Below are positions 1-64,000 of a DNA stretch of 64,000 nucleotides, one piece after another. The notes below the pieces were generated by a model. That model saw nothing but the letters and a program-made list of their open reading frames with translations. It had not been told where the DNA came from and did not search any database. The translations under genes and the position numbers were made by a program. Source of the DNA: Candidatus Omnitrophota bacterium (GTDB taxonomy: Bacteria > Omnitrophota > Gorgyraeia > Zapsychrales > Zapsychraceae); contig JAGQKV010000005.1 in assembly GCA_020429915.1 (NCBI GenBank), positions 136,279-200,278 of the forward strand, given 5' to 3'. How positions within the stretch are numbered: position 1 is the first letter of the stretch; each line of letters starts with the position of its first letter.

Positions 1-16
1 ACGAGGACTGGTTCTT

Positions 17-895
17 TCATTTTTTAATCAGTTGAATCAAGCGCTCCAAATCATCGAGGGAATAGTATTCAATGACGATTTTCCCGCGTTTTTTGGAGGC
101 GTCCACCCGGACTTTGGTGCCGAGAGACTTTTGCAACTCTTCCTCTAAACGAATTATTTCGTGGTTCTTTTGTTTTTCCTTCTTTTCCCGGCGGGCGCCG
201 GCCGGTTGTTTGGGCGTCGCGACGGCCTTGACGATATTCTCCAGTTCCCTAACCGAGAGCGCATCGCGGACAATGGCCTCGAACAGCTTGTTCCTCTCGT
301 CGTCATCATCGACTCCCAACAAGGTCCTGGCATGCCCCATACTAATCTGGCCATCAAAAACCCCGCGTTGTATATTCTCCGGCAGATTGAGGACACGTAG
401 TAAATTGGTGATGGTCGACCGGTCCTTACCGACGGCCTGAGCGACTTCTTCCTGAGTATACTGGAATTCATCGATAAGTTTGCGAAAGGCCTTGGCTTCC
501 TCAATTGGATTCAGTTCTTCCCGTTGAATGTTTTCGACCAAAGCGATTTCGAGCGCTTCTTTGTCGGTAACTTCCTTGATAATAATCGGGATCTTTTCCA
601 ACTTCAGGGCGCGGGCCGCGCGTAACCGCCGCTCACCGGCAACCACTTCAAAGCCGGAGTCCTTAGACCTGACCAGAATCGGCTGGAGAATCCCTTGCTC
701 ACGGATGGAATTCTTGAGTTCGAGGAGCTTTTCCTCATTGTAATCTATCCGCGGTTGGAGCGAATTATCCGCAACCAGGTTGGTGTCCACATAAACGACG
801 TTGCGGTCATCTCCAGAGCGCGATTGATCTGAAGGGTTATTAGCCTTGTCCGGTATAAGGGCGGATAAACCCTTGCCAAGTGCCCGATTATCCAT
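17..895 (-). CDS. parB: Chromosome partitioning protein ParB/Spo0J
   Basis: 292-aa ORF with the ParB N-terminal motif (GERRLRAARALKL) and an HTH region. Lies immediately downstream of parA and next to a parS site. Confidence 0.9.
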   Translation of the reverse strand: MDNRALGKGLSALIPDKANNPSDQSRSGDDRNVVYVDTNLVADNSLQPRIDYNEEKLLELKNSIREQGILQPILVRSKDSGFEVVAGERRLRAARALKLEKIPIIIKEVTDKEALEIALVENIQREELNPIEEAKAFRKLIDEFQYTQEEVAQAVGKDRSTITNLLRVLNLPENIQRGVFDGQISMGHARTLLGVDDDDERNKLFEAIVRDALSVRELENIVKAVATPKQPAGARREKKEKQKNHEIIRLEEELQKSLGTKVRVDASKKRGKIVIEYYSLDDLERLIQLIKK

Positions 896-931
896 AGCAT
901 GCTCCTTTGTTCATAAATTGAACAATTTAAT

Positions 932-1786
932 CTACTCCGAAATGACCGAATTATTGGTCTCCGGCTCCGGAGAGGTCTCGGCTTCGCGCCTTAAGTCATT
1001 CTCTTCGAATGACTTGTGATCCAGATTCTCGACACCCAACACTTCCTGGGCAAGTTCCGAGTAACGGACTGCGCCAATAGAATTGTTGTCGTACAAGGTG
1101 ATGGGCTTACCGTGACTGGGGGCCTCACTCAATCGTATATTACGGGGAATAATCGTGTCGTAGACTTTTTCTTTAAAATAATTCCGGATCTCTGTAATCA
1201 CCTCATTTGTCAAGTTCGTCCGGTAATCCGCCATTGTCAGGAGGACACCCTCAATGGCCAACGTCGGATTCAAACCTTCCCGGATTAGATTGAGGGTATT
1301 CAAAAGCTGCGATACACCCTCCAGGGCGTAAAACTCACACTGGATAGGTATGATGACAGATTGGCAGGCAACCAATGCATTGAGCGTCAGCAGTCCGAGC
1401 GACGGAGGGGAGTCTGTAAAAATGTAATCGTAATGATGCTGGATATGCGCCAGGGCATTCTTGAGACGTGTCTCGCGGGCAATGGCACCCACCAACTCTA
1501 TTTCCGCGCCAGTTAAATTGATGTTGCAGGGTATGATATCCAAATTCGGATAGATATCCTTGATTACTATCTCCTGAGGATGGGCTCGGTTTAGCAGCAA
1601 TTCGTATATGGTGTGATGAAGCTCGCTCTTATTGACACCCACACCGCTGGTAGCATTTCCTTGCGGGTCGACGTCAATTATAAGGACTTTCTTTCCGAGC
1701 TGGGCGAGAGCGGCGGCGAGATTTACGACGGTGGTGGTCTTGCCTGTTCCACCTTTTTGATTGCAGACCGAAATGATCTTTGCCAT
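932..1786 (-). CDS. parA: Chromosome partitioning ATPase ParA/Soj
   Basis: 284 aa with the deviant Walker A KGGTGKTT. Typical ParA/MinD fold; in operon with parB. Confidence 0.9.
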   Translation of the reverse strand: MAKIISVCNQKGGTGKTTTVVNLAAALAQLGKKVLIIDVDPQGNATSGVGVNKSELHHTIYELLLNRAHPQEIVIKDIYPNLDIIPCNINLTGAEIELVGAIARETRLKNALAHIQHHYDYIFTDSPPSLGLLTLNALVACQSVIIPIQCEFYALEGVSQLLNTLNLIREGLNPTLAIEGVLLTMADYRTNLTNEVITEIRNYFKEKVYDTIIPRNIRLSEAPSHGKPITLYDNNSIGAVRYSELAQEVLGVENLDHKSFEENDLRREAETSPEPETNNSVISE

Positions 1787-1812
1787 GGCGAGAAGGCCGG
1801 GATACGATATCC

Positions 1813-1828
1813 CGTTTCACGTGAAACA
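1813..1828. promoter_or_regulatory. parS: parS centromere-like site (cGTTTCACGTGAAACa)
   Basis: 14/16 match, with a perfect core, to the universal parS palindrome TGTTTCACGTGAAACA. Sits in the parAB leader next to further palindromes at 1798-1865. Confidence 0.7.
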
Positions 1829-1894
1829 TTTGATATGAAATGTTTATATCAAATATTTTCCTACAAAAACTTAAAAAATCAAGAACTTTTACAA

Positions 1895-2098
1895 CTATTT
1901 CATTGTAACTTTTATTTTAGCCGGATTGGCACCCTCCATACCGAAAAGACCCTTTTTTTCTTCGGAAACAACCTTCACAATAATATCATCCCGCTTAACC
2001 TGGAGCTCTTCCAAGGCTTTTTTAATCGCTTCCTCAATTGTGCTCCCAACAAACTCGAAACTCTTCTTTTCCTTACTATCCTGCTCATTCGTGCTCAT
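1895..2098 (-). CDS. Jag_N (KhpB N-terminal) domain-only protein; the 79-aa track ORF probably starts at the internal Met
   Basis: FEFVGSTIEEAIKKALEELQVKRDDIIVKV matches the Jag/KhpB N-terminal domain. Its ATG (2098..2096) overlaps the yidC TGA (2097..2095) as an ATGA coupling. No KH or R3H domains follow. Confidence 0.6.
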   Translation of the reverse strand: MSTNEQDSKEKKSFEFVGSTIEEAIKKALEELQVKRDDIIVKVVSEEKKGLFGMEGANPAKIKVTMK

Positions 2099-3735
2099 GC
2101 GTTGGTCACCTTTGGCTCTTTTGAGATCTTCCACTGGGTTATCGTTGAAAATATATAGAACATAGTGAAATACAGTGTCAGCCCGCTGGCGAATTTGTAA
2201 AATATAAATCCGAGCAGCAACGGCATGACCGTCATCATCATCTTCTGTTGCTGTTGTTGTACCGGATCGGCTGCCGTCATATTCTTTGCCGAGAATCTCT
2301 GCTGAACCGCCATTATTATAATCATCAAAATCGGCAACAAATTGATGTCCGTACCGATAACCGGCAGGCTAAAATCAAGTGTAAACAATCTATCCGGCTG
2401 TGACAAGTCCTTAATCCATAAAAAATGTGCGCCTTTAAAATCGACATTTCGCCATAAAACCTGATACAATCCGATAAAAACCGGCATTTGAAACAGCATC
2501 GGCAGGCATCCGCCGAGCGGGTTTATCTTCTCTCGTCGGTAAAGCTCCAGCATTTCCTGATTGAGCTTTTGCGGATTGTCTTCATAACGCTCCTTGAGCT
2601 GCTGGATCTTCGGTTGCAAAGCCTGCATACGCTTCATGGACGCCATGCCCTTAGCCGTGAGCGGATACATAGAGTAGTAGATCACTATACTGATCAGGAT
2701 AATACAAACGCCCCAATTGGGAATAAAACCGTACAAAACCTTCATTAATCCACCGATTAATTTCGCAATCGCGTCAAAAAGGCCGAATTTGTAATACCGC
2801 TTAATTTTATCGAAGTCTCCGCCATACTCCTTCAGCAGCTCCGTGCGTTCCGGACCAATGAATACTGTGTAATTGTAGTCTCTGGATTCCACAGGTGATA
2901 ATTTGTAAGGGGTAGAGTTCAAATGTAGCTGGAGGACCTGTTCCTCTATTACCCGCTGTGAATATCCCGTAGTCTCAAATTCGGGCTTGACGATCGTGGC
3001 ATAGTATCGATTTCGGAAGGCCAGCCAAGTGACGGATCCCTCTTCAGTTTTCTCGTCCTTTGGGCCAAACTTATAGGCGTTATTTTTTCGTTTGATACCC
3101 TTGGCGGAGTTAACCGCATACTCGTTTAGGCCACGATCGCGACTTGCCGCCGGCCCACTCACCTTAGGTTTGTTCGGATGATGCCCCTTTGGACCGTCAC
3201 GCATGTTTAACGTGAAACCTATAATGTCCAGTCTAACATCTTTGGACATTTCCCCATGATTTGTGACTTTATCCGTTACGTGGAGCGTATAGCCTTCTTC
3301 GTCCAGCGAATAAATGCGACTAACACTGAAGTCTTCATCCGTAAGGCGAAACTCCAGCAAACGGGGCTCCTGACGCGCCACCTGGAATACTCGTTGGGAA
3401 TATTCCTGAAATCCTCCAATGTGGTCGACCGGAAGAGGCTCATCGTATTCCTTCAGCTGAATGTGAACCAATCCTCCGCCGACATTGGCAAAGGTAATTT
3501 CCAATTGATCATTTTCGATGTGGAAATATTCGGTGGGAGTAACTTCTGCGGGTTCAATTGCTGACGTGGCCGCCGCACTGATATCTTCGATTTCAGCCGG
3601 TTGGTCGGTTGTCGTTTCGGTAGCGTTCAGGGATGCAGCGGTCTCGGGAGATTCCGGGGTTTTGGGCGCCATCATGGCCCAAAGATAGAGCACCAAAAAC
3701 GACAAGACGAATGATAGTACTAGCCTCTTTTCCAT
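2095..3735 (-). CDS. yidC: Membrane protein insertase YidC (long, diderm type with periplasmic P1 domain)
   Basis: 546 aa with an N-terminal TM, a large periplasmic domain, and the conserved C-terminal 5-TM core (IAKLIGGLMK..., GCLPMLFQMPVFIGLY). Confidence 0.9.
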   Translation of the reverse strand: MEKRLVLSFVLSFLVLYLWAMMAPKTPESPETAASLNATETTTDQPAEIEDISAAATSAIEPAEVTPTEYFHIENDQLEITFANVGGGLVHIQLKEYDEPLPVDHIGGFQEYSQRVFQVARQEPRLLEFRLTDEDFSVSRIYSLDEEGYTLHVTDKVTNHGEMSKDVRLDIIGFTLNMRDGPKGHHPNKPKVSGPAASRDRGLNEYAVNSAKGIKRKNNAYKFGPKDEKTEEGSVTWLAFRNRYYATIVKPEFETTGYSQRVIEEQVLQLHLNSTPYKLSPVESRDYNYTVFIGPERTELLKEYGGDFDKIKRYYKFGLFDAIAKLIGGLMKVLYGFIPNWGVCIILISIVIYYSMYPLTAKGMASMKRMQALQPKIQQLKERYEDNPQKLNQEMLELYRREKINPLGGCLPMLFQMPVFIGLYQVLWRNVDFKGAHFLWIKDLSQPDRLFTLDFSLPVIGTDINLLPILMIIIMAVQQRFSAKNMTAADPVQQQQQKMMMTVMPLLLGFIFYKFASGLTLYFTMFYIFSTITQWKISKEPKVTNA

Positions 3736-3810
3736 AATACAAGGCTTCTATCCACACACAAAAGTGCGGATATTAGAGGATTAGCGACGCGTTTTGACGC
3801 TGGATCAAGA

Positions 3811-3948
3811 TTACTTGGTAAGTCGCTTACGGCCTTTTCTGCGCCGACGGCTGAGAACATCGCGTCCGTCTTGCGTTTCCATGCGCTTGCGAAAACCGTG
3901 CTTACGTTTACCTTTTAAAATCGTGGGTGTCTTGAGGTTCTTTTTCAT
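3811..3948 (-). CDS. rpmH: 50S ribosomal protein L34
   Basis: Hand-translated 45-aa [48 protein letters not shown]. Too short for the ORF track. Divergent from dnaA. Confidence 0.85.
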
Positions 3949-4484
3949 GGCAGCTCTTAATAACAAAACAGGATGGTTGCTAAACCATCCTTTGGTTTTA
4001 CACTATAGGGGTAAATATGACTGTCAATTATAACACAGGCTTTATCATAGTCAAGGAATTTTGCCGGCCCAAAGACAAAAAATTATGGCTTGCATAAAGT
4101 TACAATTTTGATAAAATTCTAACTTCCTCGTCGGAGAGTTGACCGCAGCCTCCAGGACGCCTCATAGTCAAGAACGGGAAGGATTTGCACAGTTAGTCAT
4201 GTCGGTGGCCAAAATATGATTTGAATTAGAAATTTTCTTTGTTATAATAAAACACTTTTACCGGACAATCTCAATAATTATTCCATACATCACAGATCAA
4301 TTCCGTTCGAAATTCTTGCTGTTGATGGCCTGATTTTATGTGCAAGAATTTGTCCTGTCGCGTCATACTGCTTTTTCCAAGCCTGTGGAAAACTTGTGAA
4401 TACCTTCGTATCAGATTCTTAAGACATTAATATATAATAATTTGCGGAAAATAAGTTATTAACTTTTCCGGGAGCTTCCGCTCA
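3949..4484. promoter_or_regulatory. rpmH/dnaA divergent promoter region with DnaA-box-like 9-mers (candidate oriC part I)
   Basis: AT-rich 0.5 kb. TGTGGAAAA (4383-4391) and TTGTGAATA (4395-4403) are each one or two mismatches from TTATCCACA. A 9-bp hairpin at 3970-3991 lies in the rpmH leader. Confidence 0.4.
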
Positions 4485-5822
4485 ATGAGTCTCACAGAAA
4501 TCTGGGAAAAAGCCCAAACGGATATTCGCGCGAAGGTCGGCGATACCTCTTATGAAACATGGTTCTCAACGGTACAGGCAAAAGAAAAGGATCCCGGAAC
4601 CCTGGTCATCGAAACCCCCGATGACTTCTTCAAAAACTGGATAATCGAGCATTACCGCGACTTCATCCACGACACCCTCCACGCATTTTCTCCCCATAAC
4701 ATTAATATTGAATACTCGGTCAACAGCGGCATTCTCAAGAAGGATACCCAAACCCGACTTATGGAGTTTGAGAAGGGATTCCGCTCCGAGGAAGTCAAGT
4801 CACTCTCCAAACTGAATACTCGCTTCACCTTTGACAATTTTGTCGTTGGACCGTCCAACCGGTTTGCCGCCGCCGCCGGATTGGCTGTCGCCGAGTCGCC
4901 GGCCAAGGCATACAATCCGCTTTTCATTTACGGACAAGTCGGGCTGGGAAAAACTCATCTTATCCAGGCAATAACCCACAAGATATCGCAACTGCATCCT
5001 CAGCACAAGCATTTCTATATGTCTTCCGAACAATTCACGACCGAATTGATCGATTCTATCCGCACCCGATCCACTAACGAGTTCCGCAAAAAGTACCGTC
5101 AGATCGATGTTTTGCTAATTGATGATATCCAGTTTATTGCGGGTAAGGAATCGACACAGGAGGAATTTTTTCACACTTTTAACTTTTTGCATGACAATCG
5201 CAAGCAAATTATTATCACTTCGGACCGCCCGCCGAAGGAGATCTCGAATCTGGAAGAACGGCTGAGTTCCCGATTCTCCTGGGGCCTGATAACCGATATT
5301 CAACCGCCGGATTTCGAAACGCGCGTTGCTATTCTGCGCAAAAAAATGGAAACGGAAACGGTCAAAGTTCCTGATGACGTCATCTTCTTTATTGCTGAAC
5401 AAATCCAGACGAATATCCGTGAACTTGAAGGGGCCCTGATCAGGGTGGCAGCCTATGCTTTATTGGAAGAGAAGCCTATCTCTTTGGACATGGCAAAGCT
5501 TATCCTGAAAGACATGGTCCGGGAGAGTACTAAGATCATCAGTGTTGAAATGATTCAAAAGACAGTAGCCCAATTTTTTGCCGTGACAACGGCCGACTTG
5601 CAAGCTAAAAGGAGAAATAAGAATATCGTTTTGGCCCGTCAGGTCGCTATGTACTTAAGCCGGAACCTTGCGCAAATGTCTTATCCCGAAATCGGCAACG
5701 CCTTCGGAGGAAAGGACCACACCACGGTACTGCACTCCTGCAACAAAATCAAAACCGTCATTGAGACTGATGAAGACTTAAAGACATCCATCAGGAAGTT
5801 AACAACACAATTAAAAGGTTAA
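4485..5822 (+). CDS. dnaA: Chromosomal replication initiator DnaA
   Basis: 445 aa. AAA+ Walker A GQVGLGKTHL, and C-terminal DnaA-box binding domain (VAMYLSRNL...GGKDHTTVLH). Confidence 0.95.
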   Translation: MSLTEIWEKAQTDIRAKVGDTSYETWFSTVQAKEKDPGTLVIETPDDFFKNWIIEHYRDFIHDTLHAFSPHNINIEYSVNSGILKKDTQTRLMEFEKGFRSEEVKSLSKLNTRFTFDNFVVGPSNRFAAAAGLAVAESPAKAYNPLFIYGQVGLGKTHLIQAITHKISQLHPQHKHFYMSSEQFTTELIDSIRTRSTNEFRKKYRQIDVLLIDDIQFIAGKESTQEEFFHTFNFLHDNRKQIIITSDRPPKEISNLEERLSSRFSWGLITDIQPPDFETRVAILRKKMETETVKVPDDVIFFIAEQIQTNIRELEGALIRVAAYALLEEKPISLDMAKLILKDMVRESTKIISVEMIQKTVAQFFAVTTADLQAKRRNKNIVLARQVAMYLSRNLAQMSYPEIGNAFGGKDHTTVLHSCNKIKTVIETDEDLKTSIRKLTTQLKG

Positions 5823-5970
5823 TCACCGGGTTGTCCATAAGTTATTCACACAATTTTTGTTCATAAATCTTTTATTTTCAATGTTTTATTTTTTTATCCC
5901 TTTTTCCACAGGAACTACTGTTACAATTACTAGATGTAAATACAATATAGATTAAGCGAGGTGTTGATAA
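5823..5970. promoter_or_regulatory. dnaA-dnaN intergenic region: DnaA boxes plus AT-rich DUE (candidate oriC part II)
   Basis: TTATTCACA (about 5842) and TTTTCCACA (about 5900) are each one mismatch from consensus. They flank a 60-nt run of more than 80% AT. Confidence 0.5.
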
Positions 5971-7059
5971 ATGAAATTCAAAGCATCTAAGGAGCATTTA
6001 TTAGAAGGGATACATAAGGTACAGAACGTTGTATCTACAAAAGTGACTCTACCTATCCTTTCTAACATTCTTATTGAAACCAAGGGCAATATCCTCAAGC
6101 TCAATGCGACCGATTTGGATATCGGCATTTCCTGTGAAATACCTGTGGAAACAGTTGAAGAAGGGGCTATAACCGTTCCGGCCAAGCGATTTAGCGATAT
6201 AGTCAAAGAATTGCCATATGGGGATATCTCGGTAACGGCCAAAAAGAATAATCAAATCGACATTGAGGGGACCAATGTCCGGTTTAAGTTGATCGGACTG
6301 CCCAAAGAAGAATTTCCAAAATTTCCGGAGTTCAACAGTAAGGAAAATGTCCAAATTGAGCAGGCAACATTAAGGGAAATGCTGCGCTTGACGTCATTTG
6401 CGGTTTCACATGAAGAATCGCGTTATGTCTTGAACGGAGTTTTGTTGGAAATTGAAGGCGACCGTATCCGCATTGTGGCTACAGACGGCCGCCGATTGGC
6501 CAAAATAGAAAAATCTATGGAATCCAGCCTGCCGCGGGACATCAGCGTTATTATTCCCAGCAAGGCAATTCAGGAAATCAATCGCAATCTGGTTGATGAG
6601 GGAACAGTGTCCTTTGTCATTGGACAAAACCAGGTTCTGTTCAATATCAACGGGACCCTCATTGCGACCCGGATTATCGAAGGTGAGTTTCCCAATTATA
6701 ATCAAGTTATCCCCAAACCCATTGAAAACCGGGTGATCATGAACCGACAGGAACTGCTCTCATCGATCCGGCGGGCCAACTTGCTGGCCACACCGGATTT
6801 TCAGGCTGTTAAGTTCGAGGTCTTTCCTGACAAAATGGTGGTATCCAAAAGTACCCCGGATGTCGGAGAGTCCCGGGAGGAAATTCCGGTAGAGTACAAG
6901 GGATCGGAAATGGTCGTCGGATTCAATCCACAATTCCTGATCGATTTTCTCAAGAATATATCGGAAGAGCAAATCGAAATGGAGCTTCTGGGAGTGGACA
7001 AGCCTGCCGTAATGCGCATGGAAGACTATCTGTACTTAGCCCTCCCCATGCGAATTTAG
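5971..7059 (+). CDS. dnaN: DNA polymerase III beta sliding clamp
   Basis: 362 aa with a three-domain beta-clamp signature. Canonical position after dnaA. Confidence 0.95.
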   Translation: MKFKASKEHLLEGIHKVQNVVSTKVTLPILSNILIETKGNILKLNATDLDIGISCEIPVETVEEGAITVPAKRFSDIVKELPYGDISVTAKKNNQIDIEGTNVRFKLIGLPKEEFPKFPEFNSKENVQIEQATLREMLRLTSFAVSHEESRYVLNGVLLEIEGDRIRIVATDGRRLAKIEKSMESSLPRDISVIIPSKAIQEINRNLVDEGTVSFVIGQNQVLFNINGTLIATRIIEGEFPNYNQVIPKPIENRVIMNRQELLSSIRRANLLATPDFQAVKFEVFPDKMVVSKSTPDVGESREEIPVEYKGSEMVVGFNPQFLIDFLKNISEEQIEMELLGVDKPAVMRMEDYLYLALPMRI

Positions 7060-7096
7060 ACAAAAATAAAAAAACGATGGCGATTGAAAATCACCT

Positions 7097-9828
<2,732 letters not shown>

Positions 9829-9858
9829 GACTAGCTTTACCAGAAAGGCCCCATAAAA

Positions 9859-12309
9859 ATGCAAGATCCTTCCATGCAAGAAAAAATTATTCCGGTCTAC
9901 ATTGAAGAGGAGATGAAAAAGTCGTATCTCTCCTATTCGATGAGTGTCATTGTCGGACGCGCCCTGCCGGATGTCCGCGACGGACTTAAGCCCGTACACC
10001 GCAGAATCTTATACGCCATGTATGACGAAGGGTTGCTACCCAACAAGCGTTTTTCGAAATGCGCCGGTGTGGTCGGAGAAGTGTTAAAGAAATATCACCC
10101 GCACGGCGACTCGGCCGTGTACGACACCCTGGTGCGTATGGTGCAGGACTTTTCCCTCCGTTATCCGCTGATTCAGGGGCAGGGGAATTTCGGATCGATC
10201 GATGGTGACAATGCCGCGGCGTATCGCTATACGGAGGCCCGGTTGGCTCCGATCGCGATGGCCATGTTAAATGATATCGACAAAAACACCGTCAATATGA
10301 TCCCGAATTTTGATGGGGAGAACCGGGAACCGGAAATCCTGCCGGCTACGGTCCCCAATCTGCTGGTGAACGGGTCCAGCGGGATTGCCGTCGGGATGGC
10401 TACTAATATGCCGCCGCATAATCTGGCTGAAATATCCGATGCCACCGTATATCTGATTGATAAGCCTGACGCGACCACCAAAGAGTTGATGAAGATTGTC
10501 AAAGGCCCGGATTTTCCTACCGGCGGCATCATTTGCGGCAAGGAGGGGATCAAAAGCGCCTACGAAACAGGACGCGGTAAACTGACCGTTCGGGCAAAAG
10601 CGAATATCGAGAAGCAGAAGAACAAAAAGGACGCGATCGTCGTTACCGAAATTCCTTATCAGGTTAACAAGAATAATCTGGTCAAGGCGATTGCCGATTT
10701 GGTCAATAATAAAAAGGTTGACGGCATTACCGATGTACGCGACGAGTCGGACAAGGAAGGCATCCGGATCGTTCTTGATATGCGCCGTGACGTGAATGCC
10801 CAAATTATCCTTAATCACCTCTACAAACACACCCAACTGGAAACAACATTCGGGATTATCAATCTGGCGCTGGTGAATAACACTCCTAAAGTGTTGAGTT
10901 TAAAGGAGATTATCAGCCAGTATATCGATCACCGCCGGGTGGTCGTGCGCCGCCGGACGCAGTTCGAATTGGACAAGGCCCTGCGCCGTGCGCATATTCT
11001 GGAAGGCTACCGGATCGCCATTGATCATATCAACGAGATAATCAAGACGATCCGCGAGTCCAAGAGCACGCAAACGGCCAAGGTGAACCTGATGAAGAAG
11101 TTCGGCTTCACTGAAATTCAGGCCCAGGCCATTCTTGAGATGCAATTGCAGAGGTTGACGGCCCTCGAACGCGACAAAATCGAACAGGAATACAAGTCGC
11201 TGCTGAAGGATATCGAGAATTACCGGGCTATTTTGGCCTCCGAGAAAAAGATCGACGGCATTATCAAGACGGAACTCCTGGAAGTCAGCAAGAAATACTC
11301 CAACGACCGGCGCACGGAGATTGCCGCCAAGGCCGAGGAAATCGAGCTGGAAGATCTTATCGCCGAGGAAGATATGGCCATTACGATCAGCAATTCCGGT
11401 TATATTAAGAGGCTGGCCGTATCCTCCTATCGTAAGCAGAAACGCGGCGGCAAAGGTGTTTCGGCGATGTCCACCCGTGAGGAGGATTTCGTCAAACAGC
11501 TCTTTATCGCGTCCTCAAAGGACTACCTGCTGATATTTTCCAACTTGGGGATCGTGCGCTGGTTGAAAGTTTATGAGATTCCGATCGCCGCCCGCACGGC
11601 CAAGGGCAAAAATATCGTCAATCTTCTTTCCATGAAGAATGATGAGCATATCAGCTCGATTGTCGCGGTAAAGGACTTTTCCGAAGATTTCTCGTTGGTG
11701 ATGGCCACGGCGATGGGGAACGTCAAAAAGACGAATCTCTCGCTGTTCAGCAATCCGCGCAAGGGCGGCATAGTCGGCATCAGCCTGGAAAAGGGCGACC
11801 GCCTCATCGGAACGGCCTTGAGCAGCGGAAAGAGCGAAGTGATTTTGGCGACGCGCGACGGGAAGGCGTTACGGTTTCCCGAGAAGAACATTCGCAGCAT
11901 GGGCCGTTCGGCCAAAGGTGTCCGCGGGATCAGCCTGGCCAAGAAGGACGAGGTGGTCAGCATGATCGTCTTTCCGCCGGAGATCAGCAACAGCGGCAGC
12001 ACCCTGTTGTCGGTCACGGAAAGCGGGTACGCCAAGCGGTCCGACTTCAACGATTACCGCGTCCAGTCCCGTGGCGGCAAAGGGATTATCAACGTCAAGG
12101 TCACTGACCGTAACGGCAAGGTAGTCGGGGTATTGGCGGTCATGCCAGGCGACGAGATCATGGCTGTGACCAAATCCGGCATGATGGTCCGCTGTTCGCC
12201 GGCCGAAATCCGGCAAACTGGCCGCAGCGCAGTGGGTGTTCGCTTGATTTCATTGAAAGAACGCGATTATGTAACGTCCGTCGCCAATATTGTTTCGAAA
12301 GACGAGTAG
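9859..12309 (+). CDS. gyrA: DNA gyrase subunit A
   Basis: 816 aa. The active-site region (AAMRYTE-like) reads [18 protein letters not shown], followed by C-terminal beta-pinwheel repeats. Confidence 0.95.
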
Positions 12310-12328
12310 CCCGACGGAAATTTTTTAC

Positions 12329-12356
12329 TTGACCGCAAATAAATAATTCATATAAT
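12329..12356 (+). promoter_or_regulatory. Sigma70-type promoter (TTGACC-16-TATAAT) for tRNA-Glu
   Basis: Near-consensus -35 and -10 hexamers with a 16-nt spacer, about 22 nt upstream of the tRNA 5' end. Confidence 0.5.
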
Positions 12357-12378
12357 AGGCTTTTATATTTCCGACTAC

Positions 12379-12452
12379 GACCCCATCGTCTAGTCAGGTT
12401 AGGACATCAGCTTTTCAAGCTGAGAGCCGGGGTTCAAATCCCCGTGGGGTCG
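12379..12452 (+). tRNA. tRNA-Glu (anticodon UUC)
   Basis: Cloverleaf folded by hand. The 7-bp acceptor stem GACCCCA pairs with TGGGGTC. The anticodon stem TCAGC/GCTGA carries loop TTTTCAA, giving anticodon TTC. The T-arm is CGGGG-TTCAAAT-CCCCG. CCA is not encoded. Confidence 0.85.
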
Positions 12453-12461
12453 CTTATCTTC

Positions 12462-12540
12462 ACACAACGGGAGTTTTTCCCGCCGCCTGTTCGGTTACAC
12501 GAACGGCTCCGGCCGGGGCAAAACTCCCGTTTTGTGTTTA
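12462..12540 (+). terminator. Long interrupted hairpin downstream of the tRNA (putative terminator or processing structure)
   Basis: ACACAACGGGAGTTTT (12462-12477) pairs with AAAACTCCCGTTTTGTGT (12520-12537). The roughly 40-nt loop contains an inner GTTCG/CGAAC hairpin, and T-rich sequence follows. Confidence 0.4.
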
Positions 12541-12949
12541 TGGCTATTTGGATTCCCGGCCGCTAATTTTCACTCAGGTGCCGCGGCAAGAGGATTCCCC
12601 CCGAATACACGGGCATTCATTCCAAAAGCGTAAACTAGCACAATATATGGACTTGAGTACAGAGGAGGCGGTATGTGAATGACTCTACCGGGTATGTGCG
12701 GCGGAGCACAGCCAATATGGGCCCTCCACGGCTTACCGGTAAGACATGGTGCCCCCAGAGTTCTTCATGAATATGTGAATCCGGCAGGCCGATAGGGCAT
12801 CTTTTTTATGGAAAGAGGATCGCCTCCTACGTATAATGGAAATCCCAGAAATAATCTACGTCCTTATCTGAACAGGAAAAGGAATCCGTGACAACAAACA
12901 CGTCGCCGAGGAAAGTCCGAAAAGGGACGTAAATACCAAATAATCCGAC

Positions 12950-13480
12950 ATGGACAAAGCCGATACAAAAACCAAACTGGTGCTGGGCAGCGCGGGTAAA
13001 AGCGAACCCGATGCCGTCACACTGGACATCGATCCGGAGCATCATCCCGACGTGATCCATGACCTCAATAAAATACCCTATCCTTTTGCCGATGACGCTT
13101 TTGAACAGATCAACTGTCACCATGTGCTCGAACATTTGGAAAATCTCCCGCCGGTGATGGCGGAATTACACCGGATCTGTAAAAAGGACGGCGAGATTTT
13201 CATTGAGGTGCCGCATCATTCGTCGTGGTGCGCCAATACGCCGCATCATAAACTCCGCTTCAACTGGTTTGGGTTCGACGACTATCTTCAGGACGAATAT
13301 ACGTGGTTGACGGGCAATAAGTTTCATCTCATTAAAAAAGAAATTACCTTTCACCGGGCACACCGACGGCTTTTTCTGCACAGATTGTTTAATGCGTGTC
13401 CGATGGTGTATGAACGGTTTTGGACATACATGTTTCCCGCCGAGCACTTCAAAATATGGTTACGCCCCATTAAAAAGTAG
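12950..13480 (+). CDS. Small class I SAM-dependent methyltransferase (Methyltransf_11-like)
   Basis: 176 aa. Motif I-like LVLGSAG, acidic post-I TLDIDP, and motif II PFADDAFEQINCHHVLEHL. Confidence 0.7.
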   Translation: MDKADTKTKLVLGSAGKSEPDAVTLDIDPEHHPDVIHDLNKIPYPFADDAFEQINCHHVLEHLENLPPVMAELHRICKKDGEIFIEVPHHSSWCANTPHHKLRFNWFGFDDYLQDEYTWLTGNKFHLIKKEITFHRAHRRLFLHRLFNACPMVYERFWTYMFPAEHFKIWLRPIKK

Positions 13481-13489
13481 GCGCCGCCG

Positions 13490-14467
13490 ATGACCGTCGA
13501 TATAGCTTTTTTCGAAGCCTTCACAGAAGAACGTCAGCAAATCACGGAGCAACTTCCCCCGACGATAAGTCCGGTATTTTACCAAGACACGATTCAGGAA
13601 GCGGGTGCTTCGGCGCTGCCGGCCAAATTTATTTCAGTGCGCACGCAGTCGGTCATTCCCGATGGATGGAAGCAGGAACTCGACGCTGTTTTGACCCGCA
13701 GCCAAGGTTTCGATCATATCCACAGAATGTTCACAGACTGTGTAAAACCCGTCGCTCTCGGATATCTCGGTCCGTATTGTTCCCGCGCCGTCGCCGAGCA
13801 CGCGTTGATGCTGTTGCTGATGCTCATCAAGAACGTCAAGGCTCAGCTGGACCAGTTTCCGCGCTTCTATCGGGAGGGCCTGACCGGTAGAGAAGTTTTC
13901 CGTCGGAAAGTACTCATATTCGGGGTCGGGCAGATCGGTTCGGAAACCGCGAAGTTATGCCGGGCCTGCGGTATGGATGTACGGGGCGTGGATATCGATC
14001 CGAAGTGGGACGGGATTGAATATGTCAGCCTCGACGAGGGATTGCCCTGGGCCGAGGTGGTTATTTGCGCGGCCGCGCTTACTGATATAACAGCGGGACT
14101 GCTGAACCGGAAGCGGTTAGCGGCGCTGCCCACGGGGGCATTGTTCATCAATATTTCCCGGGGAGAAATTTCCCCGGTGGAGGACTTGGTCAGTCTTATT
14201 GACGAGAATAGGCTGGGCGGTGTCGGACTGGACGTTTTTCCGGATGAAAAGGACTTGGGCGAGAAGATGCGCAGCGGAGATATCGACGACCCGCTGGTCC
14301 GGCAAGTAACCGCCTTCGCCGGACGCCCGAATGTGATTTGTACACCGCACAATGCTTTTAACAGCGCCGAGGCCTTGGCGCTTAAGACGAACCGTACCCT
14401 TGAGTCGGTAGCGGCATTTTATGAAAGCGGCCGCTTTCCCTATCCCGTTCCGGAAATCAAGGCGTGA
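13490..14467 (+). CDS. D-isomer-specific 2-hydroxyacid dehydrogenase family protein
   Basis: Rossmann fold GVGQIGSETAKL, and the catalytic His in ICTPHNAF. Confidence 0.8.
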   Translation: MTVDIAFFEAFTEERQQITEQLPPTISPVFYQDTIQEAGASALPAKFISVRTQSVIPDGWKQELDAVLTRSQGFDHIHRMFTDCVKPVALGYLGPYCSRAVAEHALMLLLMLIKNVKAQLDQFPRFYREGLTGREVFRRKVLIFGVGQIGSETAKLCRACGMDVRGVDIDPKWDGIEYVSLDEGLPWAEVVICAAALTDITAGLLNRKRLAALPTGALFINISRGEISPVEDLVSLIDENRLGGVGLDVFPDEKDLGEKMRSGDIDDPLVRQVTAFAGRPNVICTPHNAFNSAEALALKTNRTLESVAAFYESGRFPYPVPEIKA

Positions 14468-14485
14468 CAGCGACGGAAAAACTTT

Positions 14486-15286
14486 ATGCCCAAAGAGATA
14501 CTCAAAACCGCCGTAATTCAATTTAATGCCACGGACGACAAAGCGCGTAATCTTGCACGGGCGTGTCACTATGTAGAGAAGGCGGCCCGGCAGGGAGCGA
14601 AGTTTATCCTTCTGCCGGAGGTATTCGTTTATCGGGGACGCCTACTGCAGGAGCTAAGAGAAACGGTTGCGGAAAAGATTCCGGGTGAAACTACCGGTGC
14701 GTTCAGTGCGCTCGCTCGTACCCATAAGGTGCATATTTTGTTGGGTTCCTTGTACGAACGCAGCCCGGACAGGCGGCGGCCGTATAATACTTCGGTACTC
14801 GTCAGTCCGGACGGCACAATTGCCGCCAAGTACCGCAAGATAAATTTGTTCGCGGCCCGGGTCGGCGGCAAACGCGTACGGGAGGCGGATCAATTTTCTG
14901 CCGGCAGGAAGACGTCTCTTACGTCCGTCGGGTCATTCCGGGTGGGGATGTCAATATGTTTTGATTTACGCTTTGGATCGCTCTATAATAAGTACCGCTG
15001 CGCCGGCGCTCACATCCTGGTGGTCCCGTCGGCGTTTACCCACGAAACGGGTAAGGCCCATTGGCAGACGTTACTGCGGGCCCGCGCCATCGAAAACTTC
15101 TGTTATGTGCTGGCCCCGAACCAAATCGGCGAAGACCATCGGGGCATACGCTACTATGGTCACAGTCTGATTATCAGCCCCTGGGGGGAGGTGCTGCAGG
15201 AGGCTTCGGGTTATAAGGAAGAGATTATTTATGGTACACTTGAAATGGACCAACTTCAGCTAATACGCAGCCGGATTGCTATTTAA
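14486..15286 (+). CDS. Carbon-nitrogen hydrolase (nitrilase superfamily)
   Basis: Glu-Lys-Cys triad context: LLPEVF, KYRKINLF, MSICFDLRF, and the GHSLIISPWGEV tail. Confidence 0.8.
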   Translation: MPKEILKTAVIQFNATDDKARNLARACHYVEKAARQGAKFILLPEVFVYRGRLLQELRETVAEKIPGETTGAFSALARTHKVHILLGSLYERSPDRRRPYNTSVLVSPDGTIAAKYRKINLFAARVGGKRVREADQFSAGRKTSLTSVGSFRVGMSICFDLRFGSLYNKYRCAGAHILVVPSAFTHETGKAHWQTLLRARAIENFCYVLAPNQIGEDHRGIRYYGHSLIISPWGEVLQEASGYKEEIIYGTLEMDQLQLIRSRIAI

Positions 15287-15314
15287 GGGATAATCCGGCT
15301 CCCGGGAGGCAGCG

Positions 15315-15530
15315 ATGCTAAGGCGATCATTTTCAGGTACTAACAGAAAGTCCGCACAGTCATTGGCCGAATATCTGATGGTTATGGGCGGAATCATTGC
15401 TATTCTCTTTGTATTTACCCTGCCCGGAGGCACATTTATGACCTCCGTTAATCAAGCCTCGGAAATCACCATTTCCATGATGAACGTAACCGCCACGGAA
15501 ATTTTCGACGATTTGGGACTCGTCAATTAA
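15315..15530 (+). CDS. Orphan Flp/Epd-like pilin (class III signal, Ala at -1)
   Basis: 71 aa. N-terminus RKSAQSLAEY is followed by a 20-aa hydrophobic helix. Same N-terminal pattern as the pilins at 25-33 kb. Confidence 0.5.
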   Translation: MLRRSFSGTNRKSAQSLAEYLMVMGGIIAILFVFTLPGGTFMTSVNQASEITISMMNVTATEIFDDLGLVN

Positions 15531-15554
15531 TACCAAAAATAGTTTGGAGGAAGT

Positions 15555-16544
15555 ATGTCAGAAGCATCAGTACGGGTAGCCGTGACCGGCGCAGCCGGTC
15601 AAATCGGATACGCTCTTCTTTTTCGGATTGCATCCGGTCAAATGTTTGGTCCACACACGCGAGTGGATCTTAATCTCCTGGAATTGGAACCGGCCATCCC
15701 GGCCCTGGCGGGGGTCAGTATGGAGTTGGACGATTGTGCTTTTCCCCTGCTGAATTCCATAACACAGACAGCCGACGTCAATACCGCTTTCAAGGACGTG
15801 GACTGGGCTCTGTTGGTGGGAAGCGTCCCCCGCAAGGCGGGAATGGAACGCGGAGACCTTCTGAAGGTCAACGGCGAGATTTTTACCGTCCAGGGCAAGG
15901 CCCTGTCCGATAATGCCAAGCCGGACTGCCGGGTGCTGGTGGTGGGGAACCCCTGCAATACCAATGCCTACATCGCCAAGGCGAGCGCTCCCAATATCTC
16001 CCCCCGGAATTTCTTTGCGATGACTATGCTGGATCAAAATAGAGCATATGCTCAAATTTCTGCAAAGGCCGGCGTGCCGGTCTCGGCGGTGAACAATATC
16101 GCCATTTGGGGGAACCATTCGGCCACGCAGTTTCCCGATGTCTACCACGGCACCGTCAACGGGAAGCCGGTGATCGAAACGATTACCGATCAGGAATGGT
16201 TGCAGAGCACGTTTATCGAGACGGTCCAGAAGCGGGGGGCTGCTATCATTAAGGCCCGCGGATTGTCCTCCGCCGCGTCTGCCGCCAATGCTGTCGTGGA
16301 TACGGTTCGCAATTTGACCACGCCGACCCCCCAAGGGTCCTGTTTCTCCGTCGCTGTGTGTTCCGACGGGAGTTACGGTGTCGAAGAAGGCCTGATGTTC
16401 AGCTATCCGGTGACCTCCGATGGGACGGACTGGAAAATTGTGCAGGGACTTGATCATAGTGCCTTTGCGCAGGAAAAAATCGATGCGACGCATGAAGAAT
16501 TGAAGGCGGAAAAAGAAGCGGTCGCCGGAATGCTGGCCGCGTGA
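15555..16544 (+). CDS. mdh: Malate dehydrogenase (LDH-like MDH, Thermus/cytosolic type)
   Basis: [32 protein letters not shown] and WGNHS motifs, near-collinear with Thermus MDH. The 333-aa antisense ORF at 15567..16568 is a GC-skew artifact. Confidence 0.95.
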
Positions 16545-16710
16545 CTTAAGTTTATGCTTCAAAACCACTTAAAAATAATCTGAAATAAATTTGATCTCCC
16601 CTTTATATATGATATCATTGATGGTGTTGCACAAATATTAGGCAAAAAATCGAATAAATTGCCAAAAATCATAAGATTTTTGCTTTTTGTCCGATAGTTC
16701 GGTGCTAACC

Positions 16711-16739
16711 TTGTCAATGGCATCCTTAACGGATATACT
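16711..16739 (+). promoter_or_regulatory. Candidate sigma70 promoter TTGTCA-17-TATACT upstream of the pilus operon
   Basis: Hexamers with a 17-nt spacer, about 40 nt upstream of the first gene of the Tad-like cluster. Confidence 0.35.
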
Positions 16740-16778
16740 TACTAAATATAAAACGGTTTAGAAAGTCAGGAGCACCCC

Positions 16779-17747
16779 TTGAAAAGAAACATGAATGTTT
16801 TTGGTTTGATCATCGTTGGTCTAACCGTCACTAGTTTAGCCGGATGCGATCAATTCGCGTCCGGCACCGGAAAGATGCAAAAGCAGGACGCCGCAGCGGC
16901 ACCACAGCAACAACAGGCCGCACCTCCCCCGCCCCCCGCAGCAACCCCGAAATCAGCTCAGCAGGCAAAACCGCAAACACCCAAACCGTTATCCGGAAAT
17001 GAACTTGCCCGGGTCGGCGAGTGGCGTATGACGCTCGATGAATTCAATGAGCGGCTCAGTGCGGTCCAAGAAGTTATGCCGGGGTTTGATGCGACCGATC
17101 CGCAGGCCAAAAAATTGATTTTGGAGGAGTTGGTGCGGCAGCAATTATTGGTGGAGTATGCCGAAGAGGCCGGGATCGCAAAAGATCCGGACGTGGTGGC
17201 CGCCTTGGACGAATTTCGGCGGACCCTGTTGGTTAGAGAGGCCGCATTGAGGCTGACCGAAGACATTCAAGTCTCCGACGAAGAAGCGATGGCCTTCTAT
17301 GAAGCCCGCAAGGACCAAATTGTCCAGCCGACGGAATTCCGGGTCCGTGAGATTGTCGTAAAAGACAAGGTCAAGGCCAATGAGCTGTTGGTGGAGATAC
17401 TCAAGGGATCAGATTTCGTTGAGCTGGCCAAGGCCAACTCGATCGGTGACACCGCCGCCAAAGGCGGGGATTTGGGTTATATTACCGAAGAACCCTTCTT
17501 CGAAATGGCCGAGCAGATTCTTGCTTTGCAGCCGGGTGAGACCAGCAATGTTTTCCAAGGGCCTAAGGGCTTTTATATTATCAAACTGGAAGATGTTCGC
17601 GGCGGTGGCCCGATTCCATTCGAGGAAGTTAAAGAAGAAGTCGTCAGTTCCCAGCTGTTACTGAAACAACAAGAAGTCATTCTTGAACAGATAGAAAAAG
17701 TCAAACAGAAAACGCCGGTTGAGGTCAGGGAAGAGTTACTTAATTAA
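16779..17747 (+). CDS. Lipoprotein with Pro/Gln-rich linker and C-terminal parvulin (PpiC-type) PPIase domain
   Basis: Lipobox L-A-G-C, QQQQAAPPPPPAATP linker, and PpiC motifs (GGDLGYITEE...GFYIIKLEDVRGG). TTG start at 16779, or ATG at 16791. Confidence 0.7.
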   Translation: MKRNMNVFGLIIVGLTVTSLAGCDQFASGTGKMQKQDAAAAPQQQQAAPPPPPAATPKSAQQAKPQTPKPLSGNELARVGEWRMTLDEFNERLSAVQEVMPGFDATDPQAKKLILEELVRQQLLVEYAEEAGIAKDPDVVAALDEFRRTLLVREAALRLTEDIQVSDEEAMAFYEARKDQIVQPTEFRVREIVVKDKVKANELLVEILKGSDFVELAKANSIGDTAAKGGDLGYITEEPFFEMAEQILALQPGETSNVFQGPKGFYIIKLEDVRGGGPIPFEEVKEEVVSSQLLLKQQEVILEQIEKVKQKTPVEVREELLN

Positions 17748-17759
17748 CTGAGGTGAGAT

Positions 17760-18641
17760 ATGAATATCGAGAATAAAAAACAGTTCGCCACTATCGCGCT
17801 GGCGGTAGGCTTGGGTCTGACGGCCGCATTTTTAATGTCCCAATACGTCAAGAGCAGCATTGAGAACCAAACAAAGGCCTTGGCGAAGGATTATGAGAAG
17901 AAGGCGGCCGCACAAACCGCGGCATTGCGCAAGGAAATGGAAATCAAGAACCGGGAACTGCAGAAGCAAATGCAGGCTATGGCCAAGCAGCAACAGCAGG
18001 CCCTTGCTCAGCAGCTCGCCAACCTTCCCAAAGGCGGTGGAGTCAAGGCGACTACCGGGGTTCCCACGCAGATCGTCGATAGTACGGTCTTCGCGTCCAT
18101 TACTCCTCCGGGAAAGCGCGCCATCACATTGCTTATCGACTCGCTGTCCGCGGTCGGCGGTTTGGTCAATCCGGGCGACTATGTTGATATTTTGGGCGAA
18201 CTGGAGATTCCGCATCCCCAGGATCCTCAGGAAAAGCCGATTGAAATCACCTCTGTTCTGTTCCAGAACGTTCAGGTGCTGGCGGTCAATGCGAATTTTA
18301 AACCCGTGGGAAGCGCGCTGGTCTATCAGCAGCAGCAAAAGTCTCGGGCCCTTAACGTGACGCTGGCGGTCGATCCGGAAGAAGCCGGTTTGATCACATT
18401 TGCTCAAAAGTACGGAAAACTCAAGCTGGCGTTGCGCTCGCCAGCCGAGAAGGAGACCAAAGCCCTACAGGTGGCGGCCTGGGATTCCCTCGCCGACTAC
18501 GTTTTAGATAAACAAGGTACAGAACTTAATCTACCAAAAGCCAAAGCGCCGAGCAGGGTGGAAAACGACTACGTAGAAGAAGACTTGCAGGTCGATGATA
18601 CGCCCTTTGTGGAAATATTTCGGGGAGGCAGGGAGCTATAA
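17760..18641 (+). CDS. cpaB: Flp pilus assembly protein CpaB/RcpC-like
   Basis: N-terminal TM and coiled coil. The C-terminal RcpC-like block reads RAITLLIDSLSAVGGLVNPGDYVDILGEL...VQVLAVNA...LNVTLAVDPEEAGLITFAQKYGKLKLALRS. Confidence 0.7.
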   Translation: MNIENKKQFATIALAVGLGLTAAFLMSQYVKSSIENQTKALAKDYEKKAAAQTAALRKEMEIKNRELQKQMQAMAKQQQQALAQQLANLPKGGGVKATTGVPTQIVDSTVFASITPPGKRAITLLIDSLSAVGGLVNPGDYVDILGELEIPHPQDPQEKPIEITSVLFQNVQVLAVNANFKPVGSALVYQQQQKSRALNVTLAVDPEEAGLITFAQKYGKLKLALRSPAEKETKALQVAAWDSLADYVLDKQGTELNLPKAKAPSRVENDYVEEDLQVDDTPFVEIFRGGREL

Positions 18642-18644
18642 ATC

Positions 18645-20330
18645 ATGAAAACATCAACACACAGTAAATTTCTCACTTGGTTCATACTATCTTTGGTATT
18701 GCTGTTCGGAATGGGATTTCTGCCGGGTCAGGCCGCGCATGCGGAAGATATGGTGGATACCGTGTACGCCGATGAGGTCAACATGATTTTGGGTGAATTA
18801 ACCCAGCTAAAAGTCTACTCCTTAACCAGGCTTTCCATGACCGATCCGGAAATTGCTGATGTTGTTGATGCCGACGACTCACAAATCCTGCTGATTGCCA
18901 AGAATACGGGTCAAACTCCCTTGTTTATCTGGGACGAATACGGCAAGAGGGTCGTGATGATTAACGTGTCCGGGACCGAACTGACTTCGATTGCCGACCG
19001 CCTGCAAAAACTCTTCACCGATGCCGGCCTGAAGCACGTTTATCTGGACGTCAACGGACCTGAGGGCAAGGTCGTCATTACCGGTACTGTTCCCGAATAC
19101 AAGCAAATTCTTTTCGAGGATATTGTTTCCCCCTTTGATGAGCATATTATTAGCTTGGTAGAAGAGCAGGATATCGAAGACCTCGTCCAAATTGATGTTC
19201 AAATCACAGAGTTGAGTACCACGTTGACTAAGAGTCTCGGTATCGACTGGTTCTCGGCCGGAAGCGGCTCCGGAGATTCAGGATCCGGAGGAGGCCCTCT
19301 CAAGCTGAGTTACGGGGAAGATATTCCTACTTTTGACGGTTCGGTGGGCGATTTCTTCAAAATCGGTGATTTCCGCCGGGCAGACTCGCTGGTGGCCACG
19401 GTGAACGCCTTATTGGAAGAAGGGATGGGACGCATCCTCTCTCAACCGAAGTTGGTTGTCTTGAGCGGGGAAGAAGCGAGTTTTCTGATCGGGGGGGAAA
19501 TTCCGATCCGGACCACGACCTCCACCGGGGATTCCGTTCAAGAGAACGTGGAATTCAAAGAATACGGGGTGGGGATGACTGTAACCCCAACTATTCGCAA
19601 GGAAAAGATCGACGTCATCCTGAATATTGAAATTAGCGATATCGATGCCGCTAACGCCGTTGGCGAGGACGTCGCTTTCACTACGCGGAGCGCTAGTTCG
19701 CAGCTCTTTTTGGATGACGGGCAAACGATCGTCCTGGCTGGTTTGATTCAGCAGCGTACGGCGGAATCAATCAAGAAAGTTCCCTATTTGGGTGAAATCC
19801 CGATCCTGGGTCTGATGTTCCGGTCCAGATCCACTCCGACGCCGGATTTGGATACCGAGTTGGTAATCTCCCTGACGCCGTACCGCATTGATACGGGCTT
19901 GAATCCATTAACTACGGAAGAACACAAACGGATGAAGGATCAACCGAGATCCTCCGTTTCCCGCGCTGTGGTTGATGACATGGATATGAAGGAAGCGCCT
20001 AAACCCATGGCCACATCGGCTGTGCGCATTCCGGATGAAATGAAGGATTATGTGCGTGAAGTACAACGCAAGATATCTCAACAAATCGTTTATCCGCGGG
20101 AGGCCCGCGAATATGGTTGGGAAGGTACGGTTAAGCTCGGATTGCACATCCTGAACGACGGTACGCTGGCGTATGCCTTGGTCAAGGAATCTTCGGGCCA
20201 TGAAGTTTTTGATGATTACGCCCTAAATACGGCCAAAAACAGCGCTCCGTACAACAGTTTTCCTTCAGATTCCGACCTTCAGGAACTGAATATTACAATT
20301 CCCATCGTCTACAGTTTGCAAAGGAATTGA
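18645..20330 (+). CDS. cpaC: Pilus secretin (CpaC/RcpA family) with C-terminal TonB_C-like domain
   Basis: Signal peptide, then the secretin core (ILSQPKLVVLSGEEASFLIGGEIPIRTTT...EFKEYGVGMTVTPTI...TIVLAGLIQQ...VPYLGEIPILGLMFRS). The last 90 aa or so match the TonB C-terminal fold: YPREAREYGWEGTVKLGLHILNDGTLAYALVKESSGHEVFDDYALNTAKNSAPYNSFP. Confidence 0.85.
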   Translation: MKTSTHSKFLTWFILSLVLLFGMGFLPGQAAHAEDMVDTVYADEVNMILGELTQLKVYSLTRLSMTDPEIADVVDADDSQILLIAKNTGQTPLFIWDEYGKRVVMINVSGTELTSIADRLQKLFTDAGLKHVYLDVNGPEGKVVITGTVPEYKQILFEDIVSPFDEHIISLVEEQDIEDLVQIDVQITELSTTLTKSLGIDWFSAGSGSGDSGSGGGPLKLSYGEDIPTFDGSVGDFFKIGDFRRADSLVATVNALLEEGMGRILSQPKLVVLSGEEASFLIGGEIPIRTTTSTGDSVQENVEFKEYGVGMTVTPTIRKEKIDVILNIEISDIDAANAVGEDVAFTTRSASSQLFLDDGQTIVLAGLIQQRTAESIKKVPYLGEIPILGLMFRSRSTPTPDLDTELVISLTPYRIDTGLNPLTTEEHKRMKDQPRSSVSRAVVDDMDMKEAPKPMATSAVRIPDEMKDYVREVQRKISQQIVYPREAREYGWEGTVKLGLHILNDGTLAYALVKESSGHEVFDDYALNTAKNSAPYNSFPSDSDLQELNITIPIVYSLQRN

Positions 20331-20386
20331 CCTCGGTATATAATACTGTCTCTTATAAAAATACCGAGAGGTTTTAGAAGCAGGGC

Positions 20387-22552
20387 ATGAATTGTAGAGT
20401 CATTTCTATCTTCAGCAGCAAGGGAGGCGTCGGAAAAACCCTTGTGGCTGTTAATCTTGCGACCGCATTGAGCAAATCCGGCAAGCGTGTCCTGCTGGTT
20501 GATCTTGACTTTCAGGCAGGCCAGGATATGGCCCGCATGCTCAACCTCGCCATTCGCAATTCCATCGTCGATATCATTCCGTTGATGCAGCAAGGTGGTG
20601 AAGCGCTCGAAATCAACGAGCACGCCACGAAACATCAGAGCGGTCTACATTTTATTCCCGCCGTTAAGACCAGCAAGCAAATCGCGCACATCACCCCGGA
20701 TAATATCAAGCCTTTTTTCCGCGAGTCCAAAAAACGTTACGACTACATCATTATTGATGCCGGCCGATCGTTTAGCGATGTTCTCATTTCCGCGCTGGAC
20801 TTTACCAATTTGATATTGCTGGTAGCCACACCCGACGTATTGGCTGTTTACCAGACCAAATGGTGCCTGGAGATCCTTCAGAACCTGCACTATCCCACCA
20901 AGATGATCAAACTTATTCTGAACCGGTCGGAAAGCCGGGGGAGTGTTGCGTGGCAGGAAATCCGCCAGGTGTTACAGGTGGAAATTTTCGGGCACATACC
21001 GTCTGATGGGAAAACTGTGGGGATGGCTCTTAACCGGGGGGTCCCGTGCTACATGGACAGTCCGCGCAGCCCGGTGGCCGAGGCATTCGGCAAAATGGTC
21101 GGACTGCTGAAGAAAGACAATCTTTATATCGAGACACATGATGTGGAAAAGACTCGGACGGTAGACGGATTTATGGCGCCGGGGGCGTTTTGGAAGAAAT
21201 TCGGGATATCCCAGCAGTCCTTCGGCACATCGGTGACCGAATATGTATCCGAAGAGGACGATATTATCTCTCTCAAGAAGCGCATTCACGAAAAGCTGGT
21301 GGAACGGCTTAACTTAGACGGTATTTCTACAGACGCCTTGGCCGACCCGGACACGGCGCAGAAGATTAAGAAAAGCGCTGAACAGGTCGTGCTTACACTT
21401 TTACTGGATGAGGCCGGGGGCCGTATATCCAACCAAGAAGACCGCACGCGGATTGTCCGGGATATTGTCAACGAGGCTCTGGGGCTGGGGCCACTGGAAG
21501 ACTTTTTGGCGGACCCGGACGTTACGGATATCATGGCCAACAACAAGGACGAAATTTATATTGAGAAGAACGGTAAGTTGATATTTACCAATAAGAAGTT
21601 TGTCTCGAACGACAAAATGCGCTCGATCATCGACCGGATCATTGCCCCGTTGGGACGGCGTATTGATGAGTCGACGCCCATGGTTGATGCGCGACTGCAG
21701 GATGGATCACGGATCAACGCGATCATCCCCCCTCTTTCCCTGAATGGGCCGATGATTACGATCCGGAAGTTCGGTCAGGAGCGGTTGGAGGCTGAGGATT
21801 TGATCACCCGTTATCAAAGTATGTCCCGGCCCATGGCCGACTTCCTTAAGGCCTGCGTAAGCGCCCGTAAGAACTTAATTGTCTCGGGCGGGACCGGCGC
21901 AGGCAAGACAACACTCTTGAACGTGGTCTCCGAGTTTATTCCTGATGGGGAACGTATTATCACGATTGAGGATGCTGCCGAGTTGAAATTAAAGAAAAGC
22001 CATTGGGGACGGCTTGAATCCCGCCCTGCCAATGTGGAGGGGAAGGGGGCGGTTACCATCCGTGATCTGTTCATCAACTGTCTGCGGATGCGTCCGGACC
22101 GTATTGTGGTCGGCGAATGTCGGGGCCCGGAGGTTCTGGACATGCTTCAGGCCATGAATACCGGGCATGACGGTTCTATGACCACTCTGCACGCTAATTC
22201 CACCCGTGATGTCGTTACCCGTATGCACTCCATGATCCTTCTGAGCGGGATTGAGCTGCCGGTCCGCGCGATCAATGAGATGATTTCTTCGGCTGTCCAG
22301 GTAATTGTCCATATCAACCGTTATTCGGATGGGACCCGCAAGATTACGGGTATCAGCGAGACCGCCGGGCTCTCGGCAGATTTTCAGCTCATCCTAAAAG
22401 ACATTTTCATTTTTCGGCAGAAAGGTCTGGATTCGGACGGAAATGTCCAAGGATCCTTTGAGGCAACGGGATTCTTACCGCAGTGCTTTGATGACTTTAC
22501 CACCAAAGGCATCCTCTTTGAAAAGTCATTATTTGATAAACCAGCCGTGTAG
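20387..22552 (+). CDS. cpaF: Fused MinD/ParA-like (CpaE/TadZ ATPase domain) - CpaF/TadA secretion ATPase
   Basis: The N-terminal 260 aa have the deviant Walker A SSKGGVGKT (CpaE/MinD-like). The C-terminal 450 aa are CpaF-like (IRKF, GGTGAGKTTLLN, VGECRG, GHDGSMTTLHANS). Confidence 0.85.
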   Translation: MNCRVISIFSSKGGVGKTLVAVNLATALSKSGKRVLLVDLDFQAGQDMARMLNLAIRNSIVDIIPLMQQGGEALEINEHATKHQSGLHFIPAVKTSKQIAHITPDNIKPFFRESKKRYDYIIIDAGRSFSDVLISALDFTNLILLVATPDVLAVYQTKWCLEILQNLHYPTKMIKLILNRSESRGSVAWQEIRQVLQVEIFGHIPSDGKTVGMALNRGVPCYMDSPRSPVAEAFGKMVGLLKKDNLYIETHDVEKTRTVDGFMAPGAFWKKFGISQQSFGTSVTEYVSEEDDIISLKKRIHEKLVERLNLDGISTDALADPDTAQKIKKSAEQVVLTLLLDEAGGRISNQEDRTRIVRDIVNEALGLGPLEDFLADPDVTDIMANNKDEIYIEKNGKLIFTNKKFVSNDKMRSIIDRIIAPLGRRIDESTPMVDARLQDGSRINAIIPPLSLNGPMITIRKFGQERLEAEDLITRYQSMSRPMADFLKACVSARKNLIVSGGTGAGKTTLLNVVSEFIPDGERIITIEDAAELKLKKSHWGRLESRPANVEGKGAVTIRDLFINCLRMRPDRIVVGECRGPEVLDMLQAMNTGHDGSMTTLHANSTRDVVTRMHSMILLSGIELPVRAINEMISSAVQVIVHINRYSDGTRKITGISETAGLSADFQLILKDIFIFRQKGLDSDGNVQGSFEATGFLPQCFDDFTTKGILFEKSLFDKPAV

Positions 22553-22593
22553 ATGCCTTTCCGCAAACTAGGTCCGGGATCCAGACTTTACTC

Positions 22594-22935
22594 ATGAAAG
22601 TGCTCAATCAGTCCAAAAATTCGGTTATTGCCGAGGATGCCACCTTGGCCGACACGTTCCCTTCACGCATGATCGGCTTGCTTAAGCATGACTCCCTCCG
22701 GAAGGGAGAAGGTCTTATCATAACGCATTGCAACTCCATCCATATGTTTTTCATGCGGTTTGCCATTGATGTCATATTTATCGACAAGGCGGACAAGGTC
22801 GTCGGCCTTGTCCCGAATATCCCTCCCAACCGGCTCAGTAAAATATACTTTTCTGCCGTTAAGGCCATCGAAGTTCCCGTAGGCGTCATTGGCGACTCCC
22901 GGACCGGGCTAGGCGATCAGCTTGTAATTCAATAA
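22594..22935 (+). CDS. DUF192 (COG1430) family protein
   Basis: 113 aa. The RMIGLL... and MFFMRFAIDVIFIDKADKVVGLV blocks are typical of DUF192. Confidence 0.6.
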   Translation: MKVLNQSKNSVIAEDATLADTFPSRMIGLLKHDSLRKGEGLIITHCNSIHMFFMRFAIDVIFIDKADKVVGLVPNIPPNRLSKIYFSAVKAIEVPVGVIGDSRTGLGDQLVIQ

Positions 22936-23007
22936 TCACATTGACCATTGTGGCCGCACTTGCTATACTAAAAGGCTTTATGTCCAATCTGAGGCTTAAG
23001 TGAGGCT

Positions 23008-24666
23008 ATGGGGGTTACGCATAAACTCAGTCCGGAAGTCCTGAACTACATTCTTCAGCAGAAGCAGTCTAATCCTGCGCTTGGCTGCCGCAAATTGGCA
23101 GAACTCGTCTCCGCGCATTTTCAAATCAATGTTTCTAAATCTTCTGTTAACAACGTCTTAAAGGATGCCAATCTAAGTAATTCTGTCGGCCGTCCCAGTA
23201 AAAAGGCCAAAGAGAAAATGAAAAAATTTCAGATACCGTCAGATAAAAAGCAGCAGATATCACAGGCGCTGCAGCAAATTCCGATACCAGAAAATGTCCA
23301 AAAACAAGAGGCGACGGAAGAGAACCCTTCCGAAAAGCAAGTAGCTGTCGCCGAGTTACAGCATCCGGCCCGGGATGTAGAATGGAGGGAGGTCATCGCC
23401 ATGAATAATGCAGGCGGTATGCTTTTGTTAGCTGCCTTTTATGAAAACATGGACGAGGCGCTTATGGGAGGTCTGCTCAATGACTATAATAGTTCACCGG
23501 ACAGGCGCCTATTCGAGAAGAAATGCAACGCCGCACTATTAATGTCCAGTTTGGACATTATTGAGTCCAATGAACGCGATATCCTGCTCCGGGAGCAGGC
23601 AAGTTTCGAGTTCAAAGTTAATGAACTGCAAGATCTTATGAATATTGCGACTACGGATATCGACCGCATTCTTTTGCAAACCAAGGTTGATTTGGAGCTT
23701 TCTCAATTAGCAAACACTGCCAGCGGGTTTGCCGTTTCTCTGGAGTCAGGAAAGGTGATCACAATGGATCCCTTTTTATCCATTGGGGGCCCGGGATCTG
23801 ATGCTTCGAATCCGACCGTTCCGATGAAGTCTGCCATCGACAAACTTTCCGAGGAGTTGTTGGTAAACAACCAGCCGCTGCTGTTCACCCGGACTGAAGC
23901 TGCGGATCCAGCGGATGCCGTTGCGTTGATGGCGGCTTTTTTCGGAATTGATGGCTACAAGTTGAATAATATTAGCATATTAGGCGATAACGGATTGCCG
24001 CAGCTTGAATTTACTTACATCACGGAGAAACAGCGGCGTTTTGTGTACGGGATTTACCAAAAGGATGAAGATTTTTCCCATTATGTTAAGGCCTCCCAGT
24101 GGGCGGAGCGAAGTTCCTATGTGGATCGGCAGGGCAAGAATTGGGAGTACAGTGTTACCAGGACGGATTACATGGGTTCTCAGATTTCGGGATTCTCGGA
24201 TGATTTGTGCGTGGTCACAGTCTGGTCGGCCGGCGACACCAATCCGCTATTGGCCATGGTGACCAATTCGATGGATGATCATAAACTACTGTCAGACAGA
24301 TACTTATCGTATTTTGTTCAAGGCAGGTCACGGGTGTGGCATGATGTCGGCTCTCATATTGGTGCCGTGGAAGCTGTGGGGGAAGAATTTAACTGTCTGG
24401 GCGATGTATTCCGAAAATTCGCCCAATTTTTATCGTTGTTCGTGGCTCGCGAGTATTTGGGGGGGGGCGGCGATCCCGAAACGTGCAGCAAGGTATGTAC
24501 AACGCCGGGGTCATTACTACAGGGTAAGGCGATAGCCGAAGTCTGTTTGCGGACGGGAGGACTGGATGATGGGCTTGTCAAAATACTGAATAAATGTGTA
24601 GAAATTGTGAATATGCGAAAAATTTACGACCGTCAGCACCGATTATTAAGGTTTATTGCGATATAG
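23008..24666 (+). CDS. 552-aa protein with an N-terminal IS630/Tc1-like HTH (GRPSKK motif); remainder unknown
   Basis: N-terminus KLAELVSAHFQINVSKSSVNNVLKDANLSNSVGRPSKK resembles the transposase N-terminal HTH with its GRP(R/S)K motif. No DDE triad was recognised and no terminal inverted repeats were seen. Confidence 0.5.
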   Translation: MGVTHKLSPEVLNYILQQKQSNPALGCRKLAELVSAHFQINVSKSSVNNVLKDANLSNSVGRPSKKAKEKMKKFQIPSDKKQQISQALQQIPIPENVQKQEATEENPSEKQVAVAELQHPARDVEWREVIAMNNAGGMLLLAAFYENMDEALMGGLLNDYNSSPDRRLFEKKCNAALLMSSLDIIESNERDILLREQASFEFKVNELQDLMNIATTDIDRILLQTKVDLELSQLANTASGFAVSLESGKVITMDPFLSIGGPGSDASNPTVPMKSAIDKLSEELLVNNQPLLFTRTEAADPADAVALMAAFFGIDGYKLNNISILGDNGLPQLEFTYITEKQRRFVYGIYQKDEDFSHYVKASQWAERSSYVDRQGKNWEYSVTRTDYMGSQISGFSDDLCVVTVWSAGDTNPLLAMVTNSMDDHKLLSDRYLSYFVQGRSRVWHDVGSHIGAVEAVGEEFNCLGDVFRKFAQFLSLFVAREYLGGGGDPETCSKVCTTPGSLLQGKAIAEVCLRTGGLDDGLVKILNKCVEIVNMRKIYDRQHRLLRFIAI

Positions 24667-24699
24667 TTGTTAATTTTCCTTGAAACGGCGTATATTTCC

Positions 24700-24727
24700 T
24701 TGACAGCAGGCCGTCTCGTGTTATACT
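24700..24727 (+). promoter_or_regulatory. Near-consensus sigma70 promoter TTGACA-16-TATACT
   Basis: Perfect -35 hexamer, 5/6 -10 hexamer, 16-nt spacer. Lies 335 nt upstream of the first pilin gene. Confidence 0.45.
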
Positions 24728-24858
24728 TGTAAGGCTTTACGCATATATATATATTAAGGCCCGAATCGGGGGGCTTGATGCCTAGTATGATCCTAATTAA
24801 CAGTGTCGGTTATTTTCGCAACGATTGTTCATTGATACCGTTGTCATTACCATATACT

Positions 24859-24887
24859 GCCTCTATACTTAAATAGAGGCTTTTTTA
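24859..24887 (+). terminator. Intrinsic terminator-like hairpin in the pilin leader
   Basis: GCCTCTA-tacttaaa-TAGAGGC followed by TTTTTTATT. It sits between the promoter at 24700 and the pilin ATG at 25062. Confidence 0.5.
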
Positions 24888-25061
24888 TTGAGTTGTACAC
24901 ACCCTTGGGGTGTTTTATCCTTCGCAACCGGGCGATAACCGGTTGTGAAGTGTCGTTCCCGGAGCATTGGAGACGGGCACGACAATATAGCTCTCAGGAT
25001 TCTGTCGATCTGTATCAATGATGAGAGCGAGGTTATCTGTCCAGTACGTAAGGTGGTTACG

Positions 25062-25229
25062 ATGAGGCTAATGCAGAAAGTCGTTAGGAACAGAAAAGGT
25101 CAGAGCATACTAGAATATGCCATCATCGCAACTATTGTGGCGGCAGCAGCCATTGCCATGAGTACCTACGTATTTCGGTCGGTTCAAGCAACCCAACAGA
25201 TAATTCTTCAGGAATCCAGAAATCAGTAA
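25062..25229 (+). CDS. Flp/Epd-like pilin 1 (55 aa, likely major pilin)
   Basis: MRLMQKVVRNRKG|QSILEY plus a hydrophobic helix. SD AAGGTGG lies 7 nt upstream. The track ORF is 5'-extended beyond the real start. Confidence 0.75.
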   Translation: MRLMQKVVRNRKGQSILEYAIIATIVAAAAIAMSTYVFRSVQATQQIILQESRNQ

Positions 25230-25290
25230 CCTAGTGACGTATTTTTGCTAGGGCTTTATCCTAAGGTGAACTTTTTTAAGGAGGAAGACA

Positions 25291-25512
25291 ATGCTTAAAA
25301 GGAATATAGCAATTAATGCTAAAAAGAAAAAGAAAGGTCAGAGTACCATTGAGTATATCATCTTGGTCGCTGCCGTTTTGGCCGCTCTATTGGTCTTCTT
25401 GGGACCGGGTGGTATCTTCCGTACGGCTTTTAACAATACACTGTCTACAGGTACCAATGGTATGGAGGACATGGCCAACCGTCTGCAATCATCACGGCCG
25501 ACTAGCAATTAA
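25291..25512 (+). CDS. Flp/Epd-like pilin 2 (73 aa)
   Basis: KKKKKG|QSTIEYIILVAAVLAALLVF, with SD AAGGAGG. Confidence 0.75.
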   Translation: MLKRNIAINAKKKKKGQSTIEYIILVAAVLAALLVFLGPGGIFRTAFNNTLSTGTNGMEDMANRLQSSRPTSN

Positions 25513-25559
25513 TGTCCGATAACTCAATGTTTGGTATGAATCAATAGGAGGATAAATAA

Positions 25560-25919
25560 ATGTTTAGAAAGTTGCTGAAAAACAAGAAGGCGCAAAATAC
25601 CGCCGAGTATGCAATCCTTATTTCATTGGTTGTAGCCGGTATTATTGCGATGCAAACGTATGCACAGCGTGCTCTACAAGCACGTGTACGTGACGCTGGA
25701 CAGTACCTGGCATCACAATCAGCTGCCCTGGGTAACACGAACCAGTACGAACCGTACTATCTGACAACTAACTACCTCGTGAGTTCTAACTCCGCGCAGA
25801 CACAGTTGTTGGATAACCAGACCATCCGTACTGAGTTGGATAACAACAGAACTCGTGCTTCTGGTGGTTTCCAGACATCAGCGTATGACACTTCATTGGG
25901 TCTAATTCAGGGGCTGTAA
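25560..25919 (+). CDS. Pilin-like protein 3 (119 aa, Ala at -1, QYEPYY motif)
   Basis: KNKKA|QNTAEYAILISLVVAGIIAM, with SD AGGAGG. Confidence 0.7.
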   Translation: MFRKLLKNKKAQNTAEYAILISLVVAGIIAMQTYAQRALQARVRDAGQYLASQSAALGNTNQYEPYYLTTNYLVSSNSAQTQLLDNQTIRTELDNNRTRASGGFQTSAYDTSLGLIQGL

Positions 25920-25983
25920 TCAGAAGATAGAGGTTTAATCCCTCTGAGATATCCTCAGAGGATTAAGTTAGGAGGATATATCA

Positions 25984-26310
25984 ATGCTTAAGTACTTCAA
26001 CAAAAGAAAGAAAAAAGGTCAGAGTACGTTGGAATACGCTATTCTGATTATCATTATTATCGGTGCGCTGTTGTCAATCCAGGTCTACATCAAGCGTGGT
26101 GTTCAAGGCCGTTTGAAGGGCGCTGCTGATGACATCGGTGATCAGTTCTCTAACGGAAACACGAATGTCGTCAAGAAAATGATCACTTCTTCTCAAACAC
26201 GTGACACATTCGCATCAGGTGTGACTGCATCCACTTTGACTCAGGATGAAGTCACGCTGGAAATCATGAACTCTGACGTTATGAATCTTAACCAAGAGTT
26301 CTGGGGATAA
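25984..26310 (+). CDS. Pilin-like protein 4 (108 aa, RGVQGRLKG motif)
   Basis: KRKKKG|QSTLEYAILIIIIIGALLSI, with SD AGGAGG. Confidence 0.7.
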   Translation: MLKYFNKRKKKGQSTLEYAILIIIIIGALLSIQVYIKRGVQGRLKGAADDIGDQFSNGNTNVVKKMITSSQTRDTFASGVTASTLTQDEVTLEIMNSDVMNLNQEFWG

Positions 26311-26349
26311 TAAGTATTGTGTAATATAATCACAATATGAAAATTCCTT

Positions 26350-26405
26350 AAACAAAACATGGCTTATTCGGGGGGATTTCTTCTCGGGTAAGCCATGTTT
26401 TGTTT
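26350..26405 (+). terminator. 17-bp stem hairpin after pilin gene 4 (terminator or mRNA stabiliser)
   Basis: AAACAAAACATGGCTTA pairs with TAAGCCATGTTTTGTTT across a 22-nt loop, followed by T-rich sequence. A TATAAT box at about 26459 lies downstream. Confidence 0.5.
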
Positions 26406-26497
26406 ATGTTTGTTAATATCTGCTGGCGACTGACCTTGGTGATTTGGCACCAATTGCGCTATAATATAGTAAGAACGCAATGCCCATAAGGATTCGC

Positions 26498-26893
26498 ATG
26501 CTACGAAAAATACCAAAAATCAGGATCACCGGTCAAAGGGGGCAGATGATTGCCAGCGAGTACGTTATTACGTTATTTATAGTTGTGGCTGTTATCTCAG
26601 GTCTTTCCGTTTTTTTCCGGCGGGCCGTACAGGGGCGTATCCGGGACGCCCATAACAGCATGCTCAATATAGTTCGGGATCGTATTGGGTCTCAATATGC
26701 GGGCAATAGCGTCTACATTCAGTATGAACCGTACTACCGCATTACCGATTCTGAATCGACTGTGGCCAACAACAATCAGAAGCAGGTACTTCCTTCATAC
26801 CCCTTATCTTCGGGGCTTTACCGGTCGAACCCGAATGAACAGTCACTGAGAATATCGAATACGACGACACTACCACCTGTAAATGCGGATTAA
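26498..26893 (+). CDS. Pilin-like protein 5 (about 131 aa, QYEPYY motif)
   Basis: Start chosen at the ATG with SD AAGGA (MLRKIPKIRITGQRGQMIASEYVITLFIVVAV). The track ORF begins at 26480 without an SD. Confidence 0.6.
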   Translation: MLRKIPKIRITGQRGQMIASEYVITLFIVVAVISGLSVFFRRAVQGRIRDAHNSMLNIVRDRIGSQYAGNSVYIQYEPYYRITDSESTVANNNQKQVLPSYPLSSGLYRSNPNEQSLRISNTTTLPPVNAD

Positions 26894-26895
26894 CT

Positions 26896-27240
26896 ATGCT
26901 TAAGAGTCTCGCCAAAAACAAAGAAGCACAGTCCATGATTGAGTATACTACTATACTTATCACTGTTATGGCGGTAATCGCGGCTATGAGTACCCTTGTT
27001 CGCCGTTCGTCGCAAGGTTGGATTAAGTTGGTGGCTGACCAGATCGGCGTGCAAAATCTTGCAGACCAAAGCTTTAACGACCTGAGGCAGGCGCAACTGG
27101 ATTCCAGCTACTCGCTTGTTCGATCTGATACCTCGAAAAGTACCTTAGAAACGGCCGGGATTATCAACTATATTTTTGATGACGCCGTTCGTACCGACGG
27201 AAATCAGTCCATTAATCTGGGGATCGTGCCGGAGCCCTAA
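26896..27240 (+). CDS. Pilin-like protein 6 (114 aa, Ala at -1)
   Basis: KNKEA|QSMIEYTTILITVMAVIAAM. Confidence 0.7.
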   Translation: MLKSLAKNKEAQSMIEYTTILITVMAVIAAMSTLVRRSSQGWIKLVADQIGVQNLADQSFNDLRQAQLDSSYSLVRSDTSKSTLETAGIINYIFDDAVRTDGNQSINLGIVPEP

Positions 27241-27258
27241 TACCTGCGAGGATAGATT

Positions 27259-27582
27259 ATGCTTAAGGTGTTGAAAATAAAAAACAAAGGACAATCAGCG
27301 ATAGAGTATTCGGTAATCCTGATTGTCCTTATGGGGGCCTTTTTGGCTTCGGCGAATTACTTTAAGCGGGGCGTTCAGGGCCGATGGAAGGAGTCCACAG
27401 ACTCATTGGGAGATCAGTATGATCCGCGGACATCAAATGGGCTGATCATCCATCGTTTGATCTCTAACCAAGCCACAGCCCTTACCGCTATTAGTACGCC
27501 TCAAGGATTGCAAACCACCAGACAGGATCAAACCAACTCATTGGAGCTAAAAAGCGGTTCTATCAACGTGGGAGCCTATTAA
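27259..27582 (+). CDS. Pilin-like protein 7 (107 aa, RGVQGRWK motif)
   Basis: KNKG|QSAIEYSVILIVLMGAFLA. Confidence 0.7.
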   Translation: MLKVLKIKNKGQSAIEYSVILIVLMGAFLASANYFKRGVQGRWKESTDSLGDQYDPRTSNGLIIHRLISNQATALTAISTPQGLQTTRQDQTNSLELKSGSINVGAY

Positions 27583-27603
27583 CTTGCCAAAGGGGCAACG
27601 GAC

Positions 27604-28896
27604 ATGAATCCGACGGTCGGATCAAAAAAGCATAGCAAGGCTCAAACCGCAATAGAGTTGGCGGTTTTCGGTTCTGTTATTATTTTTCTGATGGGGTTGA
27701 TTGTCCGAGCGGTGCTTGGGACGTCTTATCAACAAGGCAGCCAATTAAAGGCGCTCCGTCTGGCCATGTTGACCTCCTTTGAGTATAGCGAAGGGATCAA
27801 GGCGCCGCCGGGAGATTGGCGGGATGGAACGACCTCCCGTAACGCCGCATCTGTTTTAATCATCGAAGACCGGCTTTCAGCATCTTCCGCAAAATTCGCC
27901 ACGGTGGACCGGACGCCGATTTTATCTCAAGGAACCGCTACGCATTCGCGGAACTTATTCATGCCGGTGGAAATAGGTGAGTACGCCAATATTCCCATCG
28001 CAGATTTCTTCGTCAATGGTGTACATATTCCATTAACCTTAGGAGGGTTTGTGACCCACCCGTTGGATGACGTTGTTTTCCGGCAACGATTTAACCATGA
28101 GGCCACCGATTTTCGGCAATGCAGCGGGAACGTAAATTCGGTGTTCGAAGTCGTGAACGGAACGACTTGGTATCGCTTCGATCTGGATCACAGCGGCGGC
28201 GTGCCCAATGACGGGGTGGATGACACCAACTGTGACGATTTTTTCTGGCAGTGGCATGCCGGAGATCCCAGCCGGATTGATCCCGAGACCGGCGAGTGGA
28301 CAAACGTCGATGTGGATGCTGATGGTTACCCCGAACAGGTCTTGAGGGTAAACGGGGCTGCCAGCGTTACCACGTTGGATTATCAGGAAGGCGATATATA
28401 TTTCTCCAATGATCCGTCTGTCCCGGCGCCGGGATTCGGAAATCAGGAGGTCCAGATGTTTACGTTCTCCGACAATCCCCTGGGCACGGGCGACGGCGTA
28501 GGCACCTATTTGCGGGTAGATGAGGGGCGGTTATTTTCCCCGCTGACGGGACGGTACGCTCGGGATGCCCAGCGCAAGGACTCCGTAGACATCATCCAGC
28601 GAACGTTGCAATTGACCAAAAACACGGAAAGATTCTGTACTAATGCCGGAGTGTTAGTCACGGCCGGAACACCGGAGGGGAATCGGGCCGGATGGACGGC
28701 AGCGACCCCTAATCCTGTGGAAGTATGTTGTAGTGGCAGCGGATGTTGTTTTGGTCCGGTTACCATAACCCAGACTTGTATGGTGTATGATCAGCCGTAT
28801 CCGCTCATTTATGTGCGGAGTAGAATCGTGGATAAGCACGGCCGGAAGTATATTACACCGACCGACTCCGATCCGGTTGTAAACTTCACACGATAA
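27604..28896 (+). CDS. TadE-like pseudopilin with large C-terminal domain (430 aa)
   Basis: SKA|QTAIELAVFGSVIIFLMGLIVRAVLG matches the TadE-type N-terminus. The C-terminal region contains CCSGSGCC. Confidence 0.65.
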   Translation: MNPTVGSKKHSKAQTAIELAVFGSVIIFLMGLIVRAVLGTSYQQGSQLKALRLAMLTSFEYSEGIKAPPGDWRDGTTSRNAASVLIIEDRLSASSAKFATVDRTPILSQGTATHSRNLFMPVEIGEYANIPIADFFVNGVHIPLTLGGFVTHPLDDVVFRQRFNHEATDFRQCSGNVNSVFEVVNGTTWYRFDLDHSGGVPNDGVDDTNCDDFFWQWHAGDPSRIDPETGEWTNVDVDADGYPEQVLRVNGAASVTTLDYQEGDIYFSNDPSVPAPGFGNQEVQMFTFSDNPLGTGDGVGTYLRVDEGRLFSPLTGRYARDAQRKDSVDIIQRTLQLTKNTERFCTNAGVLVTAGTPEGNRAGWTAATPNPVEVCCSGSGCCFGPVTITQTCMVYDQPYPLIYVRSRIVDKHGRKYITPTDSDPVVNFTR

Positions 28897-28950
28897 GAAG
28901 TATTGTCGAAAAGAGTTTGTATGTATAATGGTAAAGGCAGGTGATGCAAG

Positions 28951-29247
28951 ATGTTGAAAACTCAGTGCAGAAAGGCCGCCAAATCACGTGGACAGACCAT
29001 GATCGAATTCACGTTTTGTATGATTATCGTATTTTTGATGATTTACTCTATCACCAAGGTTTTTGAATGGTCTGGTCGGGAACTGGTGTCGCGGAGAGTG
29101 GGACATACGTCCCGGTTAACGACTTCAGGCGGGGGCCTTACCCGAAGTTATACCTCCGCCGCCGATAGTGAGCAAATAGCCCAAATATCCCCGTTTTATT
29201 CTTCCGGGGTCGACATGAATGCCGTTTGGCGAGGCGGGGTTAACTAG
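28951..29247 (+). CDS. TadE-like minor pilin (98 aa)
   Basis: KSRG|QTMIEFTFCMIIVFLMIYSI. Confidence 0.6.
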   Translation: MLKTQCRKAAKSRGQTMIEFTFCMIIVFLMIYSITKVFEWSGRELVSRRVGHTSRLTTSGGGLTRSYTSAADSEQIAQISPFYSSGVDMNAVWRGGVN

Positions 29248-29251
29248 AATA

Positions 29252-32200
29252 ATGACCAAATTTCTTCACAATCTCCAGCGTTCGAAAAAAGGTCAGGTGG
29301 CCGTCGTAATACTGTTGATTGTGGCCTTTGCCCTCATTTTTTATGCCGCTACGTTGAATCTGGGTCGCATCGGGCAAAACAAAGTGGTTACGCAGATCGG
29401 CGCCGCGCAAGGGGCATCCGCATTGGCCTCGGCCATGGCCAGTTACGGGCAATCCCTGTTTATGCAACAATTGGGCGGCCGCCAGAAGAAATGCCAGTCT
29501 TCCGGGCTGTTGGGGGCCATTTTGGGATTTGTTTTGGCCGTCGTTCTTACCATATTTCTCTGGGAAGCGGCACCCGCCACCATGCAGCTCGCCGCCCAGG
29601 CCCTTTTGGTCATCGGGACGGTCCTGGCGGCCACAAGTCTAGTCCTACAAATTACCGTCATACAACCGGGTATTACCAGTGCGTGGAACAGCCTAGCAGC
29701 GGATCTCTTGCCGCTTGTGGACCAGTTTATGGAAAATGCGCTACGGGGTGCGCTGCAAAGTGCGACCTCAGACCCGGTTCAGGTTCCTGACCTGAACGAT
29801 ATGGATCTGGACGGGTCGTTCGGTTTGGATGCGGTGACCAGTGAGGCGATCGACAACATATCCCGGTTCAGTCTGTACTATGCCCAGATATTTGACGGTA
29901 TTACGGTCAACTTTATCCCCGAAGCAGAGAATTTTCAGGTGGCCCTTCAGGATTTTGTCTACCAGTTGCCTCCCGTAGGTCCGAACACCACGGCCGGGGG
30001 ACTTCCCGCCACCTGTGGTGCTGCTCCGGCCTGCGGACCCGATCAGGAATGTGTCGATGTGGAAACCGCCCCCGTTTGTGTCCCGGCATGGGGGCTTTGG
30101 GATCCTCTCCCCGAGTATTTTGTCCCCGGGCCCATTCGGCCGCCACCAATTGATGTTATCTATCCATTTACGATACCACAAGATTTGACGCACCCGTGCT
30201 TTAGTGATCCTGCGAACGTACCATCGGTGTGTAATCCGTGTTGTCTTCCGTTAACGACACCTGACCCCAGGGGACCTTCCTTCGGTCAGCTGAGGGCTAG
30301 GCCCGGTTGTTGCGAGTGTTCTACCCTGCCCTCCGTCATCACCATTCCGGACCCCACCGACCCGACCGGTGTAGCGACGATAGATGTGTTTAATCCGGAT
30401 TTCTGTACCGTGGACGGATGTATTGATGCGTGTGGCGGCCCGTTGCAATGCCCTGTAAACGCGGCATCGCGGGCCTGTTGTGATGCTTGCGGGGATATTA
30501 CCCAGGAATGTGGAACGTCAGCCACCTGTCAGGCCCTCAGCCCCTACGGATTCACCGAGCCCACACTGGGAACCTTTTACGCGTGGGTCTATAACGCCTA
30601 TGAAGAAAATTGGGAAAACTCGTTCCGGTCCTTCCGTGAGCAACTCGGCCGGGATGATGAGCACCGTCTGTATTTCAAGGATTCCAGCAACCCCAATTGG
30701 GCGCCACAATTTGCCCCGCCTTGGCTGGGAAGTCGGTTTTATGCGGACGACTCGACTGGTTTTTATATCGGTCTTCCGGTCGTTCCTCCGGCTGTCGGGG
30801 AAAACCGGCGTGGCGTCTTTCCATTTTTATGGAAGATTACAACGTGGGGGTATGATCTGGATGATTTAACCACGCCCGATCCTACGGATGTGGATCCCAT
30901 TGATGATCCGTTTGACCAACGCTGTAAGTGGTGCGATGAAAATCGCGGGGTGGTTTGTGATCCGCGTCTGCCGTATCAGATGGTACAGTTAAATTTACCC
31001 TTTGATCCCACAACTCTAACTATTTACCCAACATACTGCGTCGACACCTATATTGATAACGTCAGTCTGATCCCATCAGGGGGATCGCTTGAATATCCTG
31101 CCGCGACGTGTGTCGATCCGGATACGTATGCAGGAAACGCATTTTGGAAGCGGGGCGCCGACCGGTTCTGTTCGGAAGGCGACATTGGCGGGGATTCTGC
31201 CTGGCCATATGAAAGCCAGTGTCCGAAATATACGGATGGTGGCTGTTTCCTGGATCCAAACGGCAACGGGGTGGCTGACTGTCCGGCAGAGTGCGACACG
31301 AACGGCAACGCGATTCCGGCCCTCTGCCAGTGTGGCGATCCCTCGGCGACGGATCCTTTGCTCGTACGCGGGGATCTCTTCCCGGAAGATGTATTGGATG
31401 AGCTCATATATGGTTTGACCGCGTTTTTTGACGATGCCAACGCATTTCTTGCCAGGGGACGGGCGAACATCGCTATTGATTTTGAGAATTGGTTTAACGA
31501 CTGGCAGGCCTGGATTGACCCCGGTCCATGGGCCAATCAAGCCGATGTGCTCGGCGATCCGGCTTATCCCAATCCTTATCCGGACTGCTACCCTTGGGAT
31601 ACCGACTATGACCCATCAACGCCCGACGTCTGCCAATCGGAGCCCGGGCAACTGTATTATTGGCTGCGTAACATCAATTTGATTCATGATGAACTTATTG
31701 AGATCAAGGAGACAAGCCATGCCGGCGTCAACTGTAACCGGGACCCGTGGTGCGTTCCCATTGCCGGTTGTGCAGATGTATCCGCATTTGAAGAGGTTAC
31801 ATTCGATTATAATGCCAATGGCATCAACGGCGATGTCGAAGACATCATCGCATGTCTGACATTCAATGTGGATGGCTACGACTACGCTTGTAACGGCGGC
31901 GTTCCAGACGCTACGTGTCTGAGGGCTACGGGAGACCGACAGGGGAACGATTTCCGTTATGCCAATTGTATGTTGTCCTGTTCAGCCGCGGCATGTACCA
32001 ATTTGCCGCGGTCTGTGTTGGCGCCCGCAACTTACGATCCGAACGCATATGTAGCGGCAAACGTCCTGGACGAACCGGATATGTCGGCCATGCTCTTGTG
32101 TGTCCACAGCTGTGGTAATCCCACTTGCACCGCCTTGCCCGCAAACCGGAGTTCAGACGGGACGCCGTACGTTTATACGGCTACGCCGCCGCCGGCCTTT

Positions 32201-33172
32201 GATCCGGCCTTGGATTGTACCGGATTACAGCTGAATGATGCCAACGGCTGGCGGACAGCTGTCCGGGATTCTCTGTTGATGGCTAACCCTACATGTGACA
32301 TCGCACCCGGAGGCTGGCTGGATCTGACCGGGACTTCGGCTATTGAGGCTGCAAATCAAGTTATAAAGATGCAATTGCGCCGCGACTTTCTCGAGGATCT
32401 CGTCAACGATATGAATCAGTTTATCGTCACCATGAATACGGCCCGGATCAAGTTTTATGAGTTTCTGACGGCCCCCGGCCCAGTGGCCGACCTGATTCAG
32501 GCTCGATTTGACTATGATGCGAATCCACCGGATCATTTCCCGTTCCAGGCCATTTATGGCTGGCAGGATCCGATCCCGCCTGAAATTCGTCTGGGAGCCC
32601 CGGGAGGCGAATCCTATTGGCATATCGTCAAAGTTGAGGGACGAATGCCCAAGAGGTGTGACAATGCCTGCGGTGTAGGCGGAAATCCGGATCCCGAGTG
32701 GCCCAAAGTCCGCACATATACCAAGAAGATGGGATTGAAGCGATGTTATGAACTGGTTAACACAGATGGTATCGTCAAATTCCGTGTGTTACGTTTTGAC
32801 GAGGCGCCTAATTCGACGGGAAGTGGTCTCACATTCCCGAACGGACAGCCGCTGTGGAAATTCCGTTTCTTCCACCCCAGCCCTAATCGAGGGGATGTTG
32901 ATGCCGCTACACTGGGGACCACATGTGACTCGATTATGATCACAGATCCCAGAGTGCCGGTAGATACGTTCAAAGGGGCGTTTTTCATGAACCAGCGGGT
33001 CGGAACTGGAGATACAGACCCTGTTTTGGGGAATAATTGGAACTGTTGGAACAGAACCCACTTCATTCTTGCCAATGGCGGGATTGGAACAGAAGTGTGC
33101 GCACAATATTACCTTAAACAGGGTGTTCGCCCCGGTATGACATTTTCATTTATCCCTTGCGAAGCGTTCTAA
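29252..33172 (+). CDS. Giant TadG-like pilin-domain protein (1306 aa) with two extra TM helices and an extremely Cys-rich extracellular region
   Basis: Start at the ATG 29252, just after the upstream gene's stop at 29247. N-terminus SKKG|QVAVVILLIVAFALIFYAATLNLGRIG is TadE/G-like (PF13400 type). More than 70 Cys, in CxxC, CC and CxC clusters. Confidence 0.7.
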   Translation: MTKFLHNLQRSKKGQVAVVILLIVAFALIFYAATLNLGRIGQNKVVTQIGAAQGASALASAMASYGQSLFMQQLGGRQKKCQSSGLLGAILGFVLAVVLTIFLWEAAPATMQLAAQALLVIGTVLAATSLVLQITVIQPGITSAWNSLAADLLPLVDQFMENALRGALQSATSDPVQVPDLNDMDLDGSFGLDAVTSEAIDNISRFSLYYAQIFDGITVNFIPEAENFQVALQDFVYQLPPVGPNTTAGGLPATCGAAPACGPDQECVDVETAPVCVPAWGLWDPLPEYFVPGPIRPPPIDVIYPFTIPQDLTHPCFSDPANVPSVCNPCCLPLTTPDPRGPSFGQLRARPGCCECSTLPSVITIPDPTDPTGVATIDVFNPDFCTVDGCIDACGGPLQCPVNAASRACCDACGDITQECGTSATCQALSPYGFTEPTLGTFYAWVYNAYEENWENSFRSFREQLGRDDEHRLYFKDSSNPNWAPQFAPPWLGSRFYADDSTGFYIGLPVVPPAVGENRRGVFPFLWKITTWGYDLDDLTTPDPTDVDPIDDPFDQRCKWCDENRGVVCDPRLPYQMVQLNLPFDPTTLTIYPTYCVDTYIDNVSLIPSGGSLEYPAATCVDPDTYAGNAFWKRGADRFCSEGDIGGDSAWPYESQCPKYTDGGCFLDPNGNGVADCPAECDTNGNAIPALCQCGDPSATDPLLVRGDLFPEDVLDELIYGLTAFFDDANAFLARGRANIAIDFENWFNDWQAWIDPGPWANQADVLGDPAYPNPYPDCYPWDTDYDPSTPDVCQSEPGQLYYWLRNINLIHDELIEIKETSHAGVNCNRDPWCVPIAGCADVSAFEEVTFDYNANGINGDVEDIIACLTFNVDGYDYACNGGVPDATCLRATGDRQGNDFRYANCMLSCSAAACTNLPRSVLAPATYDPNAYVAANVLDEPDMSAMLLCVHSCGNPTCTALPANRSSDGTPYVYTATPPPAFDPALDCTGLQLNDANGWRTAVRDSLLMANPTCDIAPGGWLDLTGTSAIEAANQVIKMQLRRDFLEDLVNDMNQFIVTMNTARIKFYEFLTAPGPVADLIQARFDYDANPPDHFPFQAIYGWQDPIPPEIRLGAPGGESYWHIVKVEGRMPKRCDNACGVGGNPDPEWPKVRTYTKKMGLKRCYELVNTDGIVKFRVLRFDEAPNSTGSGLTFPNGQPLWKFRFFHPSPNRGDVDAATLGTTCDSIMITDPRVPVDTFKGAFFMNQRVGTGDTDPVLGNNWNCWNRTHFILANGGIGTEVCAQYYLKQGVRPGMTFSFIPCEAF

Positions 33173-33195
33173 GCTTATGTCTTGGAGGCATTTGT

Positions 33196-33558
33196 ATGCT
33201 TGTGCAAATTCATAGCCGTAAGGCTCAGTCCACAATTGAGATAGCCAGCTTGGTGGTCTTTGTGCTCACGGCAATGTTAATCTTTCAGAAATACATCGCG
33301 CGCGGTATGTATGGCCGCTGGAAACAGGTCGGTGAATCCTTCGGACAAGGTCGTCTTTACGATCCAATTACTTCAGTTGCCTGCGGCTACGATCAGTGGC
33401 AGGATACCGGTCTTTGGTTCAATCAAACCTGTTTTGACGAGGATTGCGGCGAACGGGATTGCGTCGCCGAGACCAAAGATGATGCTAACTGCGTAACATG
33501 TATTAGCACAACTTGTCGATCCAGTTATGGTGGTCGCGACGTATGTAACGATCCGTAA
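33196..33558 (+). CDS. Pilin-like protein 11 (120 aa, Ala at -1, Cys-rich C-terminus)
   Basis: Start at the ATG with a GGAGG SD. SRKA|QSTIEIASLVVFVLTAMLIF, plus the ARGMYGRWK motif. Confidence 0.65.
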   Translation: MLVQIHSRKAQSTIEIASLVVFVLTAMLIFQKYIARGMYGRWKQVGESFGQGRLYDPITSVACGYDQWQDTGLWFNQTCFDEDCGERDCVAETKDDANCVTCISTTCRSSYGGRDVCNDP

Positions 33559-33735
33559 TTTAAGATTGTAACGTCTTCTCTCCCTGCAATTTTTTTGTCA
33601 AAAACAATTTGACATGCCTTCATCGAAACGCCCCAAATTTTTGTGAAATAAGTTTTTGTCAGGGCTGGCATTTTTGTCGCGATATTGTATAATTATATGT
33701 ACGCTTGATAATCGAATAAGCGAAAGCGCGGAACT

Positions 33736-34593
33736 ATGCTGATCCTAATCCTACTTTTGGTCGCGGCCTCGGTAACATTAATCGGCTGGCAACTTATTCC
33801 GAGTGTCTACAGCCGCACGGCCGTTATCAGCGAGCGACGTCAACAAAAGCTCTCCAATACCATGGAGAAGGTGATGTCGCGGACGGATGCCCGCAAGCTC
33901 AGCCGGGTGTTCATTATGGCCCCGCTCATCCTTTCCGCGGGTTTCTATTTCATTTTCCCAGCAGAAATGCGGTTTTTTGGTATCGTCTTCGGTCTTATTC
34001 TGGGCCTCCTGTTTCCGGGTATTTATATCCAGATGTTGACCGGTAAGAACCGGGAAAAATTCGACGCGCAACTCATTGATGCCCTTATGATTATGTCCAG
34101 CTCCTTCCGCGGGGGGTTGAGTTTGGTCCAGGCCATGGAGGCCGTGGAGCAGGAAATGCCGGATCCGATCCGCAAGGAGTTCGGTATTGTCCTCGGGGAA
34201 AACAAGATGGGGGTTTCGCTGGAAGAGGCCCTCAACCACCTGTACAATCGTATGTCATCCATATCTTTGCAGCAAATGATCACGGCCATCTTGCTGGCCC
34301 GGGAAACCGGTGGTAACCTGCCGGTTATTTTTAATCGGATTGTAACCAATATTCGTGAAAGCCGAAAGATACAACAGAATTTGGATACACTTACGATCCA
34401 GGGGAAAATTCAGGGGGCGGTTATGACCCTGCTTCCCATCGGGTTCGGTTTTATTGTTTACTCCACGAACCCACAGATGATGGAAAATATGTTCACATCG
34501 CAACTCGGCCGCAGTTTGTTGATCTACGCGGCCTTTTCGTGGTGTATCGGGGCCTACATGGTGTGGAAAATTAGTACTTTTAAGGATTTCTAG
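33736..34593 (+). CDS. tadB: Flp pilus assembly inner-membrane protein TadB (T2SS-F fold)
   Basis: 285 aa, with TM helices and a cytoplasmic GspF-like domain. Confidence 0.8.
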   Translation: MLILILLLVAASVTLIGWQLIPSVYSRTAVISERRQQKLSNTMEKVMSRTDARKLSRVFIMAPLILSAGFYFIFPAEMRFFGIVFGLILGLLFPGIYIQMLTGKNREKFDAQLIDALMIMSSSFRGGLSLVQAMEAVEQEMPDPIRKEFGIVLGENKMGVSLEEALNHLYNRMSSISLQQMITAILLARETGGNLPVIFNRIVTNIRESRKIQQNLDTLTIQGKIQGAVMTLLPIGFGFIVYSTNPQMMENMFTSQLGRSLLIYAAFSWCIGAYMVWKISTFKDF

Positions 34594-34594
34594 T

Positions 34595-35467
34595 ATGTTT
34601 GCTATCTTATTGATTAACACATACTTATGTATATTTTTTATGATAATGGGACTAATCCCGGTGCAATGGGAACACCGTCCGACATTGAGCGCCTTGGGGA
34701 TTCAGCCCACGGCTCCGAAAAAGAAAAAAAGCCTGACTTCAATCATCCGGATTATTGCCAAGCTCAACAAGCCGGTCTGCCAAGGGGGGTTGCGGCAGCG
34801 CATCGAGAAGGAGCTGTCCATAGCGCATATCAATATCACGCCTGAGGAATTTGTATTGGCAAAAGAGTTATGTATTATACTCGTATTGTTTGTTACGTAT
34901 CCGGCGATTAGCCCGGATATGATGATGTTTTGGCTGTTCATGAGCATGGGGGTCGGGTATGTATTGCCGGAACTCCTTGTGCGCAATAAGATTAAGAAGG
35001 TGAAGGCGACAATTGTCAAAGAGTTGCCGGATGCGATCGACTTATTGGGGTTGTGTGTAAATGCGGGGCTTGACTTCATGCTGTCTCTCAAATGGGTGGT
35101 GGAAAAGTCACCACCCTCCGTAATGATCGACGAGCTCAACGTAGTATTGCAGGAAATTAATGTCGGGAAAACCCGCCGGGATGCTATCAAGGACTTAGCG
35201 GCACGTTATGAACTCCCGGATCTGTCCACTTTTTCCCGAACGCTTATCCAAGCCGACAAAATGGGGACTTCGGTTACCGAGGCCCTGAATATTCTCTCCG
35301 AAGACATGCGCCAGGCCCGTTATCGCCGCGGTGAACAGTTGGCCCTTAAGGCACCAATGAAGATGCTTGTGCCGCTGCTGATGTTCATTTTTCCGGTTGT
35401 AGGTATCCTGGTGGCCGGTCCGATTCTCCTCGACTTTATCGAAAACAATCCGTTCGAAAAGATGTAA
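34595..35467 (+). CDS. tadC: Flp pilus assembly inner-membrane protein TadC (T2SS-F fold)
   Basis: 290 aa, GspF-like (LPDAIDLLGLCVNAGLDF...). Its ATG is adjacent to the tadB stop. Confidence 0.8.
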   Translation: MFAILLINTYLCIFFMIMGLIPVQWEHRPTLSALGIQPTAPKKKKSLTSIIRIIAKLNKPVCQGGLRQRIEKELSIAHINITPEEFVLAKELCIILVLFVTYPAISPDMMMFWLFMSMGVGYVLPELLVRNKIKKVKATIVKELPDAIDLLGLCVNAGLDFMLSLKWVVEKSPPSVMIDELNVVLQEINVGKTRRDAIKDLAARYELPDLSTFSRTLIQADKMGTSVTEALNILSEDMRQARYRRGEQLALKAPMKMLVPLLMFIFPVVGILVAGPILLDFIENNPFEKM

Positions 35468-36136
35468 CGCGGGACTGCTTGCGAGATGGATGCTTAGTAG
35501 CAGCTTTTCTCCAAAGGGCTTTTTTGCGGTTCCGTGCCATTCCTCATGCACTTCCAATAGTTGACAAATAGCCACATCATTTTGCATACAAGTCCGTCCT
35601 TTGGCGGAATTCGCTGTTTCAAAATACCAGATGGGATTCGTGAAGTATTCGAATTTTTTGAACACTACATGCACGCTTTTTTTCTGTGGAAAGCACAACA
35701 TATGGGGGCCGCGGCCAAGGATATGACGAAAAATCTTCAGCGACACAAATTCAAAGGGCTCATATTTTCGTTCTAAGGCCCTTTTTTTGCGAGAAAGCGC
35801 TAAACGTAGGGGAATGTATTGTCCAAAAAGAAAACGTCCAAAATAGGGCTGTTTTTAGCCAGATTGGACATTTGCGGTTGGTGTGGAGCCTCAATCTGCT
35901 ACCACCACCAGTTGTCGTGACGTTCGGTCTGCATAATCACAAAGGAGCCATTGCGCTTTAGATTGCAAGTATCAGGTTCGTTCATCGGTCAGTATTTTCT
36001 GAAGGCGCCCGGTTCAGTGGGCTCTCATCACCGCGGATGCGGATGTATGTAAGCCTATTTAATAATATTTGTAATTTTTTAGCCGGATCAAAACACCTCC
36101 CGGCCGACGACGGTGTTTATACATGCGGAGACAACT

Positions 36137-36152
36137 TTTTCTCGACGAGAAT
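36137..36152. repeat. Copy 1 of 16-nt element TTTTCTCGACGAGAAT (13-bp palindrome TTCTCG-A-CGAGAA)
   Basis: Exact duplicate of the copy at 36332-36347. Lies inside the AT-rich spacer upstream of the giant ORF. Confidence 0.6.
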
Positions 36153-36331
36153 TACTACAATTTCTACATACAAGATAGGTATCTAGTTATTTTTTATGCT
36201 AGTAAAAATGCTAGATAATATTTGAAATCTTCCTATAAATATATTATAAATGTATATACGAATCATGATCTGACAGGCTGTGTCCGGGTATATCTGCGAA
36301 AACGTTTTCTTTTAGGTATTTTTACAGAACA

Positions 36332-36347
36332 TTTTCTCGACGAGAAT
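36332..36347. repeat. Copy 2 of 16-nt palindromic element
   Basis: Identical 16-mer 195 bp downstream of copy 1. Operator-like. Confidence 0.6.
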
Positions 36348-36448
36348 ATGGGCTAATTTAGCGAAATTTTATTGAAAATAAAACGTCTAATTTGTTGTAA
36401 GCCGTTTATTTGCAATAACATTTATTTGTAAAAATACTTGCTAAGTCG

Positions 36449-36476
36449 TTGATCTATATATATAATATGATATACT
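36449..36476 (+). promoter_or_regulatory. Candidate promoter TTGATC-16-TATACT
   Basis: AT-rich context. Lies 470 nt upstream of the giant ORF. Confidence 0.35.
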
Positions 36477-36646
36477 CTTACCATACGGGAACATGTGTGG
36501 TCGTTGTTTGAGTCGTAGGATTAATAAGTCAGGCGCCAGCACTTACTAATCAACGATTTATCAATGAATTCAACGGGGATAGCATGGTAACAGCTCCAAC
36601 CAAAAGACAAGATCTGTCCAAGCAAGTCGTCCATTCATTCAGCGCA

Positions 36647-36675
36647 GGCTGCCATTCACAGGCAGTCTTTTTTTT
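36647..36675 (+). terminator. Intrinsic terminator-like hairpin plus T8
   Basis: GGCTGCC-attcaca-GGCAGTC followed by eight T residues. Confidence 0.45.
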
Positions 36676-36945
36676 GTCCACCGAAACGAGTAATAAGAGA
36701 CCTTAATCATGATGGCTAGTACATTAATTCAGCTAATATATATTACTTTGACAATACATATAGTATTACACTTAATGGGAGAAAAAGGAAAATTCGGTAA
36801 ATTTAGTTGCCGATTAGTCAAATCATCACAAAGTGATGGCATATCGGCAAAGCGGTTGTATCAGGTTGCTCAGGCGCAAGCTGACGGCCGCAGGCAAATG
36901 TCCAATCAAAACTGGCGCTTTTTGGACATTTAATTATTCAGATTT

Positions 36946-39900
36946 ATGGACGAGAAGCCGGACAACTTGGAACCGGAAGAATCAGGAAATCCTAGCCCTC
37001 AGGGTGAGGATTTTCGTCTGTCTCCGGACTTGGTTAATCCCGATTCTCAGGCCGATACAGTTCCTGGCAAGACGCTGGAGTTGAATTTTGCCGAAGATGA
37101 CGACGTGGGAGTGCATCCCGGGCAAATTGACTTGGGCCCATACGTCGAGTCCGACCGCAAAATGCCGACCTTCCACAGCCGCTTCCATTCCTGGATGAAA
37201 GCCGTATCTCTTGCAATCATATTGGTTTTTGTTCCGGAGCAGGCCAGCTGGGCATTTAATTACAATCCGTTGGTTCTGTGGGGTGACAAATCTGCGTACC
37301 CGTCTCAATCGGCCGCTCAGCCGCATGGCGCGGAATTCAACGAGCTTGTTTCCGAACACATTGCCGGTAGTGTTTACAAATTGCTCGGAGACGTCGCCTA
37401 CAAGGACAATGCCCGAGTCAAATTGCAGCTTCCGGCTGGCGGGGCAAACTCAGACCAAGATGTTTCGTTGAACGTAAACATCAAGGGCGAGAATCCCTTT
37501 AATCTTGAATACATAAATCAGGTAGTATCTTGGTTGCGCCAGCCGGAAATCCATCCGCTTAACTGCGGGGTTTATGCGTTGCGGGATATCCTGACTGCGT
37601 ATGAAATTGATGTTGAGCTGGAGGAGTTGTCCGTTTCCTCGCTTGCTGTCGACTTGATGAGTCATATTGTCAAGCCGGGCGAGCCGAAGCTCAAGACCTC
37701 GTTGTATTCCATCAGCAAAATCGTCGACGCCTACGGCCTCGGATTTCGCAATGCCCGTCTGCCGCCGCAGGATGTTGCCAAAATCGACCCGCCATTCATC
37801 GCCAGTTTCAACAATGAACACTTCGTCACTGTCACCGCCATCCAGGACGGCATTGTATACTACAACGACATCGGCCGGCCTTCGCAACTGAGTGAAGCTT
37901 CTTTCGTTTCACAGTTGAGTGGTTTTGTCCTCGCCCGAAATCTCAACCAGCATCAAAACTTAGAAGTCGAATATATTCCGGATTCTATGGCCGCCTTTGT
38001 TTGGGGAGATAAGTGGCGCGACCAGTCTGACGACTTGCCGGGGATGTATGGTTTCTGGGATGAGTTCGGCGGCATCATCATCGGCTTGGCGCTGGCAGGG
38101 ATCGGATACGGTTTGGGGCAGCTGGCCGAAATGTACAAAACGGTCGATATGTTGGCCAAGCTGGCGCAACTTTTTGGTTCACTCGGTCAAATGCTGGGCG
38201 GGGGGATGGCCGCATTTGCGGTTAGCTTCGTGTTCTCTTATGGTCTTTCCCAGTTTGCTTCCTCGGTAGCGACAGTCTGTTACATGAAGGGCGCCTGTAG
38301 CGAAGAAGGGGCCATGTTGTTAAACATAGGTATCTCCGTCGGGGGGAATCTGTGGGCCGGAGGTGTAATTGAGGCCGCGAATGCCGGAGTAACGTCTGCG
38401 TCCGGAGCTACATTGGGAACCATGATGATGGCGGGACTCAAACAGGCCATGGTCAATTTGCCGTCGGCTCTCGCGTATTCTCTTGTTAAACGTTTTGTCA
38501 TGGTCAAGGTCGCCGAGTTTCTTATCAAGGAGTTGGATCTTGCGGACGAGGACGGCGAAGTAGATATCCTGACGCAAACCTTGGTTAATATTGTTGGGGG
38601 GGCTGTCGGTGGGATTATTGGATCGGCAGCCAGTGCTGGGGTGCAGTGGGTTGGTGGAAAGATTGTCGGAGACTCAGGCAATCAAGGCGGTTCCGTCACG
38701 CATGATTCCGAAGGCAAAGTCAACGGATACACGCCGAACTACTCTATATATACCAACGCCCAGGCGAGTGGTTTCTTTATGGATTTCATGAGCCAGGCGC
38801 TTACCAACGAGTTGACCGGGGCCTTTAACCAGCTCGTTGGTCTCGCTGGCCGATACCTTCTTGATGCTGTGGGGGTGGATGCGGATTCCGTGTTGTCTCA
38901 GGTGTTTGGGCAAATGATGTCTTCGCTGATGGCTGTCAGCATGGAGGCCTCGGCCGCCGCAGATTTGGACGAACATCGGGACGAGATTGAGGAAGAGCTC
39001 ACGAACATATTGGTGGAAGAAGGACACCTAAGAAGATCCGGCGATACATTGGAGGTGGTTGCAGACAAGAAACCTACGCAGGCGCAGATGGACGAGTACA
39101 CCCAGCGGGCCATGAACAAGGTCCGGGGAGGGATCGGTTTCCTGTCTCGCCTGAGCGGTGCTTTTTCGCAAATGGGCGGTGGCTTCATGAACCTTTTCAA
39201 CAGCGGGCGTACCAACAATAGCGGGACGCCGGGGGCGCCGCCTGTTGATCCGACAAATTTGGTCGGCACCGCACCTGGTTCCGAGGCGGGGGAAGGCAAG
39301 GGAGAAGGTAAGCTTGATTTAACGGCTGCTGTCGATTTGGCGCTGAACCAACAAGGAGCCGCAGTAAGCCTGTCGAATTTTCAGTTCAACCGGACCTTCA
39401 ATCTTATGACCCAAACCATGATGACCGAGGTGACCGGTATGATCCTGCGCGGTTTGATCAGTCTTGTGGCTGCCGCCGTCATGGACGTGATTGAAAATGA
39501 GTTTGTGGAAGGCGAACGCGAGGGGGTCAATCAAACGGACCGGTTCACGTTATTTATTACCCGGCTCATCACCTTCGGGGTGATGACAGGTGTTACGGCC
39601 GCCGTAGCCATTGCCACTTCCGAGGATGTGGTGACGCCCGACGGAAAAGCGGCTACGGCTGCAGCCGGGGAAAGTGGCGGCGCCACTGGCAGTTTCCTCA
39701 ACGCGGACCCGGATAACGCGACGACAAGGAACGGCATGTCCAAGAGCGAGCAGATGTGGTTTTTTGCGCTGGAGCCGTTTGCCAATCTGTTCATGGGTAT
39801 GGTGCGTAGTATGGCGACGGCCAACGGGACATCTCCGCTCTTCTTCTCATTCGAAGAAATCGGCAACGGCGGCCAGGCGTTAACCGATGAGCAGAAGAAT

Positions 39901-42900
39901 GACCCGGCCTTGGTGAACTATCTGTGGGCGAAAGGTGCGGATGCCTCAGGGGCCGAAGTTGCCAACATGGCCGGCCCGTGGGGAGACATCAATCGGGTTC
40001 TGGCCATTAAACGTTCACGGGAAGGTTCCGAACAGGCGATGGCCGAAGAGCGGGCCCGGGCGAAAGCGGAGCATCCCTCTCGGTCTGATGAGGAGCTGGA
40101 TTTGTATTACGGCGGCGAACAAGCCTGGAATCGGACTCTTACCGGGTTGTGGAACTTGATCGACCAAAACAGATATTCCGGCACTTACGTGTTGGATATG
40201 ATGAACAATCATCTGCTCGGCGCCATGACAAATTTGACGGCGAATCCCTTTATCAATATGGTTGAGTTCTTGGCACCTGCCTTGGGAGAAGGTGCGACTG
40301 CGTGGATGGCAGGCCACGGGCTCCAACCGAAACAGCTGATTTACCAGCAAGGTATGAGTGGACAATTTGAGCTGGGCGTACGCGGTATGAGCAGCCGTCT
40401 GGTGTTGGGCGACGGGGAGGCCCCTGTCCGGATATTCAGCGAGTTTTATGTGCAAACGGGTATGGCGGACTTTTTCTACGATCTTGATGATCTCACGGAT
40501 GCTGAGATTAACTTGCTTATTAAGAAGACGTTTGGCGAGGATTCGCAATTAACCAGGGCAGACCTTGAAAAAGATAAAAATCTGGAGTGGGAAGTACAAC
40601 AAACGTATATCGGGCTGGTTATGCTGGCCAACGGGGCGGACCCCGAAGATCAGGGCGCGATTTTGCGCATGGCTAGCCGCTCATGGGTCCTGGGGACCGC
40701 GGTTGAGCCGGAAGATATCATGATTTCACAGGTCCTTACCGATGCTGGCGTGAATAATTACTACTCCAAGGACGAGGCCACGGGCGCGCTCAATTTCTTC
40801 AGACTTCCTGGAGGGGCGGACGGCGGCAATTTAGAGGTGTATGATCAGAATTACCCCACCTATATCAACTCTAATTATTGGAAACAGTCTGAGTTGGTTG
40901 CTTATAACATGAACAATCCTGGTGGCGAAGTGCAAACTGAGGGCGGATGGCAAAAAATTGCGGACTCCGAAGATCATAATGCGCGAAACATTCCGGGCAA
41001 CGAAAATGTACGCGCCAACGGCATGGCGGCGGCTCTGAATGCGATCGCGGCATTAATCGCCGAAGGGCAAATAACCATGACCCAGGGCGAAGCTCTTATG
41101 GCGGCCTTACGTAGCGGTGACGAGACGGCCTGGAATAATAATGAAGGCGGCAAGGTCATGGCCCGTCTGAACGGTGTCACCACGCCCACCAGGGATCGTG
41201 TTGTCCAAGTTGAGCGACCCAACGGAAACGGCACTGTGCCGGAGGGCGCCCAAGTTATTCAGGGGCCTAACGGTATTAATTTCTATATGGACGATGCCGG
41301 AAATATTATTTTTGCAGGTGCAACCGGCGACGGAGCCGAGGTCATCAGTGAGGGGTCGGTTACCCTTCCGCTTCCTGCAGGTGCTCCGGAGGGCGTCGCT
41401 ACCCTTACTAAGGACGGGAATGTCGTTATTAAAGATGAAACCACTGGTGAGGTGCTCGGAACTTATACCTTGGCCCAACTGTTTCCGGGGATGTCCACAG
41501 ACGGAGGCGCGTCTCCGACAGCAACATCCTCCGGGGGCGGAGAGGCCCTCAGTTTTGCCGCTGTCTTCAAGAACATCGAGAATGCCCGGCTGACGGGATT
41601 TTTTACCGATACAACTCCGTTGGCCGAAGGTGAAACTGCTGAGGGGCGGGATCGGGCTTTTGCCAGCTACTGGATCAATGAGCGTTTCGGCGGGAACCTC
41701 CAACTGCGCATGCGTTATGGATCAATTGTGGAGGCGGGCCTCAACGACGGATATTTTGACCGGGTGGTCGAATTTAGCGTGCGCGAAGGACAACTGGTCG
41801 CCTTCCAGAGCCGGAATTTGATGGCGCTGACACCGTTCGCCGTACACTACTCCGGTTTCCGTTTCGGAGCTGCGCAGAACAGAGACTCGGACGGCAACCC
41901 AACCGACGGCTTTGCTAGATACTTCTTTGTTTTTGAACAGGCAATCGGCAATGACGGGCAAGGCGGACTGGACAAGGGCGACACGGTAGAGATTTTCCGT
42001 CTGGGATTAACCGCCGGAGTTGAGGGAGATTTCGAAGCGGCGCTGAAAGACGTTCCGGAAGAAAATAATGCAGCTACCGGCAGAGGAAAGGGAACAATAC
42101 CTACCAGAACGATTTCACAGGTTGCCTACAGCGAAGTGGGGAACCCGTTGTTCTTCAGTGAGGCCGATCGCAGCAATGCCGCCGCCGGACTGCGCGGGCG
42201 CATGCTGGGGCTCGCCAATGCTATGACCACTCGTCAAGGGGTCGCTAATGCGCCCGGGCTTATTCAACAGTTGTTCGCCGCCATCGACAGTCACCGCGAG
42301 GCTACGACAGGGTACCGGAGCATTTCGCGCACGGCGCGTAACGAGGCGCTGGCCGCCGCGCTCAGCTACGACGGCACCGTCGGTTTCCGGTTTGAGCACC
42401 GCACCGGGAGCGTCATCAATCCGATAACATTCAAAACTATTGACGATGAAGGCTCGCTGACCATGGCCATGATCGGTTCCAAATCGAACGGGACATCTCA
42501 ATTCCAGTTGGCCTTCGGCGGCACGAACATGACGTTGGACAATAACGGATTGCGGGCTGGAAACGGCGCCCTGGTCTTAATCAATACCGTGGGAGCTTAT
42601 AACATCCTCAATATCGTCAATGGAGGATGGCTGAGCGGCAATCTGAACGACGGTCTGCAGTATGCCAGCTTCCTGGCGTTTTATAACGGCCGGGTGGCCA
42701 CGCTTACCGGCTTTAATCCCGGATCGAATTTCAACAACGGTACCGAAGGATGGTCAGAAGGCGCCTTGCTTCAGGAGTTGCATAACTTATACGGCCGCGA
42801 TATGTCGGGCGCGCTTACCGGTGCATCGCTGTCAGTGAACAGCCGTCAGCTCTTCCGCTGGATTGATGCCGGCGACGATGATCGTATCAACGGTATATTG

Positions 42901-45900
42901 AGCTTACAACACATGGCCCGCATTCTGTTCTTGACCATGTCCGAACGGCCGGAAGGGCTGAATCTTTCCGGGATCACCGCTGATATGTTGGCCGAGTTGT
43001 TTATCGCCAGCAGCCAGGAGGGATTTGATCTGGCCACATATATTAACCGGCCGGATACCCTGAATTTACCCAAGGATGCCAACACGTTGGCCAAAGTGCA
43101 AGCGGCTATCGATTTTATCAGTTCCGGTGATTATCAGGTCAACGGTGCCGGCTCCTTATTCCAGGTGGCGGTCCCCGAAGGGGAAGAAGAAAGAGACGTC
43201 AAGACGGCCACCGAAGAGACTCTGAATAACCTGATGGCCCGCGTCATGGCCGGTGTGGTGGAGGCGGTCCGATCCGACGATAACTTGGCCCATCATCCGA
43301 ATCTGTCTAACGCGTTGTCCGGCCCCGATCCGTATCTGGCGCTCTTGGCTTCGGGCGGCGCTGCTCCGGCGACCGAGGGCGAAACCGAAGATGCGCGGCT
43401 CCTGCGGGAAAATGTTCAGGGGAGAGCCGGCGCAGGCTACGTGGGTGCCGCTCCGGTCAACATCACGGCGGCCGAAGGTGACAGCGCCATGTGGGGGCAA
43501 AGATATACCGCCGCCGGAACGGGAACTTACCACTATGATTCGGAAGGGCGCCTTCAGTTTTTGGCCAACCTGGTCGGGAAATACGTGCAGTGGGATCCGG
43601 CTTCACAGACGGCAACGCTCTTCAATTCCGACGGACCTGCCGTCAATCTCATTGTTGATCCGGAAATGCGGAAATATGTTTATGAGACCGGGATTAGGGC
43701 CGGAATTAATAGGTTGCGCGCCCGCGACCAGAACGCGGCGGCCGATGCCTTGGAAGCGGTCCTACAACAGACGCTTGCTGCAACCAATGGGATTGTGAGT
43801 GCCAATGCCATGGAGGCCTTTCTCACAGGTACCGGCAACGGTACGATGGCGCAGTTTTTGTCAGGGAGTGACGCGGCAAAACTTTTGGAGAAGGATGCGC
43901 TTCTGACAACTATCGGTCAGGCTATGGTTGTCGCCGCGGACAGGGTTAACTCCGGCGTGGGGATACCTGAAGGCGCTGTGCAGACCTTTAACCGTCAAAT
44001 CGTCTTGACCGAGCGAGGTGTGTATACGGCGGACAGCATCCTCGTGTTCGATTCGATGCAGGCGGTTCCGAACATTGCGGGCCTGCGTGTACAGAACCTG
44101 ATCATCCGTTATCAGCGCGGACAGGCTCCGGAGTTTTTCGCCTTTGGTTTGACTCCTCGATTCGAATACAAGGGGCCTGCCTCGGCCTTGGCTCAGGCCT
44201 TGTTGGCGGCCTCCGGTCAACTCCAGATGGTTCGTTTCGATGGCGAAGTCACGATCACGGGGATGATTCGCAACTCATTGCTCGGATCGTCGGCAGGCGC
44301 TATGCCGCTGATTTCCGTTCTCACCGGGGACATCAACGCGACCATCAAGGACGGGGCGACCGGGTCTTTGGCCAGGTTCGACGGCACAACGCTGACCGGT
44401 GACCTGTCCATGCGTGACAAATTCACTTTCCGAAATGTCGAGTTCAGCACCGATCGGGACGACGGAACATTCCGAATCCGGTTGTCAGGGCCCGAAGGAT
44501 ATGAGGATGTGCGAGGCGAAGGCGATGTTGAGGGCAATGGACCGGACATGGGGCTGGGCCGGGCATTAAATCCCAATTACACGGCAGTCAATCCGACACC
44601 ATTGGGATCCGGTGTCGACAAGAATCAACAGCCGGACACGACCGGAAACTTGGCCGGACTTATCGATAATGCCGTGTTTGTCGATCGCGGTGCGTTGTCA
44701 AATTTGTATGGTTTCTTTGACGGTGGCGGTGCCGTAGCTACTGCCGGATTAACGGAAGAAACCAGAAATGCTACTCTATATTATGTGCGTGAAGGCGGGG
44801 GCTATCAGGCTATCGTCCCCGCACCGGTCACGGAAGCCACTCCGGACGGGTACGTCGCCGTCGGAAGCCCGATGCGGGGTATGGTCACCGATCTTACGGC
44901 ACCCGGCAGCAGCATCGCCTTGGTTGGAGGGGTGTGGGAGTTGATTACCCAGGGCCGAGCCTCGCTCGCTTCGGATAATCTTCGCGTTATTGTCAGAAAT
45001 GGGGTTATCGCAGACGAACACGCCGGACGCGGATACGACTCGGGGTGGCTCTATCTCGATGGAGTTCGGGGAAGTATCGCGCGCTTTATGCAGTTCGGCG
45101 AGTTTGATATCGTCGGCGGCCGTGTTGTTGTGCGTACGGGGCAGACAAATGTGGATGACCCGATAACGTTGAATAATCGCGGTAAGGTAATCATTCCGAC
45201 TCAGGGCCTGGCTGAGGGTACCGACGTCAGCAGTTTGGTCGCCGGTGGCAGGGCGGTCCAATTGCCGGAGGACATGATTGAATTAACGGGTGAGTACGGG
45301 CTGGTCGATCCGGCTTTGGGATTGGGTCAGGCGCTGATAACGTATGCGGATGCGATCGCCGTCACCTACAATCAAACACGCGAAGACAGATTCGGTTCGA
45401 GGATTTTAATGCGTCGTCAGACGGGAGTTGATGAGCAATCCGGGGAGCCGGTATTTGAGTACAAAATGGTGGATGGTGATGAGGCTCGGCAGTTACGCAA
45501 CGCTGAGGGGGCTCGTGTCTGGAGGGAGTACTCGCCGCGGAGTAATGAGTCCGTCATTTTGCAGGGGAACACCTATTCCCTGGTATCATCCACCGAAGCC
45601 ACCCAGCTGGTTAACGCTCAGCAAGCCCAGCTGGTGGGGGTTGCTGATCTGCGCCGGGAATTTTTATTGCGGAACAAGGACGGGGAGGTCCGCACCATCA
45701 CCCTGCGTGATCTGATTTTTGGCGAATGGCGCGAAGACGCCGAGACCGGTGAAATTTCTTTGGTCGAAGGCCGCGGCGCAGTTAAGGCCGGTTTGGAAAC
45801 CGTGCGTTATGGTTTAGAGGGCCTTTCCCGCGATAACCGGTTGCAGATCACTTACGGTCAAAACGGGATATCCCGGATCTATATGCCGGAAGGCGCGGAA

Positions 45901-48900
45901 CAACAAATTATGTCCCGTCCGGAAGGGCAGCGCATGTTGAATTGGTCCGGCTTCCGGTCCGGTATCACCAACTATTCGTTTGGCCAGCGCGACGGTAACA
46001 ATATGACGTTTTTATTTGCCCCGTTTGTCGGTTTCGCGCGCGAGCCGAATAATATCCAGCCTGTTATGGTCGCGGCCGGACCGCCTACGCCACAGGGCGC
46101 CATGGCGCGGGATGATCTTGCCGAGGCGATCGGGGTAGTAGAAAACTTTATAGCGCAACAGGGGGGGGAGCCTGCCTCCGAGCAATTTGTCAGAGAATAT
46201 GCCGCGGCGCTTGTTGATCTCAACAACGGTCCGAATGCCGAGGATGCCGATCTGAGAGCGGCAATGTTGTTGGGAATGGTGATGGACGGATCTTACGCTG
46301 ATCCGGAGGCCGTGATGGCGCAATTTGGTCCGGCCTATATCGGGCCTGCGGAAGGGACGATGATTCCCTTGACAAGGGATGGAGTTGCCGTTACGGAAGA
46401 CAGGGGCGGAAGCTTGGCCCGTAGCGTCCTTTATTTGGCAGGCGGCGACGGCATCATTGATGTGGCCAATGGGGTTTCGATAAATAATGATCCCTCTCCG
46501 TCAGGACCTGCGCCAGAACTTACCGATCGTGAACGCGAAATTCGTTCGGACACCCGTTCCAGCTTCATGGTGCGCGGTGTAGGGCCGCTTGACGAAAACG
46601 GTGTCACTGATGACGGTTGGGTGGTTGCCGAAGGCTTGCGGGGAGATGTGCCATTTCTGAACCGATTGCGCACGGAAGATTTCAGCAATGGGTCAATTAC
46701 GCCCTTCGGTCCGGCGGCACTCAACCAAACGATAACGGAAGAGGCGCGTGCCGGATTACAAGGGGACAGTCGTATTGTGTTTAGCATGGGGTCTGGTGGC
46801 CCCGGACCGGACGGGGATATTTTCACCGGTAACCTCACGCTTAATTACACCAATGCCAACATTGTTGCGGATCCGACTACAGAATTGAACGCATTACGTG
46901 CGCCCTTTATTTTTGTTATGGAATCCGATCCGGACGCCCCACGGCTCGCCGACCCCTTTTATGAAGGCCAAGGGGCCACTCCGCAGTTGCTTGTTCTGAC
47001 TGAAAACGAAGGCGGTTTGGCCAGTTTGGTTCCAAATGACGACTCAACGGCACAAATTGTCAATTGGCAGGGGGCAAGGCTTATGCGCGGGCGCATTTTC
47101 AAGGCCACCGGTGCCGACGACCTGGCCGGTTATATTGTGCGCGACGGTACGGTGCGCTTCTTCGGTGCCAACGCGCTGTTTTTTGCCGGATATGGTTTCG
47201 AGCGAGGTGTCTATGAGGGGCTCGACAGTAATGCCGCCGGGGACGGTACCGGAGAGAGGGCCAGCCAGCGGGTATATCACGAGTTATTCGAAAAAACAGC
47301 CGGTCTTTATCGTCTGGGAGCCAGCGGTGATTGGGAATTCACGAACTATACTGATCCGGACTGGTTGCGTTCCCAAGGTTTGTCAGAGCCGATACAAATA
47401 GTAGGGCTTCGGGAAGTGTCAGGCGTGTCTGCGCCGCGTACGGAAGGGCGCTGGATAGCTACTAATCTGCAACCGAGTCCGCAGCTCGGATTTGATGTCG
47501 ATGGTGATGGGAAGATCAGTATTCGCGAAGGGCAGGCCCCGAAATTCTTTTTCCGGGAACGGGCGGATGGATTCATTGCGTTCGACGGTGACGAACCTGC
47601 TCAGCAGTTCGGCAGCCGGTGGAGATTTTTATCGGACGGAAGCGTCGATGTTGTGTTAACCGACGGAGCTCCGTACCCCTTGCAGATGACGTCGACTACT
47701 TACAATAATATGTCCGACGCGCAGCGCAATCCGGACATGGTTTTGCGAGTGATTTTAGACCAGGGATTCAACAGAGGGGGGCTAAAGGACGAGCAGCTGA
47801 GGGCCGACATCGAGCATCGGTTTAATCTCCTGGTGGCAGGGACGTGGACGAGCAGGCGTGCCCGGCGTGACGATGACTGGAAATCCCCGTTGAGACGTCA
47901 GGCCATCGAGGAAACTATTATGAGTGATGATACGCCGCTCTCGGCGCTTGGAATTGATCGGGAGGCGCTCGAACAGGAGCGGGGGCGTCCATTGACCGCC
48001 GGAGAAGTAACCGCGCTTCGTCGGGAAAAAGTAGCAGCCTTCTTTAACCAGGTTCAACCCGGTGCCGGGGATGCCCTCGCCGCGGGTGAAGGTGCGCCTG
48101 GGGAAGGGGAAACTCCACAGGGCGGTCCGCTGGAATTCCTCGGTCGCCGAGATGCTAGCGGGCGGATTCGCGTTGAGGGGCAGTATGCCGATCGTGAACT
48201 CCACGGACCCGAAACTCTCGTTATTGCGGGTAAATACGACCCCGAAACCAATACGGGCGATAATCGACTTTATGCGTTGCTGGACGATGATATTGTCGGC
48301 AGAGAGTCTTCACTTCATTTGCGCCGCGGGACCTTCAACCGGTCCCGGGGACGTGCGTTCTTCGAGTTGGTGGATAATCCTGCCATTACCGATATTCGGT
48401 TCGCCAATCAAGGCGTTTATGACCGTCGGGCAACGGTTCCGCAAGTCGTGGTGGCGGCTGACGGCAGCGTGTCCTATCGCTTTCCTATGGTTCGGCGGGG
48501 CATGGACTTGCCTCCGGACTTTGATTACGCTTCCAGGCTGGCTGAGTTCGAGGCCGAAGTGGATAGGTACGCCGGGCGTTACAGCAACAGGCCCAATGCT
48601 GACGCAATAGAAGCCCGGTTCGCCCGCATGATCAGCAATCGATGGCTGCGTGAGATTAACAATAACGAAAATTTCACGTATGGAATCGAATACGACGACA
48701 TAATGGGCATGGCCGGTGAATTCGGCGTCGGACAAGGCGGTATGACCGGCCGGCAATTGAGCGCTTGGATCACGCAAATTCTAATTCACCGCCAGGACCC
48801 CACCGAAGGAGGAATGGAAGGTTTGGGCGGTCAGTTGCTGAGTAACGGGTTTGTTTACCTTCCCGCCGACGGTTTTGCGGCCGGTAGCCGCTTGGAAAAA

Positions 48901-51900
48901 CAATCCTTCGTTAACACATTGGAGGATCTGCGCAATTGGGGATTAATTTCTATCAGCGATCGCGATATGCGGGCAATCCGGAATGGTGATGCCCTTTCCC
49001 GTCGGGAGACCGACTTTGACTTTAATGTCAATTCGCCATTTGCTGAACACAGAGAGTCTTTGCCGGAGGGCCGGGCCGGGACCAATTTTGCCGCGGAACA
49101 GCAGGCCCGTCTGGACGCCGGCGGGGCGACCGTGGCTGAGATGGGTATGGCCCGTATGGGCTTGTTGGAGGCTATGCAGTTTGCGATCGCCAGCGGCCTG
49201 ACGACGCGGGAGGAGCTGAGCGCAGGGCTGCTCGAGCGCGCCAATCGCGGTGACCAAGCCGCAGCTGATCTATTGGCTCTATTCAACAACGGCCTTCAAG
49301 GGGAAGAGTTCCGTGGGGCCATGGAAGGGGCGCGCAGCGCTGAAGTTATCCGTGTCTACACGGAGCGTTTTCAGCATGACGACTTTAAGGCTGTGTGGGG
49401 CTTCAATGAGGAAGGTCAATTCGGAGCATTGCAGGTGCGGGACTTTAACCGTTCGGAAGGATGGTTCGACTGGATCGGCAACGAGAACTTTACGGCATCC
49501 GGCCTTACCGGGCAAGAATCCGGCACAACCGGGGAAATCGATGATGACGAAGCGGTGTATGTTTCGCGCAATGAGTGGCAGGATTTGACCACCTTGGGTG
49601 ATGCGGGGGGTAGGGAACCGTCGGAGAAAACCTTCGAAGAGGCATACCAGGAAAACAAAGGGGGCACGTTGGCCCAGTTGCGCGCCATTGAAAGCTTCGG
49701 GCCGTTGCGTTATGCCGGTCAAGGTTGGGGTATGGCTGATGACGATACCGGGACGATTTTCTACGGTGAAGATGGCAAGCTGCGAACGGGCTGGATTAAC
49801 CGATCCAACGATCAGGAAGCCATTATGCGAAACATCGGCGGTGAAAATGCCCTCCGCTTCGCCGGTCAATTGGATTCCATGGGGACGGTAGCTACAATCA
49901 TGGGGGCGCTGGTTATTCTGGACGTCGTGATCACTGTGGTTGAAGTGGTCGCTATTATAGCCACGGGAGGTCTGGGTACGCCGGTTGCTGCCGGAGCTGG
50001 GGAAGGGGCTAAGCAAGGGATCAAGGCTGGCGTCCGGTTTGGGGTTCGCTACGGTGCCAGACGGGCTGTGATGGGCACGATGCGCAAGTATGGGGTGCAC
50101 GCAGCCTTGGAGGTGGCTACGCGATTGGCGGCGCATACGGCAGCTACCAGGGGCACCCGACTTTTAGCCGGTATCGCGGTGCGTGGGCTTGCGCCTATTT
50201 CCCGAAGACTGATGGCTCCCGGAGTTGTAGGGGCGTTCATGCGGGGGGCGAGTGTAAGCTATACCAAACGGCGCCTGATAGCATACGGTTTGATCGGCGG
50301 ATCCATCAATGCAGCGTTAGGTTCCTATGCCCGCGGCGAAGTGTCAATGGAAACCTTTACGGATTTTGCCCACGGCGCATTCCTCTTTGGTCTCTTGTCC
50401 CGCCGGGCGCCGGCCAAGGCGGCCGGTTCGGCGCTTCAGCGTGGCCTTACCGGAAGCTTGATGGCTGGGGCGCAACGGGCTTCCGAGGCGGTCAGATCAA
50501 CTAATTTAGGTGGTCGGGTGGCGAGTACTATGCTTGGCAGGGGGGTAACGAGCGCCGGATTTATCCTTGGCGCCGGAGTCTTTGGCGGTTCGGTTGCGGC
50601 GTTGCAACTCGGTTCGAGAATGCGCGGCAACGAGGCCCCGGGACTTTACGAGTCGCTCGCCATTGGAGGTTTGGCGACCGCGGCGATATTAGGCGGCGGC
50701 CGTTTGGCGGCGGCCCAATTCGGCGGCGCCTATGCCGGGGCCAAACAGTTCGGACAGACAATTGCCTCTATTGGGCTGCTCGGTTTGGGGGTGGGTACGT
50801 TGGTCCACGGGACAGATATGAGCCTGGAGGAACGGACCGCAAAATTGACCGGGGACGATCTCGGATTTATGTATCGCACGCGCAAGGCGTTGACAGGCGG
50901 GTTACAAACAGCGTCGTACATGACGATAGTTGCCGGCGGTATGCGCGGACTGGGTTATGCCGCCACGGCCGAGCTGAAGACCGGGAGCAGAGTGGGCGTA
51001 TCCATGTTAACCGGTGCCGGATTCGGCGGTGCGATGCGCGCGAATTATCTCGCGTGGAATAGCGATACTGCTGATGTAATGTGGGATAATGCCTTGTTGG
51101 ATATCGGAACCTATGCGGCGGGCGGTGGTTTTCTCTTGGGGCCGACCGCCTTGCTCGCGATGCGAGCCGGAGCCAGTTCTCCGCATGCAATTCGGGAGCA
51201 GATGGCGCGGACCGCATTAAGGCAGGCGGGAAGAGAGCTGGCGCAAACTGCCAAGCTCGATTCACGTGCCATCGAGATGGCCCTCAGAAGCAAAACTCCG
51301 CAGCAGCTGGCCCGGTTGGAACGGGCCGTTCGCTGGGAATTGGCGGCGCCGCGTACGTTCGGCGAACTGTCCATGCGCGGCAAGGTGCTCAATGCCGTCG
51401 GGTTTGCCGGAGTCGGCGGGGCTGGAAAGGTCGGTTACGAATACTTCTTTAATTCGTCCGCTGAAAACCCATACTCCGTGGGGCAGGGCGTGGCCGATTT
51501 CATCGGCGGCGCCGGTCTGGCCATGTTGGCGCTCTTTGCCATACGCGGGGCCAAGAATCTGAGTTTGTTGCGTAATTTCTCCGATGATGCGGCCTTCCAA
51601 TCCGCCCGTTTGGGCGCAGCTGCCAAGGGTGTTGAGGCCGCCGGTCCACGGTCTGCTGCCCAGGCCTTGTTTGATCAGTCCGCTGCAGGTGCCGCGAAGT
51701 GGACGCTTGTTTCTCCGGCTTTTACGATCGGTGGCGCGCTGTGGACAGGGCTTGCGGCCCGTGTCGAAACAATGATCGACGGCGACGAATCGCGTTACCG
51801 GAAATTCTTCGGTCCGGGGCGTTTACCGGCGTTTATCCTCCAAACGGAAGGCGGATACATTAATCTGATATCCGGACAAGGGCTTCAAGCCGTCTATGAC

Positions 51901-54900
51901 AGTGCGGTGACCGGTCCGCTTCACGGTCTGTGGATGGCTCCGGCGTTCGGAACATTCCAGGTCCTCGGCGGCAATGTCCGTCCGGGAGGCGGCATTCGTA
52001 CTGCAGCCGGCCGTTTCCTGCAAGCCGTTCAACGGGGGCCGGGAGAGTCGGCCGGCAAGATAGTCTCGACCTTGTATCGTGATGTCGGGTACATGCCGGG
52101 GTTGGTTACCCTGACCTCAACGGCGGTCGATTTCTTCAGTAACGGCAGCAACACAGTATCATTGTCAGCTTTAGCCCGGTTTATCGACAACTCCGGACTC
52201 GGCCAGGAATTGAATGCCAAATTTGCGGGTCAGGAGGTCGGTGCGGTTCGTGAAAGCCGTTACACGGAAGTTGAAGTTAACGGCGAAACAAAATATCAGT
52301 TTAAGTACGGTAACGCTGTCGAGGGAACGAACCGTCCGGTTGTTTTTAGCCACTATGAGCTTGAGGCGGCCGGGTATGCGGCCTTCCTGGGCTTGCCGCA
52401 AGTCGGTGAGCGGACGAAGCAATTGCGGACGCAGGCGCGTGATGCCGAAGCTGAAGGTAACTATGCGACAGCTCGACAGCTGGCGACCGAGGCTACGCGT
52501 ATCGACCGTTACGATACAGAGGCCTGGGGCATCAGACTGCGATCAGAACGGGGACTGGCCCTCAGCAGGGGAATTCCATTAAGAGAGGTCTCGGATTCGC
52601 ATAATGAACTTCTCGAAGTTGCCCTTTCCACGGGAGATGAAGCCTTCATCAATGACGCGAAACTGCAGCAGGGTATATACAAGTCCGATGTCAACAAGAT
52701 GGCCGCTGACAAGTACATTTATTACGGTCTGCGAGAAGTCGAAAATGCATACAATGCTACCTCAGCTGCGGAGCGGGGGCAATTCGAGGCCGCGGCTCTG
52801 CAGTTCTTCGCACGGGCTGAAGGGGCGGTCGATCGTGCGATGAGCCACAATCCGAGCAATGTGGATGCATTGGCTGCCAGGGCGAACATCGCCAAAGGGC
52901 AGGCCCTTCTGCGCGGGGATTACGCCCAGCCGGAAGTTCAGGCATCCATAATCGAAGGGTTCCGACAGGCGCAGCAACTTGCCGTACGGGAATTTGGTGC
53001 GAAATCAGATGTTGTCAACCACTTCGATATGGCAATTAAGGCGGAGGAAGGCCGGATGGCCGAGGCTCGTATGAAGGAATCCTGGCGTCAACTTGGCCGT
53101 ACGGAAGCGGGGGCGGAACTTGATTCGACGTTGGTTGCAAAGGGGGTCGCCGATGCCGCGGAAATGCGGGCCAAAATGGTGGACGGGGATTACACCGCTT
53201 CCACGCTGTTCGTCGCCGCCGAATTTGACAGAATGTCGCACGGAGATAGAGGTTTTCTGGAGCGGGACGCGACTACGGGCAATGATATCGGAGCCAAACG
53301 TTTTCACGCTTACGAAGGTGAGATGAGCCGGGCGCTTGAGTTGGCCCGGAGCGCGAACGATGCAAAGCTCGCGGATGTGATTTCCGCGAATTTGAACGCC
53401 GTTCGCTTCCAGCGCTATACCCATGAGGGATATCAAGCGGCCACCGAGCCGGGACGCGACTTGCAACTCGCTTACAGCAAGTTCGGTCAGGCACGCAAGT
53501 ATGCTGACGCTGTTTCAGCGGAAGCAGCGGAAAAGGCGGAAAGCAACTTCCAGATTATAGCCGATTTACTGCCTTCCGAAATGCTGGCCAAAGCGCGGCT
53601 GAGTACATCCGAGTGGGGGACGATCCACCAGTTTGAAGCCACACGTGTAGAGGCGAACGCCCCCAAGCAAGCGCAGGATGCGGCCGATGCTGCCCAATCA
53701 AGTTACGAGGCTATGCTGCGTACCATGAGCCCGGAAAAGGCCAGCGTTCTGCCGGAGGTCAATTTCAGGGCATGGGCTCAAATTCAAGGTAAGGCCGGCT
53801 CACCTAGTGCGCGTGTGCAAGGGCTGGCTCGGATCGCTAAGGCCCAGCACCTCCGGGGAGAATCCACGCAGGTGATTGACCGGTTGATTACACGGATGGA
53901 ATCGCAGAAAGGCAAGTCCCCTGAAGGGACGGCCCAAGTGATCGCACGTCAAATCGATCGCGAGATCGACCAGGAAATCCGTGACGTCAGGGATTTTAAG
54001 GATAATGTTAAGCCCTACGGCAAGCCTACTGAGACCTTTACGGACCGCAATGGCTTCACTGAAGCTCAACTGCGGATCATGGGGCGGTACAACAATGCGG
54101 CTAACGCGTTTTTTGAGACGGGAGGTAAAGTGCCGGTCGGTGCGGAAGTCCCGGTGGCCCGCGAGTTCCGTCTTGCCGGTGATGAATATCGCCCAATGCT
54201 TCAGGAAATGACTCCTGATCTGGCATCCCGGTTGTCTACTGATAACTATCGGCGTTGGTTGGGTATCGCCAGCGACGGGAAGATCACTACAGGTGACCGT
54301 AGTGTCGGCGCCGATAAGGGGGGTGATCAAACAGGTCTTCAGGCTACTGTTTCGGGTGACCTTTCGGTGGATGCCGCAGTGACTATTGCCAAGGCAGCCT
54401 TCCTGAGAGGTGACACGACCACACTGGAATTGATGCGCGGACGGATAGAGACGTCCAAAACCGATGACGCCGTATCCCAACGGGTGGCTCTGGAAAGCTG
54501 GATGAAGAGCACCAAACCCAATCAGCAGGCAGATTTGACCGAGGCCGGATTTGAAGTGATAGATCTCGCCTCAGCTGTGAAAACGGCCCCCGAAAGCAGC
54601 GACTTAGGGCCCGTAACCATCCGCCATACTCCCATGCCGTCCTCCGGCCATAGTAGCACAAGAAGATCTTCCGGATCAGATTTCAGTGTCATCAGTCAGT
54701 CCGGCGATGCCAAAGACGTAGAATTTGCCCGCGAAGGACTAGCCGGTGAAATGAATATCGGCCGGTCCGGTATGGATCGAAAGGCTATGCAGGGCGTGGC
54801 TGTGCGTGAAGCCGGAGACGTTTCAGGGGAAGGCAGACGTCAGGAAGATTTGAGCGCGATACTCACGGGTGTCGATTTGCGTTGGCAGTCCACTACTGAT

Positions 54901-57900
54901 GGCAAGCAGTTCAAAGAAATGTATAAGGGAATAGATTTCGAACCGATCGTCTGGGGATCCCGGCCCTATGAAGCCGGTGCGGACGCCAAAGATTTTGCGC
55001 TGCTGGTCGATAACGTTACTGGTCTTAGGAATGAACTGCGGATCGCCCAAGGCAACGCCGAAAACAGCGGAGGATATAAAGCCAGAATTGAAAAAGACGT
55101 GAATCAACGCATCGATGCCGCGCTGGACAAATTCCTTCAAGACCGGTCGCCGAACACGTCAAGAGACGCCATCAAGGAGTTTGTTGTCGAACAGGCCGAT
55201 CAGATCCTTCAACAGTACGACCGGGCGGGAGCTGCATACAGGCATGCCAAAAAAGATTTCGATGCGCATGGAACGCCGGGTCGTGAGGCGCAATCCGAAA
55301 TCCTCAGTCTCTTCTTTACGACAATCAATGAAATGGCCATGATTGAACGAAATCCTTCGCTGGCCGGAAACAACAGAATCGGCCGTGTCATGTCCGCCCC
55401 GACCGGTGCCGGTAAGTCCGTTGCCCTGGCCCTGGCCCTTGATTATTTGACCCGGATAAAGACAGCGGGCGATAAGACGACCATCGTGGCCGTGCCGAAC
55501 TTGAGCGTTAAGAAGGAAGTTATGGATATCGCCCGGATCATGGGGACCCGAATTAATGATGTGAGTGTCGGAAGCGGCGGTGAGACCGGCAAAAGCCTTA
55601 GCTTGGCCAAAGAGTCGATAAATATCGCCTTGCATTCCGAGGCGCAGCAACTTCTATTGAGTGGCCGATTGGGTAAGGACGGAACCGTCAAGAATTACCG
55701 GCTTTTCGTTGACGAAATTGACGAATTCATCCGTATGAACGATATGCGCGAGGGTGATTCCAGTGCGAAGGACGTTGAGCAATTGCGAAATTCTACTTTG
55801 CCCGCAGATAGGCGTCTGCTCCGGCGGGAACAGTCTTTACGGGAAGACATCGAAATTTTTGCCCAGATCGTCGAATCCAGGATCAGGGGGTTTGAAAATC
55901 AGGGAGACATCGCTAATCCGGCAGGTCGGGTGGTCGAACTTCTGGACAATGGAAAAACCCGTTTTATCGACCATGATGGAATCATGGCCGAATTCAAAGC
56001 CGCCTTGGCAGAACGAAAGGGTATGAGCAACCCGGAAGCCGCCTTCCGTGCATTTGAGAGGGAATTGCGTGAGGTCAGTACCGAAACCAACCATAAACGT
56101 GATGATGCTGGGAATATTATTCAGGAGGGGACGCCGGTTAATTTCAACACGTTAATCAACGAAATCGGGGCGAGTATCCGTAGGGGCGAAGGTAGTGGTG
56201 GGGCGTCCTATGACAAAGGGTCCATCACCAAGGTTGCCACCGTTGACCGGGGCGGCAGACAGTCCGATACCACTCCGGAAGTTCGCGAGCAGGCCATGGC
56301 CAATGCGGTTACCGCGCTTATGCGAGCGGCCAGAGACGGACGATTGGAACAAAATTCTCCGGATGCCGAGATTGCCTTCCAGTTGGCCTTGCGGCAAAAG
56401 CCGGCCAGCCGTGTTGCCCGCGCTTCGGATGTTATCGGTCAGGCAGACATGTTTATCGGTTTTTCAGCGACTGCCCAGTCGGTCAAATTCTATTTAGAGA
56501 ATATTGAAGGCGCCGAGATTCGTGTGGTGCGTAGCGAAAGCAACAAAGAAATCGATTCTACCGAAAGATCCGAATTGATGTTGCTTAATGACGACAGTGT
56601 CCGCGATATTGTCGGTCCGGACAGATCCGTGCGCCGCCAAATCGCTTTGATTGAACGCCGCATTTTGGGAACATCCCGGGAAGATACCAAAAGCACCGAC
56701 CTGAACCGTGACCGGATTTGGGTCAAGCTGGATAGCAATAATCAGGTCGTCAGGGCGGAGAAAGGTCAGGAAGGCGCCATAGAAATCAACCGTTCGCCCG
56801 TCACCGGTCTGCTTATCCAGAATCTTGCCTTGTTTGAGGCCTTGAGTAAGCCCGGTACACGGTTGCGTGAGGGTACCGGCGCTGAAAAATACGATGTCGT
56901 GTCAGCGGCAAGCGGCAGTGAAAAAGCGGAAACGGCTGCCAAAGCCAAGATTCAGCGGGCATTGAGTACGGATCTTGTCGTGGAAATACTGCAAACTCAT
57001 AGGGAAATAGCGGCGGCCCGTGAATCAGGTGACAGCGCCAAAGTCAGTGAACTTGATGCCAAGTTGCAAAGACTGGAATCCGAACGCAACGTTGTCGTCG
57101 TCTATAACGGTTTGGTTACAGGTTCAAACATCCTGGGCGCGAACGCGGGTGTCCGATCTCTGCGTGCGCAAGTGGAAGCCGGGGAATTCGCCGTCAAGGA
57201 ACTTACGGAAATGGCGAAGGCCGTGAGCGGGGAAACCACCCGTTCCGGTCTGGACAGCCGCCTTAACACATTGCTTAATTATGTTTCCGACGCCGATAAG
57301 TTCGGTTTGACCAAATCCGCTTCCAGCGTTCAGGGCGCGCTCAAGGAAGCGATGGACCTCAGCCGTCAGCTCGGGGAAACCACGGATGCTGGCAAAGCCA
57401 GTGCTTTGAGTTCACGAATCGCCACCCGGTTGCAGGAGGCCAGCAACGAAGTGTCCCGAGAGTTGCGGCCGATGCAGGAAAGCTACGACTTAACCTCCAA
57501 AATCAATGTCGTCTCGTGGGGAGCCAAGCCGACCGCTGAAACGAGCCAGGCCTTGGGTCGCGGGGATATTAATGAAGATGTCGGTTCCAAGCGTGCGCGC
57601 GTTAACAAGGCCTTGTCTGTTATCGCCATTCATCACGAAGGTGACATCATGAGTGACTCGTTGATCCGGGCCGCAGAGGGTATTTTGGCCAAGGGCGGCG
57701 GAGAACAGCGGGATGCGGACGTCATGGAAATGTTCCGCAAGATCATGGATGAAGCCGGGTTCCGCGGAGAGATGAATCAGGTTGTTCAGGTGGTGCGTCA
57801 GGGAACGCGGACCAATGTCGTTGAGTCGAAGGTCATGGAGTTGGCCGGTAAACGGGCGGAGCAGATAAAGATGGACCGTTTGTTGAATGTTCTTAATACG

Positions 57901-60900
57901 GTCAACGCACGAAATACAGGTAACAGGCTGACCACGATTTCGACCCTGTCAGGATCGGCCTATGAAGGCTTTGCAGCGGCCGTGGATTCCGGATATGCGC
58001 AGACGGGTAAGTTTTCGGACTTGAAACGCACAACAATTACGGCCGTCCAGGATCTGCCGACGTTAGGTCTTTTCGCCAATGAAACACTTGATATCGAATC
58101 AGGTATCATCCAAGGCCGGGCCGCAGCGCCGCAGGTCAAAATCCACTTCGAGGCCACTATGGCTGATGTTGAGAACAAGGCGGGGGCCGTTCTGGATGCC
58201 ATTGAATTTAACAAGCGCGGATTTGCGCAGCGTCTTGCAAATGCGGCTGTTACTGAGTCCAAGACCGACGCTATGCCTATGGCCGTTGCGAATTTTGGCG
58301 ACAGCACTCTCGATGCGACGCAACAAATGGCTGTCGGCAGACTTACGCAGTTACTGCCCTCCCAGGTTGAGGCGTTGGCGAAAGAAAGCGGACTGAGTAC
58401 TGAGTTGGCCCGTGAATTAGGTGAGCAGGTCGAGGCCTTGCAGGAATTCGCCAATACGAACTTGGGGACACAAAGAGTTTCCGTATATTCGTCCGCCGAC
58501 CGACCCTTAAGTGAAATTCAGCTCAATCAAATTCAGAAAAACCTGCAAGCCAATGCCGCCCAGTTTAAGGGCGTAAAGCAGGTGATTCTGCAAAATCGCG
58601 ATGTGGATCAAGCGGATTCCATGGAGGCGATCAAACTGGGAACGGAAAATCAAACCGCGCCGGTTATCTTGCCTGCTAACATAGTCACCCAAACCATATC
58701 TACGCCGATCACGATTACACCGATGACCCTGCCGACGATGACCATGCCGATGTCTCGCGGGGCTACAACGGGGGCGGATCAATCGATTGCCTTCTCCTCA
58801 GATCGGCGCATTCCGGTTGTTTCCACCGCGGGAGATCTGTCGGATGTTGAAAGCGGAACGTTGAAACAAAATTTAGGTTCGGATGATGCGTTTAAGGACG
58901 TCAGCGAGATTGTCCTGTTCGACTCGACCACCGGGCAAACGGACAACACCTTTATAGTGGAAGAGTACGGGCAAAAGACCCTTTTTGTTAATCGTCAATT
59001 AACACAAAAGTTGGCTTCCCGGCCGGTGACCCTCGGAACGGCACGGGACGAAGTCGGTATCATCGAAAGCACCCGGACCGGCGCGCCTGCCCGCGTGCTG
59101 ATGGCCGAAACCAGTGGACAAACTCGATCACAAGTCAAAGTCAATGTCTTCAACATGCCGGAGGCTACGACAGCCAGAACGCGCCCGGTGGCCGTACTGG
59201 CGTACCGTATGCCGGATGCCGCCGACAAGGGCAAGCCGATTACCTATGAACGTATGGAAATTGACGGAGGCACGGTTCGAATTGATACGGCTCAGAGACG
59301 CCGGTCCCAAATCGCCAATCTGACACGAGACTTACAAAAAGCGGAAGCTTCCGGTGATTTGAAAGCCGTGGATCAATTACGCGTAAGGATCGAAAAGCTC
59401 GAAATCGATAATGCGGGATCTCCGGAAACATCCGTCGTGCTTGTTCCGAAGCTCGATGAATTCGGTAATCCGCAGTTGGCCGGTATTATGGTCGACAATC
59501 TGTTTGTTCCGAATTTCGACACAGCGAAAGAACGGCAGTCTGAAATCGCACTTCTGACGCAGAGCCTGAAGCAAGCGGAAGATAACGGCGACACGGCGCG
59601 AGTACAGAACATCACTCAGCAAATTCAGGATCTGAAGATCAACGCCCCTGCGGTTCATGAGGCGGGTGTAACAATCACGCGCTCCATTCCCGTGAGCCGG
59701 GAAATCGCCGGCAATGAGGGCGGCGTCGTCACCAAGCCGGTTCAGGTTTCCCAGCATATTCGGTTCGACGGATTTATGGCCGATTCCGTTGCGGTCGTGC
59801 TTGAAGATACGGATGTTGGAATGGATGCAGGGGACATTATATTTATGTCACCGGCGAGCAGCAATGACAATGTGTTGCTTGTACAGTCGGGAGACAAGGC
59901 TCGCCGAGATGCCGGTCTACCTTTGGTTCGTAGGGACAGCAGAGGGTCCAAAGATCTCAAGGGAGCCATCGTTTTCGGTCAATATATCGATCTGGATCAG
60001 CCGCTTACTAGTGTCAAAATTACGAATTTTGGCCGTGGGTCTGACCAAGGCGCAGACATCGAACGCGTAGCCAATGACGTCGCCCAAATATCTCCGGATA
60101 TGATGCTGGCCTTGGCCAAGGCAAGCAACTTGGATGCGGCAACAGGAAAGCAAATGGTGGCCGAAGTGCGTGCCTTCCAGGACAGACTGACAAATAATCC
60201 GGCCGGCGAATTTACCCGTGAGGAAGTGCAGTCCAGCCTAGGAACAGTCTTCTCTGCGATAGACAGGGCTCCGGATATGGGGGCCAATTTGAAGATTGCC
60301 GCGTTACCGGTATCCGAAAGCAAGGGGCTGCCCTCGCTGCAGCCGATTGTTATCAGAGAAGCTGTGCTTTCCGACCAAAGTTTCACGCGTGGTATCAATT
60401 TATTGTCACAGATCAAACCCGAAATTATACCGGTTCTGGCGAAAGCTGCGCGAATCTCGTCAACCGATGCCAAATTAATGGCGGGTGAAGTCCGTTCGCT
60501 GCAGCGCAGTTTTTCAAGCTCGGTGAGCGGAGTTATGTCCATAAATCAGATCAAAGGTCTTGCCCGGAGAACTGTTGCGGCGATGGAACAGAATTCGGAC
60601 TTTGCCGACGCGGTCCGTTCGGCGGCAAAGGCAACTGAGACGGGAAGTTATGAGTTTGTGTTGGACGACAACGGGAGACAGGCGCTGGAATCCCTTGATT
60701 TGGGTCAGTATGTGGAGACCGGTAAGGATCAGGGATCTGGCTATATTAAGACCCAGATTCCGAAGGCGGTTATCGGGAATGTCATCGTGAACCAGATTCG
60801 GACACAGCGGTTGGCCCGGTTGGCCGATGTAATCGAGAACGACTCTCGATACATCCAGGATGCGACATCGTTGGGCACCGAGTATATCGTTGATGCAGGA

Positions 60901-63900
60901 GATGATGTGGCGACAGAATTGGTCCGGCAGAATAGCCGCTTGGCCAATCAGTTAATCAAGTCTGGCGAAGGTGCCCGGATAGATGCATTATTGACCGAAA
61001 TGGAATTGGCAATTCAAACCAGACAACCCATCAGCCGCAACCAAATTGCCGCCTTATCGGATGCCATTCGGCCTCTGGTGGTAGCCTCGACTGATAATCC
61101 CGAATTGAATATTAAGTCTGGCAGTACATCGATACAATTTGGCCAAAAACGTCTGACCATCGAGGCCCAGGCCGGAAGCCCGGATGCCAGAGACTTGGAA
61201 TTGGCCATGAGTAATCTGCAAAATGTCGATCGGATAGCCCAAGCCTTACCGGCTGTTCAGCGCGTCGCGTTCAGCACCCGCGATGATGCGGATACACCCG
61301 ATATCGGGTTTAGTGACGACGGACAGACCTTGGTAATCAAGAAGTCGCGTGTTAAAGCCCTGGCCCAGGCGGGGGCTGATTCTGCAGCGGTTGTTGGCGG
61401 CATGCAAGTTAATTCTCAAAGTGTTCCGCGTGAACAATTGGGTGTATCCGGCCGGCCGATGGAATTTGATAATCTCAGCATCACCCAAAAGGCGGCCCTC
61501 AGATTTTTACCGCGATTGAACCCCGCGAGTATCCAATCTATTGCAAAATCTGCCGCAGATGCCCAGATTATCGCTTCCGAAGTTCAGGCGATCAAGAAGG
61601 AAATCGGTGCTGAGGGGGCAGTGACCTTGGACAAACTTGCCAAGGTCGCGCCTCGATTGGTTGAGGCCGTTGTTACTGATGGTGGTCTGGGTGTCGATCA
61701 GCGCGGGCTTTCACTGAATCTGACCAATGCAGCCGGTGAGAAAAGCGGGCGGCGAACAGCCTTTAAATGGATGCCGCGTATCGAAAGCAGTGATTTGCCG
61801 ACGCTTGTCAAATCTATGACTCCCTCAGAAATCGGCGAAATGGCCAGGAAGTTTGACATTCCAGTTCTTGAAATCACAAACCCTATGGAAGCGATCAGAT
61901 TTACGGAGCATATGACGCCAAGCGACATAAAGCGGATGGTCGAGTCGGCCGAGGCGCCCGAGATCCTGGAGGCGGTGGTAAGCTTGGGAATCGATTTTGA
62001 GGACAGATCGGGTAAGGAAAAAGGCATTGAAAAACTGACCAGTGAAGTAGCCACTCGATTGTCCAATCAACTCGCCCGGGCGCAGCAGAATGCCGGCGGA
62101 AGCGCAGGCAGTTTGGCGACAACGCTATCCACCGAGGCCCCTGATTTGATCAAGTTCCTCAGTTCCAATAAGGATATGGCCCAGCAGGCTCAATCCCTGG
62201 CCTTGGCCAACCGGATATCCCGGAAATTGACGCCGCAGCTAATTGAGATCAAGAATAAAGCGATGTCCGGTGAGGCCGTATCCGTGGATACTTTGGCCGA
62301 AGAAATTGCGCCGGACCTCACGCGTGCCATCCGCAACAATTCGGACTTTGCCGCACAAACAAGGGTTTTGGCAGCCGTCCGGACATTGACAAAAATGAAC
62401 GGAATTCAATTCGGCAATGCACTCCGTTCTGATGCCGGCTCAAAACTTACGGACAAGGAAATGATGGAAGTGCAAACGCAGTTCCGTGATTTAAAAACGC
62501 AGGTTCCGGAAGGTGTCAATATCTCGATGGAAGAATTGAAAGCCATTGCTCCCAAAATCGTCGAAGTCGTTGCCAGTAACGGTGAATTCCGCCGGGCGTT
62601 GAACGATGCCGCATCCGGACCGAGTCTTGCAACAAAAATCGTCGCGAACGTCGCCAGCGATGTGGATCAGCTCAACTTGGATATAGCCCGGCTGGAGGCG
62701 ACCATTGCATCGTCGTCCCAAGGTTCGGGCGCGAATGCCCCGAGCGTGGTGGGGATCGGACAGGTAGATTCTGTCGTGACGGCAGCCGCTCTGCGTGTGA
62801 TGTTGGGTGCGGATACAAGCGATATGCAAGCCAAACTGGCCGGAGTTGGAGTAACTGTGGACGAGTTTGATGTGGCCGGTCGGCTGAAGGCTGTCCAGGA
62901 AATGAATTTCGACAAACCGGTCGTGGAGTTGAGTGACATAGAGAAAGCCGATCCGGAATTGGTCCAAAAGGTCAGAAAGAACAAGGATATTGCCAGAGTC
63001 ATTGTTGAAAATGCAGCTGTGGCAGTTATTCGATCCATGACGCCTAAACAGTTCGAGCAAATATCGCGGCAATATCGCCCGACATTGGGATCCGATAATG
63101 TGAGTAAGATGGAAGCGGAAATCGCTGATATCGAAATGAACCGTGCTCCGGGAGCGAGCGTACAGGAGGTGGATGTCGCGCAACAGGCGCCCGCTCTCAT
63201 GACGGCCGTGAAACTGAACCCGCAGTTCGCCGCTTCGATAGCTTCCCTGGGAACCGATTCCGTAGATTCCGTCGCCGTTACCCGTCAGGCTCCGATCTTA
63301 GACAATCTTTTGCGTCGTAAGAAAACAAAGATTTTCTCCACACTGGAAGCAAAGACAGCCATCAAGACTTTGGATATCAAGGTTCTTGGCAATGTTGTCA
63401 CGGAACTGCAAATGGCAGGCGAGCTTTCGGAATCAGAGGCGGATGCTGTAATGACAGGTATCAATATTGCCAGAAGTGATCCGAGCATGCTTTCAGATAA
63501 CCACCGGATGCAGAACGAGGCCCCGGCATTATTCGGTGCGCTCAACCGTTCACAAATAGTAAGTCGGCTGAAACAGGAGGTTAGCCGGCCGCGGGAGGCA
63601 GACAAGTTTGTCGCTTTAAGTCAGATGGCGAATATCTCCCGGGATGATCTCGGTGCGGCGCTCAAGGAGTCAGGTTACTTGGCCGGCCGGGACAATATAC
63701 TTAAACAATTTGACAAAATTCAGTCCAATCCCGATCCGGACGTACGGGTAGACCTCGAACTGATGGCCAAAGCCGGAGCTCCTGATTTGGCGAAGGCCTT
63801 CGATAATGCGCGCTTTACGCACACGATGGCCTCACGGGTGGACTCCTCCGTTGCCAAGACACAAGTTTTGGCGGCGCGGGCAGTGGAAGTGGTGGATTCT

Positions 63901-64000
63901 GACGAGGTCAAAACCGTATTGACAGCCGGGCGCCAAAATGACGACGAGCAGGTGAAAATTATTGCCGGTGAAGTCGATACGTTACGTCAAATCAGCGACT
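36946..64000 (+). CDS. Giant multi-domain protein, 5' part (at least 9018 codons; ORF continues past the window end)
   Basis: Frame 1 (coordinate mod 3 = 1) is open from the ATG at 36946 to base 64000. I checked codon by codon at about 15 sampled sites. Every + ORF of 60 aa or more in the track between 36.9 and 64 kb lies in frame 2, and none lies in frame 1. The translation is protein-like throughout. The ORF is absent from the track because it has no stop in the window. Confidence 0.8.
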   Translation, partial: MDEKPDNLEPEESGNPSPQGEDFRLSPDLVNPDSQADTVPGKTLELNFAEDDDVGVHPGQIDLGPYVESDRKMPTFHSRFHSWMKAVSLAIILVFVPEQASWAFNYNPLVLWGDKSAYPSQSAAQPHGAEFNELVSEHIAGSVYKLLGDVAYKDNARVKLQLPAGGANSDQDVSLNVNIKGENPFNLEYINQVVSWLRQPEIHPLNCGVYALRDILTAYEIDVELEELSVSSLAVDLMSHIVKPGEPKLKTSLYSISKIVDAYGLGFRNARLPPQDVAKIDPPFIASFNNEHFVTVTAIQDGIVYYNDIGRPSQLSEASFVSQLSGFVLARNLNQHQNLEVEYIPDSMAAFVWGDKWRDQSDDLPGMYGFWDEFGGIIIGLALAGIGYGLGQLAEMYKTVDMLAKLAQLFGSLGQMLGGGMAAFAVSFVFSYGLSQFASSVATVCYMKGACSEEGAMLLNIGISVGGNLWAGGVIEAANAGVTSASGATLGTMMMAGLKQAMVNLPSALAYSLVKRFVMVKVAEFLIKELDLADEDGEVDILTQTLVNIVGGAVGGIIGSAASAGVQWVGGKIVGDSGNQGGSVTHDSEGKVNGYTPNYSIYTNAQASGFFMDFMSQALTNELTGAFNQLVGLAGRYLLDAVGVDADSVLSQVFGQMMSSLMAVSMEASAAADLDEHRDEIEEELTNILVEEGHLRRSGDTLEVVADKKPTQAQMDEYTQRAMNKVRGGIGFLSRLSGAFSQMGGGFMNLFNSGRTNNSGTPGAPPVDPTNLVGTAPGSEAGEGKGEGKLDLTAAVDLALNQQGAAVSLSNFQFNRTFNLMTQTMMTEVTGMILRGLISLVAAAVMDVIENEFVEGEREGVNQTDRFTLFITRLITFGVMTGVTAAVAIATSEDVVTPDGKAATAAAGESGGATGSFLNADPDNATTRNGMSKSEQMWFFALEPFANLFMGMVRSMATANGTSPLFFSFEEIGNGGQALTDEQKNDPALVNYLWAKGADASGAEVANMAGPWGDINRVLAIKRSREGSEQAMAEERARAKAEHPSRSDEELDLYYGGEQAWNRTLTGLWNLIDQNRYSGTYVLDMMNNHLLGAMTNLTANPFINMVEFLAPALGEGATAWMAGHGLQPKQLIYQQGMSGQFELGVRGMSSRLVLGDGEAPVRIFSEFYVQTGMADFFYDLDDLTDAEINLLIKKTFGEDSQLTRADLEKDKNLEWEVQQTYIGLVMLANGADPEDQGAILRMASRSWVLGTAVEPEDIMISQVLTDAGVNNYYSKDEATGALNFFRLPGGADGGNLEVYDQNYPTYINSNYWKQSELVAYNMNNPGGEVQTEGGWQKIADSEDHNARNIPGNENVRANGMAAALNAIAALIAEGQITMTQGEALMAALRSGDETAWNNNEGGKVMARLNGVTTPTRDRVVQVERPNGNGTVPEGAQVIQGPNGINFYMDDAGNIIFAGATGDGAEVISEGSVTLPLPAGAPEGVATLTKDGNVVIKDETTGEVLGTYTLAQLFPGMSTDGGASPTATSSGGGEALSFAAVFKNIENARLTGFFTDTTPLAEGETAEGRDRAFASYWINERFGGNLQLRMRYGSIVEAGLNDGYFDRVVEFSVREGQLVAFQSRNLMALTPFAVHYSGFRFGAAQNRDSDGNPTDGFARYFFVFEQAIGNDGQGGLDKGDTVEIFRLGLTAGVEGDFEAALKDVPEENNAATGRGKGTIPTRTISQVAYSEVGNPLFFSEADRSNAAAGLRGRMLGLANAMTTRQGVANAPGLIQQLFAAIDSHREATTGYRSISRTARNEALAAALSYDGTVGFRFEHRTGSVINPITFKTIDDEGSLTMAMIGSKSNGTSQFQLAFGGTNMTLDNNGLRAGNGALVLINTVGAYNILNIVNGGWLSGNLNDGLQYASFLAFYNGRVATLTGFNPGSNFNNGTEGWSEGALLQELHNLYGRDMSGALTGASLSVNSRQLFRWIDAGDDDRINGILSLQHMARILFLTMSERPEGLNLSGITADMLAELFIASSQEGFDLATYINRPDTLNLPKDANTLAKVQAAIDFISSGDYQVNGAGSLFQVAVPEGEEERDVKTATEETLNNLMARVMAGVVEAVRSDDNLAHHPNLSNALSGPDPYLALLASGGAAPATEGETEDARLLRENVQGRAGAGYVGAAPVNITAAEGDSAMWGQRYTAAGTGTYHYDSEGRLQFLANLVGKYVQWDPASQTATLFNSDGPAVNLIVDPEMRKYVYETGIRAGINRLRARDQNAAADALEAVLQQTLAATNGIVSANAMEAFLTGTGNGTMAQFLSGSDAAKLLEKDALLTTIGQAMVVAADRVNSGVGIPEGAVQTFNRQIVLTERGVYTADSILVFDSMQAVPNIAGLRVQNLIIRYQRGQAPEFFAFGLTPRFEYKGPASALAQALLAASGQLQMVRFDGEVTITGMIRNSLLGSSAGAMPLISVLTGDINATIKDGATGSLARFDGTTLTGDLSMRDKFTFRNVEFSTDRDDGTFRIRLSGPEGYEDVRGEGDVEGNGPDMGLGRALNPNYTAVNPTPLGSGVDKNQQPDTTGNLAGLIDNAVFVDRGALSNLYGFFDGGGAVATAGLTEETRNATLYYVREGGGYQAIVPAPVTEATPDGYVAVGSPMRGMVTDLTAPGSSIALVGGVWELITQGRASLASDNLRVIVRNGVIADEHAGRGYDSGWLYLDGVRGSIARFMQFGEFDIVGGRVVVRTGQTNVDDPITLNNRGKVIIPTQGLAEGTDVSSLVAGGRAVQLPEDMIELTGEYGLVDPALGLGQALITYADAIAVTYNQTREDRFGSRILMRRQTGVDEQSGEPVFEYKMVDGDEARQLRNAEGARVWREYSPRSNESVILQGNTYSLVSSTEATQLVNAQQAQLVGVADLRREFLLRNKDGEVRTITLRDLIFGEWREDAETGEISLVEGRGAVKAGLETVRYGLEGLSRDNRLQITYGQNGISRIYMPEGAEQQIMSRPEGQRMLNWSGFRSGITNYSFGQRDGNNMTFLFAPFVGFAREPNNIQPVMVAAGPPTPQGAMARDDLAEAIGVVENFIAQQGGEPASEQFVREYAAALVDLNNGPNAEDADLRAAMLLGMVMDGSYADPEAVMAQFGPAYIGPAEGTMIPLTRDGVAVTEDRGGSLARSVLYLAGGDGIIDVANGVSINNDPSPSGPAPELTDREREIRSDTRSSFMVRGVGPLDENGVTDDGWVVAEGLRGDVPFLNRLRTEDFSNGSITPFGPAALNQTITEEARAGLQGDSRIVFSMGSGGPGPDGDIFTGNLTLNYTNANIVADPTTELNALRAPFIFVMESDPDAPRLADPFYEGQGATPQLLVLTENEGGLASLVPNDDSTAQIVNWQGARLMRGRIFKATGADDLAGYIVRDGTVRFFGANALFFAGYGFERGVYEGLDSNAAGDGTGERASQRVYHELFEKTAGLYRLGASGDWEFTNYTDPDWLRSQGLSEPIQIVGLREVSGVSAPRTEGRWIATNLQPSPQLGFDVDGDGKISIREGQAPKFFFRERADGFIAFDGDEPAQQFGSRWRFLSDGSVDVVLTDGAPYPLQMTSTTYNNMSDAQRNPDMVLRVILDQGFNRGGLKDEQLRADIEHRFNLLVAGTWTSRRARRDDDWKSPLRRQAIEETIMSDDTPLSALGIDREALEQERGRPLTAGEVTALRREKVAAFFNQVQPGAGDALAAGEGAPGEGETPQGGPLEFLGRRDASGRIRVEGQYADRELHGPETLVIAGKYDPETNTGDNRLYALLDDDIVGRESSLHLRRGTFNRSRGRAFFELVDNPAITDIRFANQGVYDRRATVPQVVVAADGSVSYRFPMVRRGMDLPPDFDYASRLAEFEAEVDRYAGRYSNRPNADAIEARFARMISNRWLREINNNENFTYGIEYDDIMGMAGEFGVGQGGMTGRQLSAWITQILIHRQDPTEGGMEGLGGQLLSNGFVYLPADGFAAGSRLEKQSFVNTLEDLRNWGLISISDRDMRAIRNGDALSRRETDFDFNVNSPFAEHRESLPEGRAGTNFAAEQQARLDAGGATVAEMGMARMGLLEAMQFAIASGLTTREELSAGLLERANRGDQAAADLLALFNNGLQGEEFRGAMEGARSAEVIRVYTERFQHDDFKAVWGFNEEGQFGALQVRDFNRSEGWFDWIGNENFTASGLTGQESGTTGEIDDDEAVYVSRNEWQDLTTLGDAGGREPSEKTFEEAYQENKGGTLAQLRAIESFGPLRYAGQGWGMADDDTGTIFYGEDGKLRTGWINRSNDQEAIMRNIGGENALRFAGQLDSMGTVATIMGALVILDVVITVVEVVAIIATGGLGTPVAAGAGEGAKQGIKAGVRFGVRYGARRAVMGTMRKYGVHAALEVATRLAAHTAATRGTRLLAGIAVRGLAPISRRLMAPGVVGAFMRGASVSYTKRRLIAYGLIGGSINAALGSYARGEVSMETFTDFAHGAFLFGLLSRRAPAKAAGSALQRGLTGSLMAGAQRASEAVRSTNLGGRVASTMLGRGVTSAGFILGAGVFGGSVAALQLGSRMRGNEAPGLYESLAIGGLATAAILGGGRLAAAQFGGAYAGAKQFGQTIASIGLLGLGVGTLVHGTDMSLEERTAKLTGDDLGFMYRTRKALTGGLQTASYMTIVAGGMRGLGYAATAELKTGSRVGVSMLTGAGFGGAMRANYLAWNSDTADVMWDNALLDIGTYAAGGGFLLGPTALLAMRAGASSPHAIREQMARTALRQAGRELAQTAKLDSRAIEMALRSKTPQQLARLERAVRWELAAPRTFGELSMRGKVLNAVGFAGVGGAGKVGYEYFFNSSAENPYSVGQGVADFIGGAGLAMLALFAIRGAKNLSLLRNFSDDAAFQSARLGAAAKGVEAAGPRSAAQALFDQSAAGAAKWTLVSPAFTIGGALWTGLAARVETMIDGDESRYRKFFGPGRLPAFILQTEGGYINLISGQGLQAVYDSAVTGPLHGLWMAPAFGTFQVLGGNVRPGGGIRTAAGRFLQAVQRGPGESAGKIVSTLYRDVGYMPGLVTLTSTAVDFFSNGSNTVSLSALARFIDNSGLGQELNAKFAGQEVGAVRESRYTEVEVNGETKYQFKYGNAVEGTNRPVVFSHYELEAAGYAAFLGLPQVGERTKQLRTQARDAEAEGNYATARQLATEATRIDRYDTEAWGIRLRSERGLALSRGIPLREVSDSHNELLEVALSTGDEAFINDAKLQQGIYKSDVNKMAADKYIYYGLREVENAYNATSAAERGQFEAAALQFFARAEGAVDRAMSHNPSNVDALAARANIAKGQALLRGDYAQPEVQASIIEGFRQAQQLAVREFGAKSDVVNHFDMAIKAEEGRMAEARMKESWRQLGRTEAGAELDSTLVAKGVADAAEMRAKMVDGDYTASTLFVAAEFDRMSHGDRGFLERDATTGNDIGAKRFHAYEGEMSRALELARSANDAKLADVISANLNAVRFQRYTHEGYQAATEPGRDLQLAYSKFGQARKYADAVSAEAAEKAESNFQIIADLLPSEMLAKARLSTSEWGTIHQFEATRVEANAPKQAQDAADAAQSSYEAMLRTMSPEKASVLPEVNFRAWAQIQGKAGSPSARVQGLARIAKAQHLRGESTQVIDRLITRMESQKGKSPEGTAQVIARQIDREIDQEIRDVRDFKDNVKPYGKPTETFTDRNGFTEAQLRIMGRYNNAANAFFETGGKVPVGAEVPVAREFRLAGDEYRPMLQEMTPDLASRLSTDNYRRWLGIASDGKITTGDRSVGADKGGDQTGLQATVSGDLSVDAAVTIAKAAFLRGDTTTLELMRGRIETSKTDDAVSQRVALESWMKSTKPNQQADLTEAGFEVIDLASAVKTAPESSDLGPVTIRHTPMPSSGHSSTRRSSGSDFSVISQSGDAKDVEFAREGLAGEMNIGRSGMDRKAMQGVAVREAGDVSGEGRRQEDLSAILTGVDLRWQSTTDGKQFKEMYKGIDFEPIVWGSRPYEAGADAKDFALLVDNVTGLRNELRIAQGNAENSGGYKARIEKDVNQRIDAALDKFLQDRSPNTSRDAIKEFVVEQADQILQQYDRAGAAYRHAKKDFDAHGTPGREAQSEILSLFFTTINEMAMIERNPSLAGNNRIGRVMSAPTGAGKSVALALALDYLTRIKTAGDKTTIVAVPNLSVKKEVMDIARIMGTRINDVSVGSGGETGKSLSLAKESINIALHSEAQQLLLSGRLGKDGTVKNYRLFVDEIDEFIRMNDMREGDSSAKDVEQLRNSTLPADRRLLRREQSLREDIEIFAQIVESRIRGFENQGDIANPAGRVVELLDNGKTRFIDHDGIMAEFKAALAERKGMSNPEAAFRAFERELREVSTETNHKRDDAGNIIQEGTPVNFNTLINEIGASIRRGEGSGGASYDKGSITKVATVDRGGRQSDTTPEVREQAMANAVTALMRAARDGRLEQNSPDAEIAFQLALRQKPASRVARASDVIGQADMFIGFSATAQSVKFYLENIEGAEIRVVRSESNKEIDSTERSELMLLNDDSVRDIVGPDRSVRRQIALIERRILGTSREDTKSTDLNRDRIWVKLDSNNQVVRAEKGQEGAIEINRSPVTGLLIQNLALFEALSKPGTRLREGTGAEKYDVVSAASGSEKAETAAKAKIQRALSTDLVVEILQTHREIAAARESGDSAKVSELDAKLQRLESERNVVVVYNGLVTGSNILGANAGVRSLRAQVEAGEFAVKELTEMAKAVSGETTRSGLDSRLNTLLNYVSDADKFGLTKSASSVQGALKEAMDLSRQLGETTDAGKASALSSRIATRLQEASNEVSRELRPMQESYDLTSKINVVSWGAKPTAETSQALGRGDINEDVGSKRARVNKALSVIAIHHEGDIMSDSLIRAAEGILAKGGGEQRDADVMEMFRKIMDEAGFRGEMNQVVQVVRQGTRTNVVESKVMELAGKRAEQIKMDRLLNVLNTVNARNTGNRLTTISTLSGSAYEGFAAAVDSGYAQTGKFSDLKRTTITAVQDLPTLGLFANETLDIESGIIQGRAAAPQVKIHFEATMADVENKAGAVLDAIEFNKRGFAQRLANAAVTESKTDAMPMAVANFGDSTLDATQQMAVGRLTQLLPSQVEALAKESGLSTELARELGEQVEALQEFANTNLGTQRVSVYSSADRPLSEIQLNQIQKNLQANAAQFKGVKQVILQNRDVDQADSMEAIKLGTENQTAPVILPANIVTQTISTPITITPMTLPTMTMPMSRGATTGADQSIAFSSDRRIPVVSTAGDLSDVESGTLKQNLGSDDAFKDVSEIVLFDSTTGQTDNTFIVEEYGQKTLFVNRQLTQKLASRPVTLGTARDEVGIIESTRTGAPARVLMAETSGQTRSQVKVNVFNMPEATTARTRPVAVLAYRMPDAADKGKPITYERMEIDGGTVRIDTAQRRRSQIANLTRDLQKAEASGDLKAVDQLRVRIEKLEIDNAGSPETSVVLVPKLDEFGNPQLAGIMVDNLFVPNFDTAKERQSEIALLTQSLKQAEDNGDTARVQNITQQIQDLKINAPAVHEAGVTITRSIPVSREIAGNEGGVVTKPVQVSQHIRFDGFMADSVAVVLEDTDVGMDAGDIIFMSPASSNDNVLLVQSGDKARRDAGLPLVRRDSRGSKDLKGAIVFGQYIDLDQPLTSVKITNFGRGSDQGADIERVANDVAQISPDMMLALAKASNLDAATGKQMVAEVRAFQDRLTNNPAGEFTREEVQSSLGTVFSAIDRAPDMGANLKIAALPVSESKGLPSLQPIVIREAVLSDQSFTRGINLLSQIKPEIIPVLAKAARISSTDAKLMAGEVRSLQRSFSSSVSGVMSINQIKGLARRTVAAMEQNSDFADAVRSAAKATETGSYEFVLDDNGRQALESLDLGQYVETGKDQGSGYIKTQIPKAVIGNVIVNQIRTQRLARLADVIENDSRYIQDATSLGTEYIVDAGDDVATELVRQNSRLANQLIKSGEGARIDALLTEMELAIQTRQPISRNQIAALSDAIRPLVVASTDNPELNIKSGSTSIQFGQKRLTIEAQAGSPDARDLELAMSNLQNVDRIAQALPAVQRVAFSTRDDADTPDIGFSDDGQTLVIKKSRVKALAQAGADSAAVVGGMQVNSQSVPREQLGVSGRPMEFDNLSITQKAALRFLPRLNPASIQSIAKSAADAQIIASEVQAIKKEIGAEGAVTLDKLAKVAPRLVEAVVTDGGLGVDQRGLSLNLTNAAGEKSGRRTAFKWMPRIESSDLPTLVKSMTPSEIGEMARKFDIPVLEITNPMEAIRFTEHMTPSDIKRMVESAEAPEILEAVVSLGIDFEDRSGKEKGIEKLTSEVATRLSNQLARAQQNAGGSAGSLATTLSTEAPDLIKFLSSNKDMAQQAQSLALANRISRKLTPQLIEIKNKAMSGEAVSVDTLAEEIAPDLTRAIRNNSDFAAQTRVLAAVRTLTKMNGIQFGNALRSDAGSKLTDKEMMEVQTQFRDLKTQVPEGVNISMEELKAIAPKIVEVVASNGEFRRALNDAASGPSLATKIVANVASDVDQLNLDIARLEATIASSSQGSGANAPSVVGIGQVDSVVTAAALRVMLGADTSDMQAKLAGVGVTVDEFDVAGRLKAVQEMNFDKPVVELSDIEKADPELVQKVRKNKDIARVIVENAAVAVIRSMTPKQFEQISRQYRPTLGSDNVSKMEAEIADIEMNRAPGASVQEVDVAQQAPALMTAVKLNPQFAASIASLGTDSVDSVAVTRQAPILDNLLRRKKTKIFSTLEAKTAIKTLDIKVLGNVVTELQMAGELSESEADAVMTGINIARSDPSMLSDNHRMQNEAPALFGALNRSQIVSRLKQEVSRPREADKFVALSQMANISRDDLGAALKESGYLAGRDNILKQFDKIQSNPDPDVRVDLELMAKAGAPDLAKAFDNARFTHTMASRVDSSVAKTQVLAARAVEVVDSDEVKTVLTAGRQNDDEQVKIIAGEVDTLRQISD
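37520..37880 (+). other. Peptidase C39-like (papain-fold cysteine peptidase) domain within the giant ORF
   Basis: WLRQPEIHPLNCGVYALRDIL gives the Gln and Cys (Cys codon at 37564-37566). NNEHFVTVTAIQDGIVYYND gives the His (codon at 37819-37821) and an Asp/Asn. Order and spacing match the C39 catalytic arrangement. Confidence 0.55.

Follow-up and report, generated by a model that had tools for sequence, protein, structure and literature searches.

The locus described here raises the question of what a cysteine peptidase domain does at the N-terminus of a giant protein and, if it cuts, what its substrate is. Giant proteins, 10,000 to over 100,000 amino acids (aa) long, are a signature of the Omnitrophota, ultra-small bacteria that are thought to be predatory or episymbiotic. 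We analyzed 64,000 nucleotides of a Candidatus Omnitrophota bacterium (contig JAGQKV010000005.1 of GenBank assembly GCA_020429915.1, positions 136,279 to 200,278 of the forward strand; this whole stretch is termed the window herein, and positions are counted from its first nucleotide). A giant open reading frame (ORF) on the plus strand starts with the ATG at position 36946, downstream of an in-frame stop at 36931, and runs with no further stop to the end of the window at 64000, giving a protein of more than 9018 aa (all features of this ORF given below are on the plus strand).

That Omnitrophota giants carry a C39 domain near the N-terminus, beside predicted signal peptides, and that this domain might cleave the giant protein itself or other substrates, is not new and was already described in 2023 (West-Roberts et al., bioRxiv 10.1101/2023.11.21.568195). 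The giants of that study are encoded by ORFs of at least 7000 aa, with several membrane segments and a divergent DEAD domain of the SecA type, and the locus upstream is a T2SS/Tad-like system that comprises small class-III-signal genes, homologues of GspD/E/F, RcpC, and a Rotamase_2 PPIase. The window protein shares with the "archaeovorin" type of these giants the ORF of more than 9018 aa, the hydrophobic segments, a DEAD-type domain, and the N-terminal C39 domain after a signal-peptide-like segment, as well as the upstream genes for Rotamase_2, RcpC, GspD/E/F-type proteins, and many small class-III-signal proteins; it differs in nothing essential and is another member. A PF03412 architecture cluster of 24 proteins has also been described (Nielsen 2026, bioRxiv 10.64898/2026.06.07.730766). 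The leader-like tail, the residue-by-residue conservation of the triad, and the dead paralogues that end at WG, all reported below, appear in neither text, and for the conserved segment after the C39 domain (aa 342 to 356), no mention was found in the literature.

A C39 peptidase domain at the N-terminus of a giant protein

An earlier note, made from the sequence alone, had claimed a C39/papain-like domain at positions 37520 to 37880. Profile and fold searches agree with this claim and confirm that positions 37504 to 37938 (aa 187 to 331; placed by Pfam, AlphaFold2, Foldseek, and residue alignment) encode a genuine C39 cysteine peptidase domain (MEROPS C39, clan CA, papain-like), with agreement well above what chance would give. 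Peptidase_C39 (PF03412, gathering score of 22) was matched with 36.2 bits (E 6.4e-9) by a 177-aa fragment and with 32.2 bits by the first 450 aa (E values of 1e-7 to 6e-9 for these two), and with 25.9 bits by a 4500-aa query. PF13529, the other profile that the note had named, stayed below its threshold (14.1 bits versus 24), and an NCBIfam PCAT model matched in its peptidase part only (22.6 bits versus a cut-off of 853). Structure prediction, which the note had proposed as a check, gave the same answer: the alignment-based AlphaFold2 model of the domain has a mean pLDDT of 93.1, and all 20 Foldseek matches in the PDB with an E value of ≤1e-3 are C39 or C39-like domains, including LahT150 (6mpz; E 5.6e-7; TM score of 0.70 normalised to target), PCAT1, ComA, and the C39-like domain of HlyB (7sgr and 3zua).

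The three strings from which the earlier note had read a Gln-Cys-His-Asp set (QPEIHPLNCG, NNEHFVTV, and YYND) lie where it placed them, in frame with the giant ORF, and three of the four residues stand as catalytic. Cys207 (codon at 37564 to 37566), His292 (37819 to 37821), and Asp308 (37867 to 37869) align in the family profile with Cys27, His101, and Asp117 of LahT150, and the His-Asp spacing of 16 residues is canonical. The Cys is kept in 187 of 194 related domains (96%), the His in 188 of 193 (97%), and the Asp in 157 of 187 (84%), with Glu in another 15. Gln199 (37540 to 37542), in contrast, is located 8 residues ahead of Cys207 instead of 6, in an unconserved column that otherwise holds D, G, N, or K. 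The canonical Gln at Cys-6, proposed to form the oxyanion hole, is absent from the family, which has E, D, G, or S at this position; in the LahT150 structure, a distance of 4.3 Å separates this Gln from the oxyanion, and it is perhaps dispensable (PMC6363468). Judged from the sequence, the window domain is very probably catalytically competent.

The head module and its leader-like tail

The C39 domain is part of an N-terminal module of ~290 aa that consists of a targeting motif, a linker helix, the peptidase domain, and a leader-like tail. Ahead of the module is an acidic, poorly conserved extension (aa 1 to 75; 36946 to 37170) that measures 33 to 109 aa in relatives. The conserved targeting or anchor motif, defined in an alignment of 111 sequences, occupies aa 76 to 112 (37171 to 37281) and is followed by the linker (aa 113 to 186; 37282 to 37503), whose conserved helix at about aa 133 to 155 is kept in stand-alone paralogues too. 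The earlier note had put the hydrophobic segment immediately before the domain; it is located at aa 86 to 97, and a linker of ~90 residues that includes the conserved helix comes in between.

Searches with the module found matches in 330 clusters at 50% identity (E ≤ 1e-3). In species-representative Omnitrophota genomes, the module heads giant ORFs at 43 loci, which are labeled as Omnitrophota/Omnitrophica metagenome-assembled genomes (MAGs) or as unclassified or "Planctomycetales" TPA bins, and 40 of these 43 ORFs reach the end of the fetched DNA, so that their length (>3600 aa) is a lower bound. The head is 35 to 66% identical between loci, and the body is nearly without detectable similarity; with body segments aa 1000 to 2000 and 3000 to 4000 as queries, tblastn found one locus only. 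The identity of the heads and the shared synteny point to an Omnitrophota origin of the window. Since no other part is conserved across species, the head module is the most tractable entry point to these giants.

The leader-like tail follows right after the C39 domain (aa 342 to 356; 37969 to 38013) and reads EYIPDSMAAFVWG|DK; we propose it as a self-cleavage site or pseudo-substrate. Its AFVWG is among the best-conserved stretches within the first 520 aa, and Gly354 is invariant in all 84 distinct sequences. AlphaFold2 gave pLDDT values of 93 to 98 across aa 339 to 358 and modeled bridges at aa 342 to 343 and 353 to 354 with a short helix between them, a predicted structure that is just as compatible with a small hairpin packing against another part of the domain. 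Downstream of the tail, a conserved DxSDxLPG motif (aa 359 to 366; 38020 to 38043) precedes the first hydrophobic stretch rich in Gly and Ala.

In the sister clade, the segment aligned with the tail is a canonical double-glycine leader (LSDxEAKxIxGA|R). The pattern [ED]x3[LIVMF]xG[AG] is present in 39 of 64 sister-clade domains at a fixed offset, with P1 at His+59, compared with an expectation of 0.027 per 45-aa segment, and the sequence logo, L(-12) S/T D/E x E(-8) A(-7) K x I/V(-4) x G(-2) A(-1), agrees with the published leader recognition pattern of Leu-12, Glu-8, Leu-7, Val-4, and Gly-Gly/Ala/Ser (PMC6363468). A scan of 49 sister-clade tails against NCBIfam matched seven families, four of which are lantibiotic or bacteriocin leaders (best E value of 0.0055); the same scan of the window's own tail returned no leader match. 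In the MAFFT alignment, the sister-clade motif stands column for column with I344-P-D-S-M-A-A-F-V352-W-G354-D of the window. The tail of the window clade is degenerate: Glu-8 and Leu-7 are not retained, a Trp adjoins the invariant Gly, and the Gly is followed by S, N, or D (by D in the window) where G, A, or S would be canonical.

Paralogues without a body bear on the same point. Among 113 aligned domains, the chain continues past WG in 106, and the Cys is kept in all 106 of them; the other 7 end exactly at WG (...VWG), and all 7 have lost the Cys and mostly the His also. A Fisher test of ending at WG versus loss of the Cys gave a P value of 2.6e-11, which should be read with caution, because all 7 dead sequences fall into a single neighbor-joining (NJ) clade, and the perfect correlation may reflect one evolutionary event. 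In these paralogues the tail belongs to the folded domain unit, cleaved or not.

The best explanation, to which we give an even chance of being right, is that the peptidase is fused to the leader of its own substrate and acts as a self-detaching head. The peptidase would be attached to its substrate, unlike in PCAT exporters, where it is on the transporter, and aa 342 to 356 would be a built-in leader of the double-glycine type. The tail would sit in the substrate groove of the C39 domain, and the domain would sever the chain to which it belongs, in cis or from one copy to its neighbor. The cut would fall at Gly354 or beside it (G354|D355 or one residue further on). As part of export or maturation, it would free a head of ~355 aa from the fast-evolving giant body. 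The suggestion of autoprocessing in the earlier note thus gains comparative support from the leader-like tail, the sister-clade motif, and the dead paralogues that end at WG, while cleavage itself, its exact site, and the position of the tail in the groove are what we infer.

The head could further be a self-removing export leader, a reading that we hold slightly more doubtful than probable. The C39 domain would have moved, together with the recognition segment, from the transporter to its own substrate, where it would fire once; the giant body, thereby released, would be displayed or secreted by way of the neighboring Tad-like machine or of membrane and ATPase parts that belong to the protein itself, and the site of the window clade would have co-evolved from Gly-Gly to Trp-Gly-(Ser/Asn/Asp). 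Such a site in place of Gly-Gly would imply an altered S2/S1 specificity.

With the PCAT/AMS exporters LahT150, PCAT1, and ComA, the window domain has a common fold (TM scores of about 0.63 to 0.70 normalised to target) and the same Cys-His-Asp order and His-Asp spacing, and their substrate consensus Leu-12/Glu-8/Val-4/Gly-Ala is matched by the sister-clade tail. It differs in its location on the N-terminus of its apparent own substrate and not on an ABC transporter (a profile search of the 9018 aa found no match to ABC_membrane or ABC_tran), in the preceding targeting/anchor segment and ~90-aa linker, in the missing Gln six residues before the Cys, and possibly in being extracytoplasmic. A working analogy, with no homology claimed, is LapG/LapA, in which a periplasmic cysteine protease of the BTLCP family cuts a giant adhesin in its N-terminal retention module; there, too, protease removal of an N-terminal module controls release or display, but LapG is of another protease family, acts in trans at a di-alanine site, and is tied to type I secretion.

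If true, a built-in cleavage site would give the vague notion of a domain that might cleave the giant protein the form of a specific experiment on a fragment of ~300 aa, and it would fix where the mature giant body begins. Targeting motif, C39 domain, and VWG or GA tail would together be a sequence signature by which true gene starts could be recognized in fragmented metagenomes, and protease biology would gain a C39 domain that is joined to its substrate and not to an ABC transporter.

Membrane side of the module

The targeting motif consists, in order, of a basic FxSRFKxW(I/M)(R/K), a hydrophobic core of 11 to 12 residues, and P(E/D)QxSWAFNYNPxVLW, and is a candidate signal peptide, signal anchor, or re-entrant hairpin. 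Over the 111 sequences, the hydrophobic segment is flanked by a mean of 3.05 Lys/Arg on the N-terminal side and 0.05 on the C-terminal side, so that the positive-inside rule is strongly obeyed for an N-in/C-out orientation. We infer from these sequence features that the C39 domain may lie outside the cytoplasm, as the earlier note had suggested; a periplasmic position would make it the first known C39 peptidase to act beyond the cytoplasm.

The opposing reading, which we put somewhat short of an even chance, keeps the module in the cytoplasm: the short hydrophobic stretch and PEQxSWAFNYNPxVLW would form a re-entrant or interfacial anchor and not a signal peptide, and the C39 domain would work from the inner membrane face, like that of PCAT exporters. 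A core of 11 to 12 residues is too short for a transmembrane helix, it is broken by Pro-Glu-Gln and followed by a second, aromatic and amphipathic stretch, and the whole motif is much better conserved than usual signal peptides. In the sister clade, the sequence right after the GA site is strongly basic (RSRR or RKRR) before the next hydrophobic stretch; the dead paralogues carry fused domains of cytoplasmic type; and all characterized C39 domains are cytoplasmic (PMC6363468). The strong charge asymmetry across the segment stands against a cytoplasmic module, and a short h-region followed by Pro and S-W-A is also compatible with a signal peptidase I site, in line with the predicted signal peptides that West-Roberts et al. 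(bioRxiv 10.1101/2023.11.21.568195) placed beside these C39 domains.

Two other features were of no help. The charges that flank the second hydrophobic segment carry no information on topology, and depletion of Cys was rejected as a marker: the 9018 aa in the window hold only three Cys (Cys207, Cys445, and Cys451), and the depletion spans this whole length, including the DEAD-type domain, and thus does not discriminate between compartments. Cys445 and Cys451 form a semi-conserved pair within a Gly/Ala-rich, weakly hydrophobic region (aa 373 to 892; 38062 to 39621) with ~6 candidate membrane segments.

Possible alternative substrates and the Tad-like locus

The main alternative to self-cleavage, which we regard as unlikely but worth weighing, is action in trans: the C39 domain would cut other sites of the giant protein (polyprotein maturation), Tad-like partners, or surface proteins of prey, and the tail would be merely a structural or autoinhibitory extension. 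The conserved catalytic triad fits such a role as well, and West-Roberts et al. (2023) proposed both options. The tail of the window is non-canonical at -1 and -3 and lies within the fold even of the dead stand-alone paralogues, and some relatives have two or three C39 copies in large proteins, with no leader-like motif after the later copies. However, double-glycine leader motifs are not enriched, which argues against many canonical internal cleavage sites: the window's giant protein has none (0.67 expected), and 121,229 aa of 44 relatives have 8 (8.9 expected). Nor did self-BLAST find internal repeats in the giant protein. The AT-rich spacer between tadC and the giant gene (35468 to 36945) was searched in 38 loci (the window and 37 related ones) for a conserved small ORF as a candidate leader-bearing substrate. 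It contains none; what recurs is limited to insertions that encode a transposase or an ATPase and to the 5' end of the giant gene itself. The catalytic residues, furthermore, are lost exactly where no chain follows the tail.

A noncatalytic role in binding or as a chaperone, in which the module would tether the unfolded giant chain like the C39-like domain (CLD) of HlyB-type exporters, appears very improbable. It was mentioned by West-Roberts et al. (2023), and it would fit the HlyB CLD among the fold matches and the missing canonical Gln. CLDs, however, lack the catalytic Cys and are dead, whereas the window domain has the full triad, which is kept (96, 97, and 84% for Cys, His, and Asp) despite strong divergence elsewhere, and the Gln of LahT150 is perhaps dispensable (PMC6363468). 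The CLDs of RTX type I exporters share the fold of the window domain and are associated with very large secreted proteins, but the paralogues that end at WG are closer analogues of CLDs than the window domain is.

A Tad/Flp-pilus-like secretion locus (17760 to 35467, plus strand) is located immediately upstream of the giant gene and was identified by profile matches (Secretin, T2SSE, two T2SSF, Class_IIIsignal, and RcpC). It encodes RcpC, a secretin with TonB_C, a TadZ-TadA fusion, DUF192, TadE- and TadG-like proteins, TadB, TadC, and at least 8 pilin-like ORFs with class III signals, and a profile match to a Rotamase_2 PPIase lies at 16779 to 17747. In all 37 related loci with enough upstream sequence, the giant gene is likewise just downstream of a Tad/Flp pilus locus. 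This strict synteny, the absence of an A24 prepilin peptidase from the 64-kb window beside an otherwise complete-looking Tad locus, and the G|QSxxEY or A|Q sites of the pilin-like ORFs, which end in a small residue, would suit a C39 domain that substitutes for the missing prepilin peptidase, but we rejected this as extremely improbable: the pilins have short, basic leaders (KKKG|Q) that contain neither the amphipathic Leu-12/Glu-8/Val-4 helix nor Gly at -2, the enzyme may be encoded elsewhere in the genome, and sister-clade giants with the same head are not adjacent to tadBC.

Within the body of the giant protein, PF07517 (SecA_DEAD) had no match in the 9018 aa. A hydropathy scan gave 13 peaks, 10 of which are distinct segments, and a DEAD-type helicase/ATPase-like domain is located at aa 6148 to 6286 (55387 to 55803), where one profile search scored 25.3 bits and another, with PF00270, 28.3 bits (cut-off of 26).

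The C39 domain and the head of the giant protein

The segment at 37520-37880 lies inside a giant open reading frame (ORF) on the forward strand that extends from an ATG at 36946 (in-frame TAA at 36931) to the window end (64000) without a stop codon, encoding >9,018 amino acids, and the three sequence strings from which an earlier note had proposed a C39-like domain are in frame with it. Pfam PF03412 matched amino acids 206 to 330 when the first 450 residues were searched (32.2 bits, E = 1.1e-7) and scored 36.2 bits (E = 6.4e-9) with a 177-amino-acid fragment, against a gathering score of 22; PF13529, which the note had also named, stayed below threshold with the same queries. AlphaFold2 reached a pLDDT of only 35 on the single sequence, and the model used here, covering amino acids 169 to 370, was built from a 46-sequence alignment (mean pLDDT 93.1, pTM 0.88). 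All 20 Foldseek matches in the PDB at E ≤ 1e-3 were C39 or C39-like domains, including LahT150 (6mpz; E = 5.6e-7, target-normalized TM score 0.70), PCAT1, and ComA, which are peptidase domains of ABC exporters (PCATs), and the C39-like domain of the RTX exporter HlyB. The region is a C39 peptidase domain.

Alignment of the family profile with PDB sequences placed ...HPLNCG... on ...ALECG... of LahT150 and ...EHFVTV...YxDIG on ...NHFVVL...INDP, so that Cys207, His292, and Asp308 (codons 37564-37566, 37819-37821, and 37867-37869) fall on Cys27, His101, and Asp117, the catalytic triad of LahT150 (PMC6363468); the His-Asp spacing of 16 residues is the canonical value. A HMMER scan with amino acids 80 to 370 against 1.84 billion representative proteins returned 330 clusters at E ≤ 1e-3 (66 at E ≤ 1e-30). 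Among the aligned domain instances, the catalytic Cys was kept in 187 of 194, the His in 188 of 193, and the Asp in 157 of 187, with Glu in 15 others. The earlier note had counted a Gln with these three residues, and here the claim did not hold: the column of Gln199 (37540-37542) is variable (D, G, N, or K), and a Gln at the canonical Cys-6 position, a feature of the C39 family, is absent among the ∼190 aligned instances. In the LahT150 structure, that Gln lies 4.3 Å from the oxyanion and its role has been questioned (PMC6363468).

When one genome per species was scanned, the whole 291-amino-acid query was found to be encoded at 43 loci with 35 to 66% identity, all in metagenome-assembled genomes labeled Omnitrophota/Omnitrophica, unclassified, or "Planctomycetales" bins; at 40 of them the ORF reaches the end of the fetched DNA (>3,600 amino acids). 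This N-terminal module, termed the head, consists in order of an acidic, variable extension (33 to 109 amino acids), the basic motif FxSRFKxW(I/M)(R/K), a hydrophobic core of 11 to 12 residues, P(E/D)QxSWAFNYNPxVLW, a linker with a conserved helix, the C39 core followed by a variable loop, AFVWGxKWxDxSDxLPG, and Gly/Ala-rich hydrophobic stretches. The body behind it is barely conserved, with amino acids 1000 to 2000 and 3000 to 4000 matching only 1 of 44 loci by tblastn, and the sole Pfam match in the 9,018 amino acids besides C39 is a DEAD-type domain (amino acids 6148 to 6286). Three Cys are present in 9,018 residues (positions 207, 445, and 451; 0.03%), an extreme contrast to the TadG-like protein (29219-33172), which has 56 (4.25%). 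The giant ORFs of the 43 relatives average 0.15% Cys, which beyond the catalytic one occur mostly as close pairs (CX5C, CX6C, and CX2C), with a semiconserved pair at 445/451.

A leader-like tail and truncated paralogues

Few parts of the head are as well conserved as the tail directly after the C39 domain. In the clade of the window (84 distinct sequences) it reads V/I-P/S-D/E-x-x-x-A-F-V/I-W-G-S/N/D-K/R-W with an invariant Gly (84/84), and in the window I344-P-D-S-M-A-A-F-V-W-G354-D-K-W. Since AlphaFold2 modeled amino acids 339 to 358 confidently (pLDDT 93 to 98), with bridges at 342-343 and 353-354 around a short helix (346-349), the tail is an ordered part of the unit and not a floppy linker.

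A sister clade with ∼30% identity shares the targeting motif and heads giant ORFs of up to 5,637 amino acids. At the tail position, 39 of its 64 domains carry [ED]x3[LIVMF]xG[AG], ending at His+59 (background expectation, 0.027 per 45-amino-acid window), and in most of the others a near-variant is present, for example, EALKAITGA or AQKIMGA. The resulting logo, L(-12) S/T(-11) D/E(-10) x E(-8) A(-7) K x I/V(-4) L/K/M G(-2) A(-1)↓R/G/K, matches the published double-glycine leader pattern recognized by C39 domains (Leu-12, Glu-8, Leu-7, Val-4, and Gly-Gly/Ala/Ser; PMC6363468). A search of 49 sister-clade tails against NCBIfam gave weak matches, and four of the seven families hit are lantibiotic/bacteriocin leader families (mersacidin/lichenicidin [E = 0.0055], lacticin 481, class I lanthipeptide leader, and bacteriocin-like leader); the window's own tail matched no NCBIfam family. 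MAFFT aligned both clades column for column, placing Gly354 on G(-2), Val352 on I/V(-4), and Ile344 on L(-12).

Seven cluster representatives (P0056 [L045:664-1383], P0064, P0070, P0072, P0103, P0132, and P0136) terminate exactly at ...(F/Y)(V/I/F)WG; in the one checked at the DNA level, a TAA directly follows WG, and then an unrelated small ORF. The catalytic Cys is replaced by Ser, Gly, or Thr in all seven, and the His also in five. Among 113 domains aligned through the tail Gly, the chain continues in 106, all with the Cys, and stops in 7, all without it; the nominal P value of 2.6e-11 makes the evidence look stronger than it is, because the seven form one neighbor-joining clade and may reflect a single event. 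Even so, these sequences indicate that the structural unit ends at WG and that the catalytic residues are dispensable in the absence of a downstream chain, and self-cleavage at the tail predicts both. Some of these dead paralogues stand alone (∼200 to 250 amino acids), and others form the C-terminal domain of larger proteins, among them P0136, whose N terminus resembles a STAND-type NTPase, and P0064, which has an HExxH motif and repeats.

Possible self-cleavage and location of the head

We propose that the head unites a protease and its own substrate's leader in one chain: the tail would dock in the substrate groove, the chain would be cut at or beside Gly354, and the variable body would be released with the new N terminus DKWRDQSDDLPG..., just ahead of the first hydrophobic stretch. 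All known double-glycine systems link the cut to export of a C-terminal cargo; by analogy, the head might remove itself in the course of export or maturation, perhaps supplying the Tad-like machine next to it. The interpretation in the earlier note is partly supported, in that the C39 assignment stands and the tail and dead paralogues fit the suggested autoprocessing, while the cleavage itself is what we infer from them; both features make self-cleavage directly testable on a fragment of ∼300 amino acids.

What counts against self-cleavage is the degenerate motif of the window's clade, with W beside the Gly, S/N/D as the next residue (D in the window), and no Glu-8. The domain might instead act in trans, with a structural or autoinhibitory tail, which we consider an unlikely though serious alternative: neither the giant protein nor its relatives show an excess of leader motifs, the giant protein has no internal repeats, and no conserved small substrate gene was found nearby. 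A noncatalytic C39-like tether is very improbable given the conserved triad. That the domain substitutes for a prepilin peptidase, none of the A24 type being encoded anywhere in the 64-kb window, is scarcely credible, as pilin leaders are short and basic.

Across 111 sequences, the 15 residues before the hydrophobic segment contain on average 3.05 Lys/Arg, versus 0.05 after it, which by the positive-inside rule clearly favors an N-in/C-out orientation. The sequence also resembles a signal peptidase I site, with Pro and S-W-A↓F after a short h-region. On these grounds we lean, with modest confidence, toward the extracytoplasmic C39 domain of the earlier note. A re-entrant anchor keeping the domain cytoplasmic, as in PCATs, would suit other features, namely, a core too short for a membrane-spanning helix, motif conservation far above that of ordinary signal peptides, and an aromatic stretch after a P-E-Q break; the charge asymmetry and the signal peptidase I-like site speak against it. 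Residues flanking the next hydrophobic segment gave no information on topology, and Cys depletion is no guide because the whole protein is depleted, DEAD-type domain included.

Genomic setting and related loci

The replication origin region lies at the start of the window (1-12452: parB [-], parA [-], yidC [-], dnaA, dnaN, gyrB, and gyrA [+], with a tRNA at 12379-12452), and cumulative GC skew has its minimum at ∼5 to 6 kb. A Tad/Flp-type locus follows at 16.8 to 35.5 kb, encoding a Rotamase_2 PPIase, RcpC, a Tad secretin with a C-terminal TonB_C domain (57.8 bits) and, in the next gene, a 721-amino-acid ParA/TadZ-T2SSE (TadA/CpaF) ATPase fusion (both within 18645-22552), a DUF192 protein, an array of at least eight small pilin-like ORFs with class III/Flp-type signals (24945-29247; G↓QSxxEY and ..KKG↓QSTIEY.., one ORF above the Pfam Class_IIIsignal threshold), a TadE-like protein (430 amino acids), a TadG-like protein (1,317 amino acids; 29219-33172), and two T2SSF proteins, TadB and TadC. 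Between the DUF192 gene and the pilin array lies a 552-amino-acid ORF (23008-24666) whose only match is a weak one to HTH_32 at the N terminus; no counterpart turned up by tblastn in the related loci, whose fetched flanks mostly end downstream of that position.

All 37 related loci whose upstream sequence is long enough share one order with the window: pilins, TadE-like, TadG-like, TadB, TadC, AT-rich spacer, giant gene. In the window, the spacer (35468-36945; 1.5 kb, GC ∼0.38 to 0.40) has no conserved ORF and no Rfam match above gathering thresholds; it measures 0.6 to 3.7 kb in the 37 loci, the longer ones containing REP-type Y1 transposase or AAA_14/DUF4143 ATPase genes, and could serve as an extended regulatory region or leader.

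Exactly such an arrangement was described in Omnitrophota by West-Roberts et al. 2023 (bioRxiv 10.1101/2023.11.21.568195), with gspD/E/F, rcpC, a Rotamase_2 PPIase, and many small class III signal genes ahead of giant genes. The same preprint notes C39 domains close to the N terminus of the giant proteins, beside predicted signal peptides, and suggests that they might cut the giant protein or other substrates. The observation and interpretation of the earlier note have therefore been published before, and the window adds one more member to the class. A PF03412 architecture cluster of 24 proteins was reported among Omnitrophota long proteins (Nielsen 2026), and the Tad locus of V. archaeovorus LiM, at 12 to 30 kb of the chromosome (Seymour et al. 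2023), is origin proximal as in the window. Our literature search found no earlier account of the leader-like tail or the dead truncated paralogues, which, as far as that search goes, are new details.

Eight relatives of 2,000 to 3,200 amino acids (P0057, P0069, P0077, P0082, P0088, P0094, P0102, and P0106) have two to three internal C39 copies, of which the first (∼610 to 770) is followed by a GA/GS leader-like motif and the later ones are not. In the long contig L001 (ENA ERZ1286166 contig_5344), the tadB-tadC-giant synteny is kept and the giant gene is split into dozens of short called genes, probably by frameshift errors of long-read assembly; in such contigs, giant genes escape protein-level searches. 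A 1,572-bp ENA contig (P0005) carries amino acids 1 to 222 of the giant protein exactly, followed by a class II aminoacyl-tRNA synthetase C terminus (PF00587); this is most probably a chimera made in assembly, and it shows that a public metagenome contains the window organism or one very closely related to it.

Follow-up and report, generated by a model that had tools for sequence, protein, structure and literature searches.

A conserved block resembling a membrane protein, midway along a Tad-operon-linked giant protein of Omnitrophota

Few predicted proteins exceed the giant proteins of Omnitrophota in length, and hardly any part of them can be given an annotation. Two studies ask explicitly how chains of this size pass through a membrane and are retained there (10.1101/2023.11.21.568195; 10.64898/2026.06.07.730766). 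In the locus described here, a long hydrophobic stretch, rich in glycine and alanine, lies in the middle of one such protein. Within the window, i.e. the whole 64,000-nucleotide stretch of DNA that was analysed, a frame on the + strand runs without stops from 36934 to the window end (27 kb), and all residue positions are counted from its first ATG at 36946. The length of at least 9,018 aa is a lower bound for the ORF, the criterion of the West-Roberts catalogue being >10,000 aa. DnaA, DnaN, the secretin and TadB of the window have exact counterparts among the proteins encoded by Candidatus Omnitrophota MAGs (MCA9393537.1 among others), identifying the host as Omnitrophota. Directly upstream of the giant gene lies a Tad-pilus cassette comprising RcpC/CpaB, a secretin, a fused CpaE/CpaF ATPase, a Flp-like pilin array and TadB/TadC, and the TadB/TadC pair is also found upstream of the homologous gene in two relatives, L009 and L010. 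An antisense ORF of 285 aa (49279-50136) overlaps the start of the hydrophobic block. The coordinates of all features are collected in Table 1.

Table 1. Features of the giant ORF and its surroundings (residues counted from ATG 36946; KD, Kyte-Doolittle; Hessa sums are to be read relative to same-window controls)
Feature	Nucleotides	Residues	Strand	Basis or remark
TadB/TadC-like pair (2x T2SSF)	33736..35467		+	last recognised Tad genes upstream, ~1.5 kb before giant gene start
Giant ORF, 5' part	36946..64000		+	at least 9,018 codons visible; continues past window end
N-terminal anchor helix	37201..37257	86-104	+	...VFVPEQASWAF; motif kept in P0014, L004, L009, L010
Peptidase_C39-like domain	37561..37935	206-330	+	Pfam, 30 bits (cut-off 22); weak TIGR03796 match
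First hydrophobic cluster	38065..39621	374-564, 831-892 (candidate helices)	+	calibrated hydropathy
QLDSMG motif and entry helix	49867..49959	4308-4338	+	no other 19-mer of the protein is as hydrophobic (KD 2.77)
Basic Gly/Ala-rich stretch after entry helix	50008..50274		+	includes amphipathic segments
Marginal helix LIAYGLIGGSINAALGSYA	50275..50331	4444-4462	+	KD 1.20, Hessa sum 5.0; family mean 1.05
Candidate TM helix GVTSAGFILGAGVFGGSVAALQLGS	50542..50616	4533-4557	+	KD 1.62, Hessa sum 3.4; family mean 1.55-1.65
Candidate TM helix SLAIGGLATAAILGGGRLAA	50653..50712	4570-4589	+	KD 1.46, Hessa sum 4.1; family mean 1.3-1.4
Candidate TM helix QFGQTIASIGLLGLGVGTLVHGT	50746..50814	4601-4623	+	KD 1.55, Hessa sum 3.7
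Weak second copy of ~60-aa helix-loop-helix unit	51013..51165	4690-4740	+	unit HMM, E 0.003 in window
Candidate helix IGTYAAGGGFLLGPTALLAM		4720-4739	+	inside weak second unit copy
Closing domain	51403..52200	4820-5085	+	~250 aa, conserved; opens with strong unit copy, aa 4820-4878
Helix A GVADFIGGAGLAMLALFAI		within strong unit copy, 4820-4878	+	conserved D4851 and R-G-x-K-N cap
Motif 1, K-W-x2-V-S-P-A-F-T-x-G-G-A-x-W-x-G	51697..51750	4918-4935	+	A, W, S invariant, 22 sequences
Motif 2, G-P-x2-G-x-W-M-x-P-x-F-x3-Q-V	51913..51963	4990-5006	+	G, P, G, W, M invariant
Motif 3, Y-R-D-V-x-Y-M-P-G-x-V-T	52075..52110	5044-5055	+	conserved motif
SF2 (DEAD-type) ATPase core	55387..56472		+	Pfam DEAD (PF00270), 28 bits (cut-off 26); ~1,230 aa past block
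SF2 ATPase motifs		6151 (APTGAGKS), 6253 (LFVDEID), 6505 (GFSAT)	+	Walker A/B and SAT

An earlier note on this DNA had placed the block at 49860-51780. All five peptides quoted there are found in the giant-ORF frame within aa 4305-4945, but the start is one base out of frame, the in-frame block being nt 49858-51780 (aa 4305-4945). The end had been set too early, as the conserved unit runs about 140 aa further, to approximately nt 52200 (aa ~5085). The residues of the block include 15.6 % glycine and 18.3 % alanine (34 % together) as well as 7.5 % arginine, and its net charge per 100 aa is +4.2, against -5.0 upstream and -1.8 downstream. Its mean Kyte-Doolittle value (+0.29) compares with +0.40 for TadB/TadC and -0.13 to -0.58 for soluble stretches. 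The composition of the protein also shifts across the block, lysine rising from 1.5 % upstream to 4.9 % downstream and glycine falling from 11.9 % to 7.0 %.

The stretch might in principle not be translated as read, if there were a frameshift or mis-assembly or if the gene lay on the opposite strand, and the antisense ORF over the block start would be in keeping with this. However, the frame is uninterrupted for 27 kb, the block is conserved at the protein level in independent MAGs and metagenomes, no family was matched by the antisense ORFs and no DNA tandem repeats were found. Such an artefact has a negligible likelihood and is effectively refuted already; the block, which resembles a membrane protein and is conserved, is thus a genuine part of the giant protein.

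Candidate helices were sought with two measures, the classical Kyte-Doolittle cut-off (KD >=1.5) and a summed Hessa-scale energy of <=5 kcal/mol over a 19-mer, which is referred to here as TM-grade. The Hessa-scale values were summed without position weighting, and the sums serve solely for comparison with same-window controls; the known transmembrane helices of YidC, TadB and TadC scored -2 to +4.7 on this scale. Among the 9,018 aa, TM-grade 19-mers are confined to two places, aa ~374-892 and aa 4314-4938, which together hold 15 such segments by calibrated hydropathy. The remaining ~7,600 aa lack them, and the soluble proteins of the window contain a single one in ~5,000 aa. Where the earlier note had counted a dozen or more helices, we find eight segments on the Hessa scale and one borderline case, four with KD >=1.5, and six that are hydrophobic in the average of five relatives. 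Residue shuffles of the block yield about four TM-grade segments (3.9) against the eight observed (p~0.01), and uncharged spans of at least 19 aa number seven against 3.7 (p~0.03), whereas the segment counts at KD >=1.5 and KD >=1.2 are not above shuffles. Because shuffling alone gives about half of the segments, the transmembrane signal is mostly one of block-level composition and the segregation into helices and loops is modest; the helix/loop hydropathy contrast has a z of 1.1 in the block, as compared to 2.1-4.1 for YidC, TadB and TadC. In their number of TM-grade segments, the block and true membrane proteins lie above their shuffles, and soluble stretches below.

The comparison of this block with an earlier cluster at 38040-38700 holds for composition, which is alike, but the two show no BLAST or HMM similarity and their net charges are opposite; internal repeats were not found by BLAST either. 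Two separated transmembrane clusters had been thought unusual for a protein of this size. According to the literature, numerous transmembrane helices are the norm for Omnitrophota giant proteins: those of >=10 kaa average 22 in a catalogue covering 916 long proteins (10.64898/2026.06.07.730766), and the giant ORF of V. archaeovorus LiM (39,678 aa) has 42 (PMC10066038).

When 1.84 billion representatives were searched exhaustively with HMMER, 15 matches were obtained, and the relatives come from Omnitrophota MAGs. One of them, P0001, is colinear with the window protein over 2,649 aa and has its helices at the same places, while the part common to the other matches is aa ~4843-5085. A word-indexed homologue search with the whole block, a 14-sequence alignment and a 161-aa core gave no matches. 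For scanning along the locus an alignment of six sequences was used, a broader first alignment being too divergent. Over five relatives at 27-50 % identity, six helices keep a family-mean KD19 of >=1.0. In relatives with enough sequence, the 200-600 aa upstream of the closing domain contain 30-40 % G+A, and most of these have a strong helix at -400 to -620 from that domain; P0014, P0010 and L005 show no helix above KD ~1.4 in this region. AlphaFold2 single-sequence models of aa 4830-5090 and aa 4296-4960 reached pLDDT 35 and 38, too low to interpret.

Two acidic residues lie in the entry helix, E4333 and D4326, the latter position being D/D/E/D/D in five relatives. In the loop that follows (aa 4339-4443), 18 K+R stand against 2 D+E, a net charge of +16, which is kept in P0001 (+15) and L001 (+16) and is consistent with the positive-inside rule. 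Several amphipathic, arginine-rich segments of the block have a hydrophobic moment of 0.46-0.63. The weak copy of the helix-loop-helix unit is clearer in relatives, where the equivalent unit is matched at 1e-9 to 1e-13 in P0001, P0010, L001 and L005 and at 4.5e-6 in P0012. The invariant residues of the closing domain are W, S, P, G, M and A, and since none of them is charged, a role in packing or at the membrane interface is more plausible than a catalytic one. Its most conserved motifs are below TM grade, with a family KD19 of ~0.6 at VSPAF and ~0.5 at GLWMAP.

Searches of known families left the block unassigned. Nothing significant was obtained for the block against Pfam, NCBIfam and PHROGs, nor for each of the 22 closing-domain sequences against Pfam, with no Gly-zipper or VacA model among the matches, and over aa 3609-5412 the only Pfam match at E<=1 was a weak TPR_14. 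The family profile gave nothing significant against PDB sequences (best E=0.13, one TM-like helix of PsaL), and phmmer found no PDB sequence matching the ATPase region, the 3,401 aa that precede the block or the 3,918 aa that follow it. The conserved, unnamed closing domain with its VSPAF, GLWM and YMPG motifs is the new part, scattered membrane segments having been described before as typical of such proteins.

Downstream of the block, the SF2 ATPase and, in a relative, a J-domain are markers of the cytoplasmic side. The Walker A/B-containing SF2 ATPase lies at +1229 from the block in the window protein and at +1173 in P0001; L010 has a DnaJ J-domain at +248 (E 1e-13), and both L001 and L010 give weak DEAD matches. 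SecA_DEAD (PF07517) was not reported by Pfam at E<=1. That the module is tightly coupled to the ATPase throughout the family was considered and rejected, the strict Walker A/B pair being present at a similar distance only in the window protein and P0001. A strong positive-inside signal is confined to the stretch behind the entry helix, and for the N-terminal cluster the rule is uninformative, every loop being acidic. With six conserved helices, or nine with the marginal ones, the number of spans may be even or odd, and the upstream region may accordingly lie on either side.

Taken together, we hold with moderate confidence that aa ~4305-5085 form one conserved membrane module, acting as an anchor and topological boundary, in a Tad-operon-linked giant protein of Omnitrophota. 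Such a module would begin with a hydrophobic entry helix bearing a conserved Asp, followed by an Arg-rich Gly/Ala stretch of ~100 aa and by perhaps 5-8 weakly hydrophobic Gly/Ala-rich helices, partly derived from a duplicated ~60-aa helix-loop-helix unit, and would end with the closing domain. It may sit in the producer's own cytoplasmic membrane, with the entry helix crossing from outside to inside, such that the acidic, Lys-poor ~3,400 aa upstream would stay on the non-cytoplasmic side, and the SF2 ATPase would be inside along with the rest of the downstream half. We infer membrane insertion, the number of spans and the orientation, as well as any connection with the Tad machine or the ATPase; the earlier description of a second membrane-embedded module is thereby supported indirectly, through calibrated hydrophobicity, the conservation of the helices in relatives and the +16 stretch after the strongest helix.

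The block might instead not span the membrane at all except for its entry helix, which we consider rather unlikely. The KD-based counts, the weak hydropathy contrast, the amphipathic Arg-rich segments, the merely moderate hydrophobicity of the conserved motifs and the missing TM-grade helices in some relatives would all fit this reading, and a single span has the odd parity needed if the N-terminal part is to lie outside and the C-terminal part inside. However, uncharged spans and TM-grade segments are both in excess of shuffles, the latter do not occur in the remaining ~7,600 aa and hardly at all in soluble controls, and six helices stay hydrophobic in relatives as divergent as 27-50 % identity. 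That the block forms a channel or pore, either as a conduit in the producer's membrane working with the ATPase or the Tad machine or as a pore delivered into a prey membrane, appears more improbable still. It is suggested by the many weakly hydrophobic, small-residue-rich helices, by a conserved Asp in two of the hydrophobic helices (D4326 and D4851), by a closing domain that does not look enzyme-like, by the predatory lifestyle and Tad linkage, and by a slight enrichment of triple small-xxx-small motifs (51 against 39+/-6, p~0.03); all small-xxx-small motifs together are marginally enriched (110 against 99.6+/-6 in shuffles, p~0.05). Against it, GxxxG is no commoner than composition predicts (15 observed, 15.4+/-3.3 expected from 2,000 shuffles), so that the label of a glycine zipper given in the earlier note is not confirmed, and there is no likeness to Gly-zipper, MS_channel or other families of Pfam, NCBIfam, PHROGs or the PDB. 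Moreover, the block is flanked by regions of >3,000 aa on both sides, with cytoplasmic-type domains after it, and a resident anchor therefore fits better than a delivered toxin.

Going beyond an anchor and boundary, the block and the VSPAF/GLWM/YMPG domain could tentatively be seen as an undescribed membrane family that is an active device and makes up, with the C39-like domain and the N-terminal anchor, the conserved core of a lineage of Tad-linked Omnitrophota giants. It would then be either an Asp-based ion- or proton-coupled conduit or a partner of the J-domain or SF2 ATPase in threading or holding the external part of several thousand residues during predation; we regard this extension as doubtful. 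For the preferred reading, as anchor and boundary, the transmembrane helices of the block would not be random anchors: the module recurs, with its closing domain, its conserved, putatively intramembrane Asp, its Tad synteny and its one-sided cytoplasmic markers. It may thus serve as a landmark that orients the halves of giant proteins, the closing-domain alignment can seed a new domain model, and specific residues are offered for testing. The general, already published picture of Omnitrophota giant membrane proteins is unchanged.

Among known systems, glycine-zipper proteins (the N-terminal GxxxG repeats of VacA; Gly-zipper_Omp, Gly-zipper_OmpA and Gly-zipper_YMGG) share with the block weakly hydrophobic, small-residue-rich helices. 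They differ in that the block has no GxxxG excess and no match to the Pfam models at E<=1, and in that the conserved glycines of its family form GG-x3-G and GG-x4-G rather than a GxxxG ladder. A comparison with MscS-like channels, which the earlier note had proposed along with VacA, fares no better, as no MS_channel match was found in Pfam (at E<=1) or NCBIfam and the family profile matches no PDB sequence. Peptidase-containing ABC exporters (PCAT/AMS) have the same order of C39-like domain, membrane helices and ATPase, and the weak TIGR03796 match points the same way; however, the window ATPase is of the SF2/DEAD type, ABC_membrane and ABC_tran are not matched, and the elements are thousands of residues apart, so that the likeness would be an analogy of architecture only.

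In SecA, the preprotein-binding domain sits between motifs II and III. The window protein resembles SecA-SecYEG in having a P-loop motor past the membrane block with an insertion of ~245 aa between these motifs, but it has no SecA_DEAD, SecA preprotein-binding or SecY match, and its motor is 1,230 aa from the block, a distance found only in the closest relative. The nearest counterparts are the Omnitrophota giant proteins themselves, namely the Archaeovorin-type genes of West-Roberts et al. 2023 (bioRxiv 10.1101/2023.11.21.568195), the LiM ORF (PMC10066038) and the 2026 catalogue (10.64898/2026.06.07.730766). Neither the VSPAF/GLWM/YMPG domain nor the transmembrane block as a conserved unit was found described in the accessible parts of these three sources. 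For Archaeovorins, it has been proposed that adjacent transmembrane regions anchor SecA_DEAD-type domains (10.1101/2023.11.21.568195), whereas the window protein matches the generic DEAD (PF00270) and not SecA_DEAD (PF07517), and the HEAT, GT and dockerin domains given for them there are absent from its 9,018 aa. For the giant proteins in the literature, a C39 domain at the N-terminus, DEAD-type domains and numerous transmembrane helices are reported (10.1101/2023.11.21.568195; 10.64898/2026.06.07.730766; PMC10066038). The window protein may be like them in its several candidate transmembrane clusters and its divergent DEAD-type ATPase, and it is like them in its Omnitrophota host, an ORF of >9,000 aa with very few recognisable domains, the N-terminal anchor with a C39-like domain and adjoining type II/Tad secretion genes.

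A plus-strand frame without stop codons runs from nt 36934 to the window end, and from its first ATG (36946) it comprises at least 9,018 codons. The earlier note had placed a block of hydrophobic helices inside this giant ORF, and rightly so, as all five peptides it quoted are found in frame and the interval it flagged translates to aa 4305-4945; its start, 49860, is however one base off the frame, and direct translation from there meets stops. Two domains are all that Pfam recognised across the 9,018 aa, one Peptidase_C39-like (aa 206-330) and one DEAD-type (aa 6148-6286). In the DEAD region APTGAGKS, LFVDEID and GFSAT are present, and motifs II and III are separated by ~245 aa. Searches of both flanks of the block against PDB sequences using phmmer gave no match. 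The start codon is uncertain, with no obvious Shine-Dalgarno sequence before ATG 36946 (window 36946-37200), and the 85 aa N-terminal to the anchor helix of the protein are very acidic. In the homologous locus L010 merely ~30 aa precede this helix, making ATG 37162 an alternative start. The anchor helix (window 37201-37257, and N-termini of L004, L009, L010 and the relative P0014) ends V-F-(V/I)-P-E-Q-x-x-W-A, which is conserved though the giant proteins are otherwise divergent and may point to a dedicated signal for targeting or processing.

Hydropathy was assessed by the Kyte-Doolittle (KD) 19-residue mean and a plain Hessa 2005 sum, calibrated on proteins of the same window. Known TM helices of the membrane proteins YidC, TadB and TadC show Hessa sums of -2 to +4.7, and a sum <=5 produced one false hit in ~5,000 aa of soluble proteins; in the giant protein there were 15 such hits, which all fall within aa 376-892 (the earlier hydrophobic cluster) or aa 4314-4938 and leave the other ~7,600 aa free of any. 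Mean hydropathy of the block (+0.29) compares with +0.40 for TadB and TadC and -0.13 to -0.58 for soluble stretches. Shuffle controls temper this membrane-likeness. Although TM-grade Hessa segments are in excess (8 vs ~3.9 from shuffled composition, p~0.01), the KD>=1.5 count (4 vs 3.3) is not significant, and helix/loop contrast reaches z=1.1 in the block vs 2.1-4.1 in YidC, TadB and TadC, soluble stretches lying below their own shuffles. A membrane-embedded module is plausible and partly supported, by the TadB/TadC-like hydropathy, with the weak contrast and the shuffle-level KD count speaking against it. Rather than a dozen or more helices, 8-9 candidates were counted, four at the classical cut-off, and six block helices are still hydrophobic as an average over five relatives. 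The proposed glycine zipper is largely composition (GxxxG 15 vs 15.4+/-3.3 expected; small-xxx-small 110 vs 99.6, p~0.05), and the likeness to the earlier cluster (aa 374-892) holds for composition, but with no detectable sequence similarity and opposite charge sign.

HMMER, run exhaustively with aa 4286-5060 as query against 1.84 billion representative proteins, matched 15 of them, and word-indexed homologue searches gave no match; scans of genome and metagenome contigs provided eleven further loci, Omnitrophota MAG contigs included. One relative, P0001, can be aligned colinearly to the window protein along 2,649 aa (43 % identity), spanning the full block and the ATPase, with its hydrophobic helices positioned alike; for the other HMMER matches the common part is only aa ~4843-5085. 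An alignment of 22 sequences delimits here a ~250-aa closing domain with three motifs (see table), for which Pfam, NCBIfam, PHROGs and PDB sequences yielded nothing significant. Its invariant residues (A, W, S, G, P, G, W, M) are all uncharged and so speak against a catalytic site. The contig of L004 (CAIWXV010000015.1), binned as 'uncultured Dehalococcoidia', encodes a giant ORF whose N-terminus hardly differs from the L009 one and in which the anchor, C39-like domain and module of the Omnitrophota proteins recur; the contig has probably been placed in the wrong bin.

All full-length relatives have in common only the N-terminal anchor with the C39-like domain and the module, i.e. block plus closing domain (aa ~4305-5085), spaced by ~700 aa in L004, L009 and L010 and ~4,500 aa in the window protein and P0014. 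Where upstream sequence suffices, 200-600 aa of 30-40 % Gly+Ala precede the closing domain, and in most such relatives a strong hydrophobic 'entry' helix lies 400-620 aa ahead of VSPAF (motif 1). In closer relatives a (Q)LDSMG-like motif precedes the entry helix (motif and helix together aa 4308-4338 in the window protein), an acidic residue within it is conserved (D4326; D/D/E/D/D in five relatives), and a strongly basic stretch of net charge +15 to +16 follows. The first ~60 aa of the closing domain form a unit of short Gly-rich helix, polar loop and helix A (x-D-F-x-G-G-A-x-x-G-x-L...R-G-x-K-N, with D4851 conserved). Upstream lies another copy, significant in P0001, P0010, L001 and L005 (1e-9 to 1e-13), weaker in P0012 (4.5e-6) and weak in the window (aa 4690-4740, E 0.003; possibly also aa 4448-4512, E 0.09), so that the block is in part a degenerate repeat of this helix-loop-helix unit.

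Block residues are 15.6 % G, 18.3 % A, 7.5 % R and 2.5 % K, and net charge per 100 aa is +4.2, vs -5.0 in aa 900-4300 and -1.8 in aa 5101-9018. The protein halves on either side (window 39646-49845 vs 52246-63999) differ in Lys (1.5 % vs 4.9 %) and Gly (11.9 % vs 7.0 %), a sharp change that would fit two different compartments. GC content peaks locally at the block (0.61 at 50-52 kb), where Gly, Ala and Arg, all encoded by GC-rich codons, are abundant. No DNA tandem repeats were found and antisense ORFs matched no family; since the protein is conserved across samples, an artefact is effectively excluded.

The C-terminal side of the module is predicted to be cytoplasmic, on the basis of an SF2 ATPase after it (+1229 aa in the window, +1173 aa in P0001), a DnaJ J-domain in L010 (248 aa past the module, about 10790-10950; aa +248 to +300; E 1e-13) and weak DEAD hits after that J-domain and in L001 (~1,350 aa past the module, about 14110-14480). 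The +16 charge that follows the entry helix is what the positive-inside rule would predict if this helix crosses from outside to inside. We lean, by a little over even chances, towards a module with candidate spans that resides in the inner membrane as anchor and boundary, in which the polypeptide would pass inwards through the entry helix, and the Gly/Ala-rich helices after it and the closing domain would be membrane-embedded or membrane-associated. In a serious rival, considerably less probable, one span would anchor the protein and the Gly/Ala/Arg-rich domain after it would be peripheral or soluble: conserved hydrophobic helices in the block number six, or nine with the marginal ones, which differ in parity, some relatives are without TM-grade helices upstream of the closing domain, and hydrophobicity at its best-conserved motifs is no more than moderate. 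The channel or pore envisaged in the earlier note is suggested only by small-residue-rich helices and two conserved, putatively intramembrane Asp residues, but neither zipper periodicity nor homology supports it and we consider a pore or conduit improbable.

The window opens with a chromosomal replication-origin region (1-12309), in which minus-strand parB, parA and yidC are followed by plus-strand dnaA, dnaN, gyrB and gyrA. Cumulative GC skew climbs from about 4-6 kb on, so that the Tad-type cassette that comes next and the giant gene lie close to the origin and point in the direction of replication. The cassette ends with TadB and TadC, about 1.5 kb before the giant gene; in L009 and L010 the TadB/TadC pair likewise lies directly upstream of the homologous gene. 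Its seven small ORFs are an unusually large set of pilin or pseudopilin paralogues, and the two large membrane-anchored ORFs may be TadG or pseudopilin-like components. DnaA, DnaN, secretin and TadB of the window match Candidatus Omnitrophota MAG proteins exactly.

Members of the Tad-type cassette (nt of the window) and motifs of the closing domain (aa of the giant protein)
Feature	Position	Strand	Remarks
RcpC/CpaB			Tad-type cassette
Secretin with C-terminal TonB_C	18645-20330	+	TonB_C E 1.5e-15; also Secretin and T2SS-T3SS_pil_N domains
CpaE/CpaF fusion	20387-22552	+	single 721-aa protein: ParA/MinD-like (CpaE/TadZ-like) and T2SSE ATPase (CpaF/TadA-like)
552-aa ORF	23008-24666	+	no Pfam family; weak HTH_32 only
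Seven Flp/TadE-like small ORFs	24945-27582	+	73-137 aa; N-terminus K-G-Q-S-x-I/L-E-Y, then hydrophobic helix
430-aa ORF	27604-28896	+	large, membrane-anchored; N-terminal hydrophobic helix; no Pfam family
1,317-aa ORF	29219-33172	+	large, membrane-anchored; N-terminal hydrophobic helix; no Pfam family
TadB and TadC			last recognised Tad genes upstream of giant gene
Motif 1: W-x2-V-S-P-A-F-x-x-G-G-x-x-W-x-G	aa 4918-4935		
Motif 2: G-P-x2-G-x-W-M-x-P-x-F-x3-Q-V	aa 4990-5006		
Motif 3: Y-R-D-V-x-Y-M-P-G-x-V-T	aa 5044-5055		

Taken as a whole, the earlier observation is real and its details were overstated; the claim that two separated TM clusters are unusual is not supported. The giant protein is a new member of a known but poorly understood class, and the gain is that a module and its closing domain, conserved yet without annotation, were recognised, in synteny with Tad genes and with one side marked as cytoplasmic. 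In one study, Omnitrophota giant genes are described with an N-terminal C39 domain close to the signal peptide, 'numerous transmembrane regions' and divergent SecA/DEAD domains, and with adjoining type II secretion genes (10.1101/2023.11.21.568195); others give a mean of 22 TM helices for each protein of >=10 kaa (10.64898/2026.06.07.730766), and 42 TM helices for the V. archaeovorus giant ORF, with Tad loci throughout the phylum (PMC10066038). Judging from these descriptions, two TM clusters are the rule in the class and no oddity, and the window protein is like the published Omnitrophota giants in its C39-like domain, DEAD-type domain, candidate TM clusters and nearby secretion genes.

Follow-up and report, generated by a model that had tools for sequence, protein, structure and literature searches.

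A predicted, extremely divergent superfamily-2 NTPase module deep within a giant, putatively membrane-anchored Omnitrophota protein

A giant open reading frame that runs off the end of the window (the whole stretch of DNA analysed here, 64,000 nucleotides) appears to encode, roughly 6150 residues from its start, a genuine and extremely divergent superfamily-2 NTPase module. The explanation that we favour, with a probability of about 0.6, is that the Walker-type motifs found at this site mark such a module within a membrane-anchored Omnitrophota giant protein, where it is likely to be driven by ATP at the membrane. The first RecA-like lobe (lobe 1) is of the DEAD-box type and appears to be split ahead of motif III by a lineage-specific insertion. 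We infer ATP hydrolysis, a substrate, and motor action for the module, which would most likely bind ATP and, by hydrolysing it, set a polymer at the membrane in motion or remodel it. This polymer could be a polypeptide, with the module exporting or assembling portions of the giant protein or its partners, or it could be a nucleic acid. The features on which this reading is built are collected in Table 1.

Table 1. Features of the giant open reading frame and its predicted NTPase module (nucleotide positions are those of the window)
Feature	Position (nt)	Strand	Residues (aa)	Basis or remark
Giant ORF	36946..64000	+	at least 9,018 within the window	continues past the window end
First transmembrane-like cluster, glycine-rich hydrophobic segments	37201..39615	+	86-890	hydropathy scan only
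Peptidase_C39 domain, N-terminal	37561..37935	+	206-330	PF03412, 26.1 bits, cut-off 22
Second transmembrane-like cluster	49897..51765	+	4318-4940	hydropathy scan; conserved in MBZ0166710.1
DEAD-type RecA-like lobe 1 (predicted), motifs I/Ia/Ib/II	55387..55803	+	6148-6286	Pfam DEAD, hhalign
Motif I / Walker A, SAPTGAGKS	55393..55419	+	6150-6158	translation; MBZ0166710.1 identical except last position, S to T
Motif Ia region, TTIVAVPNLSV	55477..55509	+		aligns with DEAD-box PTRELA; PTKEV in MBZ0166710.1
Motif II / Walker B, LFVDEIDEF (nt 55702-55728), with conserved tail IRMNDMREGDSS	55702..55764	+	6253-6273	
Lineage-specific insertion between motifs II and III	55768..56358	+	about 6275-6471	middle poorly conserved, 18-34% identity
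Most conserved block, EIAFQLALRQ ... GFSATA ... IRVVRSESNKEIDS	56359..56595	+	6472-6550	identity to MBZ0166710.1; hhalign
Motif III, GFSATA	56458..56475	+		inside the most conserved block
Conserved region 3' of motif III, including AEKGxEGA..NRSPxTGLL	56596..56895	+	to about 6650	

The reading frame is open from a stop codon at nt 36931, with its first ATG at nt 36946, to the end of the window. The same gene is present on a public Logan contig, SRR6747735_2951, where it covers more than 37.4 kb, encodes at least 12,471 amino acids, and is again truncated by the end of the sequence. The N-terminal Peptidase_C39 domain contains the motif LNCGVYAL, the cysteine of which was assigned by eye as the putative catalytic residue of the domain. 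The topology of the giant protein was assessed by a crude hydropathy scan only, which identified the two transmembrane-like clusters and, from aa 4940 to the end of the window, a single marginal match (aa 7238-7257). The predicted ATPase module is located approximately 1,200 residues downstream of the last cluster, in a long stretch that lacks a convincing hydrophobic segment. This stretch would be cytoplasmic, for the sole reason that an ATPase needs ATP. Searches against Pfam leave most of the surrounding sequence without recognisable domains, and weak matches to DSBA (E = 0.043) and partial_CstF (E = 0.078) were taken as noise.

Translation of nt 55381-55740 yields GRVMSAPTGAGKSVALALAL...LFVDEIDEF, with GRVMSAPTGAGKSVALALAL beginning at aa 6146, which agrees exactly with the Walker A motif (in the region of nt 55381-55440) and the Walker B motif that an earlier note on this DNA had placed about 6150 residues into the protein. 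Motifs I and II are separated by approximately 98 residues, and the successive segments SAPTGAGKS, VAVPNLSV, LHSEAQQL, and VDEIDE are all in register with the DEAD-box alignment. Pfam DEAD (PF00270) matches lobe 1 with a score of 28.3 bits (E = 1.7e-6, cut-off 26) when an 851-residue segment is scanned, with the alignment spanning profile positions 18-148 of 167, and long chunks of the protein give borderline scores (25.3 and 26.1 bits). Comparison by hhalign of a two-sequence profile with five E. coli DEAD-box proteins (RhlE, DeaD, SrmB, DbpA, and RhlB) returned a probability of 95.7% (E = 1e-8), in an alignment that keeps motifs I, Ia, Ib, and II in register, and the lobe 1 block alone reached z = 18 against shuffled sequences. 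Judged from sequence, the motifs appear to sit in a genuine, very divergent superfamily-2 (DEAD-type) RecA-like nucleotide-binding lobe with canonical spacing. At this level, it is demonstrated that lobe 1 is homologous to such lobes and that its catalytic motifs have been selectively conserved.

Chance would produce a generic Walker A pattern about 0.8 times in 9,018 residues of the same composition, and such a match therefore has no meaning on its own. This expectation is what speaks for the reading that strings resembling Walker A and Walker B occur together by chance in so long a protein; we attach next to no probability to it. The superfamily-2 pair, TGxGK[ST] followed 80-130 residues later by hhxDExD, was found in 0 of 2,000 shuffles. 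The motifs are also the conservation maxima in the homologue described below, and the Pfam DEAD and hhalign matches refute chance.

This homologue, MBZ0166710.1, is a protein of 2,480 residues from Candidatus Omnitrophota annotated as 'DEAD/DEAH box helicase, partial'. It is colinear with aa 4126-6700 of the giant protein, with 43% of residues identical. The peaks of identity fall on Walker A (72%), on motif II (70%), and on the motif III block (78%, the highest value in the 2,575 residues), and approximately 150 residues beyond motif III are also conserved. MBZ0166710.1 was the single match in an exhaustive phmmer search of 1.84 billion cluster representatives. The window's own protein was absent from the results, which indicates that giant ORFs are apparently missing from this library and that the rarity of the family may be overstated. 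Word-indexed searches returned nothing for the module, for a profile from which the P-loop was excluded, or for the 121 residues of highest conservation, and they missed even MBZ0166710.1 and the window's own protein, so that the index evidently does not hold these proteins. Scans of genome contigs and metagenome contigs for the module likewise gave nothing, as did tblastn searches against plasmids and phages. A custom DNA pattern for NDMREGD[ST] retrieved 23 loci, none of which proved related by tblastn.

AlphaFold2 was also applied to the module, and the models obtained from the single sequence (pLDDT 44.4) and from the two-sequence alignment (pLDDT 41.5) were both of low confidence. Consequently, the RecA fold is predicted here from homology. 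Foldseek matches to the second model were discarded as meaningless. Searches of the PDB by sequence and by profile produced only noise (E > 0.1), and a search of NCBIfam with the module identified no family.

The region between motifs II and III departs from that of DEAD-box proteins, as the two motifs are approximately 245 residues apart in the module and approximately 30 residues apart in the DEAD-box family. The insertion has a size of roughly 200-230 residues and is located where SecA carries its preprotein-binding domain (PPXD). When the insertion is deleted in silico, the DEAD-box alignment extends through the SAT motif with a small gain in score (72 to 78). Aligned with SecA PPXD by hhalign, the insertion scores below the shuffle mean (z = -1). 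The motif III block weakly resembles the ITFQNYFR-GMTGTA-PTNRP junction of SecA, and the conserved region that follows it might mark where a second lobe begins, an assignment that lacks statistical support.

The position of the insertion raises the reading that the module is a true SecA derivative (NBD1-PPXD-NBD2, without scaffold and wing) that has diverged past recognition by HMMs and acts as a built-in translocase pushing parts of the giant protein or its partners across the membrane. We regard this reading as unlikely, while noting that several comparisons point toward it. In SecA (NBD1-PPXD-NBD2-HSD-HWD) as in the module, lobe 1 is interrupted by a large insertion between its motifs II and III, at the exact PPXD site, and the two resemble each other weakly and locally from the PPXD-to-NBD1 return over motif III into the beginning of NBD2. 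The best local stretch in the hhalign comparison (query 373-451 against E. coli SecA 371-432) covers the SecA-specific junction given above with a score of 38, a P value of ~8e-4, and z of ~4.8-5, higher than all 40 shuffles; this is a weak match, with a probability of only 24%. Alignment against a SecA/SecA-like profile is colinear over ~450-490 columns, and the addition of six further divergent SecA-like sequences to the profile (one, then five) did not raise the score. For the block beyond the insertion, SecA (z = 5.5) is a closer fit than DEAD-box domain 2 (z = 1.2), and SecA_DEAD together with SecA_PP_bind domains are known from published Omnitrophota giant proteins (bioRxiv 10.1101/2023.11.21.568195).

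In contrast, tests for the SecA family as such were negative. Neither SecA_DEAD (PF07517) nor SecA_PP_bind (PF01043) was found by hmmscan at E ≤ 10. A SecA HMM of our own, constructed from 16 diverse SecA and SecA2 sequences, covering E. coli residues 1-830 and run with --max, scored -1.6 bits on the window module and -1.0 bits on MBZ0166710.1, yet 175 bits on a mycobacterial plasmid protein, and it detected no helical scaffold or wing domain (HSD, HWD) in aa 6050-7100. Pairwise comparison of the module with E. coli SecA gave nothing by HMMER and nothing by hhalign. Lobe 1 aligns far better with DEAD-box proteins, at a score of 69-72, than with SecA NBD1, at a score of 28, motif I reads PTGAGKS where SecA has TGEGKT, motif III reads SAT where SecA has TGT, the insertion is not PPXD-like, and an NBD2 is not detectable. 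SecA family membership of the module is not supported by these sequence comparisons. The label 'DEAD/SecA-like' in the earlier note, which had named Pfam profiles as the means of checking it, holds for its DEAD half, where the profile scores above its cut-off, and fails for its SecA half, of which only the weak local resemblance at motif III is left.

To our knowledge, every superfamily-2 motor requires a second RecA lobe, carrying motifs IV-VI, for ATP hydrolysis and movement. No match to Helicase_C, SecA, or another second-lobe Pfam family was found in the module at E ≤ 10. Against DEAD-box domain 2 and SecA NBD2, the hhalign scores of the segments aa 6500-6960 and 6590-6960 and of the two-sequence block following motif III remained at the shuffle level (z of -1.3 to 0.7), with a sensitivity limited by the two-sequence profile. 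Candidates picked by eye for motif V (AEKGQEGAIEINRSPVTG and VVVVYNGLVTGSNILG) and for motif VI (QALGRGD, in which the second arginine is absent) lack statistical support and are not claimed. Only half of a complete two-part motor is thus demonstrable in the module.

With the second lobe and the arginine-finger motif VI undetected in every test, and with recognisable domains missing from most of the surrounding sequence, the module might instead be a degenerate single-lobe nucleotide-binding domain, that is, a pseudo-ATPase or ATP sensor with a structural or regulatory role rather than a motor. We consider this rather improbable. The catalytic residues GK[ST], DExD, and SAT are intact, no other positions are as strongly conserved between the two homologues, whose overall identity is just 43%, conservation continues for a further 150 residues past motif III, and the failure to detect lobe 2 may simply reflect the two-sequence profile.

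The significant family matches, all of which are to DEAD-box helicases, could also be taken to indicate a helicase or ATPase of the DEAD-box type that depends on nucleic acid and has RNA or DNA, instead of protein, as its substrate. The module shares with the DEAD-box RNA helicases (PF00270) a homologous lobe 1, a motif I of the form xxTGxGK[ST], a motif II of the form DExD, and the SAT motif III that is found in DEAD/DEAH RNA helicases; PADLOC gave a weak match to the helicase HamB (E = 0.035), and the NCBI name of MBZ0166710.1 points in the same direction. Unlike these helicases, the module has no canonically spaced Q motif recognisable by eye upstream of motif I and no detectable Helicase_C lobe, the bearer of the RNA-binding motifs IV, V, and VI. 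Furthermore, the large insertion ahead of motif III is foreign to DEAD-box proteins, and the module forms part of a membrane protein that exceeds 12,000 residues and whose membrane-anchored, pilus-linked context gives no hint of a nucleic-acid role. Action on RNA or DNA seems distinctly unlikely.

A role in attaching to and attacking host or prey cells is attributed to the giant proteins of Omnitrophota. GyrA shares 70-86% identity with that of Omnitrophota MAGs, and a Tad/T2SS-type operon comprising genes for RcpC, a secretin, CpaE-CpaF, TadB, and TadC lies immediately upstream of the giant ORF. Most giant proteins of this phylum are reported to carry divergent SecA_DEAD domains after transmembrane anchors, with C39 domains near the N-terminus and T2SS genes as neighbours (bioRxiv 10.1101/2023.11.21.568195). 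Of the architecture clusters formed by long Omnitrophota proteins, those of PF03412 and PF07517 are the two largest (bioRxiv 10.64898/2026.06.07.730766). The protein described here shares with the giant proteins of West-Roberts et al. 2023 its phylum, a gene longer than 30 kb, an N-terminal C39 domain, many transmembrane segments, adjacent Tad/T2SS genes, and an ATPase module that is downstream of a transmembrane cluster and lacks the SecA scaffold and wing domains. The modules differ in that SecA_DEAD (PF07517) is reported there and DEAD (PF00270) without SecA_PP_bind is found here, and the two are likened by description, not by sequence. ATPase modules of this kind have already been described for Omnitrophota giant proteins, and the conceptual gain is small for that reason. 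In the favoured reading, the module would be this protein's version of the reported 'divergent SecA/DEAD helicase' modules.

The energy-using reading has already been made in the literature for this class of giant proteins (bioRxiv 10.1101/2023.11.21.568195). Since the SecA tests failed, the second lobe was undetected, and the structural models were of low confidence, the proposal that the present protein is an energy-using machine rather than a passive adhesin has the standing of a reasonable and plausible inference. Some giant-protein modules have diverged so far that no sequence test supports the SecA label, a reason for caution before a SecA-like mechanism is presumed. It is also conceivable, if doubtful, that the module represents a separate, unclassified superfamily-2 lineage, a hybrid whose lobe 1 resembles that of DEAD-box proteins, whose insertion occupies the SecA position without being a PPXD, and whose second lobe is unrecognisable or absent. 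Such a module might be a built-in engine, powered by ATP, for the threading or assembly of the protein of over 12,000 residues at the membrane beside a Tad-type pilus machine. An embedded ATPase with intact and selectively conserved motifs offers one of the few experimentally approachable handles on the giant protein, as a fragment of approximately 850 residues could be expressed and assayed.

Superfamily-2 modules deep within giant proteins also occur on plasmids, in WP_163916267.1 (3,473 residues) of Mycolicibacterium arabiense plasmid pJCM18538 and in WP_323733494.1 (2,966 residues) of a Candidatus Bandiella woodruffii plasmid. Unlike the module of the window, which scores below zero against our SecA HMM, both clearly belong to the SecA family, the former being the mycobacterial protein that reached 175 bits and the latter scoring 105 and 95 bits.

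The giant open reading frame (ORF) spans at least 9,018 aa in the window (stop at nt 36931, first ATG at nt 36946, open to the window end) and contains a single convincing P-loop, that of the ATPase module. Translation of nt 55381-55740 on the (+) strand gives GRVMSAPTGAGKSVALALAL ... LFVDEIDEF, confirming the Walker A and Walker B strings described in the earlier note. For a protein this large, about 0.8 generic Walker A matches are expected by chance, and TGxGK[ST] followed by hhxDExD 80-130 aa further on occurred in none of 2,000 shuffles. The gene is longer on a Logan contig, where it codes for 12,471 aa or more before the contig breaks off.

The identity of the module has been probed using profile comparisons. 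The search against Pfam DEAD (PF00270) proposed in the earlier note matched aa 6148-6286 to profile positions 18-148 of 167 with 28.3 bits (E = 1.7e-6), above the curated cut-off of 26 bits, with the score becoming borderline (26.1 and 25.3 bits) when the giant protein was scanned in chunks of 3,000-4,000 aa. Pfam, NCBIfam and PDB sequence searches with the module returned nothing of weight besides DEAD. Furthermore, hhalign comparison of a two-sequence profile (the module and its homologue P0001) with five E. coli K-12 DEAD-box helicases gave 95.7% probability (E = 1e-8, score 72) with motifs I, Ia, Ib and II in register, and the lobe 1 block alone reached z = 18 (column shuffles) against DEAD-box domain 1. 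The Pfam match and the hhalign scores establish, at the level of sequence homology, that the module contains the predicted first RecA-like lobe of a superfamily-2 ATPase.

P0001 (NCBI MBZ0166710.1), a 2,480-aa Omnitrophota fragment annotated as 'DEAD/DEAH box helicase, partial', was the one match (E = 3.5e-151) when 1.84 billion cluster representatives were searched exhaustively with phmmer. It aligns colinearly to aa 4126-6700 of the giant protein, with 43% of residues identical. Identity is highest at Walker A (72%), motif II (70%) and the GFSATA block of aa 6476-6525 (78%, the maximum across 2,575 aligned residues), and drops to 18-34% at aa 6300-6400. The strongest constraint in the region thus falls on the catalytic motifs, an argument for a working nucleotide site. 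The window's own protein was missing from the results of every protein library, though the gene is present on public contigs. Consequently, giant ORFs seem to be absent from the searched libraries, and the family may be less rare than it appears.

The GFSATA sequence (aa 6505-6510) resembles motif III and is found about 245 aa past motif II. When the segment between motifs II and III is removed in silico, the DEAD-box alignment continues through SAT with a small gain in score (72 to 78). In SecA, the preprotein cross-linking domain (PPXD) occupies the same place as this insertion; comparison of the two revealed no similarity (z = -1). An HMM was built from 16 diverse SecA/SecA2 sequences of the plasmid collection, a set later joined by six divergent SecA-like proteins. 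The 16-sequence HMM gave negative bit scores on both the module and P0001, 175 bits on the SecA-like domain of a 3,473-aa protein from Mycolicibacterium arabiense plasmid pJCM18538, and 105 + 95 bits on a 2,966-aa protein from a Candidatus Bandiella woodruffii plasmid. The two plasmid proteins are annotated 'hypothetical' and 'DEAD/DEAH box helicase' and have clear SecA-family domains deep within them; evidently, giant proteins with embedded SecA-type motors also occur outside Omnitrophota.

Using hhalign, the module and SecA profiles are colinear at a score of 30-38 (P = 0.012 to 8e-4, probability 3.5-24%, z ~5), the best local stretch being query 373-451 against E. coli SecA 371-432 (ITFQNYFR ... 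GMTGTA ... PTNRP). Lobe 1 scores z = 7.9 against the first SecA nucleotide-binding lobe (NBD1), well below its DEAD-box value. The post-insertion block scores z = 5.5 against SecA motif III + NBD2 and 1.2 against DEAD-box domain 2. The interpretation given in the earlier note is supported in part: the RecA-like lobe 1 stands (Pfam DEAD, hhalign), while membership in the SecA family is not borne out by the HMM scores or the PPXD comparison. What remains of the SecA idea is a parallel in topology together with weak local similarity, and the label "SecA-like" is not demonstrable for the present module.

Past the motif III junction, z was 0.2 against SecA NBD2 and -1.3 against DEAD-box domain 2 with a thin two-sequence profile, which may be the sole cause of the second lobe going undetected. 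Sequences picked by eye as possible motifs V and VI had no support. AlphaFold2 models of the module were of low confidence (pLDDT 44.4 from the single sequence, 41.5 from the two-sequence alignment), and Foldseek with the second model returned noise only. The sole moderately confident part of that model (pLDDT 60-86), nt 55810-56170 (aa ~6289-6409), lies inside the insertion and consists of helices and a few short strands, yet it is the least conserved part between the module and P0001.

The comparisons show a conserved nucleotide-binding lobe whose catalytic residues are intact and which a variable insertion divides. The lobe lies a long way C-terminal to the last transmembrane cluster. Past aa 4940 up to the window end, the hydrophobicity scan found one marginal match (aa 7238-7257). 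The module region would be cytoplasmic, because an ATPase needs ATP. There it would hydrolyze ATP, the 150 conserved aa past motif III probably containing a second lobe that has diverged, and could move or remodel a polymer at the membrane. Alternatively, it could be a degenerate module that binds ATP but has no motor activity. For an active motor, the polymer would most plausibly be a polypeptide, given the context and the literature; a nucleic acid could also serve as substrate. The module is a well-delimited fragment suited to biochemical testing.

Features of the giant protein (aa) and of the surrounding locus (nt of the window)
Feature	Position	Strand	Basis or domains
Walker A	begins aa 6146	+	translation
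Walker B	begins aa 6253	+	translation
C39 peptidase domain	aa 206-330		
Glycine-rich hydrophobic clusters	aa 86-890 and aa 4318-4940		hydrophobicity scan
parB, parA, yidC	chromosomal origin region, window start (1-12309)	-	
dnaA, dnaN, gyrB, gyrA	same region (1-12309), past parB-parA-yidC	+	
RcpC/CpaB gene	Tad-type operon upstream of giant gene		
Secretin-TonB_C fusion, 561-aa ORF	18645-20330	+	Pfam Secretin, T2SS-T3SS_pil_N, C-terminal TonB_C
ParA-like/CpaF ATPase fusion, 721-aa ORF	20387-22552	+	Pfam
552-aa ORF between pilus ATPase gene and pilin-like genes	23008-24666	+	weak HTH_32
Small pilin-like ORFs	Tad-type operon upstream of giant gene		
430-aa ORF and 1,317-aa ORF in Tad-like operon	27604-28896 and 29219-33172	+	
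TadB-like and TadC-like genes	Tad-type operon upstream of giant gene		

Most Omnitrophota giant proteins bear "divergent secA DEAD helicase domains" without scaffold and wing domains, have C39 peptidases near the N-terminus, and are encoded close to T2SS-type genes; the SecA-like domains were proposed as possible exporters of the giant protein itself (West-Roberts et al., bioRxiv 10.1101/2023.11.21.568195). Among long Omnitrophota proteins, PF03412 and PF07517 represent the two largest architecture clusters, and flanking Tad cassettes were noted (2026 preprint 10.64898/2026.06.07.730766). The present locus agrees with the published description in every contextual respect. In contrast to the published modules, its ATPase is recognized as DEAD only, not SecA_DEAD, and is without a PPXD signal. 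It is thus a new and highly divergent representative of a type of module that has been described before.

A Tad-type pilus operon is located upstream of the giant gene. The TonB_C fusion is unusual for a Tad/CpaC secretin. In the 721-aa ORF, an N-terminal ParA/MinD-like region (CpaE/TadZ-like; AAA_31, ParA, CbiA) is followed by a T2SSE (CpaF/TadA-like) secretion ATPase at the C-terminus; the two are as a rule encoded by separate genes. The HTH_32 match of the 552-aa ORF (21.6 bits) falls under the 33.7 cut-off. Pfam gave no match for the 430-aa and 1,317-aa ORFs, which keep their position on other contigs with the same locus.

The giant gene starts ~31 kb from the origin and is co-oriented with replication, with the GC skew changing sign near 4-6 kb of the window and being strongly positive along the whole gene. 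Its G+C content (0.53-0.61 over 36946-64000) is higher than that of the upstream 36 kb (0.43-0.54 over 1-36000), which may be caused by Gly/Ala-rich composition rather than foreign origin. GyrA shares 86% identity with one Candidatus Omnitrophota MAG and 70-76% with others. In the public assembly collection, 64 blocks contain the TadC-like protein with an identical sequence; therefore, this organism or very close strains have been sampled repeatedly.
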